A DNA stretch of 64,000 bases, from the NCBI RefSeq assembly GCF_902652985.1, contig NC_047019.1, positions 6,200,001 through 6,264,000 of the forward strand, read 5' to 3'. Position 1 is the stretch's first letter, and each line of letters begins with the position of its first letter. This document shows positions 1-64,000 of the stretch, piece after piece. This DNA is from Pecten maximus (Eukaryota). Below the pieces are notes generated by a model, which did not search any database, was not told the origin of the DNA, and was given only the letters and a program-made list of their open reading frames with translations. The translations under genes and the position numbers were made by a program.

Positions 1-83
1 AAAGATTGGTATGGATACACTAGAAACAGTACAGAGAATAGAATAAGATGTTCCGGGAGAGTTAGCGTCTTTCTTTAAGGACA

Positions 84-301
84 TTTGGTTTGGTTTGTTT
101 TTGCTTAACGTCCTATTTACAGCCATGGTCATTTAAGGACGTGCCAGGTTTTGGAGGTGGAGGAAAGCCGGAGTACCCGGAGAGAAACCACCGGCCTACG
201 GTCAGTACCTGGCAACTGCCCCACGTAGGTTTCGAATTCCAGAGGTGGAGGGCTAGTGTTAAAGTGTCGGGACACCTTAACCACTCGGCCACCTCGGCCC
301 C
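84..301 (-). mobile_element. Full-length tRNA-derived SINE with V-SINE-like core (family A)
   Basis: On the minus strand: A box TGGCCGAGTGG, B-box-like GAATTCGAAAC, core GGTTTCTCTCCGGGTACTCCGGCTTTCCTCC, tail ...GGCTGTAAATAGGACGTTAA(CAAAC)n. TSD tc(t/c)ttaaggaca at 72-83 and 302-313. Second copy at ~61.8 kb. Confidence 0.88.
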
Positions 302-2267
302 TCCTTAAGGACAATGTTCGCGACTGTGCAATAGTACGTCTTAAGGAAGACAAATGTTTATATTGATATTTGTCTGAGTAAAATGACTTTATACGGCAGG
401 CAAAGTGTATTTGTGTAATCATATGAATTTTTCGCATGGTAAAAAGACTATTTCGTCGAGTTTATTTCTTTACAGAATAAACTTATGAGCACTAGCCAGC
501 TTTTACAGCATCTTCCGAATTTAAAGATAGCTTCTCCAGACAAAATTATCTTCTCTGCACTCTTAGACTATGCAATGATAAATATAAAGGCGTGCAGCAT
601 AAAAGTACAATTGGATGTTTTCAATTTGGATATTGTGCACCTAGAGTAGGACAGGAAATGGGATATAGCTTAAAATTTGAGACATATGTTTATACATTTG
701 TATATATATATATATTTTTTTTCTTCATTTTTTTCTTTTTATTATTAATATTTTACGGATTCAATCTAAGCCGTTTCTGTTGTTTTTAACGCTTGTTTAT
801 CAAGTTCTTGTATCAAACAGTTTAAGAAACTGCTTTCAATAGGTTTTTATCGTCAACAGCTTTGCCAACTGTCAGCGGTATATTGGTATAGAAGCATAGA
901 TATGGCTTTTACAAGACAGGGGGGGGGAAGAAGAAACCATGAATGCCGATTTATCGCTAATTCTTCTATAATACCTCGTTCAAAACGCAATTCCTTAACT
1001 TAATATTTACAAATTGAAATAGATTCAAAATAAATTTATTTGATAAGTATAGCCTATAAAATGAAACCAATTCACAACATACCACTTAAAAGAACATTTA
1101 TGTGTCAAAACGAAAAATGTATACTACGTATAATGGATGTTTGGAAATGATTCGCAACCATGTATATGATATAACATATCAGAATGTATCTTAAAACACA
1201 GACGGTCTTTTAAGATAACGTGTTGGTACAAATTGCTTTCAGATCAAACATTCATAAGACTCCTGTCGGTTTGCTCGATTGCCCCCACACCCTGAACTTC
1301 AGAAAGAGTTTTTTTATTGAGTGTGTCTGCCCTGTTGATCTCGTTGAAGCACTTGACTGGATATATGGCTCCTTGAGAACCCTCTGTGACCCCTTTTCAA
1401 TGACGGTACGTTAGAGACTTGTATGGGCCTTAATTAATTACAAGTGGGCATTGTAACTGCATCAACGTTGTATCGGGGGTCTTCCGCCATCGAAAATTGG
1501 CGAAATTGGAAGTTAAGGACAGGAACAAGTGGTGATGAATGGCATATACAATACACACAAATTTAATAAATATAACTACACCAAATTATTTAACTGGAAT
1601 ATTTACCGTAACCATGACAACAACCACACTGCGTTGCAAAGCATTATAAAGCACCAGAATATTGTGTTGAACAAACTCAAATAAGACAAAAAATGTCACA
1701 TTGCGTGAAACAGGAAGCATAGAGGGCGTTTATTGGGACATATCACGTCACTTAATTCCTTAACTGATTTTTTTTTAATTTAGAAAGTATGATTTAATCC
1801 TAGAACAAATATTTAGTAATAAAGCTTTTCCTTAAGATCTAAAAGTTCCGAAATATGCTTTTTATAGCTAGACTATGACTGTATATACATGTAATATAAA
1901 GTTTGTTCCCTAAAAGCTGGAATCTAATGAAATTAACCAAAGCTTTTGTTTTGTCTGCATAACCTGATGGTCAGCTTTAGATAGGCCAACTGGATTACTC
2001 ACACCTAGATACACTACCTTGAACGGTTATAAATAGCCAATACTTGGCAATAGCGTTGTTGTTTGTTTGTTTGTTGTTGTTGTTGTTTTTTTTTTTTTTT
2101 CAGACATCCAATCAACCAATCACTCGTCATTGAGCCACAAGAGAAAGCCAAATTTAATTAAATGGTAATCAGAAATTCAATCATCAACTCTTCTATATTT
2201 GCCTTACCGCTCTGGTACCTAAAAAAGCATCCAGAAGAAACTACAGCTCCTATGATTATGTCATTGA

Positions 2268-2350
2268 CCCTTTCACCCCTATTGACCATATTGGACTTCA
2301 AATAATAAATGAATGGCAGAGTCGACTAAAGTTTCTTAGGGTTGAAAGGG
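2268..2350. mobile_element. piggyBac-like mini-MITE
   Basis: TIR ccctttcaccccta / tagggttgaaaggg (1 mismatch), flanked by ttga and ttaa. Confidence 0.7.
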
Positions 2351-5300
2351 TTAAAACATATCTAATTAGTAAGTATAATGTACGGTTGTACTACATATGT
2401 TCGGTTAAGTTATACTTTTGAAAGTCAGCGTCCGATGACAGTATATAATAATTTTATTGGTCTAGAAAGGGAAACTATATCTTAAACAAAACTAGAGTGC
2501 TGAACAAACGTAAATAATGACAGAGCACTTCTACTGACGAACAAAATAGTAATTCTGAGATAAGCCTTCGCCACAATTGTCATAAACACCAGTCTCAATA
2601 CGATTAGTTATTTTGCTGTTTCAACAAGGTGCTTCGCTCAAGATTGATTACATTGGCATACCCTATCTAGCAACGCTGTTTGATGCAACATCATCTCGCT
2701 TTCAAATAAAAAGAATTAAAAATAAACTGCACATACAGAATCCGACCTGCTACTATCAGTTTGTCGACCAGGGTTTCCGCTAATGTTAAATAATTAGTGT
2801 TGCAAGTCTCCACAAGGAAACAAGCAGCCAGCAATTTTGCAAAGCTTGAAGATTGACGAGAAAGCAAATACGGCTCTTCCTTACAATTAAAGGCGAGTAG
2901 TGTTGCAGCATGTAATTGTCGGCGCTAAGGAGCTTTGTCTATTTAATTACACAAACACGATGTGTCTTCATTAAGTGCTGCACAAAATCAATAATATGAC
3001 TGGAACAAGTAGGCTTATACATTTCAAATTAATCAAAGGCTTGAAGCAATACCTCAGAATTATAGTAAATGCAATTACGTGTTGAAATTTGATGCAATAC
3101 GTTGTAAAAAGACAATCCCCATAAGGAAGATGTTATGATGTAACGGTATTGGTAATCTTGAAAGACGAGATTATCTTTAAGGTGATAATACATAGTAATA
3201 AGACAAGCATTTGACTATTTGAAGATGGTATTTCTCCAATATGACGCAGATATGTCCATCATTAAGAACTGTTATTTGTAATGTTAATGATGACGTAATT
3301 TTGTAATTTGTAAAGGTTTATTTTTTCGCGGATTATTCTCATTTCATTTATTTCATCAATATTAAAGAGTTCAAATTATACAATAGCCAGTGCAATTAAT
3401 ATGACAAGATACCTTCTATGATTAAACATTCAACAATTAGTTACAAAAGATACACATAATTAGTTAATTAAAACTTAAGTTAATAGCACAAGCATCCCTT
3501 GTTTATTTTTCCATGTACAAGCAATGCAAGTGTAATTATGATATTATCTTTGATATAGATTGATCAACAAGTTGTTGGGGTTTGGTTTTTTTTGTTGTTT
3601 TTTTGTATTTTTGTTGGGTTTTTTTTTTTTTCTTTTTGTAATGCATGGATGAAATTGTCATCAAAGAATGTAAAAGCACACTTATATTTCAAAATTGTAT
3701 TTATAACACAATATATATTGTCTCCGGGTCTTTGTTCAATTTTTGTACAATGGAGTACGATGTATGTTAGGTCGTTATATATGAACTATCACAATGACAA
3801 TTCATTTTTAGCCGACACGCAGCCTTACGTCATCGTATCCCCTTGATCAGGAAATTTCAACTCAAGAAAATTTTGAGGGAAATGTCATGATGAAAAAGCA
3901 AAATAATTGTAAACCCTGAATCATTTCTTATTCTACCATGTACTGCTTTACTCACCGACGAAAATATTTATACTACTTCAGATCAAGATTAAGAATGATA
4001 TAAGTCTCCTTTAGTACACTACAGAAAAATAGCACGTTAGGCTGTCGTTCATAAATACACATGTATATATGGCAGGTCTGAAAATCAGTTTAAGTAAAAA
4101 GAATACTCATTATCAACAATATCAAATTCCATGTTCAAAGAATCTAGGAAAGTGGGGAATTTCCCATCTCATGAAATCTCTTGAATATTAGACTTGGAAT
4201 GCGCGATGGAAATTATGTAATTTTTAGGTAGTTAAACGGGTGGTCAAGAAGGAAATAGGCAGCTATTGTTATTTGTATATAGGTAATATTATTACTTACT
4301 ATAATACAGGAAAACAACACGAACTGTGTTGTATTCAAATGCTTGTCTTCTTCATTTGACCTCTCGATCAGATACATACGTACTTTGAATCTTAGTGATG
4401 TACTTAGTATTGTAGTTTCACTTCGGAAGGCCTCTGGAAACATTATACAGTAGACAGAAACGGGTGCGATTCATAAAGCAAGCGAATTAATCAACAGAAA
4501 GACCACCATCTCTCGGTGCAGTTCATAAGAGAAAGTAACAGTATCTGCCTGTAATCGAATGTTGACATTTACAGATCTTTTGTAATACATAGCTTAATTG
4601 CGCTTAACGCGTTTCGTTACGGCTGTAATGCTAAGTACCGCATTTCCTTTGAGAAAATTAGCCGTAACCATATACATACGTCGGAAAGTAAACGAAGATT
4701 TAGAGCACAACTCTTCTCACATCACATGTTACTGAAATAGATTTAACCTAATCACCCACCACCGCTTCACAAATTAAACAAACTACGTCGTCCTAATTCA
4801 TATCAATTTTAAGGACTAAAACCTGGATCTATTTTTGAACTTTTTTCTGTAAGAACTCAACATGTCTGTTAGTTTACCTGTTTTTATTAAAGTTTATAGG
4901 TGAGAGAGATCGTTTTCTTCCAAATGTTTACACGGACTGGTAGCCATTAAGTGCTACAGACGCTTGTCAGGCTGCTGTAATGCGGCACTAAGTAATCTAT
5001 ATCACATAGACGCTCTGGTCATGCGTGTGTTTGTTTGGGCTGTCAAATACACTAAGTCTTGGACATTGTACAAACAACATCAGTGTTCGCCTAGAAATCC
5101 TACAAATTATCCCAGAATGTCGTAGACTTAGAATTTTAAGTATCCATGGCGACTATTTTTCTAGGATTTCCAAAAACGAACATTTTATGTCCATGGAATA
5201 CACTAAAATCAATCAATTTGTCTGAGTGGAAATGTTTCTCTAAGCTCAGACATAATATGTGTCCTGCAGGGAGTGCTGTCCGTCGTTACGTATTTAAATA

Positions 5301-5928
5301 CGGACAGAAGTACACAGACAATTAGAGAGACACTGACGTCATCGTAACTCTACGTCAGTAACCTGACTCCAGTAATAGTGATGTACTTATACTTTAGATG
5401 TATTTAAGAAATGACAAATGTCAACTCCCATGTGAATTGGATCACGGGTAGAGAACGGAGTCATTGATAAAATATTTCATTTCATTTATCAAATTAATCA
5501 CAATTTTACGACATGTGCAATACTTATTGTGCTCCTACCAATTAATTCGTAATTATTTGTCTTTTTTTTTTCCTTCCTTTTTTTCCCTTGTCCCTTGAAA
5601 AATTATTGGTGTCCGAAATCCAAAGAATCGAGATTTCCTTTTTTTCTTTTGTTGAGAGGATTAATTCGAACAGGCATATAATACATAGAAAAGGGAAAAC
5701 AAATATTTAAAAACAAAAACAAAACAAAAAACAAAAAAGGCAAAACATACAGATCAAAAGCACTCAAAAACAAAACAAAGCCTACTTCGTGCAGACAGGC
5801 AACTTTCAGATTAAAAACACCCACGCATCTACATCAGCGACGAGCTTGATTCAAGGACACACCCATTAATATGTCACATACTTCTGACACAAGGATCGGT
5901 ATACATAGAAATCAAGCGTATCTCAGAC

Positions 5929-6064
5929 CACAGGCGCTTGCATAGAAAATGAGAATTTAAAAAAATGATATCAGTGGTATGTGTACTGTGGTGCTTAACA
6001 GATTACACATACCACTGTCAAATAAAAAAAATTGAAAATCACATTTTCTTTGCAAGCGCCTGTG
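5929..6064. mobile_element. MITE with 8-bp TSD (hAT/P-like)
   Basis: TIR cacaggcgcttgca.agaaaatg / cattttct.tgcaagcgcctgtg; TSD tctcagac at 5921-5928 and 6065-6072; internal inverted repeat cagtggtatgtgta / tacacataccactg. Confidence 0.88.
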
Positions 6065-7324
6065 TCTCAGACCAGTGGGATATACGATACAGGAGATCGG
6101 GTTCGGAAAATCATTGCTTCATGAGTTGATAACAATTGTATAAGAACAACGCGACGCAGTACAACTGCATTCTAACTATATTCCTCTATACGGTATACAA
6201 TGTATATTATAGATATATTGGGTGCCGTAGATCGTGAGTTCGGTCAGGGCACGAGTCAAAAAGTTGTCTTCCTTCGTCATTTGTGTTTCTAAGCTACATA
6301 TATATATATATATATATATACTAAAAGTATGTTCTTGGGGTTTGTTTTTGTTTTGTTTTGTGGTTGTTGTTTTTTTTTGTTTTTTTTGGGGGGGGGGGGG
6401 GGGGGGGGGTTGTAAACGAAATTTGTAATTTTTTGTGCTTTTTGCTGTAAAGAACTATAGCTGCGAACTAAATACTACAGATCCAGAAAATAAACACGAT
6501 TATGTCTGATATCTTGAAATGCTTCGCTAGCAAAACTCAGAAACCAGAAATAGTATGCTCTGTACTTAATAATGAGGAAATTGAGGGGAAAAAAAGAATA
6601 ATAATAACTATTCTACTCGCCATGACACCCTTGTATCATGCGTTTTTAAAGACAACCTTTAATTATTCGTAGTGTTGCTTTCCGTCTAGCCTCTTAAGTT
6701 GAAGTTAATTTCAGGGACATCGACCACAAAAAGATTACTTCACAGATGTAATTACTTTTGTTTGTAGTTTAACATCCCTTAACCAACTTCGGCCATCGCC
6801 GACTTGATTACATGATGACGCAAACGATTTTTTTCTTTTCTTCTCTATATCTTTTTTTTTTTTTTTTAGGGGGAGTGAAAATGTGTTGTAATTGTTTTCT
6901 TGACATCAAAATCCTATTTTCTCTTCTGTACTTGACAACCAGAGGAGCGAAACATGTGTTGTTACAAGAATTGGGGAGTTGATTGGTTCGTGTGACTTTG
7001 ACATGTTAATGGACGGCCAACCTTATTAGGGTTATCCGGGGCGGAAGTCTTCGGCAGATAAGCTTATCTGTTTGCATGAAAAGAGGAGGAAAAGATACAG
7101 AAAATATAAGAGCAATCGCAACACCAAGAGAGGACGGATATGAATGGTGAATGTTTTTACAATTCGGTTAAACAGAAGAAACGACAGACTCGACTGGCCA
7201 TTGATAAAGATAACTAATTCCTTGTATATTGTGTTGGGGAGGGGGGTTGTGACGTGTTTTCTAGCATGGATCTGTTTGTGGTTCATAGATGCACAAACTC
7301 GTATCAGCGTTCTATTGTAGGCCA

Positions 7325-7945
7325 GCAAGTATTGTGTTCTTTGTCACCAAGTGTTGTGTACTTTGTCAGTACATATTGTGATCTATGTCACCATGTATTG
7401 TAGACTGTGTCACCAAATGTTGTGCACTTTGTCAGTATATATTGTGATCTATGTCAGCATGCATTGTAGACTGTGTCACCAAATGTTGTGAACTTTGTCA
7501 GTACATATTGTGATCTATGTCAGCATGCATTGTAGACTGTGTCACCAAATGTTGTGAACTTTGTCAGTACATAGTGTGATCTATGTCAGCATGCATTGTA
7601 GACTGTGTCACAAAATGTTGTGAACTTTGTCAGTACATATTGTGATCTATGTCAGCATGCATTGTAGACTGTGTCACAAAATGTTGTGAACTTTGTCAGT
7701 ACATATTGTGATCTATGTCAGCATGCATTGAATATACTAAGACACCAAATGTTGTGAATTTTGCCAGCAGGAATTGTGTTCTATGTCAGCATATATGGTT
7801 TACTGTGTCACAAAATGCTGCGTACTTTGCTTGCATGTACTGTATACTGTGTCACCAAATGTTGTGCACTTATATTGTGATCTATGTCAGCATGTATTGT
7901 AGACTGTGTCACCAAATTCTGTACTTTGTATTGTGTTCTATGCAA
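7325..7945. repeat. Minisatellite, 66-bp higher-order unit of three 22-bp monomers, about 9 copies
   Basis: gtcaccaaatgttgtgaacttt / gtcagtacatattgtgatctat / gtcagcatgcattgtagactgt. Confidence 0.93.
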
Positions 7946-9572
7946 TCATGACTAGTTTGACTTATAAGATGTCAACTGAAGCATAAGCTCGATCGTGAAA
8001 TCCAGTGCAGGAACGATTATTATTATTATTGATTAACTACCGTTAAAATATGACCCAGGTTATCTAATGGTATATCTTATTAGTGAAAAACATCAGAAAG
8101 TTAGTTCCCAGCCATGTGATCATAGACTCTCCGGAGAAATAGGGAAAAAATGTCTGTACATTCGTTGCATGCACACAATTAAACAGACCTTGAGGAAATA
8201 GATAAACATGCCATAATCGTTAATGATGTATGTATATTCATGAGAGTAGCATGTGCCCAGAGACTACTTATATTATTAACCATTTCCGTGTCAAAGGTCA
8301 AGGACACTTTGCAGATAGAATAGCCTCGTCACTCACGCAAGTCTGTTCTCAAGGGCGCGGTTTTTTGTTTTTTTTTACTCTATAATCTTAGTCATAAAAT
8401 AATTGTACTGTAAATTTAGTTATTTATGATAATATGATATTTAATCAATAGTAACTACTAGAAAAAAATATTGTATTCTATAAATTGTCTTCAGTGCGAC
8501 AACGCTCTGAACTGGCTCTTCATATTGTAGTAAGGGTGTAATGGACAGGACACAAAACAATGGTGGACACACTTTGTGTAGAGAAAGTCAATTGGGGAAT
8601 GTTTCCAAGGATTCCGTGGTGTTACGATATCCGGGACGGAAATTCTCATGCCCGGATCGTATAACAACAAACTCACAAGCATGGATGACTAGAGAGCCGA
8701 TCAAATGGAGCAGGCACGAACAAGAAAATATTGATATCAAGATAACTGTAGCTTTTATTTGAGTATACCGCTACTCCGGTACGATTCCAAAAACAATACC
8801 GATTATCCAACAACATTTATTAGTAATATCAAATCGATCATGTAGATTGATATAGGAGGCCCAGTACAAACATAATGTAAATATAGTACAACATCAGGTT
8901 AAGATTGTCCATAGGAAAGCATTTTGGGGGTTAAAGGGAACGTTGTTAAGCTTCCTTAAAGGATATTCTGTTTTTGTTTGTGGGTTTTTTGTTTGTTTTT
9001 TTTTGTTTTTTTGTTTTTTTGTTGTTTTTTTTTGTTTTTTTTGTTGTTGTTTTTTTTTTTTTTTTTTTTTCAAATATATACATGCATGAAAAAAAATTAC
9101 AGAAAGGATTTCTTTAAAGCGACTATACTGTTAAAAATTACTAGGAGAAAATTATATAATACACGTGATATCTTCCAAGAGTTTGTTACAAAACTAACAC
9201 TTTCTATTTATAACAAAAATTAAAATTAACTGAAATAAATCTTGGTTCTTATCTGAAAAAAAAATAATGTAAATAGAGCGGTCTAGGTCTAATTCATACA
9301 TTACCGATTGTAACCCTTTCATCATATCTTCGTAAGAAAAACGAGATTTTTTTGATTTTTTTTTCCCAACGGAAGTAAATGACCTCGTTACGGGACGAAT
9401 CATATGAGCGATTCGGCTTTCTTCGCAATAAATCGAGAATGATCGTGTTTACAAGCAATACAGTTGAAGTGAATAATGTTTTAACCCCGAAAATATGAAC
9501 AAAAAAAAGCAAAGTTGACGGTATAGGTTTATGTATGGCTTTAATATGGGTATATTTGATCATCTATAGGCC

Positions 9573-9641
9573 TAGCCCGAGTTTCCTCTGGCCCTGGCAC
9601 CATGTCTGGTGTAAGGTCAGGGCCAGAGGAAACTCGGGCTA
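9573..9641. mobile_element. 69-bp mini-MITE with 24-bp perfect TIR and 9-bp TSD
   Basis: tagcccgagtttcctctggccctg / cagggccagaggaaactcgggcta; ctataggcc at 9564-9572 and 9642-9650. Confidence 0.88.
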
Positions 9642-10447
9642 CTATAGGCCGAACTCTCCGTTTTTGAGGGCGAAATCTAAGGTAATAGTTGCTTTAAGTT
9701 AAGGCATAATAATGAAACTATAGTATTGGGCCCGGAAACCCCCCGCCATCCCCGGTATATGACGATAATTAGGGTATGACTTATCGGTGGATTGTATATT
9801 TGTACCTAATTACCAACATGATTGATAAATGAAACAGGTATAATTATCTGCTTCACTTACAAATAAAATTTCCCCAGATAAAAAAAAAACAGTACAGTGA
9901 CCTTTTTTACTAAAGGTCAAAACTAATTTCTACAACCCCCGCTGTTTACTGAGTATCGTGAATGATTCTCGGTGGTATGTTGGAGATGTTTTACACGTTA
10001 AGCGCTAGGCACGCTGTGTTTTGCCACAGAACTAATTAAGATTTCAAAAACCTTATCAACGATCAATCTATGTTTTTGGCGTATGTTAAGTAAGCTATAT
10101 CGCTAATGGCCGGCCAAACTACCGAAGGCCTCGCATACCAAACGCACGAAGTCTTCGCGTGCGGTTGCCTTTGATAAAACTGTTAAGTTCATATTTACAC
10201 TATCCAAACGTCCCCTGTCGTGTTTCCAATATGATAAATGGATTTTCTATCTCTTCTAGACCTCGATGCACACAAACAATATTATCCTAGGATCCATACA
10301 ACAGACAACCCCATGGGATAAAAAAAAACAACGAAAAATCGAGATACACAAGTTTTATGTGTTTGTTCTCATAAATTGAGGTCATCATCACATCAACGTT
10401 TGTTCAAACACATACAACATTGTCTCACGACCTAGGCCCTAATTTAT

Positions 10448-10643
10448 ATGGGTGTCTTCGGCAGTATGCTTCAGTGAGGTAGCACTATAAATCGGCAAAA
10501 GTTCCGGCCTATCACAAGGAGACTTAACACGAACATACTGCAGCCTCCCAAAACCCACATACGCACTCGCCACACGCACGGGAGGCCATCCTAAAATGAC
10601 CCTGGCTGTTAATAGGACGTTAAACAAAATAAACCAAACAAAA
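10448..10643 (+). mobile_element. 5'-truncated SINE with Meta-like core and family-A tail
   Basis: cttcagtgaggtagcactataaa core (resembles the MetaSINE domain, from recall); tail aaatgaccctggctgttaataggacgttaaacaaaataaacc; TSD-like ccctaa(t/a)ttat at 10437-10447 and 10644-10654. Confidence 0.72.
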
Positions 10644-11127
10644 CCCTAAATTATTTCACAGTAACATATTGATGTCAACGTGTTGATTTTCAGAAAATGT
10701 TGTTCTTCACGCTGGACGGTACTTGGTATCCATATTCTTAAAACTATCTTTGGAATCAATCGCGCATGCGCATATCAATGTTCGAAAACACTTTAAAAGG
10801 GCAACGGCAGTGCTGTGGATTTGATTATATACACCAGTAAAATCTTCAATAGTTAAAAGTCTTGGAAAGCTGTATACTGTCACCACAGTCTTAATTAACT
10901 CGAACGTGAGCAAGTTCCTTAGACCGTATTAAATTTCTATAAAATGTACAACTACTTATGTACTTTTCATATGGAATTCGGAGTCTTAGTTTAAGTTTAA
11001 GTTTTGAGCTGAAAGATTCAATTTTCCAAACAGGACAAATCGGCTTTTCTTCTCCGCTAAAACCTATCATAGGATATTATATATAAACTTAATCCGCATA
11101 AATACAGAAGTATCCATGTTTAACATT

Positions 11128-11292
11128 GTATGTGGTCACCTGGCTGACCACTTGGGTTTTCCGCGGGTACTCGCGGTTTCCTTCCACAGCAAGACCCCTC
11201 GCGCGCTTCCATCCGGGCCAACAAACGTGATTAATTAATATCAGGTGATATAACTTGTTTCGCAATGGTTGCAATATAAATAAAGTTTACAT
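11128..11292 (+). mobile_element. 5'-truncated SINE family B copy
   Basis: Core gggttttccgcgggtactcgcggtttccttccaca and homology to 40684-40923. Confidence 0.78.
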
Positions 11293-12842
11293 TTAACATC
11301 GCCGGTAGGTGTCGCCCGGTAGACCACCACGTAATGAGGTAGTTTATACGGCAAACGAGAAAGAAATATACATCGAACAATGTACCATTGTTTCATTGAT
11401 AGAAACAGGGGATGACCTGTATCATGGCTTATTTTGCAAACACCTATTGTTCTTTCGGTCAAAACAAAACTCCCATTCTATAAGAAGATATGACGTCATC
11501 GTCACGCTGTATATGATATGCCTTTAATATTACATGTCATGAAAATTGTAATTGACAAATTCCGGATAGTTGTTTATCATATAAAAACAAGGAAATGATG
11601 ACTAGGACGTTCATATCATCTTCGTAGAAGATTGGTTTGGACATTCTGAATTCCTCGGAAACCTTTGTTGAAGTGTGGTAGTATCTTCAAGTGTTTAACT
11701 TGTATACAAATCATTGGAATCAGCGTTGGCGAATGCATGTTTTCACAGCTGGAGTGCAAATGGAATTATCAGCAAGGAACAGCTCCTTTCTTAATGTTAC
11801 ACTGCAGTTCGGCAAGCTTAGCTGCTGTTCTAAACCTTGGCAAAATTTGTAATGCCGACAGCCCTCTATCTTCCCAATACTTGTGAGGTAGAGTTTGATT
11901 GACAGTGATAGAGTTACGTTACATTGTACAACTGTAAATTAAGTCTCATTACTTGGCATGGTGTATGTAAAATACGGATCGTATACACGAAACGCAATTA
12001 TTAGAGGATAGATGACATTTTGGTGTAATTCCGAAAATATCGCCATGGCCGTAATATGTGATGTTGTTAGGGGCAGCAAACGTCATTTGTGATGGAGACA
12101 ACTTTGGGACTATTGATTAAGTCTCGTTGAAAGATCGCGCCGTAAAAGAAACATGACGTCACAGCGAGAAAGGCAACCTGAACAAGTTTGTCACAGCAGG
12201 ATAGGTAGCTTGTTTCGTAATATTCATATAACCAGAACAAATAGAAGAAGAAAAAATGTTGTCTGACATGCCAGTGTAACTGAAACAGACCATAACTTGT
12301 AATTCAATCGCATTGCCAAGAGAATATGGACACGGATCAATAGCGAGTAGCTCTACAACTTCAATGTGTTTTGTGAAACACAACTGTATTTTACGTACGG
12401 CTCCGAGGATTCCGGGTAGTTATTCTCCGGAATGCCTCGTACGTTTACATACCCCTGTTTTAGGCCTGAATTATCGGTTAGGCCTCAGAAAGATACAAAC
12501 GAATATTCCTATTGTCGTTGCTATTCTTTCTGATAGTATCGCCACATACAACGCCGCTTGATTTCACAACACCCAACAAGCATGTAGTGCTTCTTTCTGA
12601 AGTATGGTGTTGAAGACAATGGTCAAATTTGCGTTGTCAAAGTAACCAAAGCTTTGATTTATGTTGATGTTGATTTCAGAACAGCAGATGAATATAGATT
12701 CGCGAAGGTCGCGAATTGCGTGGCGAGTACGTGCCGGACCACTGAAGAAAAAAATTGCTGGCCCATTTTTTTGATTATTGTCTTTTCCCCGCGAACTTTA
12801 AAAAAAAAAACTTTCTTTTAAACCTACGTCATATACCATAAC

Positions 12843-12883
12843 ATCAGAGATCTATATACTAACTAGTTATATAAGTCTCTGAT
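12843..12883. repeat. Short imperfect palindrome
   Basis: atcagagatctatatactaactagttatataagtctctgat. Confidence 0.6.
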
Positions 12884-13600
12884 AAAATCAAGTGTAAATT
12901 TCGGGACGGAGTGAAAATATATCATTTTACGATATGTGGGAGATAGTGTTACTATATATTACGAATTCATTGCGAAACGAAATGCTTTCAGTAACGACCA
13001 ATATATTTCTCACAAACTTAACTAACAACGATAATGACTAATAGTCTAACAATGTCTACTACAAGAAGTATCGACATTTTCATACTTGTAATTGTCTTCT
13101 TTGCCCAATGTGTTACACTATTTATTTCGAGAAAATGATAAAAGGCCCAAGAGACCTGTAATTCTTATCTTCCACTTGTGTCGTTTGGTTAGAAATGGCA
13201 CCACTTCGACTACAACGGCCGCCATTATCGCTTACAGCATCCGCCGACCAGAAGTAATACACGATATGGACACGACCAGCGATATTTTTATATTCCTGTG
13301 AGAATTATAAGAATATAAAAGGATACTGCTGTGACATAGAGTAAGGATATGGGATTAGCTTCTTAATCGATTAAATAAGGACGCGTATTGCTACAAAGAA
13401 CAAAAATATGACATCACGATTGACCAAATACATTTTGAAACTGACACTCACGTGACCGGGGAACATACAATGACCCGGATGTCAGGCAAAGGGCCCAGTT
13501 ATATAATCGAATTCGTAAAGGCCTTATATATATTCCACATGTGTTCGATAAGCTGCCATATTAAATTACAGTTTACCGATAAAAACACGGGAATTATTAA

Positions 13601-13960
13601 AGGGATATTCCTTCGTTCGCACATCAGAAACATGCACAATTTCTATTGATGAAATCTATGTCCGAACGATAAGTCTACGAGTGCTTGTGCCTTTAAGTAA
13701 TGAAGTATTGCCGCTATGCGATGTACAGGAGAAAGGAGTATCGTATACAAATACCGAATGCCTTTTGCGGTAATTAGTGATACTTCGGGTCGAATTAAGA
13801 ATTCATAGGACTTAATTCTCGAAGAACTTTTGTTTATCTTGAGAGTAAAACTGCCTTATTAATTTAAAGATTATAACTTTTACCATTTTGATTAAATACA
13901 TGTTTTCCAGTAAGTTTAATTCTGGCGACATAAACTTTATTCACACGAAGGAATGTCCCT
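13601..13960. mobile_element. Kolobok-like MITE with TTAA TSD
   Basis: ttaa|agggatattccttcgt ... acgaaggaatgtccct|ttaa (16-bp TIR, 1 mismatch). Confidence 0.72.
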
Positions 13961-16939
13961 TTAAGGAACAAAACTGCTAATAAATACTTTTTCAAAACCC
14001 TGTCGCTTGAAGTATTCGATAAAAAAAACAATACCAGCTAAATATACCCTATAATCTCAAATAGCTTTATACTGATACCAAACAAGGACGAGTCCACTAT
14101 CAGAAGATTAGGGGTGACAGAATAAGATTTTAATTAAGACTTACCGGAACTAGCTAAACCTCTTGTCCTTAGCATGAAGAGTTTTCTTACGAGTAAAGAT
14201 CTGTTAAAGTATTTCACATTTATCATCTCATAAATATGGAGATCACCGGCACATCTGCCTCGATCTCGTTATACCAGGCACTAAGGATTACGGTTAAGGC
14301 GTATGCTACCTTACAGTAAATCCTTTTAAAAGAGTTCCATAATGAGATTCTATTCTTTTTTTTTTCTTTTTTTTACCACGTGCGCACTATAAGACACGTA
14401 CATAACGGATTTATATGTACATATTAAGATTGTTCATTGTTTACTTGAACTTTGTAAGTAAACAAACCGAAGAAACATGCATTTGATTGAAACACTTTAA
14501 AAGCCACCAGATATTTGAAATTGCTACTGTGTACTAAATCCCCTCGATATACATGTAGCTCTAATAGTCAGCCTAGATAAAATAGCAGTTACGTCAGCTG
14601 TAGTATCTAATAATCTATCTAGTCACTTGCATTCCGGAACTTATTAAATTTAAACAAGTATCTTAATAAATCTCTTTAAAACGGCACTTTATTTTCCTAA
14701 TCTTGTGAAATAAATCTCCTTGAAATGTCGTTTAACGTGTTAAATATCCCCAAGTATCTCATTCAAACTTTAAACTTAATATGCTTAGAATGGTTAAGAC
14801 AAGAGAGATATTTGTTTTCAAGGAAACAAGAATAATTGAATTTATCCGTTTATCGTATTTTCGGCTATTAACAGTAGATATGGTGGCCCATCAGTGTCGA
14901 TTACAAGATGGCCGATGTGTTATGTCTGTAATGAAGTATTAGAAAAGGATTTGAAGAAACTTCAGCGTATTTGGCATAAACGGGATATTTCATCTTTATT
15001 GCCGCTTCATTGTAATTATATATATGGCTGTATAAAGAGGATTTTATGTAAAAACATACTTTGCCAAGAATCCATTTCAATTCTCATCGATTTCACTGTT
15101 ATTTTTGCCATCAGAATTAAATCAAAACAAAAATTCAAAAAAGAACATTTTCAAATCTTGATTTTGAATATTGAATTAATCTTACACAAGCATTTCAGCT
15201 TTGTTGCATGTGAAAATAATTTACAAACGACAAGCCGTGGGTTCACGTGAGACACGACCATGAATATAGCAATACGCCCCATAGTAGGTCTCGCGTTTTA
15301 ATTCGGGAACCCTACTTAAACCGAAATAACGAAACAAGACTCAGACATAGAGGATACTGCCTTTAAAATTCGATATTTATACGAAATTACATCTGCCTTT
15401 TCATTGTTTATTGCTAAAAACGAACTTTCCACGTTTTATTTGTCTCCGGGTTCTCGCAATTTCGTCACGCCAGTCTCGGTTAGTATTGACTCTGCACACG
15501 CTACCACACACAGAGCTGTATAAAAGCCTAGTCTCAAAAATTGATTAAAAATTACAAATACTAAAATAACGAAAAGCAATTTTAGTTATATAAGAGCATA
15601 TTAACCGCTATATCAAAAAGATGTTTTTATTTTTCTGTATATATGACACATTGCTATATATAAACTATACATATGCCATACCATATGGATATTAATATGT
15701 TCTGTAACTGTGCAACACTACTAACGGAACTTTTATGGCGAATATTTTATCTTTCTTTCCAAGCGTCTTACAGCAGCCAACATACCCCCTATCAAAGGAT
15801 GGCGCTCTCACATCATAAATGCCTTCTGTATACTGCATTTTCATTTTATTTTCCGGTCATCCTAAAGTAATGTTCTGTCTAACTTTTAAGTGAAATAAGT
15901 TGACTCTCGTTTATGTAGATTTTTTTAAATCAATGAGGGATCTGGCTCCGATTTCATCAAAGTTCCTTAACTTCAGAAAATTCCTAAACTCAAAATTGTC
16001 CATAGAAAGACATTTTTGGATTTGAGATTCTAACTTCCGTGATTACGCTGCTACAGATAGTTAAAGAAAGGTTAAGGAATATTTTGATCGCGCGTCTCAG
16101 AATATATTTTAATTGCGATAGTCTGAGAGAATTTGGTTTTGTTTTTCCAAATATATAGCAGATATTTTTTTTAAAAATCGGGTTGGAAAGTATGAACCAT
16201 CCTCTGTCACTTTCGTCAGAGCAGAGCAGCAATGTACACTGAGGTGTTAAGTGTGCGAGATTGTAAACAAATAGGCAGGTATTTTTTTCTAAATCGAGAC
16301 GAGGGGGCCCATAGACTCTCGTACATTTATGACCAGGTTATAAATAAAGCGTTGCCGAAAATAAATTATATACTTTTTGCTTGTCTATTTGTTTTTAATT
16401 TGTCTTATTAAGGTAACTACACAGTAACCAAAACACCACGCTCAAATTCTACCCTGATTGTGATACTAGTATACCAAAGTCAATTCACAACCATAATACC
16501 ATATAATGCAATAATATGAAACTTGTATATGGACGATAAAATACGGTCACCACATAATTGGAGAGGCTATAGGCCTAAACCGGTTATACTTTTATAAAGA
16601 TCTCTTTGGAAAAAAATCGTATGACTTGATGAAAAAACAACATTATTTCTATAGATGACATTACTTTTCATATTTTATTGAATACATACTGCTAAATGGG
16701 TTTCAATAGATAACGTTTCTTCCGTGCTTCTAAAACGTGAACCAAAATAAACGTCACGCTTTTCAATTTTGGTGAGTTTTTTCTGTATTTGCAAAATGTT
16801 CAGATTAAGTGAAACAAAAGTTTTAGTCGTTGTCTACTAAATCAGTATGTTTGTAGACATCATTCTCGCCTTCTAAGTTTGTACAGTTGTTAAGGTCCAT
16901 TTTGTTGCCATGCGTCCCTGCTGGGTTCCCACATTATTG

Positions 16940-17515
16940 ATCCCTAGCACCACTAACGAGTCCTAGAAGAATAAAACAGCGGTACGGTGACCCTAGCACC
17001 ACTAACGAGTCCTTGAAGGACGAAATAGCTGTATGGTGTCCCTAACATCACTGACGAGTCCTAGAGGGACGAAACAGTTGTATGGTGTCCCTTACACAAC
17101 GAACGAGCCCTAGAAGGACGAAACAGCTGTATGGTGTCCCTTACACAACTAATAAGTCCTAGAAGGAAAAAACACATTTCTGGTGTCCTTAACATCACTG
17201 ACGAGTCCTAGAAGGACTGTATTATGTCCCTAGCACCATTAACGAGTCCTAGAAGGACGAAACAGCGGCACGGTGTCCCTAGCACCACTAACGAGTCCTA
17301 GAAGGACGAAATAACTGAATTATGTCCCTAGCACCATTGACGAGTCCTAGAAGGACGAAACAGCGGTACGGTGCCCCTAGCACCACTAACGAGTCCTAGA
17401 AGGACGAAACAGCGGCACGGTGTCCCTAGCACCATTAACGAGTCCTAGAAGGAGGAAACAGCGGCACTGTGTCCCTAGTACTCCTAACGAGTCCTTGAAG
17501 GACGAAATAACTGTA
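16940..17515. repeat. Minisatellite, ~49-bp unit, about 12 copies
   Basis: gtccctagcaccactaacgagtcctagaaggacgaaacagcggcacggt repeated. Confidence 0.93.
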
Positions 17516-18550
17516 TGAGGCAGATCTACAGATATTCACGTGCATTTTGCCCAGTCCTACATGTTTATTTGAAGACCACCCACTGCTATTCCATTTGCAT
17601 TAAATGCTTATTTTTCCATCAATTCTAAACATTTATTTTTTGCGTATTAACAGTTAATATCTTCCTCTTTCTATAAAATGTTATTTTAACATGCTTTTAA
17701 AACCTTTCGAAGGTTTCGGCAAAAAATGCCATGTCGTCAGCATAATAGTTGAAATCCTGTTTATAAGTTGTGCGAGTTTTATACCATCACATTACGGGCA
17801 GGATAAAAGCTTGATTTTAAACATTTGGAAATGCGACAAAATGCCACAAATCCAGAGCAGCAGTCAAATACTGAGAATGGAAGCCGTACTGTAAGTCCTA
17901 TTGAAATAAGGATTAAAAATAGCAGATTTTATTTCAGATTATGCTAAATGAAGTCGCCAAAATTACACCTGAACGTGAACAGTTATATCGCCAAGATTAT
18001 TGAAATAGTCAGTATTTCCTTCCTCGGATTTGTAAAGAGGTAACAAGGTTATATTGTTTTCGAATTATTTTCGAAGTAGCTTAGAGCTTGGAGCCAACTA
18101 ATGTCTGGTTTTACGGTTGCGCCTGTAAATCCGTTTGAATGATATGTTCTGAAATGTTTCTAACATGGTCCCATGCCATTCCGTGTTATCCCGGCTTGTT
18201 TGTCAATCACACCTGGGAATAGCTCCTCATTATAATTCTGACGAAATTCTCATTATTTTGGACTTATTTGTACAAATTAAGATGGGTGAGCATGCCAAGC
18301 ATTTTATTTTTTATTTATTTTTTTGTTTTTTATTTTTTTATTTGTTTTTTTTTTAATTTTTTTTTTATTTTTTTTTATTTTTTAAATCAATAATGTGCTT
18401 CTTACCTTATTCTAACCTAACAATCACTCTGAATATAATCTAGGGTGTTTCAGAAATCATTTCCCGACTTAATTGTTTAATAATACTAAAAATTGGAACG
18501 TATGTAAATCGTAGACAGCCACACGAGGACAATACAATTTGATTATTTTA

Positions 18551-19050
18551 NNNNNNNNNNNNNNNNNNNNNNNNNNNNNNNNNNNNNNNNNNNNNNNNNN
18601 NNNNNNNNNNNNNNNNNNNNNNNNNNNNNNNNNNNNNNNNNNNNNNNNNNNNNNNNNNNNNNNNNNNNNNNNNNNNNNNNNNNNNNNNNNNNNNNNNNNN
18701 NNNNNNNNNNNNNNNNNNNNNNNNNNNNNNNNNNNNNNNNNNNNNNNNNNNNNNNNNNNNNNNNNNNNNNNNNNNNNNNNNNNNNNNNNNNNNNNNNNNN
18801 NNNNNNNNNNNNNNNNNNNNNNNNNNNNNNNNNNNNNNNNNNNNNNNNNNNNNNNNNNNNNNNNNNNNNNNNNNNNNNNNNNNNNNNNNNNNNNNNNNNN
18901 NNNNNNNNNNNNNNNNNNNNNNNNNNNNNNNNNNNNNNNNNNNNNNNNNNNNNNNNNNNNNNNNNNNNNNNNNNNNNNNNNNNNNNNNNNNNNNNNNNNN
19001 NNNNNNNNNNNNNNNNNNNNNNNNNNNNNNNNNNNNNNNNNNNNNNNNNN
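18551..19050. other. Assembly gap (500 N)
   Basis: Run of N. Confidence 1.
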
Positions 19051-19857
19051 TATTAACTATAAAATGCTAATCTAATTCAGATATTTGATAAAGTTATAAA
19101 TATACATAAAATGTACTAATATCTTGATGAAAGTTTAATTAATACGTTTAAAAGGTAGAAAACCAAAACATATACAAGGTATTCTGAACTAAACTTTGTT
19201 ACTTTATAATTTGTGTAGCTCTCTTTATACATAAATCAGTACTGTACAGCGTTCATATGTTTTGTTGGGTAACTCAATGATATTGTATATAAAAACAATG
19301 GATTGTTTTCAATATTTCGTAACTTCTGACATAGCTTTTGTATCAAATAAATTTATATGATTGTAATTTTGTTATTATTTCCAGATAACAGTTGCAGGTC
19401 AACTGAAACTTCAATCTGGGCAATACCCCGATAAAATATTACTGTATAACTACCATAAAAGCAGTTAAATACGTCAGAGAAAAAAAATTAGAAAAAATAT
19501 TTCGTCTTTAAGATGTGTTCATTTCTGACATGTATATATCAAACATACCTATATTGTACATCAAGCTGGAAATGCTAATTTATTCTATACACATATTCTA
19601 AACTTAACAAAAAATAAACTTGAGGTAACAAATATGGGGCAGGGGCAAAACTGCTACACGAGATCCATAAATGAAATTGTGATATGCAGCTCTTAAAAAA
19701 CGAAAATTTATAATTAAAAGTAACACATATAAAATCCATGATTTAACTGCAAAATACCTGGAGAAAAAAACAAACACTTTTTCCCAAAATTAATCTTCTA
19801 CTCATAATCATAACATCTATAATGAGATGCAAAATCAATATATAGCACCAAAAAATA

Positions 19858-21102
19858 TCATACATCAGTTTCCTCTAATGGTAAATCAAAGACTTCATCT
19901 GAGTGTGATGAAGACAGGCGCCGGTCCGAGTCATCCTCGAGAGAATTAGTACTTGCTTGTGTTCCTTCCGACAAGATTGGATTTGCTCCTTTCAGAAGCA
20001 AACGAGATCTGTGTACAGTTTGTTGTGACTCTGGCAAATTAGCATCACCTTGAAACACTTCCATGCTGTCTTGTAGGTGAGCAATGTCTCTCTGCTCCGT
20101 GGAGCGTTTCATGACGAATCTCGCGGACATATGTAGTAACTGAGATTCCGACTGGGAGCACTTGATGATAGAATCTTCCTCTTGAGGTGAATGCATATCT
20201 GACAGGGAATGTTTTATGCACTCGGTACACACATCGTCTGTGTTAACGTTACAGGTGGGAGGATGGTACGCACCAGTCCCGTGGGGGTAACCTATCCCTC
20301 CAGCAGAGTAATGCAAATTCGGATTACCATACTCATACTGGTTACCGTCAACTGGGGAATGTCGGTTGTAGACCTTGTCCTGGAACTCAGGGGAACCGTT
20401 GCCAACGATATCACAATTATCTTGGTCTGTACTATCACAAAGCAATGGCACAAGCGAATCATTCACACTTTTTGTAGTTTTATCGGCCTCATGGCGAATT
20501 TTGGGAGGACTTTCAATAACTACATCAGTTTTTATATGTATACAATTCCCAATCTGAGGCGTTTTGTTCACCTGGCCGTTGAGATGTTTAGGTTCTGTCA
20601 CAGGAGGGAAATCTCCCACCTTGTTTTTACTCACTGGCGATTGCTGGATAGTCTCCAGAACCTGAGGAATTATGATGGAGCGTCGTTTGTTATCTTTGTT
20701 CAAGCTGCCAATTCGACTCAAAGCACTTCCGACACTAGATATCTCCGATAAAGTCTCTGGACTGGCCAGTGGTGCAGTGATGGGGTCTGTTCCCAGATCT
20801 AGATACAGTTCCACTTTTCCGGGATCGCCTGGATACAGGAAATCCTTATCCAATAGGAACCGGTGTTCCTCTGCTGCATGATCCCAGGAGAAGAGAGGCG
20901 GTAAGGGCTGATGCTTTGGTTTGTATAATGGTAACTGGTTACACATAGGTGCTGTTTTACCAATCGTAAAGTCCTCCTGTACAATCAGTTTGTGGTTAGA
21001 ATTCTCAGATTCTACTGAAGGCGAGCGCTTTTGAAGAAAGGCCTTTCTTTCAGCCTCAGTTAACGTCCGATTTGGTTTTGGAGGTGCCACATTTACCAAA
21101 AC
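19858..21102 (-). CDS. DAGLA: DAGLA terminal exon, 414-aa mostly low-complexity or disordered C-terminal tail ending ETDV-stop
   Basis: ctttgaag| acceptor in frame with the previous exon; long ORF to TGA at 19858-19860. Confidence 0.88.
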   Translation of the reverse strand, partial: VLVNVAPPKPNRTLTEAERKAFLQKRSPSVESENSNHKLIVQEDFTIGKTAPMCNQLPLYKPKHQPLPPLFSWDHAAEEHRFLLDKDFLYPGDPGKVELYLDLGTDPITAPLASPETLSEISSVGSALSRIGSLNKDNKRRSIIIPQVLETIQQSPVSKNKVGDFPPVTEPKHLNGQVNKTPQIGNCIHIKTDVVIESPPKIRHEADKTTKSVNDSLVPLLCDSTDQDNCDIVGNGSPEFQDKVYNRHSPVDGNQYEYGNPNLHYSAGGIGYPHGTGAYHPPTCNVNTDDVCTECIKHSLSDMHSPQEEDSIIKCSQSESQLLHMSARFVMKRSTEQRDIAHLQDSMEVFQGDANLPESQQTVHRSRLLLKGANPILSEGTQASTNSLEDDSDRRLSSSHSDEVFDLPLEETDV

Positions 21103-24100
21103 CTTCAAAGAAAACAGTAAAATAATCAAATACAGTTTTTCTTTAGTAATACATACAAAATGTTATTCAAGCAAGGTATACCATTTTTGATTATTGATAT
21201 AAATATTACTTGCAAGAGAAGTATCATTTAAATAAAAAAAATAACATGTTCTCTTTTATTTTTGATCTGTGATTAGGAAATTTCAAAAAGAAAATTGTGT
21301 TTCATCAATTATTGAATTAGGAAAAACAAAATTTATCACTTGGTTCTCAGGCCATTTTTCAAAATAGATGAGGCAGAGAGGCATTTTTTTTACATTCATT
21401 CTACAAAGCAAAAACGATTCAATAATCTAAATTCATAATCATTTCAAAGCTTGCCTGTAGTGTCATTTATTTAAACATTTTCATGACTTTGGTGAAAGGA
21501 CATGGAGACTCATTTCCCTGATGACAGCAAATGCAGTCTCAGTTTGTTTAATTACTTTCAATAAAATCAACAATGCAGTTTCCTGAGAATCAATTATTTT
21601 TTGGGGTACATGCATTTGAAAATGATTACCTTTTAATTTCTATTTTTAATTAAGTTTCTAAGAAATCTTTCAAAAGAACAAGCTAAAGGAACAGTAATTG
21701 TATATCATTTGAAAGAAATGAAATAAGTAATTTTTGTTAAGATATTTTGCAATCAATAATATGTATTGTTGCTTCTCATAATAGGTAAATGTAATTCTAT
21801 TTTTACCCATGCTTCCCATCACTCAAAAACATCAAATGAAATATGAAAAGGAAGGGGTTTTTAGGATACCACCTTTGAAATCTTCCCCTTGGAAAAAGAA
21901 ATTATTTCACTGATTCACACAGAGAGAAACATTTAAGTTAGTTGGTTGTGAGTGTAACCATTGTCACTCTATAGTGACACACAAATCATTTAAATATTTT
22001 CGGTGCATACTTTCATGGAACTTACAACAGGTTCAATGACAAATTTTAAAGGAAAATGGCTTTGTCATTTCCTCTTAAACAGATACCTTGTCCTAAACAC
22101 ATTGAAGGGACACGTAATTAAGGGGAAAATCACATTTATACCAGGTATTTGTATTAAGGTAAATATGGGGTAAGGTCTTTTTCCTTACACCTTGATCAAA
22201 TGTGATATGCAATGCTTGGTCTTGGGGCAATATGTACAATAATATCTTGATGGGATCTGCTATTTTTTCTTGAACATCAGACCAAAAAAATATCGCTGGG
22301 TCTACCTTCTCCAAGGCATCCATAACATTGTCTGGCATGTGGTCATTGATCATGGTAGGGGAGACGAGAACTTCATCGAAGCTGGTGTTGTGTGCCCAAA
22401 CAGCTTGGAACACAGGCTCCCCAGATCCACACAGACGTTTCCTATAAATAAAAGTCACACCCTACATTTGTTTTCTCCAAAAACGTAACATAAAATAAAA
22501 CCGAAAAGTTCTGGCTTTTTCAGACAGAAAACAACTGTATTCAAAACCATTGGTAGCAATGTTAAATTTGAGAGGAAAGAGGGCAGCTCAACGAAGTAAC
22601 AATCCGGGGTGGCAAAATCCAAGATGGCTGGTGAAACTATAAATACAGGGTTAAATTTGCACTGAAGCCATCCCAAATCATTTTGGACAAAATGAAAATG
22701 ACTTGATTTTTTTCAGGCAGTCAATTTAAATCTCATATAAACAGAGGGGTAAAATTTTACCTGAAAAATACCAAATAGCACAAACCTTCAAATACATGTA
22801 GAAAGATTATAAAAGTTAGGTATAATTATCGTTGTGGCACACTTCTTAGATGACACGCAGTGTATTATGCAACAGGTTTCATATATAAAGTGAAATTATA
22901 CCAATGGCAGCCTTCGAACACTAATGAATCATCACTTATAGAGTTACACTTGTTACTTCTCCATAACTGCCTTACTTTTTCCCTCGAGGGTGACTTCTGA
23001 CCACATGGATAATCTTGCCAGGTGGGTATAGGGGGTGGTGTGTAGATAGACCTATCTGGGAGTCGAGTGGATGGGCAGTGTTGTCTCGCTCTATCTCCAG
23101 CTGTACTTCAGCTGTACTCAGGTTTTCAGTCTCCCCCGTCCCGCAACATAATCCTTTCGCTATAATCTTCCACTGTAAAACATCACAAGTTATACCAATT
23201 ATAACATTTCACATTGTCTAGCATTGTCTAACAATCATGTTCCTTAAAAACAAATACTTCTTAAAACTGTTTGACATGTGACTGAAGAAGACTGCCTGCA
23301 GATGACCCAGCCCGCCTTAAATGTCGTGCCAATGTCCGTTCCAGGGAGTTGCCCGGCCTTGAGAACATACCAAATGGACAGGGTACCAGTCTTACCAGAG
23401 TGGGATACAGGTACTGGTGGCCTCAGATTTTGCCCCCTTCACATCGCCTTAACACAGCTACTGCCATGAAAGGAGACAGAAAACCCATAGCAAACCAAAC
23501 AAAGGCCCATTGGGCCCTAATCCCTTACCTGCTATCCAGTGATCCTATTTATATACATTTTTTGTATTAACATAAGAACAAGTGTATCAGAGACCAGATA
23601 TAGAATCTTAGGGCCTCACACTTATTTGAAAAGATGTCCTTTAAATACTTAGGCCAATCTAACTCTTTCAGACTTAAATCACAGTTTTTGTTATGAAAAA
23701 GAAGTCATGGAAATATTTCAGTCTAATTGACCCATGTGACCTTGACTGAAGGTCAAGGGTCATTCATTCAAACAAACTTGGTAGCCCTTTACCCCATGAT
23801 TCAGACCCAATATCAAGTCCCTGGGCAGGTGAGCTACAAATTGTAGAAAATATTGTTGATAATGTAAAATCCATTGACAAACACTCATTTTACAGCGACA
23901 ATTTAGATTCATTTATCAACACCTCAACAAACCCTGCTAGGCAGCCAGCACAAATATTTTTGGACACAGTCATGAAAACAAAATAATCTGTCAATACAAT
24001 ATTGATTTTAGTTGAGCTCTGGACATTCACGATCAATCTATATTGTTATCCATCCTCACCTTGGGCTGTGTACTATTTTTTATCACATTAATTAAATCCG

Positions 24101-27100
24101 TTCTTAAAACCTCCAACTGGGACAGACCAATTCTGAAATACAAGAAAATCAATATCTTAGTCATCCTAGTTACACATATCAACACAATTATATTTTACAT
24201 CTTATCCACTAAGTTATACTGTTAATTACTAATTTTTTTATTAATTTCATTTAATAATTTCACCAAAAGTGAGTACAATTTCTAAAAGAAACAGCTATAA
24301 TGCCTACAGATGGTGGTCAGTGACTACATCACCAGACGACTTCATACTGTCCAGGACCGATGGAAATAAAATCTCAGTTTGCTTGTGTACATACTGAGTA
24401 CAGTTGCTTTTACTTGGTTACACTGGAGGGTTGACTGATGCAGGTATTTATGACCTGTTTACATAAGAGACCCAATGGGCCTGTAACACACATCTGTTCT
24501 GCAGCTCGTGAAGTGAGGACTTTGTAGGAAGATTTAATTCATGTGAATCTCAAAGGTCATAGACATGAATCTTTTCCTTTTCAGTGACTGTTACATATCT
24601 AATATCATAACTCTCAAGAAATGGTATTGAGGAACAAATCATTTAAAGATTCTAGTTCATTTTACCCCTATAATAGTCTGTTGTATTAGACAAGATGTCA
24701 GAATATACAGGTCTTATTTTAAAGTTATCATCAGACTACAAATTGCAGCATTCTCCAATGACCCACCCAAAGTGGCATCAACACCAATAGTCTGTTCACA
24801 ATGCACTAGCCAGAATCATTCGACCCCTATGAATGTCTATTAATGTATTAGACAGGATGTCAGAATATAATGTGTCAGAATACACAGGTCTTAGTTTAGT
24901 AGTTACCATCAGACTACATAATTGCAGCATTACATTGTATTAGACAGTCTAATGTTGCATATAAATGGTTCAGAGTTTCGATACAAATGCACAGAAGGGA
25001 ATTTCACTTTGTGTTTAATAATAAAATGATCATAACTTACCTTGGAACAACATCCTTCCCTACCACCACAGATGTTATGAAGGACTTGGTTTCTTCAACA
25101 CACACATCACTGTAATACATAACAAATTACTTTGTATTACTGCATTACTCTCCAGGCTTGACAATGAAAAGACATTTGGAGATCCATTTAAATAATTATG
25201 TCTTCAGTCAAAAAAAGGCTTTCCTTTTTATTTTACAACTAGAACTTTCAAGAACCTGAAATTTTAAAGCCTATGTGTTCTTCTACACACTCGTTAAATT
25301 AAAGTTGATGTTACACAACGAGTGGTTGTTGGATATGGAATTTATTTCACACTCATAAGTTATTTTTTTTAAAGACACGAGCTTTAGCGACTTGAATATC
25401 GGCTTGAATCAAAGGGAAACGTGGCCAAGTCTTATTTCGTGTATACAAATAAGGTATACAGGTGACGGCTGGGGCCCAGTGATGTGACGTCATTTGATTA
25501 TTGATGACATCAATGACAATTGCAGCTCGGGTCAAAGTTCAAATTTGTGACCAATCAAAAGACCATAACATATATATATATCCAAGAGTTGGCACATTCA
25601 TACAATGGCTTGAGAGTGGAAAAACACAGGGTATTGTGGTAGAAATGTAAGGTTATATCCCAGTGTACCTGAGCAGTCCTCCAGGAGGAGAGAAAGCATA
25701 GCAGTGGAGAGTAGGGTACTCCTGTCTCAGTAGTATGGCGAGTATGGATGCCGTACCAGCTCCCAGGGAGTGACCTACCAACACTAGGTCATATTTCTGT
25801 GTTCCCCTGTCCTGTAAAACAGACATGAACTAAGTATTTCGGTGTAAGTACCAGTATAACATATTGTGTTATACCTCAATTTTAAAGCATGGTTACAGAC
25901 TCATATTCCGTCAGTACATTGGGATTCTGTGTAACAGGAAACTTTCATTGTTTTTGTGGTTGCTTTGGAACCAAGAATCTAAATACAACAAATATCTGAA
26001 AGCTCTGAACCACGAAAGAACTAGAACTGTCGCCAGGATGGCTGACTAATACCACCGCAATCTGCATGAGTCAATGGTGAATTGGAACTGTTAACTAGAG
26101 GCTAACTAAGATAACCCATGCAAGCCAATATTTCTGAAATTTAGAATGTCTGAAATATGTGTTGTTAACACTAAAGAGAATTCAGTGACCAGTTGCCATA
26201 GCAACCATAATTTTGAGATAAAGAAAGTGGCATGCACATCTACACATGGTCCTCTATATTTGTGTGAAGTTTCATTGAAATCAACCCTTCGGTTTAGGAG
26301 GAGTTGTCCAGACAAACTTAAAGTTATGGTTCTTATCGGAAAACCTGTATATAGTGACCAGTTGCCATAGCAACCATAATTTTGAGAAAAAGAAAATGGC
26401 ATGCGCATCTACACATGGTCCTCTATATTTGTGTGAAGTTTCATTAAAATCGGCCCTTCGGTTTAGGAGGAGTTGTCCGGACAAACTTAAAAACTTAAAA
26501 GACGGACGGACAACCTGATTCCAGTATACCCCCCCTAACCTAAAAACATTCCATGTTGTACAGTAAATGAAGCCATTGAAAAGAGTAGTGCAAAATGTGG
26601 ATGCATAAAAAAATATAACATACTTCTTTCATTTTACCACTTGTAGATTTAATGGCATACAAACTGATTTCCTCTTAAATGTACAATGAAACCCGATTTT
26701 ACTGACAACTGACTTTAACGAACCTGATTTTACTGACAACTGACTTTAACAACATCCTGTAACATCTGGCTGATCCAACAAAATGCCAACACTGACTACG
26801 GACTGCCCAACACACTGTCATATCCAACACATTGACTTTGTCCCGTACAGTGTTGGAAAAGTCAGGATCTACTGCATTCCCATTGTATGAGATTTTTATT
26901 AAAGGTAATTCTGTAGATTATGTAGGCTTATCACTTTATGTTTTATATAATAACTTACTAGATCCATCCCAAAAGCTTTTGCCAAGATACGATCATCCTT
27001 CAGTTTCTTCTGAATGTACACTGCAGCTTGAACCATTCCCTGTCAAAAACACAAAATAAATCATCAAGTGGATGTCACTTCGACATTTTCAAAAACCCTG

Positions 27101-30100
27101 GAATCAAATAGTTGCATAAGAATCATATCAGCTTTCTAGAAACAGAGGATCATACAAAGGAACTGTAATATTTTAGCAATGAAAGAAGTTGTATAGGCTG
27201 CATGAAATCCATAGATTATGAAAATTATTTTCCTGTCTGAATTTTTACAAGAGCCTGTGTCTGTATGAACAGGAAATATAATAAACTGTATGTTTTTACT
27301 TTTTATTTGTATCTGATACCAACCTTATGTCCGACCCATTCTTCCTTAACAGGATTTAGTGGGAGTGTCTCTGCATCAGCCTTCAGATCTGTCAGCACAT
27401 CCTGTAAATACACAGACTACATCTACACACAGATCTGTCAGTACATCCTGTAAATACACAGACAACATCTACACACAGATCTGTCAGTACATCCTGTAAA
27501 TACACAGACAACATCTACAAACAGATCTGTCAGTACATCCTGTAAATACACAGACTACATCTACACACAGATCTGTCAGTACATCCTGTAAATACACAGA
27601 CAACATCTACAAACAGATCTGTCAGTGTGTCCTGTAAATACAGACTACATCTACACACAGATCTGTCAGTACATCCTGTAAATACAGACTACATCTACAA
27701 ACAGATCTGTCAGTACATCCTGTAAATACACAGACTACATCTACACACAGATCTGTCAGTACATCCTGTAAATACACAGACTACATCTACAAACAGATCT
27801 GTCAGTGTGTCCTGTAAATACACAGACAACATCTACACACAGATCTGTCAGTACATCCTGTAAATACACAGACAACATCTACACACAGATCTGTCAGTGT
27901 GTCCTGTAAATACACAGACAACATCTACAAACAGATCTGTCAGTACATCCTGTAAATACACAGACAACATCTACACACAGATCTGTCAGTTTGTCCTGTA
28001 AATACACAGACAACATCTACACACAGATCTGTCAGTACGTCCTGTAAATACACAGACAACATCTACACACAGATCTGTCAGTACATCCTGTAAATACACA
28101 GACTACATCTACACACAGATCTGTCAGTACGTCCTGTAAATACACAGACAACATCTACAAACAGATCTGTCAGTGTGTCCTGTAAATACACAGACTACAT
28201 ATACACACAGATCTGTCAGTACGTCCTGTAAATACAGACTACATATACACACAGATCTGTCAGTACGTCCTGTAAATACACAGACAACATCTACACACAG
28301 ATCTGTCAGTACATCCTGTAAATACACAGACAACATCTACACACAGATCTGTCAGTACATCCTGTAAATACACAGACAACATCTACACACAGATCTGTCA
28401 GTACATCCTGTAAATACACAGACTATATCTACACACAGATCTGTCAGTGTGTCCTGTAAATACACAGACTATATCTACACACAGATCTGTCAGTACATCC
28501 TGTAAATACACAGACAACATCTACAAACAGATCTGTCAGTGTGTCCTGTAAATACACAGACTACATCTACACACAGATCTGTCAGTACATCCTGTAAATA
28601 CACAGACAACATCTACACACAGATCTGTCAGTACATCCTGTAAATACACAGACAACATCTACACACAGATCTGTCAGTACATCCTGTAAATACACAGACA
28701 ACATCTACAAACAGATCTGTCAGTGTGTCCTGTAAATACACAGACTACATCTACACACAGATCTGTCAGTGTGTCCTGTAAATACACAGACTACATCTAC
28801 AAACAGATCTGTCAGTGTGTCCTGTAAATACACAGACTACATCTACACACAGATCTGTCAGTACATCCTGTAAATACACAGACTACATCTACAAACAGAT
28901 CTGTCAGTACATCCTGTAAATACACAGACAACATCTACACACAGATCTGTCAGTACATCCTGTAAATACACAGACTACATCTACACACTGATCTGTCAGT
29001 ACATCCTGTAAATACACAGACTACATCTACACACAGATCTGTCAGTGTGTCCTGTAAATACACAGACAACATCTACAAACAGATCTGTCAGTACATCCTG
29101 TAAATACACAGACTACATCTACACACTGATCTGTCAGTGTGTCCTGTAAATACACAGACTACATCTACAAACAGATCTGTCAGTACATCCTGTAAATACA
29201 CAGACAACATCTACACACAGATCTGTCAGTACATCCTGTAAATACACAGACTACATCTACACACAGATCTGTCAGTACATCCTGTAAATACACAGACTAC
29301 ATCTACAAACAGATCTGTCAGTACATCCTGTAAATACACAGATAACATCTACACACAGATCTGTCAGTGTGTCCTGTAAATACACAGACTACATCTACAA
29401 ACAGATCTGTCAGTACATCCTGTAAATACACAGACTACATCTACACACAGATCTGTCAGTACATCCTGTAAATACACAGACAACATCTACAAACAGATCT
29501 GTCAGTACATCCTGTAAATACACAGACTACATCTACACACAGATCTGTCAGTGTGTCCTGTAAATACACAGACAATATCTACACACAGATCTGTCAGTGT
29601 GTCCTGTAAATACACAGACTACATCTACAAACAGATCTGTCAGTGTGTCCTGTAAATACACAGACTACATCTACAAACAGATCTGTCAGTACATCCTGTA
29701 AATACACAGACTACATCTACACACAGATCTGTCAGTGTGTCCTGTAAATACACAGACTACATCTACAAACAGATCTGTCAGTACATCCTGTAAATACACA
29801 GACTACATCTACAAACAGATCTGTCAGTGTGTCCTGTAAATACACAGACTACATCTACAAACAGATCTGTCAGTACATCCTGTAAATACACAGACTACAT
29901 CTACACACAGATCTGTCAGTACATCCTGTAAATACACAGACAACATCTACAAACAGATCTGTCAGTACATCCTGTAAATACACAGACAACATCTACAAAC
30001 AGATCTGTCAGTGTGTCCTGTAAATACACAGACAACATCTACACACAGATCTGTCAAAACATCCTGTAAATACACAGACTACATCTACACACAGATCTGT

Positions 30101-33100
30101 CAGTACATCCTGTAAATACACAGACTACATCTACACACAGATCTGTCAGTGTGTCCTGTAAATACACAGACAATATCTACACACAGATCTGTCAGTGTGT
30201 CCTGTAAATACACAGACTACATCTACAAACAGATCTGTCAGTGTGTCCTGTAAATACACAGACAACATCTACACACAGATCTGTCAGTACATCCTGTAAA
30301 TACACAGACTACATCTACACACAAATATGTCAGTACATCCTGTAAATACACAGACTACATCTACAAACAGATCTGTCAGTACATCCTGTAAATACACAGA
30401 CTACATCTACACACAGATCTGTCAGTACATCCTGTAAATACACAGACTACATCTACAAACAGATCTGTCAGTACATCCTGTAAATACACAGACTACATCT
30501 ACACACTGATCTGTCAGTACATCCTGTAAATACACAGACTACATCTACAAACAGATCTGTCAATACATCCTGTAAATACACAGACAACATCTACAAACAG
30601 ATCTGTCAGTGTGTCCTGTAAATACACAGACAACATCTACACACAGATCTGTCAGTGTGTCCTGTAAATACACAGACTACATCTACACACAGATCTGTCA
30701 GTACATCCTGTAAATACACAGACTACATCTACACACAGATCTGTCAGTACATCCTGTAAATACACAGACTACATCTACACACAGATCTGTCAGTACATCC
30801 TGTAAATACACAGACTACATCTACACACAGATCTGTCAGTACATCCTGTAAATACACAGACTACATCTACACACAGATCTGTCAGTACATCCTGTAAATA
30901 CACAGACTACATCTACACACAGATCTGTCAGTACATCCTGTAAATACACAGACTACATCTACACACAGATCTGTCAGTACATCCTGTAAATACACAGACT
31001 ACATCTACACACAGATCTGTCAGTGTGTCCTGTAAATACACAGACTACATCTACACACAGATCTGTCAGTACATCCTGTAAATACACAGACTACATCTAC
31101 ACACAGATCTGTCAGTACATCCTGTAAATACACAGACTACATCTACACACAGATCTGTCAGTGTGTCCTGTAAATACACAGACTACATCTACACACAGAT
31201 CTGTCAGTACATCCTGTAAATACACAGACTACATCTACACACAGATCTGTCAGTACATCCTGTAAATACACAGACAACATCTACAAACAGATCTGTCAGT
31301 ACATCCTGTAAATACACAGACAACATCTACACACAGATCTGTCAGTACATCCTGTAAATACACAGACAACATCTACACACAGATCTGTCAGTACATCCTG
31401 TAAATACACAGACAACATCTACACACAGATCTGTCAGTACATCCTGTAAATACACAGACTACATCTACACACAGATCTGTCAGTACATCCTGTAAATACA
31501 CAGACAACATCTACACACAGATCTGTCAGTACATCCTGTAAATACACAGACAACATCTACACACAGATCTGTCAGTACATCCTGTAAATACACAGACTAC
31601 ATCTACACACAGATCTGTCAGTACATCCTGTAAATACACAGACAACATCTACACACAGATCTGTCAGTGTGTCCTGTAAATACACAGACTACATCTACAC
31701 ACAGATCTGTCAGTACATCCTGTAAATACACAGACTACATCTACACACAGATCTGTCAGTACATCCTGTAAATACACAGACTACATCTACACACAGATCT
31801 GTCAGTAGATCCTGTAAATACACAGACTACATCTACACACAGATCTGTCAGTACATCCTGTAAATACACAGACTATCATCTACACACAGATCTGTCAGTA
31901 CATCCTGTAAATACACAGACTAACATCTACACACAATCTGTCAGTACATCCTGTAAATACACAGACACATCTACACACAGATCTGTCAGTACATCCTGTA
32001 AATACACAGACTACATCTACACACAGATCTGTCAGTGTGTCCTGTAAATACACAGACTACATCTACACACAGATCTGTCAGTACATCCTGTAAATACAGA
32101 CTACATCTACACACAGATCTGTCAGTACATCCTGTAAATACACAGACAACATCTACACACAGATCTGTCAGTACATCCTGTAAATACACAGACTACATCT
32201 ACACACAGATCTGTCAGTACATCCTGTAATACACAGACTACATCTACACACATGATCCTGTCAGTACATCCTGTAAATACACAGACTACATCTACACACA
32301 GATCTGTCAGTACATCCTGTAAATACACAGACAACATCTACACACAGATCTGTCAGTACATCCTGTAAATACACAGACAACATCTACACACAGATCTGTC
32401 AGTACATCCTGTAAATACACAGACTACATCTACACACAGATCTGTCAGTACATCCTGTAAATACACAGACAACATCTACACACAGATCTGTCAGTGTGTC
32501 CTGTAAATACACAGACTACATCTACACACAGATCTGTCAGTACATCCTGTAAATACACAGACTACATCTACACACAGATCTGTCAGTACATCCTGTAAAT
32601 ACACAGACAACATCTACACACAGATCTGTCAGTACATCCTGTAAATACACAGACAACATCTACACACAGATCTGTCAGTACATCCTGTAAATACACAGAC
32701 TACATCTACACACAGATCTGTCAGTACATCCTGTAAATACACAGACTACATCTACACACAGATCTGTCAGTACATCCTGTAAATACAGACTACATCTACA
32801 CACAGATCTGTCAGTACATCCTGTAAATACACAGACTACATCTACACACAGATCTGTCAGTGTGTCCTGTAAATACACAGACTACATCTACACACAGATC
32901 TGTCAGTGTGTCCTGTAAATACACAGACAACATCTACACACTAGATCTGTCAGTACATCCTGTAAATACACAGACAACATCTACACACTAATCTGTCAGT
33001 ACATCCTGTAAATACACAGACTACATCTACACACTGATCTGTCAGTACATCCTGTAAATACACAGACAACATCTACAAACAGATCTGTCAGTACATCCTG

Positions 33101-36100
33101 TAAATACACAGACAACATCTACAAACAGATCTGTCAGTACATCCTGTAAATACACAGACTACATCTACACACAGATCTGTCAGTACATCCTGTAAATACA
33201 CAGACTACATCTACACACTGATCTGTCAGTACATCCTGTATATAAACAGACTACATCTACACACATATCTGTCAGTACATCCTGTATATACACAGACTAC
33301 ATCTACACACAGATCTGTCAGTACATCCTGTAAATACACAGACTACATCTACACACAGATCTGTCAGTACATCCTGTAATACACAGACAACATCTACACA
33401 CAGATCTGTCAGTACATCCTGTAAATACACAGACTACATCTACACACAGATCTGTCAGTACATCCTGTAAATACACAGACTACATCTACACACAGATCTG
33501 TCAGTACATCCTGTAAATACACAGACTACATCTACACACTGATCTGTCAGTACGTCCTGTAAATACACAGACTACATCTACACACAGATCTGTCAGTACA
33601 TCCTGTAAATACACAGACAACATCTACACACAGATCTGTCAGTGTGTCCTGTAAATACACAGACTACATCTACACACAGATCTGTCAGTACATCCTGTAA
33701 ATACACAGACTACATCTACACACAGATCTGTCAGTACATCCTGTAAATACACAGACAACATCTACACACAGATCTGTCAGTGTGTCCTGTAAATACACAG
33801 ACTACATCTACACACAGATCTGTCAGTACATCCTGTAAATACACAGACTACATCTACACACAGATCTGTCAGTACATCCTGTAAATACACAGACTACATC
33901 TACACACAGATCTGTCAGTACATCCTGTAAATACACAGACTACATCTACACACAGATCTGTCAGTACATCCTGTAAATACACAGACTACATCTACACACA
34001 GATCTGTCAGTACGTCCTGTAAATACACAGACTACATCTACACACAGATCTGTCAGTACGTCCTGTAAATACACAGACTACATCTACACACAGATCTGTC
34101 AGTACATCCTGTAAATACACAGACTACATCTACACACAGATCTGTCAGTACATCCTGTAAATACACAGACTACATCTACACACAGATCTGTCAGTACATC
34201 CTGTAAATACACAGACTACATCTACACACAGATCTGTCAGTACATCCTGTAAATACACAGACAACATCTACACACAGATCTGTCAGTACATCCTGTAAAT
34301 ACACAGACTACATCTACACACAGATCTGTCAGTACATCCTGTAAATACACAGACTACATCTACAAACAGATCTGTCAGTACATCATGTAAATACACAGAC
34401 AACATCTACACACAGATCTGTCAGTACATCCTGTAAATACACAGACTACATCTACACACAGATCTGTGAGTGTGTCCTGTAAATACACAGACTACATCTA
34501 CAAACAGATCTGTCAGTGTGTCCTGTAAATACACAGACTACATCTACAAACAGATCTGTCAGTACGTCCTGTAAATACAGACAACATCTACACACAGATC
34601 TGTCAGTACATCCTGTAAATACACAGACTACATCTACACACAAATATGTCAGTACGTCCTGTAAATACACAGACTACATCTACACAGAGGTTAGTGTACA
34701 ATACATTCAACTAAAGATGTTTATTCAATTTAATTCTGTTACTCCAAGTAATATAGTCAAAGTAGTTAGCAAGACAGATCAAATTCACAAATTCACAAAA
34801 AGGTACAAGACATAATGGCAAGCTAGGTCTTTAAATTTCCATGGCAAGAATGCACATGAACAAAATTTCAAGCCTCTAATTGCAAAAAATAAGAAAATAA
34901 AAAAATTAATTTTTTTTTTTTTTTTTTTAAATCATAGACCTTCTGATAAACAATTAAAACAACCTAATTTAAGATGTTCTTTCTGGCGGCCTTGTTGGTT
35001 ACTTATGAACAATTAAAAAGTTTTACTAATAAATAGTGTCAAAATTAAATGTTCTTATTCAAGAATCTCCTTCCCAGAGATTTTAATTAATTGGCAAGTA
35101 CAGTAAGTGACCGTGTTGTATTATTATCCAGTGCAAGTTAGTTCTCTACTCTACTACCTATTTTTTGTTATGAACGCTACAATTTTCCCAAGGCTGATGA
35201 ATTGATAATTTCAATTTTAATAGTGTTGTGTAATGCATGTGCACCTACACTCCATGCATTCTCTTTCTGAAAACCTTTATTTAAAACTGCACCCTAGAAC
35301 ACCACATTATCCACAATTTTTTACCAGATTTATGATTATGAGGGTTCACAATACAATTTTAACTCTCCGAAGTAATTGAAAGACTGGTGCATTTTGTAAT
35401 TACACATGCATCGTGTGAAATCAATTAGTCTATTTCAGAGGAATTTTCTAAAATAGATGGTGCAGACTGCATACTTCAATGTGTTGGATCAAGAGAGTTC
35501 GGTATTAGCTAAGCCCCTATTTGTGGTTTTTGAATGAGAATCAACATGCCAAAGTTTGAAAAAAATCCAGACTTAATAGCCATATATGGCAATCCTTCAG
35601 ACTTGTTTGTACCCAAGAAATTGTGTGGCAAATTTTTTACATGTTCAAAGGTATACTCTATCCCTTAGCAGTGTAGACTTTAAGCGGTATATAATTATGT
35701 AATAAATAAATTGAATTATCCATACCGTTCAAAGTGCAAGCTTGCTATATCAGCGAGCAAAATTTCTATTTTCCTCTATTTAATCAAATTAGATATTGAT
35801 TTCAAGCATAAAGGCTTGCCAATAATACAATGAAAGATATCATAAACTGCATGAGGATTGTACATGAGTGACTATGTCATATGGAATTTATTGAACGATC
35901 AGAGGAATAAATTCAATACGATATAGCCACAAGTATAAGATTCAGTTTATCACATAACTCATAATATATGGGTATAATTAAAAAACTCTGAAATTAATTT
36001 CTAGATATAAGAGAGGAGAATTTTGACTCGGGCATAATGTTTTTCTCTAAAGAGAATGATCACAATATGTGTACTTTCAAAGTAAGACATCAACACCAAT

Positions 36101-39100
36101 CAAAAATGGTATTAGTGCCGTGTCATATGCTTACTGGTTTTTGGGTAAGATTTAAAATAAACAATTTGACCTCTGACCATCTGTTTGCCTCCCACTCCCC
36201 TAATATCTCTGAATTATAAACAGAAAATCTATCAGAAACAATGGGTCATCAATCATATTGGCCTGGCCTTGTCTGTGATAATTGATTCAGAGCACCTCAC
36301 TGGTTTGCTGTGCTCTTACCTGAAGTGACAGGGTCCCTCTCACACAGATGACAACCTTCTTGTGTCCATGGTCCAAAGCCACGTAGAAAGGCGTCTCCCC
36401 GATCTGAAAGTAAACAAGACGAGTCTGAGCTGATTACTCACGAATGCTGCCTGGTATTGATGCGATGGAATGCAACATGGCATACCATCCTTTACTTAAG
36501 CATGAAGATGTGGGTGACTGTTGGGAAGCAATCGTATTAACGGTGTAAATTAAATTTAATGTAGTCAACGAGACATGTAATGAAATCAACTCGTGATCAC
36601 TTATAAATAACAGTTTTTAATAGAATTATACAAATTAATGATCAGACTCAAAATAAGAAAAAACGAGATGAAGAATCACATGTCACAATTAAAAACAACA
36701 GTGTATTTCAAACAGCAAGCAATTTGATCCGATATTGTAGGAGTGAAACAAATGACGGAAAATGTATCACAATTCAGAACACACTCTAAATTGTACCTAA
36801 TGCCTCATAAAATCACTTTGGAATGATTATTGTGATGTTAACCAAATATATCGGAAATGTGACAGTGTTAAAATCTATTTAATTTTAATGTGATATCACA
36901 ATCAGAATCGTCATTCCAAGCACATATTAGGTGAACTAAGAAAGGTAGGGGCTTGGCCGTGTATAAGCCAGCGGGAATCTATTATGCTAGGGTAGGTTTG
37001 GTGCTTTTAGTACTATGTATCGACAGGAGCTTAATTGCTGTGGTGAGCATTGTGTTACAGGCTGTAATTAAACAGGCTATTGCAGTATAACTAAACCAGG
37101 CTATGTCGTATTGTTACCACAACCAATTACTAGGAACGTTTCCTGCTATCAAGTAGAGAGAATATTTTACGATCATCAATAAACCAATACTTTCACGGCT
37201 CACAGTACTTGAGACAAAGAATATTGTATGATCATTAACGAACACTTTGACCGAGGAACAAGTTGTCTATACGGGGAGGGTTAAGGTCAGGAGATCGGGA
37301 CAGTTATTGTAATAAAGTCTGACATAAACACACAGCCTTCAAAATCAATACAATGGCTTCGGTGACGTGTCCTTAGCTGTCACACTCAGAGATATCACCA
37401 CACACACCAACAGAGCAGGTTTAATACTGCTTTGCGGAACAAAACCTGATAAACTCTCCATGCTTCACCGATTTCTAAATTGATATCTTTTACATATAAC
37501 CAGGAAATAAGAAAGCATGGAAGCTGTCTTTTTTTTTCTAATAGAAATTATTACTCATGACATTGACACATTTGAAGTCATAAACAGCATCTATCAATAT
37601 TTTACACAATGAGATTTTGTTTTTTATGGGCTTAACATCCTCGCAACAGCCAGGGTCATTTGAGGACAGACACACAATGAGTATTGTATTTGCCATTAAA
37701 AAATGGTTAAAGAGGGGGGTGCTTATTAAGGTGACTTTTATAATCTAAAAATAAGAAGTCGGTAAGAAAAATTGGAAGTATTATGACCAGATATTTAAGA
37801 TTTACCAGCAGTCTCTAAGCTTTGTTCACCAAACTGAAGTCTCTACATGTAAAATTTAAGTAAGATGACTTATTTTTAAGTTGTTTCCCGATTACGCGGG
37901 GCGTTTATACCAATTTCTCCACCGGAAAAAGGAGAGGCACTTAAAGGGACATGGGTGCTTATTGCAGCGAATACGGTATGAATTTCACATGAAAAAAAAT
38001 TCACGTGAAGGAATATTGCCTGTGTCTAAATCTAAAAAATTCCTGCATGAAAAAGTACGGGGGAGATGTTCCAGAAGCATTTAATCCTTACTTGAAGGTA
38101 ACTTTTTTACCTATTAAGATGTTCCTGTCAACAAAATCCAAAGCAAAATCATATCCAGATACACATACATATTGACATCATGAATGTTATAAACCTCTCT
38201 TTTTCAAAGAGGCTGTGTAATAACCAAAACTCCATCACGCGGAATAAGAGACAGTGAAATGCTTTTACATTAATCAAGCTGTGGACAAATTGGTTCTGGC
38301 AAAGGACCGGCTATAAAACTGTGCTGCGACACTAGAGATGGTAAATAATAGGAACAGCTAGAGGGGAAGTGACACAGCCTCTATACCTCTCAACTGTAAC
38401 ACTGTGAGACACGAAACACTCCCAACTGTAACACTGTGAGACACGAAACACACCCAACTGTAACACTGTGAGACACGAAACACTCCCAACTGTAACACTG
38501 TGAGACGCGAAACACTCCCAACTGTAACACTGTGAGACACGAAACACTCCCAACTGTAACACTGTGAGACACGAAACACTCCCAACTGTAACACTGTGAG
38601 ACGTGAAACACTCCCAACTGTAACATTGTGAGATGTGAAACACTCCCAACTGTAACACGTACTGTGAGACACGAAACACTCCCAACTGTAACACTGTGAG
38701 ACACGAAACACTCTCAACTGTAACACTGTGAGATGTGGAACACTCCGAACTGTAACACTGTGAGACGCGAAACACTCCCAACTGTAACACTGTGAGACAC
38801 GAAACACTCCCAACTGTAACACTGTGAGACACGAAACACTCCCAACTGTAACACTGTGAGACACAAAACACTCCCAACTGTAACACTGTGAGACGTGAAA
38901 CACTCCCAACTGTAACACTGTGAGACACAAAACACTCCCAACTGTAACACTGTGAGACCCGAAACACTCCCAACTGTAACACTGTGAGACGCGAAACACT
39001 CCCAACTGTAACACTGTGAGACGTGAAACACTCACAACTGTAACACTATGAGATGCGAAACACTCCCAACTGTAACACTGTGAGACACGAAACACTCCCA

Positions 39101-42100
39101 ACTGTAACACTGTGAGACACGAAACACTCCCAACTGTAACACTGTGAGACAGGAAACACTCCCAACTGTAACAATGTGAGACACGAAACACTCCCAACTG
39201 TAACACTGTGAGACACGAAACACTCCCAACTGTAACACTGTGAGACGCGAAACACTCCCAACTGTGAGACGCGAAACACTCCAAACTGTAACACTGTGAG
39301 ACGTGAAACACTCCAAACTGTAACACTGTGAGACGTGAAACACTCTCAACTGTAACACTGTGAGATGTGAAATACTCCCAACTGTAACACTGTGAGACGC
39401 GAAACACTCCCAACTGTAACACTGTGAGACGCGAAACACTCCCAACTGTAACACTGTGAGATGTGAAACACTCCCAATTGTAACATTGTGAGACGCGAAA
39501 CACTCCCAACTGTAACACTGTGAGACGTGAAACACTCCCAACTGTAACACTGTGAGACACGAAACACTCCCAACTGTAACACTGTGAGACAGGAAACACT
39601 CCCAACTGTAACACTGTGAGACGCGAAACACTCCCAACTGTAACACTGTGAGACACGAAACACTCCGAACTGTAACACTGTGAGACACGAAACACTCCAA
39701 ACTGTAACACTGTGAGACACGAAACACTCCCAACTATAACACTGTGAGACTCGAAACACTCCCAACTGTAACACTGTGAGACCCGAAACACTCCCAACTG
39801 TAACACTGTGAGACCCGAAACACTCCCAACTGTAACACTGTGAGATATGAAACACTCCCAACTGTAACACTGCGAGACATGAAACACTCCCAACTGTAAC
39901 ACTGTGAGACACGAAACACTCCCAACTGTAACACTGTGAGACGCGAAACACTCCCAACTGTAACACTGTGAGATGTGAAACACTCCCAACTGTAACACTG
40001 TGAGACGCGAAACACTCTGAACTGTAACACTGTGAGACGCGAAACACTCCCAACTGTAACACGCGAAACACTCCCAACTGTAACACTGTGAGACTCGAAA
40101 CACTCCCAACTGTAGCACTGTGAGACCCGAAACACTCCCAACTGTAACACTGTGAGACCCGAAACACTCCCAACTGTAACACTGTGAGACATGAAACACT
40201 CCCAACTGTAACACTGCAAGACATGAAACACTCCCAACTGTAACACTGTGAGACACGAAACACTCCCAACTGTAACACTGTGAGACGCGAAACACTCCCA
40301 ACTGTAACACTGTGAGACGCGAAACACTCCGAACTGTAACACTGTGAGACGCGAAACACTCCCAACTGTAACACGCGAAACACTCCCAACTGTAACACTG
40401 TGAGACGCGAAACACTCCCAACTGTAACACTGTGAGACAGGAAACACTCCCAACTGTAACACTGTGAGACGCGAAACACTCCCAACTGTAACACTGTGAG
40501 ATGCGAAACACTCCCAACTATAACACTGTGAGACGCGAAACACTCCCAACTATAACACTGTGAGATGTGAAACACTCCCAACTGTAACACTGTGAGACGC
40601 GAAACACTCCCAACTATAACACTGTGAGACGCGAAACACTAACGTTTTCATCAGACAACTTCCCCTTCAACTATTGTATTCAGTGGTCGGGTGGCACAGT
40701 GGTAACACACTTGCATTTCACCTAGGCAGCTGGGGTTCGTTTCCCCGATCGGACATGAAAAGGTATGAGGTCACCTGCCCTGGAACCATGAAGGTTTTAC
40801 TGGGGTTCTCAAGTATCCTCCCTTTCCTTCCACAGCAAGACCCCTTGCACATTTTAATCCGGGCCAACAAGCATATAAATATATATATAAGTTTTTTCGC
40901 AATGGTTGTAAAATATATAAACTTTTCTTTTTTTACCGTATTCAAAAGGCAAACATAGGATTTTTCTTCAACTAGCATTTACCTATCAAATACTGATGGG
41001 AAATGTCTGCTGTGTATGCTTTTTACCCCTCTAATGACCAAATGTCTCACTTTTGAAATGTCTTTTCTGTTTATGCCTGTTCCCCTCTAATGACCAAGAG
41101 ACTTTTGAAATGTCTTTTCTGCAGCAACAGTATGAAGACATAAAATATGTGTCACTTTGCCATAGAAGAATTATGGCTATCAGATCCTTTTCATGTCACA
41201 GCAACTTTGAGCACTAGCTTCTATATTTTGAAAACTTGAAAATTTCTATACTTCAGGATAAGTTGATTATTGATGAACTGGAGTTAAAAACTCCATTGAA
41301 GTAGATATGATGTACCCGTGGTCAAAAGTGTTGAAATAATTTTCTATTTATAATAAAAGTGACCTTCACCTATGACCTTCAAACGAGAAAAGCAAACCCA
41401 AGGATGCAATTTAAGTGAGGACACAGTGTATGGAGTTCGAGGTTGATAAGCTCAAAGAAATTCAATTATACACATATACATTCTCTTCAATGTGTGTGTA
41501 ATGTGTTAATGTGTGCGTAATGTGTAAATGTGTGCATAATGTGTTAATGCGTGCATAATGTGTGTCTCCCTGGAAATATGCATTATTTCACAACATTTAA
41601 AATGGAGTCAGACAACAAAAGTTGACAGCAATGTCAATGGATGTATACACACATACTGTTTGGCAACTGTCACCATTAAAGCACATTTCAAACAAAGCCA
41701 GGCCACAAACAGACAGGCATAAGTCGCCGCCAGTCACGTAAATATTTACCTCTACATGGTAGGTGACATAAGCAATGTCGGTTTCTTTCAGGCCACTCAG
41801 CTTCAGCAGTGCCACAAAGTTACAGTGGCAACAGTTATCGTCAATCAGGTCAGCATCCTTACTGAAGGACGCCCCACAGGCATGGCAGCAGCAGCACCTA
41901 GGGTACATCAAATACATGAGTAGTTTAGGATTGATTTTCTGATGGTGCAAAATTTTCTATCTTGAAAACTGATTAAAAGAGAGAAAGTGTTATACTGAAA
42001 CATTCATTCAAGCATCTCAATGTTCACAAAATTGCAAATCTACTTTGAAGTCTTAAAACGATTGTAACAAGCAATCGCAGAGTTGGATCTTGGTAAACAG

Positions 42101-45100
42101 CACTGAATGATTCCATGTCATTTTTTTTTTTTTTTTTTACATCTTTTCTGTACTTTTCTCCTCTTTCCACTTAATTATCCATTCTATTGACAAGTTGTAT
42201 TGACCAAATATGCCTGTATTTCATTTCTTGAATGGTTCCGTAATTAAACTTTTTCAATTACATAGGGGAAGAGAAGAAACTACGAATGTATTCTGGGAAA
42301 GATCAAATATGCAAAGAACAATCTATGAAATAGCAATAACAAAATTTTACCATCAAAATCCAAGATGCCTGCCAGTCAGCCATCTTGCATTTCTGATCAG
42401 TCTTAAGTTTATATACATCATGTATATGCACAAATGCCAGGCTTGAATAAATGGGAATTACAAAGGGTTGAAACCTAACATTGTCAAAAATCCATGATGC
42501 CTGCCTGTCAGCCATTTTTTATCTATTCTACCCCCATTAGTTTCATTATTGGACATGCAAAAGGCAAAGGAACCCTGTACATGATATTTGAGAAAAATTC
42601 ATGATGTATTTTTTATGTTATACTCCAACGGTTTCAGTTGAATTGAATTCCCTGGGGATTGCTTCATCATAAATTCAATATCATCTTCACCATTTCTTAA
42701 ATGATTAATGATTTAAAATTATCAAACTGAGAGTGAAATATGTATCACAGCATTCACCAAAATAGGTAAAATTTGGTAAAAATATTGCAAAGTAAAATAT
42801 TGTTTTATCACAATCTATAATCACCTTTAAGGTCTGTACAGAGTCTCAATAAATTTTGAAAGATTTTTGTTGCAGTTAACCCATGACTGATCATAAATTC
42901 CCATCAACCAGAAATAATCATAACAGGGTTTAATACAGTAGGGAAATCTATTCCAAACAAAATAATGTTCACATGCGGGGTTGGTGAGGCAATAGGGGAC
43001 ACTATACAAGGGTACTACTCTTACTGTAAATGTATATATTTTAGGGGTAATCTCATTTTAGCGATTTTTTGCTCAGTAAGAATTTCGCTAAATTTTTTTA
43101 TTGTGCTAATGGTTGTTTATCTACAATGTTTTACATGACAAGCATTGTCGTTGCTCTAATTCATCATTCCACTAATCTGCTATGATTTGCTTTTATGCGA
43201 AAATTTGAGCACACCAAAATAAATCTGTTTACAGTAATCAAATGAACACTTTAAATACACGATATGTTATTCCAACACGGAACAGTATTTACCGAAGACT
43301 TGGAAGCATTTTACAGAGACCTGTCCCCGTGTTCATCATCATGAATGCAGGCCATCCATAGGCAGCCAGGGCAAAACGCATGTAATGAACTACCAGTTTG
43401 TACTCTTCCATAACCTCCGGTTGGCCCAGCTGTAGGAACTCGGTCTGTGGGGTGATTGCACGCCCCGATAGGTACTGATAAACATCATTACTGCCCTGAA
43501 AAACAAAAATACATTTTGTACATACATCGAACAACTATCACTGACCAATAGTTTCAGAATACACAGGATATTTGGAACCACACAACTGATTGTACTTGTA
43601 AAAATTCATTCAGTGGGACCTAGCCTATATAGTTCATGAAAGTGTCAAAATGTCTTCAGTTGTGTGATGTCATCATTGCTTACCTTTCTAATGTTTCAAG
43701 GCTTTACACCTATGTGCCAAAATATACAGAACAATAGGGTTTGTATTGTGCCCTTGTTTCTTTGTCCCCTGACCATGAAAATAATACTGTCCCTTACTCG
43801 AGTCTGTGGTGGCCATCTTATTGACCAAGGTACAACTTGACAACACCTGCCCCATAACTTTGATCACAAAGTTTTGTCTCTCAAAGCCGAGTGATGCTTC
43901 AGATCAACTTTAGTTACAATTCCTTCACCTGTACTGAAGGAGAAGTCTTTAGAAATATACCTTGCTACTTATTGTGTCATATGCTTCCTGACTGGGATTT
44001 CTCCTTATTTACAGCATTATAAAGGTGTACCTGCAGAGGTGTTGTACTAAAGACCTTGGCTACTATGGTAAGATAATTCCTGTACTGGGCAGTGTAATCA
44101 CTTATGTAGATAGTACAACATAATGAATCAGCTCTAAATAAACCAATGTAACAAACAAGTGCTGTTGTACCATGCCTTAAACTCTGCCTACACAATTCTT
44201 CACTTAGCTTTGTTTACGATTTAATTGTTCCGTTAAGCGTTACAAAATCAATTTGATGTGGATGTGTCTATTTCCAATTCCAGCTTTACAGTTTTGTACC
44301 TTATTGACATATATTTGCCAACAACTTCCATATGTCCGCACCAATCAAAACAAACATTACTTAAAGTAACTAATATTGATTGTATATGCCCCAATTCCTT
44401 CTACAAGCCATATCAATTTGATTTGGCTGTAACCATAACCTACATAGCCAGGGTATTGGAACTGGAAGAAAATTCGTCTACTATTATTTCAGATGTATTG
44501 TTTGCTACAAATTAATTATTTCCAGTCATAGCAAGTCCCAAGCTACAAAAACACATTCAGAAACAAATCTCAAGCAGGCATTTATCCAGAGTCTACTAGA
44601 TTGTTCTCTGTATACACCAGCCAAATCAGTGAAGATACTATCAACTTCAAGACAATGGCCTCCAAAACAAAATTAAGTGAAAGAAAATCACCACCGAAAC
44701 AATGAGCACAAAGACATTATTTATGGTCTCCAAAACACCAATAACCACTAGAGCATGTTTGTCAGTGGTCTCCAAAACACCAATCATTGCCAGGGCATGT
44801 TTGTGGTCTCCAAAACACCAATCATTGCCAGGGCATGTTTGTGGTCTCCAAAACACCAATCATTGCCAGGGCATGTTTGTGGTCTCCAAAACACCAATCA
44901 TTGCCAGGACATGTTTGTGGTCTCCAAAACACCAATCATTGCCAGGACATGTTTGTGGTCTCCAAAACACCAATCATTGCCAGGGCATGTTTATGTCTCC
45001 AAAACACCAATCATTGCCAGGGCATGTTTGTGGTCTCCAAAACACCAATCATTGCCAGGACATGTTTGTTGTCTCCAAAACACCAATCATTGCCAGGGCA

Positions 45101-48100
45101 TGTTTGTGGTCTCCAAAACACCAATCATTGCCAGGACATGTTTGTGGTCTCCAAAACACCAATCATTGCCAGGACATGTTTGTGGTCTCCAAAACACCAA
45201 TCATTGCCAGGGCATGTTTGTGGTCTCCAAAACACCAATCATTGCCAGGACATGTTTGTGGTCTCCAAAACACCAATCATTGCCAGGACATGTTTGTGGT
45301 CTCCAAAACACCAATCATTGCCAGAGCATGTTTGTGGTCTCCAAAACACCAATCATTGCCAGGGCATGTTTGTGGTCTCCAAAACACCAATCATTGCCAG
45401 GGCATGTTTGTGGTCTCCAAAACACCAATCATTGCCAGGACATGTTTGTGGTCTCCAAAACACCAATCATTGCCAGGACATGTTTGTGGTCTCCAAAACA
45501 CCAATCATTGCCAGGACATGTTTGTGGTCTCCAAAACACCAATCATTGCCAGGACATGTTTGTGGTCTCCAAAACACCAATCATTGCCAGGACATGTTTG
45601 TGGTCTCCAAAACACCAATCATTGCCAGGACATGTTTGTGGTCTCCAAAACACCAATTATTGCCAGGGCATGTTTATGTCTCCAAAACAACAATCATTGC
45701 CAGGACATGTTTGTGGTCTCCAAAACACCAATCATTGCCAGGACATGTTTGTGGTCTCCAAAACACCAATCATTGCCAGGGCATGTTTGTGGTCTCCAAA
45801 ACACCAATCATTGCCAGGACATGTTTGTGGTCTCCAAAACACCAATCATTGCCAGGACATGTTTGTGGTCTCCAAAACAGCAATCATTGCCAGGGCATGT
45901 TTGTGGTCTCCAAAACACCAATCATTGCCAGGACATGTTTGTGGTCTCCAAAACACCAATCATTGCCAGGACATGTTTGTGGTCTCCAAAACACCAATCA
46001 TTGCCAGAGCATGTTTGTGGTCTCCAAAACACCAATCATTGCCAGGGCATGTTTGTGGTCTCCAAAACACCAATCATTGCCAGGGCATGTTTGTGGTCTC
46101 CAAAACACCAATCATTGCCAGGACATGTTTGTGGTCTCCAAAACACCAATCATTGCCAGGGCATGTTTGTGGTCTCCAAAACACCAATCATTGCCAGGGC
46201 ATGTTTGTGGTCTCCAAAACACCAATCATTGCCAGGACATGTTTGTGGTCTCCAAAACACCAATTATTGCCAGGGCATGTTTTATCTCCAAAACACCAAT
46301 CATTGCCAGGGCATGTTTATGTCCCCAAAACACCAATCATTGCCAGGGCATGTTTATGTCTCCAAAACACCAATCATTGCCAGGACATGTTTATGTCTCC
46401 AAAACACCAATCATTGCCAGGGCATGTTTATGTCTCCAAAACACCAATCATTGCCAGGACATGTTTGTGGTCTCCAAAACACCAATCATTGCCAGGGCAT
46501 GTTTGTGGTCTCCAAAACACCAATCATTGCCAGGACATGTTTGTGGTCTCCAAAACACCAATCATTGCTAGGGCATGTTTGTGGTCTCCAAAACACCTAT
46601 CATTGCCAGGGCATGTTTGTGGTCTCCAAAACACCAATCATTGCCAGGGCATGTTTGTTGTCTCCAAAACACCAATCATTGCCAGGACATGTTTGTGGTC
46701 TCCAAAACACCAATCATTGCCAGGGCATGTTTGTGGTCTCCAAAACACCAATCATTGCCAGGACATGTTTGTGGTCTCCAAAACACCAATCATTGCCAGG
46801 ACATGTTTGTGGTCTCCAAAACACCAATCATTGCCAGGACATGTTTGTGGTCTCCAAAACACCAATCATTGCCAGGACATGTTTGTGGTCTCCAAAACAC
46901 CAATCATTGCCAGGACATGTTTGTGGTCTCCAAAACACCAATCATTGCCAGGACATGTTTGTGGTCTCCAAAACACCAATCATTGCCAGGGCATGTTTGT
47001 GGTCTCCAAAACACCAATCATTGCCAGGGCATGTTTGTGGTCTCCAAAACACCAATCATTGCCAGGACATGTTTGTGGTCTCCAAAACACCAATTATTGC
47101 CAGGGCATGTTTATGTCTCCAAAACACCAATCATTGCCAGGGCATGTTTATGTCCCCAAAACACCAATCATTGCCAGGGCATGTTTATGTCTCCAAAACA
47201 CCAATCATTGCCAGGACATGTTTATGTCTCCAAAACACCAATCATTGCCAGGGCATGTTTATGTCTCCAAAACAACAATCATTGCCAGGACATGTTTGTG
47301 GTCTCCAAAACACCAATCATTGCCAGGGCATGTTTGTGGTCTCCAAAACACCAATCATTGCCAGGACATGTTTGTGGTCTCCAAAACACCAATCATTGCT
47401 AGGGCATGTTTGTGGTCTCCAAAACACCTATCATTGCCAGGGCATGTTTGTGGTCTCCAAAACACCAATCATTGCCAGGGCATGTTTGTTGTCTCCAAAA
47501 CACCAATCATTGCCAGGGCATGTTTGTGGTCTCCAAAACACCAATCATTGCCAGGGCATGTTTGTGGTCTCCAAAACACCAATCATTGCCAGGGCATGTT
47601 TGTGGTCTCCAAAACACCAATCATTGCCAGGGCATGTTTGTGGTCTCCAAAACACCAATCATTGCCAGGGCATGGTTGTGGTCTCCAAAACACCAATCAT
47701 TGCCAGGGCATGTTTGTTGTCTCCAAAACACCAATCATTGCCAGGGCATGTTTGTGGTCTCCAAAACACCAATCATTGCCAGGGCATGTTTGTGGTCTCC
47801 AAAACACCAATCATTGCCAGGACATGTTTGTGGTCTCCAAAACACCAATCATTGCCAGGACATGTTTGTGGTCTCCAAAATACCAATAAATACTAGGGCA
47901 TGTTTGTGGTCTCCAAAACACCAATAAATACTAGGGTATGTTTGTGGTCTCCAAGATACCAATAAATACTAGGGCATGTTTGTGGTCTCCAAAACACCAA
48001 TAAACACTAGGGCATGTTTGTGGTCTCCAAAACACCAATAAATACTAGGGTATGTTTGTGGTCTCCAAGATACCAATAAATACTAGGGCATGTTTGTGGT

Positions 48101-51100
48101 CTCCAAAACACCAATAAACACTAGGGCATGTTTGTGGTCTCCAAAACACCAATAAATACTAGGGTATGTTTGTGGTCTCCAAGATACCAATAAATACTAG
48201 GACATGTTTGTGGTCTCCAAAACACCAATAAATACTAGGGCATGTTTGTTTGTGGTCTCCAAAACACCAAAAAATACTAGGGCATGTTTGTGGTCTCCAA
48301 GATACCAATAAATACTAGGGCATGTTTGTTTGTGGTCTCCAAAACACCAATAAACACTAGGGCATGTTTGTGGTCTCCAAAACACCAATAAATACTAGGG
48401 CATGTTTGTTTGTGGTCTCCAAAACACCAATAAATACTAGGGCATGTTTGTGGTCTCCAAGATATCAATAAATACTAGGGCATGTTTGTGGTCTCCAAAA
48501 CACCAATAAATACTAGGGCATGTTTGTGGTCTCCAAAACACCAATAAACACTAGGGCATGTTTGTGGTCTCCAAAACACCAATAAACACTAGGGCATGTT
48601 TGTGGTCTCCAAAACACCAATAAATAATAGGGCATGTTTGTGGTCTCCAAAACACCAATAAATACTAGGGTATGTTTGTGGTCTCCAAGATACCAATAAA
48701 TACTAGGGCATGTTTGTTGTCTCCAAAACACCAATAAACACTAGGAAATGTATGTTTGTGGTCCCCAAAACATCAATAAACACTAGGAAATGTATGTTTG
48801 TGGTCTCCAAAACACCAATAAGCACTAGGTCCTGTATGTTTGCGGTCTCCAAAACACCAATAAACACTAGGGCATGTTTGTGGTCTCCAAAACACTAATA
48901 AGTACTAGGGCCTGTTTGTATATGTACTCTAAAATATCGCTTGAAATAAGACAGGTTGGGCTGCAAACCACCAATATGAATGCTCTAGAATATCAATGAG
49001 TCCTCAGACATTAAGTATTGTAAATTAATACAGAGACAATCTAAAATTGTCTGGGGAGTCAATGACAAGAATTCACTTCATCAAAAAACTTCTCCCTTTC
49101 AACACTTTATATAAAAAGCTGGGAAACTGATATTGTAAGTGGTACAAAATTGATCCAAGTCTAACAAATTTTATGTTGGTGTCTATCAGACACCCTAACC
49201 TACCAAACATTTTCTGAACTTTACCAATATCATTGACTAATGTTAAGAGTAGGATGGCTAAGCTACACCAGTGATCCATACAATTACTGTACATTCATAC
49301 ATCATTAGGAAAATATCCGGAACATCTCCAGCCAAATGAGAGGCTCTTCACCACTTAACCAACATTCTAAGAACAGCAGTGCAGTTAAGTCAGGATTCAA
49401 GTCAATAAAAATGAGTCTTGTGAGAAACAAACTGCTTGTATGACTACAGCAATGCATGATACCAGGGTGGTGATTTAATTACAATCCTTAAAAAAATCTG
49501 CTGGTGTGATGTCACACATCGACTTCATTTATGGACAATAAAAAAGTGAAGCATTCCAAAATTTGTTATCCATATAAAAATTACAATGAAAAATGTATTT
49601 AGTTTTTGTTGAATTAAAAAGCAAAGATAATTGATCTGAACCAAGTACACAGATCTCCCGAGAGTTGACATACTGTTTCCTGGTAGGAGACCTTGGCAGG
49701 TGGATAATTGATGAGGGCCTTCTCAGACAGCAAGACTATCTAGGTATTCATCTGCATTCTAAAAGCTTATTGGAATTTCCCAATCCTAGCAGACCTTGCA
49801 ATGTTTCAGATGTTTTAAATGAAATGTTGACCGACAGACCATAAAAGGTTAACGGCTGGTTGGCATGCAACCTGACAACGCCTTCTAGTTCTGATCAAAG
49901 TGATATCAGACGAAGTACTCACCTCTGTGACTACATGGTGCATTTGAAGCTTTTGATGGCGACGAAGCAGAACAAATCCTGCAATGACATCTGATGGTAC
50001 CACGTCTAGATCGCGAAAAAACTCTGTGAACAATTTGGCTACCTCTGCTATTGAATTCTGAAAGAAAATTACAATAGATTTTATGTGTAATGAAAAAGTT
50101 TAGAATAAATGTTGCAAGGTTGATGGAAGATCACCAAACTTGTACCAACTGTCGGTGTGAATAGACAAAGAGAATTTTAGACTAGAAAACTGAAAGATGA
50201 CTAAAGCACACACCACTGAGATTATGTTCTATTTCAAAATATTGACAATTTGATTATGTTAGAACAAACATTGAGATTATATTCTATTTCAAAATATTGA
50301 CAATATGTTAGTACATAAATGCCAAGTATGTAGTTGGACAAGTTCCTTATGCATCAAAAAGCATGGACAGAATCAGACTAACAGGAAAGAGTTTTTAGAA
50401 GTAACTGTCTAAACGTCTTCACATTAGCCAGACGCCAAATTGTCACAGTCCAAGATGATTGAATAATGATAATACATCCTTATTGTACCAAGAGAACACA
50501 CGCTTAAAAAGTTATATATGCCTGTAGTTTTTGTTTGTGGTCTCCAATCTTTGAATTCGGATTCAAGAGATATTTATTTTTTCACATTGGGATAAATACC
50601 ACTTTAAACCGAAATTGACTTAATGCGTCTGAAAAGACAATATTAGAAGTAATATCATCTATTCTCTTTTTAGTATCAGTGACCTTGACCTCAGACCTTG
50701 TCATGATCATGTGAAATTTCAGAATTCTTGGAAAACCTAGATGTGGGAATGGACACAATCATTACTATATGACACTCTATCTTACATTTTGGGCTATAAA
50801 TATTCTGATGATTTAGGATGGAGCACTGATATTACACTGGGAAATCTGTCAGAAGACAAGATGAAGCATTGAATATGAAATAGAAGTCCCTGGTCAGCTG
50901 ATTACTGTCTGGGGAGAAATTTTCACGCGATAATGTTTGTGTTCCTTACCCTGTTGGTGGCATCCCTCTCCACACAACAGCAGAGAAACCGGAATCTCCT
51001 ATCCCAACTCTCCTCATAGGCCCGGATAGCTTTCCTTCAAGTAGGCAGATCAATCACATTATTTTATCACTATGTGAACCAACATTCCTCTTTCAAATAA

Positions 51101-54100
51101 CACAATGATACTAATGTTAAAACAAAATATCAACACAAGACCCAAGGTGTTTTAACCTTTAAAAAATTTATGAATCATATCAAATTTAAAAACTTTTTAA
51201 AGTTTTATTATTGAAAAATATATCCAACTTGACTACTTTTTAAAGTTTTATAAGTGAAAAATATTACAATGTTTAATTATATTTCTTATTATTACTGAAT
51301 GGTAGCAAATATCTGAACTTTCACAATGATATTTAAATTCTTAATCTTTATTTTTTTTTTTAATTAATTCAAATTATCTTATTTACATATCAGTGAGTAA
51401 CACTTTCTTGTATAATATGTATGAATCTTGTGAGAGACTAGTTGAATATATCTTAAAATGAGCTTTAATAACTAATAACCTTGAATATACTATCAACAAG
51501 TAACAACTCATGATGATTGGCACTAATTGTATCTTATGACATAGCTACTCCATCATTAGGGCAATTAACACCCAGATCATTTAAAACTAGCAAATTTGTG
51601 ACTGGTTATTGTTCCATGCATTTCAAACTGTGATGCTTAAAATGTCACAAAAGGAGGCGTTATGGACTAAAAATATCAACATTCTTAAAGATTTCATAAC
51701 AGCAAACAAAATATTCTGTTTTCACTATTATTTGTAATAAAATCTTGGTTATGTGATAAAAAAGAACCTGATTTTTGTTTCCATTTCAAATGAGATTTAT
51801 AAAATTATTCTTTAAATCTTAAATTAGCTCAAGGCTCATTGAAATATAACGTATTTGTAAACTCATATAAAATGAAAACAAATGTAAGGTATTAGATTAT
51901 ACAGTGCATTCGGTTAAGTTAGTATTGACAATTATTTCCCAATATCTAGAAATGCACTTCTCATATTGTTTAAAAATGTTCATCACACTTGCCTGTAGCA
52001 TTTCTACATCTAGTAGACAAAATAAAGCCGATATCATATATCAAGCTCTCACAATGTAATTATACAAACTCACAAAAACACACAAATATATTACACCTAT
52101 ATATCTTCATGGCCTGAGATTTCCAAATTGCATTGTCTTGATACAGAGATTTCATTGCTGATTAAAAGCATTAAAAATAGAAATATAGGATAAGATAGTA
52201 AATTCAATGTATGTAATGTGCTTGCTGTGTTCATGCTGGATATTTTAGGGCCTGCTAATAAATCTAAATGCAAGTGTATAAGAATTGCAGACAAATAAAA
52301 GTCGTCATATGTATCAAACAGTATATTTATCACTATATAGCTAATAGATTTCAATAAACCCAGCTGAAATTTTCAGCCGATGGACAGAGTATATTTATCA
52401 CAAATAGATTTCAATAAACCAAGCCGAAATTTTCAGCCGATGGCCAGAGTATATTATTATATTAGAACATAAGTGACTATATAATCGTATAGGGAAGTAT
52501 TTTTATTTGTATTATAAGATAAGCAACCATCTGTTGTTGACCTTTTTGCTCCCTCAGCCTGAAGGACAGTCTCCACATCTTACCTGATATAAATACACTA
52601 TAGACATGTTTACAGAGCTCTCATCTAACGTCATGTACAACACAAACCAATTATCGTCCCTAATTACCACTTAAGATATCTCTACTTAACAAATAAATTC
52701 ACGACAATCGAATATACATGTAATAAACCGAACAGGAAATGAACATTTTATGGGAATAAATATCTAAAGTATGGTAGGTATACTTATATTGGTATTTGTA
52801 ACAATGGGTGGATTGGTGAATCATGTCCCTATGATATCACTAAAAAAGATTTGTCATATTTGTCTTGTATATATATAACTATAATCATATTTATCTGATT
52901 TTTATAAAAATCATGCCAATCGTGATTTTTTTTTTTTTTTTTTTACCTAGAAAATTTTTTTTTTTTTAAATCTTAATCTGAAATTTAACCTAACTTATCA
53001 GTAAATTAAACTATCAAAACCTTCCTTGTGGAGATATAAAAAAACAGAACATGTAGGGTTTTTATTAGAATGTGTACTGTCTGTACCCTGACAGTCTGAG
53101 TGAAGCTGGTGGACCTGGTATAAGAGCCAATGACTATGGGAGGGGACACTCTGATTCAGATATTTTATTGACCTGAATTGTTTACTCAAACAAGACAAGG
53201 GAAGTATGCTCAGTGACCTTTCCCAGATCACACAATCTGCAATGATTTCACAATAAAAACATTGTAATGCATATGCAAATAATGATATCTGATACCTGAT
53301 CATTTTAACCAAGAAGTCCTTTCAAGATCTGAGAATTTTTCAATCGTAAAGTGCACCAGAGCAATTTTGATAAAGTGGAATTCATCAATCAAAAACGTAC
53401 TATTAAGACTTGACCACTCTATCTGAAGACAGAGGAAATGGACGATCAACGTTAATGCTGTCGTGCCACACAACCTTTCAGTCAGCTCACAATAACTGTC
53501 TGGATATGACGCATATGTTTAGTGTGTAACACCTCAGGAAAGTGTACGGCGAGACCAATGTCTGGACCAGTGGTGTTATATAGCTATGTCCGACATTCTC
53601 TTGACATAATCTTCTGATTGGATTGTGGTTTTCATCCTTTTTTTTTTTTTTTTACAAATTAAAAAGTATAGCACCACAGGAAAACAAACTGAGCAATCTA
53701 ATGTCTGAACCAATTGGCTCTGTTGGCCGTTCACTTTACTTAAACTTCTGATTGGATTGTGTTTTTAGTTATTTTTTTTTCAAATTAAAGGAAAACATAC
53801 TGAGAATCCATTGTCTGGACCTGTATACTGGTGTAAAAGCTTTGTTGGACAAACACTTCATATAGGATTCTAATTTGATTGCATTAATTTTTGTTTATTT
53901 TTTTTTCAAATTCAAAACTCTAGTATACAGCTGCAGATTATATAACTGGCCGTATTTACAAATGTCGTAAAATTACAGATTAAAATTTTCACGAATCTCC
54001 ACAGAAATAACCTGCTATAAATTCTTTACAATCAATAACTTCCTTGAAGTATCACTTGAGTTAACCCCTTAATATATCACTAAACATATCTATGAATACA

Positions 54101-57100
54101 TGTATATATGGCAGGACAAATGTTGACCCAGTGTAACCTGGTTTGTTTTCGGTTAGGTTTTATATTATTTAAAACGTCCTATAATAATTAACAGCTAAGG
54201 TCATATCATGATGGCTTCCCCTGTGTAAAATTGTTTGTGATAGTGCAGAAACGATGCTGACATTCTAGTGCCGAGGACATCCAGCAGGGCATCCCACATG
54301 GTCACATGATACTGATAAAATGTTTGTAAAAATGAATTTTCTTTTCATGGTATAGACATATATACACTGAAGAGCAGCAAGAGCTGTGAAAGTGCTAGAA
54401 AGATTGTCGTTAAGGTTTTTTTTGTTTTTTTTTATATATATCCAACTCTACATGGACACAAACTTTTTTCTATTTTTTTAGCAACTAGTGGGAACTTTCT
54501 ACAGAAATTATCACCGTATGCCAACAAAGATGTATGCTCATGACCTAGTCCTATAACAGTTTGTATCAAATGGTGAACCTAGTGCAGTACTGGCTTACTC
54601 TGCCTATCACATAAAGTAGTGGGCACATCCACCTTACATCTATTTTCCCTGGATTTTTTAACAAGAGGCCCATGGGGCCTGTATCGCTCACCTGGTTGGA
54701 TTTGACCAAATGTCAAAATAATGTTCATGTTCAATTCCTTTTGTTTGTTAACCTCAAACAATGCTATTTATGGTTATAGCGTGGGGATCCCAACTGCTTT
54801 AAAGAAATAATAAAGTCCAGACTCTCTGAGTTTACAACATGCATTTATAACTTTATGACTAGTAGTGATTTAAAGGAATTACCTCTATTTCCCCTATTGG
54901 GCCCCGCCCCTCAGGCCCCTTGGGGGTCAGAGTCAACATTTATGCAAAATCTGATCCCCTTCCCTGAAGGATGTTTCTGACCAAATCGGGTTCAAATCCA
55001 TTCATAACTTTATGACTAGTAGCGATTTGAAGGAATTACCTCTATTTCCCCATTAGGCCCCGCCCATTTGGCCCCTTGGTGGTCAGAGTCAACATTTATG
55101 CAAAATCTGTTCCCCTTCCCCAAAGGATGTTTCTGACCAAATTGGGTTCAAATCCATTCATAACTTTATGACTAGTAGCGATTTAAAGGAATTGCCTCAA
55201 TTTCCCCTATTGGGCCCCGCCCCTCAGGCCCCTTGGGGGTCAGAGTCACCATTTATGCAAAATCTGTTCCCCTTCCCCAAAGGATGTTTCTGACCAAATT
55301 TGGTCAAAATCCAATAAGAACTTTTTGACTAGTAGCGATTTGAAGCAAATGTTGACGGACGGACGACGGACGACGGACGCCGCACCATGGCATAAGCTCA
55401 CCGGACCTTCGGTCCAGGTGAGCTAACAATATACAACGGAATAAGAGAAAATAAAATTATTGCTTTAATAATTCCAATACTGACTATAATAAGTTAAGGA
55501 TGAAAAAATTATCTAAAGATGTATTAATTTAAATAAGCTTTCTGATCTCTGTATAATGTTATAATGTTGCAAGATTAGAAAAAAACTTTTTTTTTAGCGA
55601 AATGAGTTCCTCTAATTCTTACAGGAAATTAGGAACCAAGGGTGGCCTACAAACGAAATATGAGAGAGACACATTAAATACTTTCCGACAAATAGTGATA
55701 ACAAACTTCAACTGTCAAAATTCAAAATGGCTGCTGCATGTCAGCCTTTTGATATTGTTTTCCAATCAGTCTTATAACTGAATATGAACAACTTAGGATC
55801 AAGGAATCCTACATTTGAAATCTGAGAAGAATCCATTTGATAATATACGGTAAATTCTCTCTGCAACTGTTGAGCTTTAGCTTGTTACTGAAGTGATGCA
55901 GATGTAAACATCGAATATTCATGACCTTCCAGGATGTTGCAGTTCTAAGAATAACACCATTCCGTAGAGACTCGATATACCTGTGTTCAAAGGTGTGACG
56001 CATACAATACTCCCACTATGTGAACAGATGCAGGATGAGCAATCAATTATTGGTAATCATTGGCATCAATCCAATTCATAATTAATATTACAGATGGCTC
56101 TGGATAGTAACAGGGCTTTGTTGATGTTTGTTCTAAGTATCAGATGGTGAGAGTGATGACTGACAAAGCCTGATATATAAACACGTATTATTCTAAAACG
56201 TCCACTTAGAATGTCATCAAATCACATAGTGTTAGTTTAATTCATTACCCAGTACATTTACCTCTTCAGGATTTTTTTTTTTTTATACAGATATTTGTAT
56301 ATAAAATGTATATATTTTATTAGATGAACATTGTCACAATATTGAACTCTATTCATGAAAAGTGATGGAAACAACACGACAAGCTGACACAATGGAAATA
56401 GAATGTAACATATTTCAGTCACCGATGCATTAACAAACATCCCCCACAGCTGTGTTACATATTAAACCAGATTTTATTCCGAGATCAATGGAAAAATATG
56501 ATACAACTGCACTGGATAATAGTACACAAGGTATTTACATGACTCGCGATCTAGTCATGACTTTTACAAATGTTTATAAAATGGAATTATACATGCTTCA
56601 AGCATCAAAAGAAAAGTCAATCAACACTTTGAGAAAAATTTATTTGAAAAATATTTCTTTGACACAATATCTCTAAGTTTTTTTTGTAGTATACATAGGT
56701 CTGTTTAAAAAAAAAAAAAAAATAATAATAATTTCAAATTGTCATTGTAAGTCTCACTGTACATTATTAACCTCAGATATATGTACTATGCTGAACCAAA
56801 AATGAAATATTTTGAAAGCCCTAAAATCTAACAGGTGCTAATTAACGTATAATTAATCCCATGCTATCAATTATCTAGATTAACTTATTTTTGGAAACGG
56901 GTAAATTGTGCATAAGAAAAGACTATATTTAGTGCATATGTCTTTTACAAGCTTTTATAAGTTTCATTAATGGTGAATATATTTCAAAGAGACATGCTCA
57001 AGCCTGTTACAGAAAGAAATGACGATGCTTAATCAAGAAGACTTTTATAGAATGAAATTGATAAATATCAGCCCTAAACTCAATATACGGTTAGGATACA

Positions 57101-60100
57101 GCTGTTACCTAACGCCCACACAGCATAAATATAGATTATGTCCAGTTTTTTTAAGAAACAAGTGAAGGTTAAAAAATATATATCAAATTGCATAAACATG
57201 TTAGATGAAAATTCAAAAGGGAAAAATTGTTCACTGGGTGTTAACCAGTACAAAAGGTTTTCTACTGAATCAATAACAATAACCAGTTGTTCGTAACAAA
57301 ACATGCAAGAACAGTTTAATTTGTATACATGTAGCTACAAATTTGGTGTATCAGGGGCTACTCACTCCATTCCAAAACAATTAAACTTTTATAATAGGAC
57401 AATTATTTTTTTAAGAATCTAGACCCTGAAGTTTCCCAGAGTAGCTACATGAGCAAGACTGCGAAGGCACAAGAGAGACTTTGGAAAATTCCTGAGAAGC
57501 TTCTAAACTCTGCGAGCGACCGTGGAGAACCTAAATGCGAAATAGAATATACAATACACAGCTAGACCTTAGTGATATGAAAGATTCTGAATATGTTAGC
57601 TGGACTTTCAAAGATATGACAGAAGCCAAAATATGTTAGCTAGACCCTTCAGGATATGACTGAAGTTGAATAAGCTGGACCCTTAAGGATATGAGAGAAG
57701 AATTAAGCAGAATATGTTAGCAAGAACCCCAAGGATATGAAAGAAGCATTAAGCAGAATATGTTAGTTAGACACTCAACAATATGACAGAAGCCGAATAT
57801 GTTAGCTGGACCCTTAAGGATAGAGAGAAACTAATTCTGCTAGCTAGACAGTTCAGGATATGACACAAGCCCAATACGTTAGCAAGACACTCAAAGATAT
57901 GAGAGAAGCCAAATACGTTAGCAAGACACTCAAGGATATGAGAGAATCTGAATTTGTTAGCTAGACCCTTCAGAATACGACAGAAGCTGAATATGTTAGC
58001 TGGACCCTTAAGGATATGAGAAAAGCATTAAGCAGAACATGTTAGCTAGAACCTCAACAATATGAGAGAAGCCAAATATGTTAGTTACACCCTTAAGGAT
58101 ATGACAAAAGCAGAATATGTTAGCAAGACAATCAAGGATGTGAGAGAAGCCGAATTTGTAAGATGGACACTTAAGAATATGAGAGAAGCAGAACATGTTA
58201 GCAAGACCCTCAAGAATATGAAAGAATCTGAATTTGTTAGCTAGAGAGAAGCTAAAAAATATGCAAAAGAATACTCCATTATTATAAGATTTAGCATAGA
58301 ATTCCCCAATAATTAAATGCCAGAAAAGAATAAATATATTTCAATATAGAGTCAGAGCTGTTGCATATCACTTGAGCAGGTGATGGTTCATTGAGAGCCA
58401 AGTTAATGCTGACCACAACTGTTACCAGATAATCTTTTCTCTATTAAAACATGTTCGTGCCAGATGTGCCCGGATCATGATATCTGAAAACCAGTGTGAC
58501 ACAAGGCCGGATTTGTATACAATTTTAACACCCAGTGAAAGTCATTGATAATCAAAAAATTTGTGATGTAGAGATTGTTAGTACAGCTACAGTCAACTAT
58601 ATATATATGTGTTCTGATATTGAATCTGACGGGAGTTAAGTCCAAAAACATCATTTTCAAATTTTTTTGACAAGTTCCATTACTATGAGTGGATTTCAGC
58701 AATGTGGGCCGGTCCCACAGGATAAGCATGTGTCTATGATTTCTGTTATATCTGTGTGAAAAATCACTGTTGGTATATCAAATTAAAGTCCAATAAACCG
58801 AATAGCGCAGATCAACACATCAGAGGACGCAATATTTGATTAAAACAAGTCCATTATGGCATAGCGTTACCAATGTCTTCCAAGCGAAGTGCATATCATT
58901 TGTTTAATCATGAATCTAATTACAGTTGATGAAAATATAACAAATGATGATAAAAAAATTCCTTTTCAGGTGGAGAGTCTGTAATAAAAAGATGTTAACT
59001 AATAACAACTTATAGATATATCTTCTGATACGGAGTCGGTAGCTAAATTCTACCGACATCTATCACCATCTCAGTAAAATATCTGCATGGTCATACAGAT
59101 TGTTCCAGGATATCTTCGACACCCTTACCACAAACTTGTATCAGTATTATAAACGCCGGCCAAATAGAAATTAATGAAATGCTTAATAAAAAAATTTGTA
59201 AGTGACAACATTTGAAGAAACGATATGTTTGGTATACTCACTTTCCAGGGGAGAAGGGACTAGGTTCATGGATGATAAGGCTGGGTACAGGAAGTTAATT
59301 GTTAAAGCAGGTATGATGGTATAGCTCATACAGGCATGATTTTCAGTACAGATTCAAACGAGCCTTTCATTCAAATCCATATAAAATATTCCGATTACAA
59401 ATATACTCATTGCATAGAAATTTACTTTTTTTCTAAAAACCATGTACTCAACCTTTAAGAGTTATTTTTTTAAAGAAACAGCATTAATCCGCACTTAATG
59501 TTTCATTAAAGTGCTTTCTGGAAATTAAATTAAATGAACACATGTTGCCTACTGAGATTTACTTTAGCTTTATCTATACAAAGCATGTTTGAATTCTACT
59601 TTTAAGGAGATAGCTAGCTCTGCTAAAAGCATTGATTTCAACAAAAACAATGTTTTCCTTATTCTCCAGAAATAAAACTGGAAAGATTTCAGGGAGATTT
59701 AATAGTAGCTGATAGAAATAATCAATTCCCTTTTAATGTATCAAAGAGAAAAAAATCGAACTGTTTGAATCTTGTACTGAAAGCAACGTTAATGGAAATT
59801 ACAAGCAACCGAATAAAATGTCAAGACATTACCTCCTTATGCTGTGATAAGAAGACAAAATCCTCAAAAAACTACTCCTGAGGAAAAAGGCAAATTAGCA
59901 TCAAAATTTTTATTCAACAAAATAAATTCCATCTATGGGTAAACAAAAGACATCTCATCTGGCAAAAGGTGATTTCCTATTTTAATAATTAATCATTAAG
60001 AAATCTCACCCTTTATTGTAAATTATCAACAAAAAAAAAGTCATTGTTATTTATAAACATTGTTTTGCATTAAAATCATAATCTAAAACTTTAAAATTCA

Positions 60101-61379
60101 AATAATTGAACTTCATGAAGAACTTATAGACACAAGAAGATGTAGGATGTTCATAGAAATTTTTGCCAGGCAAGATAATTTAAAATATAAATAAAAACGT
60201 AACGTATAAAACTGCACTGAAAATTACTAACATGTAAACAAATGAATCGTGACACTGCAGTATCATGCTAGCACTTGCTGAGCCCCAAGGGAAGATCAAG
60301 TAACGAGTCGGGTCTATGAAAGGAGATGTTTATCATGTATGCATGCCAAAATGCAATCCTACGTTAGCGCGCTTCACCAAGAGAAAGATCACATGCTCGA
60401 ACTGCTACACCAATTACCACTACCCAAACCTTAGACGGCAACAGTCGGGACAAATAATAATCGGGAAGCAGCCAAAACAACTGCGGGATTAATTCTATGT
60501 ACACAACTACTACCAATACAACACAAAAATATATCTATAGTCAATTTTCTCAGGAAAATGTTTCTAAAAATGTGGATTTCTTTATAAGTATAATTGCGAT
60601 AATGAAAATTCTACATCAGCCATTTGACAGGCAGTTGTTTTGGCTTCCGTATGTGTAAACATATAGGATCATACTCAAGTTTGGTCGGATGTTCAACAAT
60701 ATTGACTTTGAAAAATTACGTCTCATTTTGAAAAGTCAGTATTGACTTTTTAAAATGAGACGTAATTTTTCAAAGTGATGTATACCGTCACTGGAAAGGT
60801 CATATGTACGTTTTATTCTGACAAGGAACCTTGATCCTTTAGAATAAATCTGCTATCTATAATACTGATCATTTCATTTGGACAAGGAACTTCACTCCTT
60901 TGGAATAAATTTGCTATCTACAATCCTGATCACTTGAAGAATTCAGATTCAACAATATCCTGATCAAGTTGACCTCTATTTCAAGGACAAACGCAAAGTA
61001 AACCAAATGATAACACCACGTCAATGAATCTAACTGCAAAACTATGCTTTTTATTAAATGAATGATCAAATTGCTAATGTTTTGAAGGAGTTTTATCAGA
61101 AGCTCTGACACAACTGCCCTGCATCACCATAAAAACCCCAGTCAAACAGTAGATGAAAATATTCATATATATATGATACATGCACTTGACAAATAGGAAA
61201 AAATACTTACCGATGTCTCCAATTTCTTCGTCCACTATTACGCTTATTTCTATGGGACTTTTCCTTCATGCTTTCCTGGTAGCGTTTCATCTTGACCCAT
61301 TTCCTGCCCGCTATGTCATACGTACACCAGAGGGACACGAACACCGTCAGCATAATCACCCAATTACACACGATTAGCC
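19858..61379 (-). CDS. DAGLA: Diacylglycerol lipase alpha-like gene, 5'-partial; 14 exons in window: join(61379-61211,51034-50950,50057-49923,43495-43293,41897-41750,36403-36320,27401-27324,27039-26959,25811-25669,25109-25041,24132-24060,23172-22976,22441-22306,21102-19858)
   Basis: Manual splicing gives one open frame (2846 nt) with all introns GT-AG and matching phases. It contains DAGL family motifs: TM segment GLIVCNW...[106 protein letters not shown]. The long (~414 aa) C-terminal tail indicates the alpha rather than beta type. Confidence 0.95.
22306..22441 (-). CDS. DAGLA: DAGLA exon with catalytic His ([45 protein letters not shown])
   Basis: tttatag| and |gtagac; F.EV..SP.M..DHMP motif. 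Confidence 0.94.
22976..23172 (-). CDS. DAGLA: DAGLA exon ([11 protein letters not shown]...[20 protein letters not shown]), regulatory-loop region
   Basis: ttttacag| and |gtaagg; PLYPPG.IIH signature. Confidence 0.94.
24060..24132 (-). CDS. DAGLA: DAGLA exon ([24 protein letters not shown])
   Basis: tatttcag| and |gtgagg; phase-compatible. Confidence 0.92.
25041..25109 (-). CDS. DAGLA: DAGLA exon with catalytic Asp ([23 protein letters not shown])
   Basis: attacag| and |gtaagt; D.VPR motif. Confidence 0.95.
25669..25811 (-). CDS. DAGLA: DAGLA exon with catalytic Ser ([48 protein letters not shown])
   Basis: ttttacag| and |gtacac; GxSxG nucleophile elbow GHSLG. Confidence 0.96.
26019..26540 (+). 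mobile_element. Second HINE/pearl-like element with ~169-bp unit x2, 3' end truncated
   Basis: gtgaccagttgccatagcaacc at 26185 and 26354; then gacggacggaca microsatellite and gattccagtatacccccc. Confidence 0.72.
26959..27039 (-). CDS. DAGLA: DAGLA exon ([27 protein letters not shown])
   Basis: tttgacag| and |gtaagt; continues the HK-GMV motif. Confidence 0.93.
27324..27401 (-). CDS. DAGLA: DAGLA exon ([26 protein letters not shown]); its 5' end is the terminal unit of the 46-bp array
   Basis: tatttacag| and |gttggt; D.LTDL ... GHK motifs; 78 nt, phase 0-0. Confidence 0.93.
27384..34688. repeat. Minisatellite, 46-bp unit, about 159 copies, derived from the DAGLA intron/exon junction
   Basis: Unit cagatctgtcagtacatcctgtaaatacacagactacatctacaca; its reverse complement is 28 nt of intron end plus 18 nt of exon start. 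Confidence 0.98.
36320..36403 (-). CDS. DAGLA: DAGLA exon ([28 protein letters not shown])
   Basis: ctttcag| and |gtaaga; RGT oxyanion motif of Lipase_3. Confidence 0.95.
37625..37668 (-). mobile_element. SINE 3'-tail fragment
   Basis: gcttaacatcctcgcaacagccagggtcatttgaggac matches the family A tail. Confidence 0.55.
38388..40640. repeat. Minisatellite, 32-bp unit, about 70 copies (intronic)
   Basis: Unit caactgtaacactgtgagacNcgaaacactcc. Confidence 0.98.
40684..40923 (+). mobile_element. tRNA-derived SINE family B (V-like core, different tail)
   Basis: A box TGGCACAGTGG, B box GGTTCGTTTCC; shares tttccttccacagcaagacccct...atccgggccaacaa...ttcgcaatggttg with 11128-11292. Confidence 0.8.
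41750..41897 (-). CDS. DAGLA: DAGLA exon (CCCCHACG...DDNCCHCN...IAYVTYHVE), cysteine-rich insert
   Basis: ccctag| and |gtaaat; DNCC.CN motif. Confidence 0.92.
43024..43234. mobile_element. Degenerate Tc1/mariner-type MITE
   Basis: ta|ctgtaaa ... tttacag|ta with internal ttagcga/tcgctaa inverted repeats. Confidence 0.55.
43293..43495 (-). CDS. DAGLA: DAGLA exon ([11 protein letters not shown]...[12 protein letters not shown]...LCKMLPSLR)
   Basis: tttttcag| and |gtaaat; AAYGWP motif. Confidence 0.95.
44720..48905. repeat. Minisatellite, ~38-bp unit, about 110 copies, two sub-arrays (intronic)
   Basis: gtggtctccaaaacaccaatcattgccagg(g/a)catgttt up to ~47880, then gtggtctccaaaacaccaataaatactagggcatgttt. 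Confidence 0.98.
49923..50057 (-). CDS. DAGLA: DAGLA exon ([45 protein letters not shown])
   Basis: tttctttcag| and |gtgagt; conserved DLDVVPSD motif. Confidence 0.95.
50950..51034 (-). CDS. DAGLA: DAGLA exon ([28 protein letters not shown])
   Basis: ttgaag| and |gtaagg; phase-compatible with neighbours; W.RR...LCCC motif. Confidence 0.9.
54150..54316 (-). mobile_element. Degenerate SINE fragment with family-A-type tail
   Basis: aaaacgtcctat...taacagctaaggtcat matches the reverse complement of the shared tail. Confidence 0.5.
54660..55426 (+). mobile_element. Non-autonomous Helentron/HINE-like (pearl/DINE-type) element with internal ~156-bp satellite x3
   Basis: 5' acaagaggcccatggggcc hairpin and subterminal gctcacctgg; three 156-157-bp tandem units; (GGAC/GACG)n microsatellite; 3' hairpin gctcaccggaccttcggtccaggtgagc. 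Confidence 0.82.
57560..58245. repeat. Degenerate minisatellite, ~42-bp unit
   Basis: Recurrent gaatatgttagc..gacccttaaggatatgagagaagc. Confidence 0.85.
59242..59280 (-). CDS. Candidate 39-nt alternative cassette exon of DAGLA ([13 protein letters not shown])
   Basis: ttaacttcctgtacccag| acceptor and perfect |gtgagt donor; 39 nt, no stop in the required phase 2. Confidence 0.5.
59833..59841 (-). CDS. Candidate 9-nt microexon of DAGLA (adds IRR or IRS)
   Basis: ttttgtcttcttatcacag|CATAAGGAG|gtaatg; frame-preserving in phase 2. Confidence 0.3.
60705..60776. repeat. Near-perfect 72-bp palindrome (34-bp arms, 1 mismatch, 4-nt loop)
   Basis: actttgaaaaattacgtctcattttgaaaagtca-gtat-tgactttttaaaatgagacgtaatttttcaaagt. 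Confidence 0.92.
61211..61379 (-). CDS. DAGLA: DAGLA exon ([57 protein letters not shown]), last TM helix
   Basis: gttgtag| acceptor and |gtaagt donor; hydrophobic helix followed by D..GR as in DAGL TM4. Confidence 0.9.
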
Positions 61380-61546
61380 CTACAACATGACACAAGGTAT
61401 ACTGTCAACCGTGAACCATGATTGTCATTAGTGTTAATTGTGCATGCAAATCTATGTCATATTAAGTTACATTATTAAGCCTTGTAATAGTTAAAATGTT
61501 TAAAATCTGAGAACTTCAATAGCAACCATGAGATCTGAAATGTTTA

Positions 61547-61640
61547 CAACTTTGCATCAGATCGGCAACAGAAGATCACAACTTTGCATCAGATCGGCAA
61601 CAGAAAATCACAAATTTGCATCAGATCGGCAACAGAAAAT
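61547..61640. repeat. Short tandem repeat, 32 bp x3
   Basis: caactttgcatcagatcggcaacagaagatca. Confidence 0.85.
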
Positions 61641-61789
61641 CCTTACATGTACTAATCTGATGCGGTTTTTAATAATCTGGACAAACTATTACAACATTTC
61701 GAGATCCCTAACCCCAGCCTCACCTCCACAAAACTTAAACTACATGCAGTATTAAATGAGTGCCTTGATTGATATATTACTAATGGGGT

Positions 61790-61999
61790 TTTGATTTATT
61801 TTATTTAAAGTCCTTTTAACAGCCAGGGTCATTTAAGGACGTGCCAGGTTTTGGAGGTGGAGGAAAGCCAGAGTACCCACAGAAAAACCATCGGCCTATG
61901 GTCAGTAACAGGAAACTGACCCACATGGGTTTTGAACTTGCAACCTAAAGGTGGAGGGCTAGTGATAAAGTGTTGGGACACCTTAACCACTCAGCCAAG
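61790..61999 (-). mobile_element. SINE family A copy (intronic, CpG-decayed)
   Basis: Colinear with 84-301 over about 200 bp. Confidence 0.88.
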
Positions 62000-62479
62000 A
62001 CTGTGATGGGAAAAACAGGATTTAAACTTCAATGACGAAATACTGGGTATAGTACATGTCCCCAACAATTCAATTCTGTACAAGTGTACATTATCTAATC
62101 AAACCATTCCTATCATTAACCAATACGATGGGGACCAATAAAACCCACGTTATTCCCGTCCCAGTGCGAGCTGAGGACAGTAAAACAGAACTGGTGATTT
62201 CTCTCTGCAACAGGAAAGCTTGGCATTTGAAATCCAATTTTATGGGAGATTAATATGTCAGAAAGTTACCTCTTCTTGCATAAGCTTAAGAAACATGCTA
62301 TTGATTTTTGTTGTACAATTTCTTATTAACATACACACAAATACTTATTTTTTAAACTTTTTTCCGTCTCTCTTTCTTTTTAAGAAAATCTAACATGCCT
62401 TTGGAGATCGCTACAACCAAATTACTGGAATGACTATGTACAAATGTACAGTACTTCCATACACTTGAATTATCAGAAA

Positions 62480-63115
62480 AATGACATTCGATCTGACCTG
62501 TACTTTGTTGGGATTTCATACATATAAATTTAATGTGATGATCAATTTGACCTGTAGTTTGTGGGGATTTCAGACATATAATTTTTTGTGTGTTCAATCT
62601 GACCTGAACAAGATTTCAAATATATATAAATTTTATGTGACGTATAATTTGACCTGTACTTTGTAGGGATTGCAGTTCTATAAATTTTTGTGATGTTCAA
62701 TCTGACCTGAAGTTTGTGGGGATTGCAGATATATAAATTCTATGTGACGTACAATTTAACCTGTTCTTTGTGGGTATTTCATATATATATACATTTAACT
62801 TGACATTCAATCTGACCTGTACAAGATTTCAAATATATAAAGTTCATGTGACGTACAATTTGACCTGTACTTCGAAGGGATTTCATGCATATACATTTGA
62901 CGTGACATTCATGCAATCTGACCTGTGCTTTGTGGGGATTGCAGATATATAAAATTATGTGGCGTACAATTTGACCTGTACTTTGTGAGGATTTCATATA
63001 TATACATTTAACATGACATTCAATCTGACCGGTACTTTGTGGGGATTTCATAACCTGACCTGTACTTTGTGGAGATTTCAAATATATAAATTTTACTTGA
63101 CATTTAATCCGACGC
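62480..63115. repeat. Degenerate minisatellite, ~45-55-bp unit
   Basis: Recurrent caat(c/t)tgacctgtactttgtggggatttca.atatataaa. Confidence 0.85.
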
Positions 63116-64000
63116 ATAGATCAGATTGATGACTCCCTTAATTTAATGTAACAAATCAATTTGACAGGAGGCCAGTGACTCCATGCTAATGGTGACAATG
63201 ACCTGCTCTATGGATCAAAACATCATTACTCATATATGAAAGTTATATCTACAAGTGCTCAGCCGACTTATATTTCAGACTCATCTCTATGTCCTATCCA
63301 ATCAGACTGATGGTAACCCATGGGTGGAATAAGTGGTTTCCTAGCCAAATCATTTGAACCTTGAGGTCAAGTCTAGTCCTATGCCATGTGACAACTACAA
63401 ACGTAATCAGGTTTCCACGAAAGATCAATAAGGAACTCGATATGAGATATTCCCAAGAGACGGGGAAACTTTGCCGGCATTAACACTTGGCCTATAGAAA
63501 TATGCAGCATAGCCAAAAACTATAAAAGCCATTTAACTGCCTGCAAAGTGAAAAATCCCAAACAGTTTGATCTTCAACAGAGATATAAAACTTGGCAAAT
63601 TAAAACAATAGCAGACAAAAGATTTTATCCCCAGCCATATTCTGCTTATTCCACAGGATATAATACTTTTCATGCTCTTTGTTTCATATCCTTCAAAGTG
63701 CACTGTGAATGTTGTGTATTGGGCTTTATGGGTATAACATCTCTGGTCTAATGAGATCATATGGAAATGCTTTAACACAATGTATATCGCTTCCCCAGCC
63801 AGGAGTACCCATTATCACAAGGCTGACCAGAGAATATGTAGCACCAGTAATCTCGTAATGTCAATAACATATACTTCGTATATATCTATCTGTAAGTTAA
63901 CAGAAGTGCTCTAGTAAGTGCTAATAAAGAAACACGTGGCTATTTCTCAACATTTTTGTTTATACTGAGGAGAGAATTGTTCAAACCACACATTGTAAAG

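What the first reader, a model, noticed from the sequence alone, without database searches (positions are those of the whole stretch)
27324..34696. 7.3-kb satellite made of about 159 copies of DAGLA's own 3' splice site and exon start: an array of decoy acceptors
Seen: on the coding strand each 46-nt unit reads TGTGTAGATGTAGTCTGTGTATTTACAG|GATGTACTGACAGATCTG, i.e. the last 28 nt of the intron plus the first 6 codons (DVLTDL) of the lipase-domain exon 27401-27324. Only the last unit runs on into unique exon sequence (KADAETLP...) and a donor. The spliceosome therefore meets about 158 near-identical CAG acceptors first. Using a decoy 1 or 2 units upstream shifts the frame (+46, +92 nt). Going 3 or more canonical units upstream hits a TGA (...TAC AGG ATG TAC TGA). 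Essentially every decoy should give a truncated or NMD-targeted product lacking the catalytic Ser. Inference: the gene survives either by strict exon definition with the donor at 27323, or the array acts as a copy-number-tunable attenuator of 2-AG synthase expression. It is also a clear case of a satellite arising from a splice junction.
Basis: partly seen in the sequence, partly recalled or inferred. Interest (0 to 1): 0.9.

Follow-up and report, generated by a model that had tools for sequence, protein, structure and literature searches.

The report
Splice-acceptor minisatellite in scallop DAGL-alpha intron
In the king scallop, a 46-base piece spanning the intron/exon border of the diacylglycerol lipase alpha gene has been copied about 159 times into a 7.3-kb array that ends at the real exon. 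This repeat type is already known (a "mirage" minisatellite) and is most likely a tolerated accident, not a splicing control.

Summary
Window 27384-34686 is a 46-bp tandem array of 159 copies at 94% match. Each unit is the last 28 nt of the intron plus the first 18 nt (DVLTDL) of exon 27401-27324 of a minus-strand gene. The genome is Pecten maximus, and the gene is RefSeq's "sn1-specific diacylglycerol lipase alpha-like".

158 intron-resident units keep an ACAG|G acceptor. Using any of them would give an in-frame stop within 68 codons. The junction 30-mer appears confined to this locus.

The orthologous junction is single-copy in Mizuhopecten, Ylistrum and Argopecten, and all share the same exon start. 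So the array arose from the splice junction in the Pecten lineage.

The class is known: amphioxus "mirages" (including 3'-junction arrays in a globin gene) and human F7, CBS, IFI6, LMNB2 and PDGFA. In those, the authentic site, sometimes with the nearest one or two copies, is used. This scan already noted several such arrays elsewhere in this genome.

The RefSeq protein model uses the last copy. The "tunable attenuator" idea has no support. About 39% of this gene's intron DNA is minisatellite, so one array seeded on a junction is not surprising.

Verdict: a real, large new member of a known kind.

The parts
36320..36403 (-). Upstream exon ([28 protein letters not shown]), 84 nt, phase 0-0. Its donor GT is at 36319-36318.
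   Evidence: Sequence read. tblastn of the Pecten maximus RefSeq protein P0150.
34687..36319 (-). Unique 5' part of the intron (1,633 nt). It shows patchy 72-76% similarity to the orthologous Mizuhopecten and Argopecten introns.
   Evidence: blastn; sequence.
34690..34696 (-). CACTAAC, a branch-point-like motif 32 nt upstream of the first (5'-most) copy of the acceptor. It is probably the ancestral branch site of the intron, and it now lies 7.3 kb from the authentic acceptor.
   Evidence: Read directly. Aligned with CTAAT/TTAAC-type motifs at the same place in other scallops. Branch-site function is inferred, not shown.
27384..34686 (-). 46-bp minisatellite, 159 copies. Unit = last 28 nt of the intron + first 18 nt of the exon. 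It holds 158 intron-resident ACAG|G decoy acceptors (first at 34658, nearest at 27447). The last 18 nt (27401-27384) are the real exon start.
27437..27441 (-). CTGAC (fits yUnAy) in the exon-derived part of the penultimate unit, branch A 36 nt upstream of the authentic AG. The same motif sits 36 nt upstream of the AG in 143 units. It overlaps a 10-nt palindrome, ACAGATCTGT, present in the consensus unit.
   Evidence: 158 CTRAY motifs; commonest distance 36. (predicted RNA pairing between palindromes of neighbouring units, z = -3.47). Use as a branch site is inferred.
27324..27401 (-). Authentic exon ([26 protein letters not shown]), 78 nt, phase 0-0. Acceptor AG at 27403-27402; donor GT at 27323-27322.
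   Evidence: The same peptide is in the RefSeq P. maximus protein and its orthologues.
25671..25811 (-). Downstream exon carrying the GHSLG catalytic-serine motif of the class-3 lipase domain.
   Evidence: Pfam PF01764 Lipase_3, E 1.8e-08. tblastn 100% to P0150.
19861..21105 (-). Last exon (C-terminal tail, 415 aa), 100% identical to the Pecten maximus protein XP_033739669.1.

Best explanation
This is a lineage-specific "mirage" minisatellite: a tandem array whose terminal unit spans a real exon-intron boundary.

Origin. In an ancestor of Pecten maximus, after the split from the Mizuhopecten, Ylistrum and Argopecten lineages, a segment of about 44-46 bp was duplicated in tandem. The segment covered the last ~28 nt of the intron and the first 18 nt of the DVLTDL exon of the single-copy DAGL-alpha gene. 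A shared TCTG lies at both breakpoints, which suggests slippage at that microhomology. The duplicate was then amplified to about 159 copies by the slippage or unequal exchange that filled the other introns of this gene with large minisatellites.

Geometry. Every extra copy lies upstream of the real exon, inside the intron, so the coding sequence is untouched.

Splicing (inferred). The mRNA is made by joining the donor at 36319 to the last copy (27401). Only that copy is followed by genuine exon sequence and by a usable donor 78 nt downstream, which is exon definition. The array itself has almost no donor-like sites. Each unit carries a branch-point-like CTGAC 36 nt before the next AG, so the authentic acceptor can take its branch site from the penultimate unit although the ancestral one is now 7.3 kb away.

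Prediction from published cases. Only the one or two decoys nearest the exon (27447, 27493) might be used at a low level. They would give +46 and +92 nt frameshifted transcripts with premature stops.

Overall, the array is a tolerated, neutral or slightly costly by-product, not a regulatory device.

Shown: the array, its unit, its locus specificity, the single junction in relatives, and the stop codons. Inferred: the duplication mechanism, branch-site use, exon definition and the low use of decoys.
For: - Array and unit.
- Gene identity: last exon 100% identical over 415 aa to XP_033739669.1, [quoted passage not shown]. Lipase_3 domain. Orthologues named DAGL-alpha across molluscs and arthropods. 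G000 has exactly the size and scaffold count of the published P. maximus assembly.
- The RefSeq model reads ...RGTLSLQ|[14 protein letters not shown]..., so it uses the last copy.
- The exon start is conserved and single-copy in relatives: Mizuhopecten (intron 1.78 kb), Ylistrum (3.97 kb) and Argopecten (acceptor side only). None has a 46-bp array.
- Locus specificity: the junction 30-mer with up to 3 mismatches has 153 hits, all on one strand. The 100 listed all lie inside the array, and 153 does not exceed the 159 units.
- The 5' flank plus the first unit aligns with the end of the orthologous intron, and TCTG lies at both breakpoints.
- All 158 decoys lead to stops.
- Donor-poor array: 1183 of 1188 GT sites match at most 5 of 9 consensus positions.
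- Natural mosaic of unit variants; the longest exact internal repeat is 351 nt.
- Other large intronic minisatellites in the same gene: 38387-40640 and 44720-48919.
- Published precedent: amphioxus mirages, including the 3' end of an intron plus the 5' part of exon 2 in BflGb6, with regular splicing by RT-PCR (PMC3087553). Human F7, CBS, IFI6, LMNB2 and PDGFA (PMC1557585).
Against: - There is no RNA evidence from this species. Use of the last copy rests on a RefSeq gene model, which may lean on homology.
- The five decoys nearest the exon lie 124-308 nt from the real donor. Four of them differ from the authentic site at only 1-3 of 46 positions. Exon definition alone does not explain why they would stay silent.
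- Two UAGs lie between the proposed CTGAC branch site and the CAG, so the real branch point may be elsewhere.
- The copy number comes from a wtdbg2 assembly of noisy PacBio reads (PMC7191990) and was not checked against reads.
Confidence: 0.75

Rival explanations
1. Regulatory attenuator. The spliceosome uses in-array acceptors at an appreciable rate, the products are degraded by nonsense-mediated decay, and array length tunes DAGL-alpha (2-AG synthase) output between individuals or tissues.
For: - All 158 decoys are near-identical to the real site and all lead to premature stops.
- The 5'-most decoy keeps the ancestral branch-site-like motif and is transcribed 7.3 kb before the real acceptor.
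- In human IFI6 and CBS, the two pseudo-sites nearest the exon are used (PMC1557585).
- CBS VNTR length has been associated with enzyme activity (title of the reference cited in PMC1557585).
Against: - There are no expression or polymorphism data.
- The RefSeq record found for this gene carries no isoform label, and the model uses the last copy.
- Published mirage arrays do not disturb regular splicing (PMC3087553).
- The array is absent from three related genera whose enzyme is nearly identical.
- Unrelated minisatellites of similar size fill other introns of the same gene, so no function is needed to explain it.
Confidence: 0.08
2. Assembly artefact or strongly inflated length. The real allele has far fewer units, and the 7.3 kb results from mis-assembly of noisy long reads over a repeat.
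For: The assembly was made with wtdbg2 from PacBio Sequel reads at 65.9x and then polished (PMC7191990). Tandem arrays are error-prone in such assemblies. No read-level check was possible.
Against: - The array has no gap.
- It is a structured mosaic of at least 42 unit variants with local clustering, not a stutter of identical copies. The longest exact internal repeat is 351 nt.
- Both flanks are unique and collinear with the orthologous intron.
- Arrays of 2-4 kb are assembled in the same gene, and a 5.4-kb array is assembled on another scaffold.
- Mean read length of about 10 kb (75.8 Gb in 7.25 million reads) can span 7.3 kb.
Confidence: 0.1
3. The array belongs to a dispersed repeat family, for example the internal minisatellite of a mobile element, that landed next to the exon. 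Its resemblance to the exon start would then be secondary.
For: A 47-bp, 117-copy array on another scaffold (C15:23225675-23231124) is about 72% similar over the whole unit. The best cyclic alignment score is 5.6 sd above shuffles.
Against: - The 18 exon-derived bases encode DVLTDL, which is conserved in DAGL-alpha across the molluscan orthologues read here and present at the same exon start in four scallop genera. So the exon is the source, not the recipient.
- The intron-derived part aligns with the end of the orthologous intron.
- The junction 30-mer was found nowhere else among the listed hits.
- With very many tandem arrays in the genome, one 72% look-alike is within reach of chance.
Confidence: 0.03

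Closest known systems
Amphioxus "mirage" minisatellites (Adh3; globin genes BflGb6 and BflGb9), as described in PMC3087553
   Same: Tandem duplications of an intron-exon boundary. BflGb6 repeats the 3' end of an intron plus the 5' part of the next exon, the same geometry as here. The copies carry AG/GT signals, RT-PCR shows regular splicing, and the arrays are unstable in length.
   Different: Amphioxus arrays have 3-6 units of 150-160 bp (10-72 bp in Adh3). Here there are about 159 units of 46 bp (7.3 kb), in a mollusc. Splicing and length polymorphism were not tested here.
Human F7 intron 7 37-bp VNTR (PMC1557585)
   Same: A minisatellite whose terminal unit spans an exon-intron boundary, so identical pseudo splice sites follow the real one. 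Only the copy next to the exon is used, although the pseudo-sites are functional.
   Different: It reiterates the 5' splice site (donor) 5-9 times. Here the 3' splice site (acceptor) is reiterated about 159 times, so the mechanism shown for F7 (5'-to-3' scanning for the donor) cannot simply be carried over.
Human IFI6 (6-16), CBS intron 13, LMNB2 and PDGFA junction minisatellites (summarised in PMC1557585)
   Same: Reiterated splice junctions inside introns: 25 pseudo-sites in IFI6, 15-20 repeats in CBS. Either only the authentic site is used, or it is used together with the two nearest pseudo-sites.
   Different: All are donor-side arrays and much shorter. For IFI6 and CBS, use of pseudo-sites is documented; here it is only predicted.
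Other junction minisatellites already noted by this scan in the same genome (CDK14, HERC1 and a neuropeptide-receptor gene)
   Same: Same genome and same architecture, including acceptor-side arrays of about 49 and about 240 copies. The same reading (tolerated mirage arrays) was given.
   Different: These are unchecked AI notes on other loci and were not re-tested here. This locus is a different gene with an unrelated unit.

Membership tests
Mirage / splice-junction minisatellite | Head-to-tail tandem array with a minisatellite-size unit | tested here: met
   Period 46, 159 copies, 94% matches.
Mirage / splice-junction minisatellite | The terminal unit spans an authentic exon-intron boundary, so the unit is intron end plus exon start | tested here: met
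   The last unit continues into exon 27401-27324. That exon is part of the RefSeq P. maximus protein and its orthologues.
Mirage / splice-junction minisatellite | The splice-site consensus is reiterated in the intron-resident copies | tested here: met
   158 decoy ACAG|G sites. 52 differ from the real site at 1 of 46 positions.
Mirage / splice-junction minisatellite | The exon part is the source: a secondary, lineage-specific duplication of a pre-existing junction | tested here: met
   Single junction with the same exon start in Mizuhopecten, Ylistrum and Argopecten.
Mirage / splice-junction minisatellite | Regular mRNA uses the authentic copy | tested here: inconclusive
   The RefSeq protein model uses the last copy. 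No RNA reads or transcript contigs could be obtained.
Mirage / splice-junction minisatellite | Length instability or polymorphism between alleles | not testable with these tools
sn1-specific diacylglycerol lipase alpha (DAGL-alpha / inaE) | Class-3 lipase domain with a GXSXG catalytic serine | tested here: met
   PF01764, E 1.8e-08, on the exon holding GHSLG.
sn1-specific diacylglycerol lipase alpha (DAGL-alpha / inaE) | Full-length orthology to proteins named DAGL-alpha, including the long C-terminal tail | tested here: met
   All 14 exons in the window match P0150 and P0038. Top hits are named diacylglycerol lipase-alpha or inaE across protostomes. There is one locus in the genome plus a distant paralogue on C1.
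sn1-specific diacylglycerol lipase alpha (DAGL-alpha / inaE) | Enzyme activity (2-arachidonoylglycerol synthesis) | not testable with these tools
   Inferred from family membership only.

The most novel reading that the evidence does not exclude
Decoy acceptors in the array are used at a measurable rate. Because the array is a length-polymorphic VNTR, it would then set individual or tissue-specific DAGL-alpha output through nonsense-mediated decay. More broadly, the king scallop genome would carry so many large acceptor-side junction arrays that it offers a natural genome-wide experiment on 3' splice-site choice, possibly with a seeding bias toward splice junctions.
Probability: 0.08. Interest if true: 0.7.

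Novelty: new member of a known kind. Interest (0 to 1): 0.3.

Why it matters
Arrays that repeat a splice site give natural tests of how the spliceosome picks one site among identical ones. Human F7 was used in this way for donor sites. Acceptor-side cases are rare in the literature and small. This array offers 158 near-perfect competitors, all giving out-of-frame products, in a conserved single-copy neuronal enzyme gene. It would therefore be a stringent natural model for 3' splice-site choice, exon definition and kinetic competition.

It also warns annotators and read mappers. Splice-aware aligners can place junction reads on any unit, and gene predictors can mis-model such introns. The practical importance is modest, because the kind is known and appears common in this genome.

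Tried and rejected
There is no RNA-seq or long-read evidence.
- Protein atlas on the last exon gave only weak, unrelated hits.
- The search for homologous proteins with an in-array open frame (32881-32678) found nothing, which is uninformative.
- The look-up of encoding contigs for the P. maximus protein found nothing on record.
- A full-length search with P0150 found no transcript-derived P. maximus protein.
- Paralogous or mirage status of the 47-bp C15 array: its flanks show no exon-like sequence, and the similarity is borderline once the number of arrays in the genome is considered.
- RNA structure as the discriminator between decoys and the real site: the array RNA is predicted to be more structured than shuffles (z = -3.47). 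The same palindrome pairing is available to the last unit, so this explains nothing specific.
Exons were searched by reference, and full-length comparisons used public proteins returned by the tools.
Full report
**Observation**

Tandem Repeats Finder reports a single array at window 27384-34686: period 46, 159.0 copies, 94% matches, no indels. On the minus (coding) strand I count 159 ACAG|G sites. 145 of the 158 spacings are exactly 46 nt.

The last copy alone continues into unique sequence coding [26 protein letters not shown] (27401-27324). It is followed by AAG|GTTGGT. The upstream exon ends at 36320, with GTAAGA at 36319.

Simulating use of each in-array acceptor shows that all 158 run into an in-frame stop within 68 codons. 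133 of them stop at codon 33. One and two units upstream give +46 and +92 nt.

**What gene and what genome**

The exon at 25811-25671 holds GHSLG and matches Pfam Lipase_3. A profile-free search with the last exon found a 943-aa protein, 93% identical. It is named diacylglycerol lipase-alpha-like in Argopecten irradians.

The 90% cluster of the Mizuhopecten orthologue contains XP_033739669.1, [quoted passage not shown]. That protein is 100% identical to the window's last exon over 415 aa and matches all 14 exons in the window. The genome handle has 918,306,378 bases in 3,983 contigs. Those are exactly the figures published for the king scallop assembly (PMC7191990).

The gene is single-copy. 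Only a distant paralogue lies on another scaffold. Best hits across molluscs and arthropods are named DAGL-alpha or inaE.

The RefSeq model reads ...VRGTLSLQ|[14 protein letters not shown]..., so it joins 36320 to 27401, the last copy.

**Origin**

The junction 30-mer with up to 3 mismatches occurs 153 times in the genome, all on one strand. The 100 listed places all lie inside the array, and the total does not exceed the number of units. A 138-nt probe found only this array plus one 72%-similar 47-bp array on scaffold C15.

I fetched the orthologous loci of three other scallop genera.
- Mizuhopecten yessoensis: the intron between RGTLSLQ and DVLTDL is 1.78 kb, with no large tandem array and no gap.
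- Ylistrum balloti: the intron is 3.97 kb with no array.
- Argopecten irradians: the acceptor is single, with an unrelated 27-bp array ending 190 nt upstream. The upstream exon is not found in that assembly, so only the acceptor side is comparable.

All four species share the exon start GATGT[A/G]CTGACAGA[T/C]CT[G/T]. DVLTDLKA is also kept in oyster and abalone orthologues. Hence the exon part of the unit is ancestral, and the array was made from the junction in the Pecten lineage.

The 5' flank of the array plus the first half-unit aligns with the end of the orthologous introns. That stretch includes a branch-site-like CACTAAC (34696-34690), 32 nt before the first copy of the AG. TCTG occurs at both ends of the duplicated segment, which fits slippage at a microhomology (read; inference).

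**Is it a credible array?**

It has no gap. It consists of at least 42 unit variants arranged in a locally clustered mosaic. Its longest exact internal repeat is 351 nt. This is what a natural minisatellite looks like, not a stutter.

The assembly was built from 65.9x PacBio reads averaging about 10 kb, which can span 7.3 kb.

**How it most likely works**

Local acceptor signals cannot tell the real site from the decoys. 52 decoys differ at 1 of 46 positions (-28..+18), and 36 differ at 2. What differs lies downstream: real exon sequence and a donor at +79.

The array is almost devoid of donor-like sites. 1183 of 1188 GT sites match at most 5 of 9 consensus positions, while this gene's real donors match 6-9. 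Under exon definition, therefore, decoys more than about 300 nt upstream have no partner donor.

The ancestral branch-site-like motif is now 7.3 kb away. However, each unit carries CTGAC 36 nt before the next AG (143 units at exactly 36). The penultimate unit can thus supply a branch site for the real acceptor. This is inference, and two UAGs lie in between.

Each consensus unit also holds the 10-nt palindrome ACAGATCTGT, overlapping that motif. The array RNA is predicted to pair neighbouring units (z = -3.47), but this does not single out the last copy.

The five nearest decoys (124-308 nt from the donor) remain plausible competitors. By analogy with IFI6 and CBS, where the two nearest pseudo-sites are used (PMC1557585), I predict low-level +46 and +92 nt isoforms with premature stops.

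**Comparison with what is known**

[quoted passage not shown] One array, in globin BflGb6, is made of the 3' end of an intron plus the 5' part of exon 2. RT-PCR shows normal splicing, and haplotypes differ in length (PMC3087553).

Human F7 intron 7, CBS intron 13, IFI6, LMNB2 and PDGFA are donor-side examples (PMC1557585).

This scan's own earlier notes list several such arrays in this same genome: CDK14, HERC1 and a neuropeptide-receptor gene, including acceptor-side arrays of about 49 and about 240 copies. I reached the mirage literature independently, and before reading those notes. I did not re-test them.

In this window, tandem arrays make up about 15.2 kb of roughly 39 kb of intron DNA. 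With 27 junctions in 42 kb, a randomly seeded 46-bp duplication hits a junction about 3% of the time. One hit among the seven or so arrays of this gene is therefore unremarkable (my estimate).

**Verdict**

The structure is real as assembled and derives from the gene's own 3' splice junction. It is a large new member of a known kind. The regulatory reading is unsupported but not excluded, and RNA and long-read checks remain to be done.

Exons were searched by reference, and full-length comparisons used public proteins returned by the tools.

Noticed in passing
window 38387-40640: A 32-bp minisatellite of 71 copies (92% match) in the intron between exons 41899-41747 and 36403-36320. It does not touch a splice site.
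   Followed up: partly
window 44720-48919: A 38-bp minisatellite of 110 copies (94% match) in the intron between exons 50060-49914 and 43504-43292. Together with the other arrays, about 39% of this gene's intron DNA in the window is tandem repeat.
   Followed up: partly
L011 2675-8124 (G000:C15:23225675-23231124): A 47-bp array of 117 copies whose unit is about 72% similar to the DAGL unit over its whole length (5.6 sd above shuffled units). No exon-like flank was seen. Distant kinship or chance was not resolved. A 33-bp array of 53 copies lies just upstream (L011 1-1704).
   Followed up: partly
L012 (Argopecten irradians CM084264.1), between 39825 and 55996: The RefSeq model XP_069107342.1 (943 aa) skips three exons of the lipase region. 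Two of them (aa 269-337 and 384-414 of the Pecten protein) are not found by tblastn in this array-rich stretch. This points to an assembly or annotation defect, or a real loss.
   Followed up: partly
window 18551-19050: A 500-base run of N (assembly gap or masked) about 800 nt downstream of the gene's stop codon, presumably in or near the 3' UTR. Left untouched.
   Followed up: no
L012 54675-55806: In Argopecten, an unrelated 27-bp array of 42 copies ends 190 nt upstream of the orthologous acceptor. The same intron has therefore gained different minisatellites independently in different scallop lineages.
   Followed up: no
G000:C1:6697575-6714106: A distant paralogue of the lipase: 33% identity in the transmembrane part and 64% in the catalytic exon. 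It is possibly the DAGL-beta-like gene.
   Followed up: no
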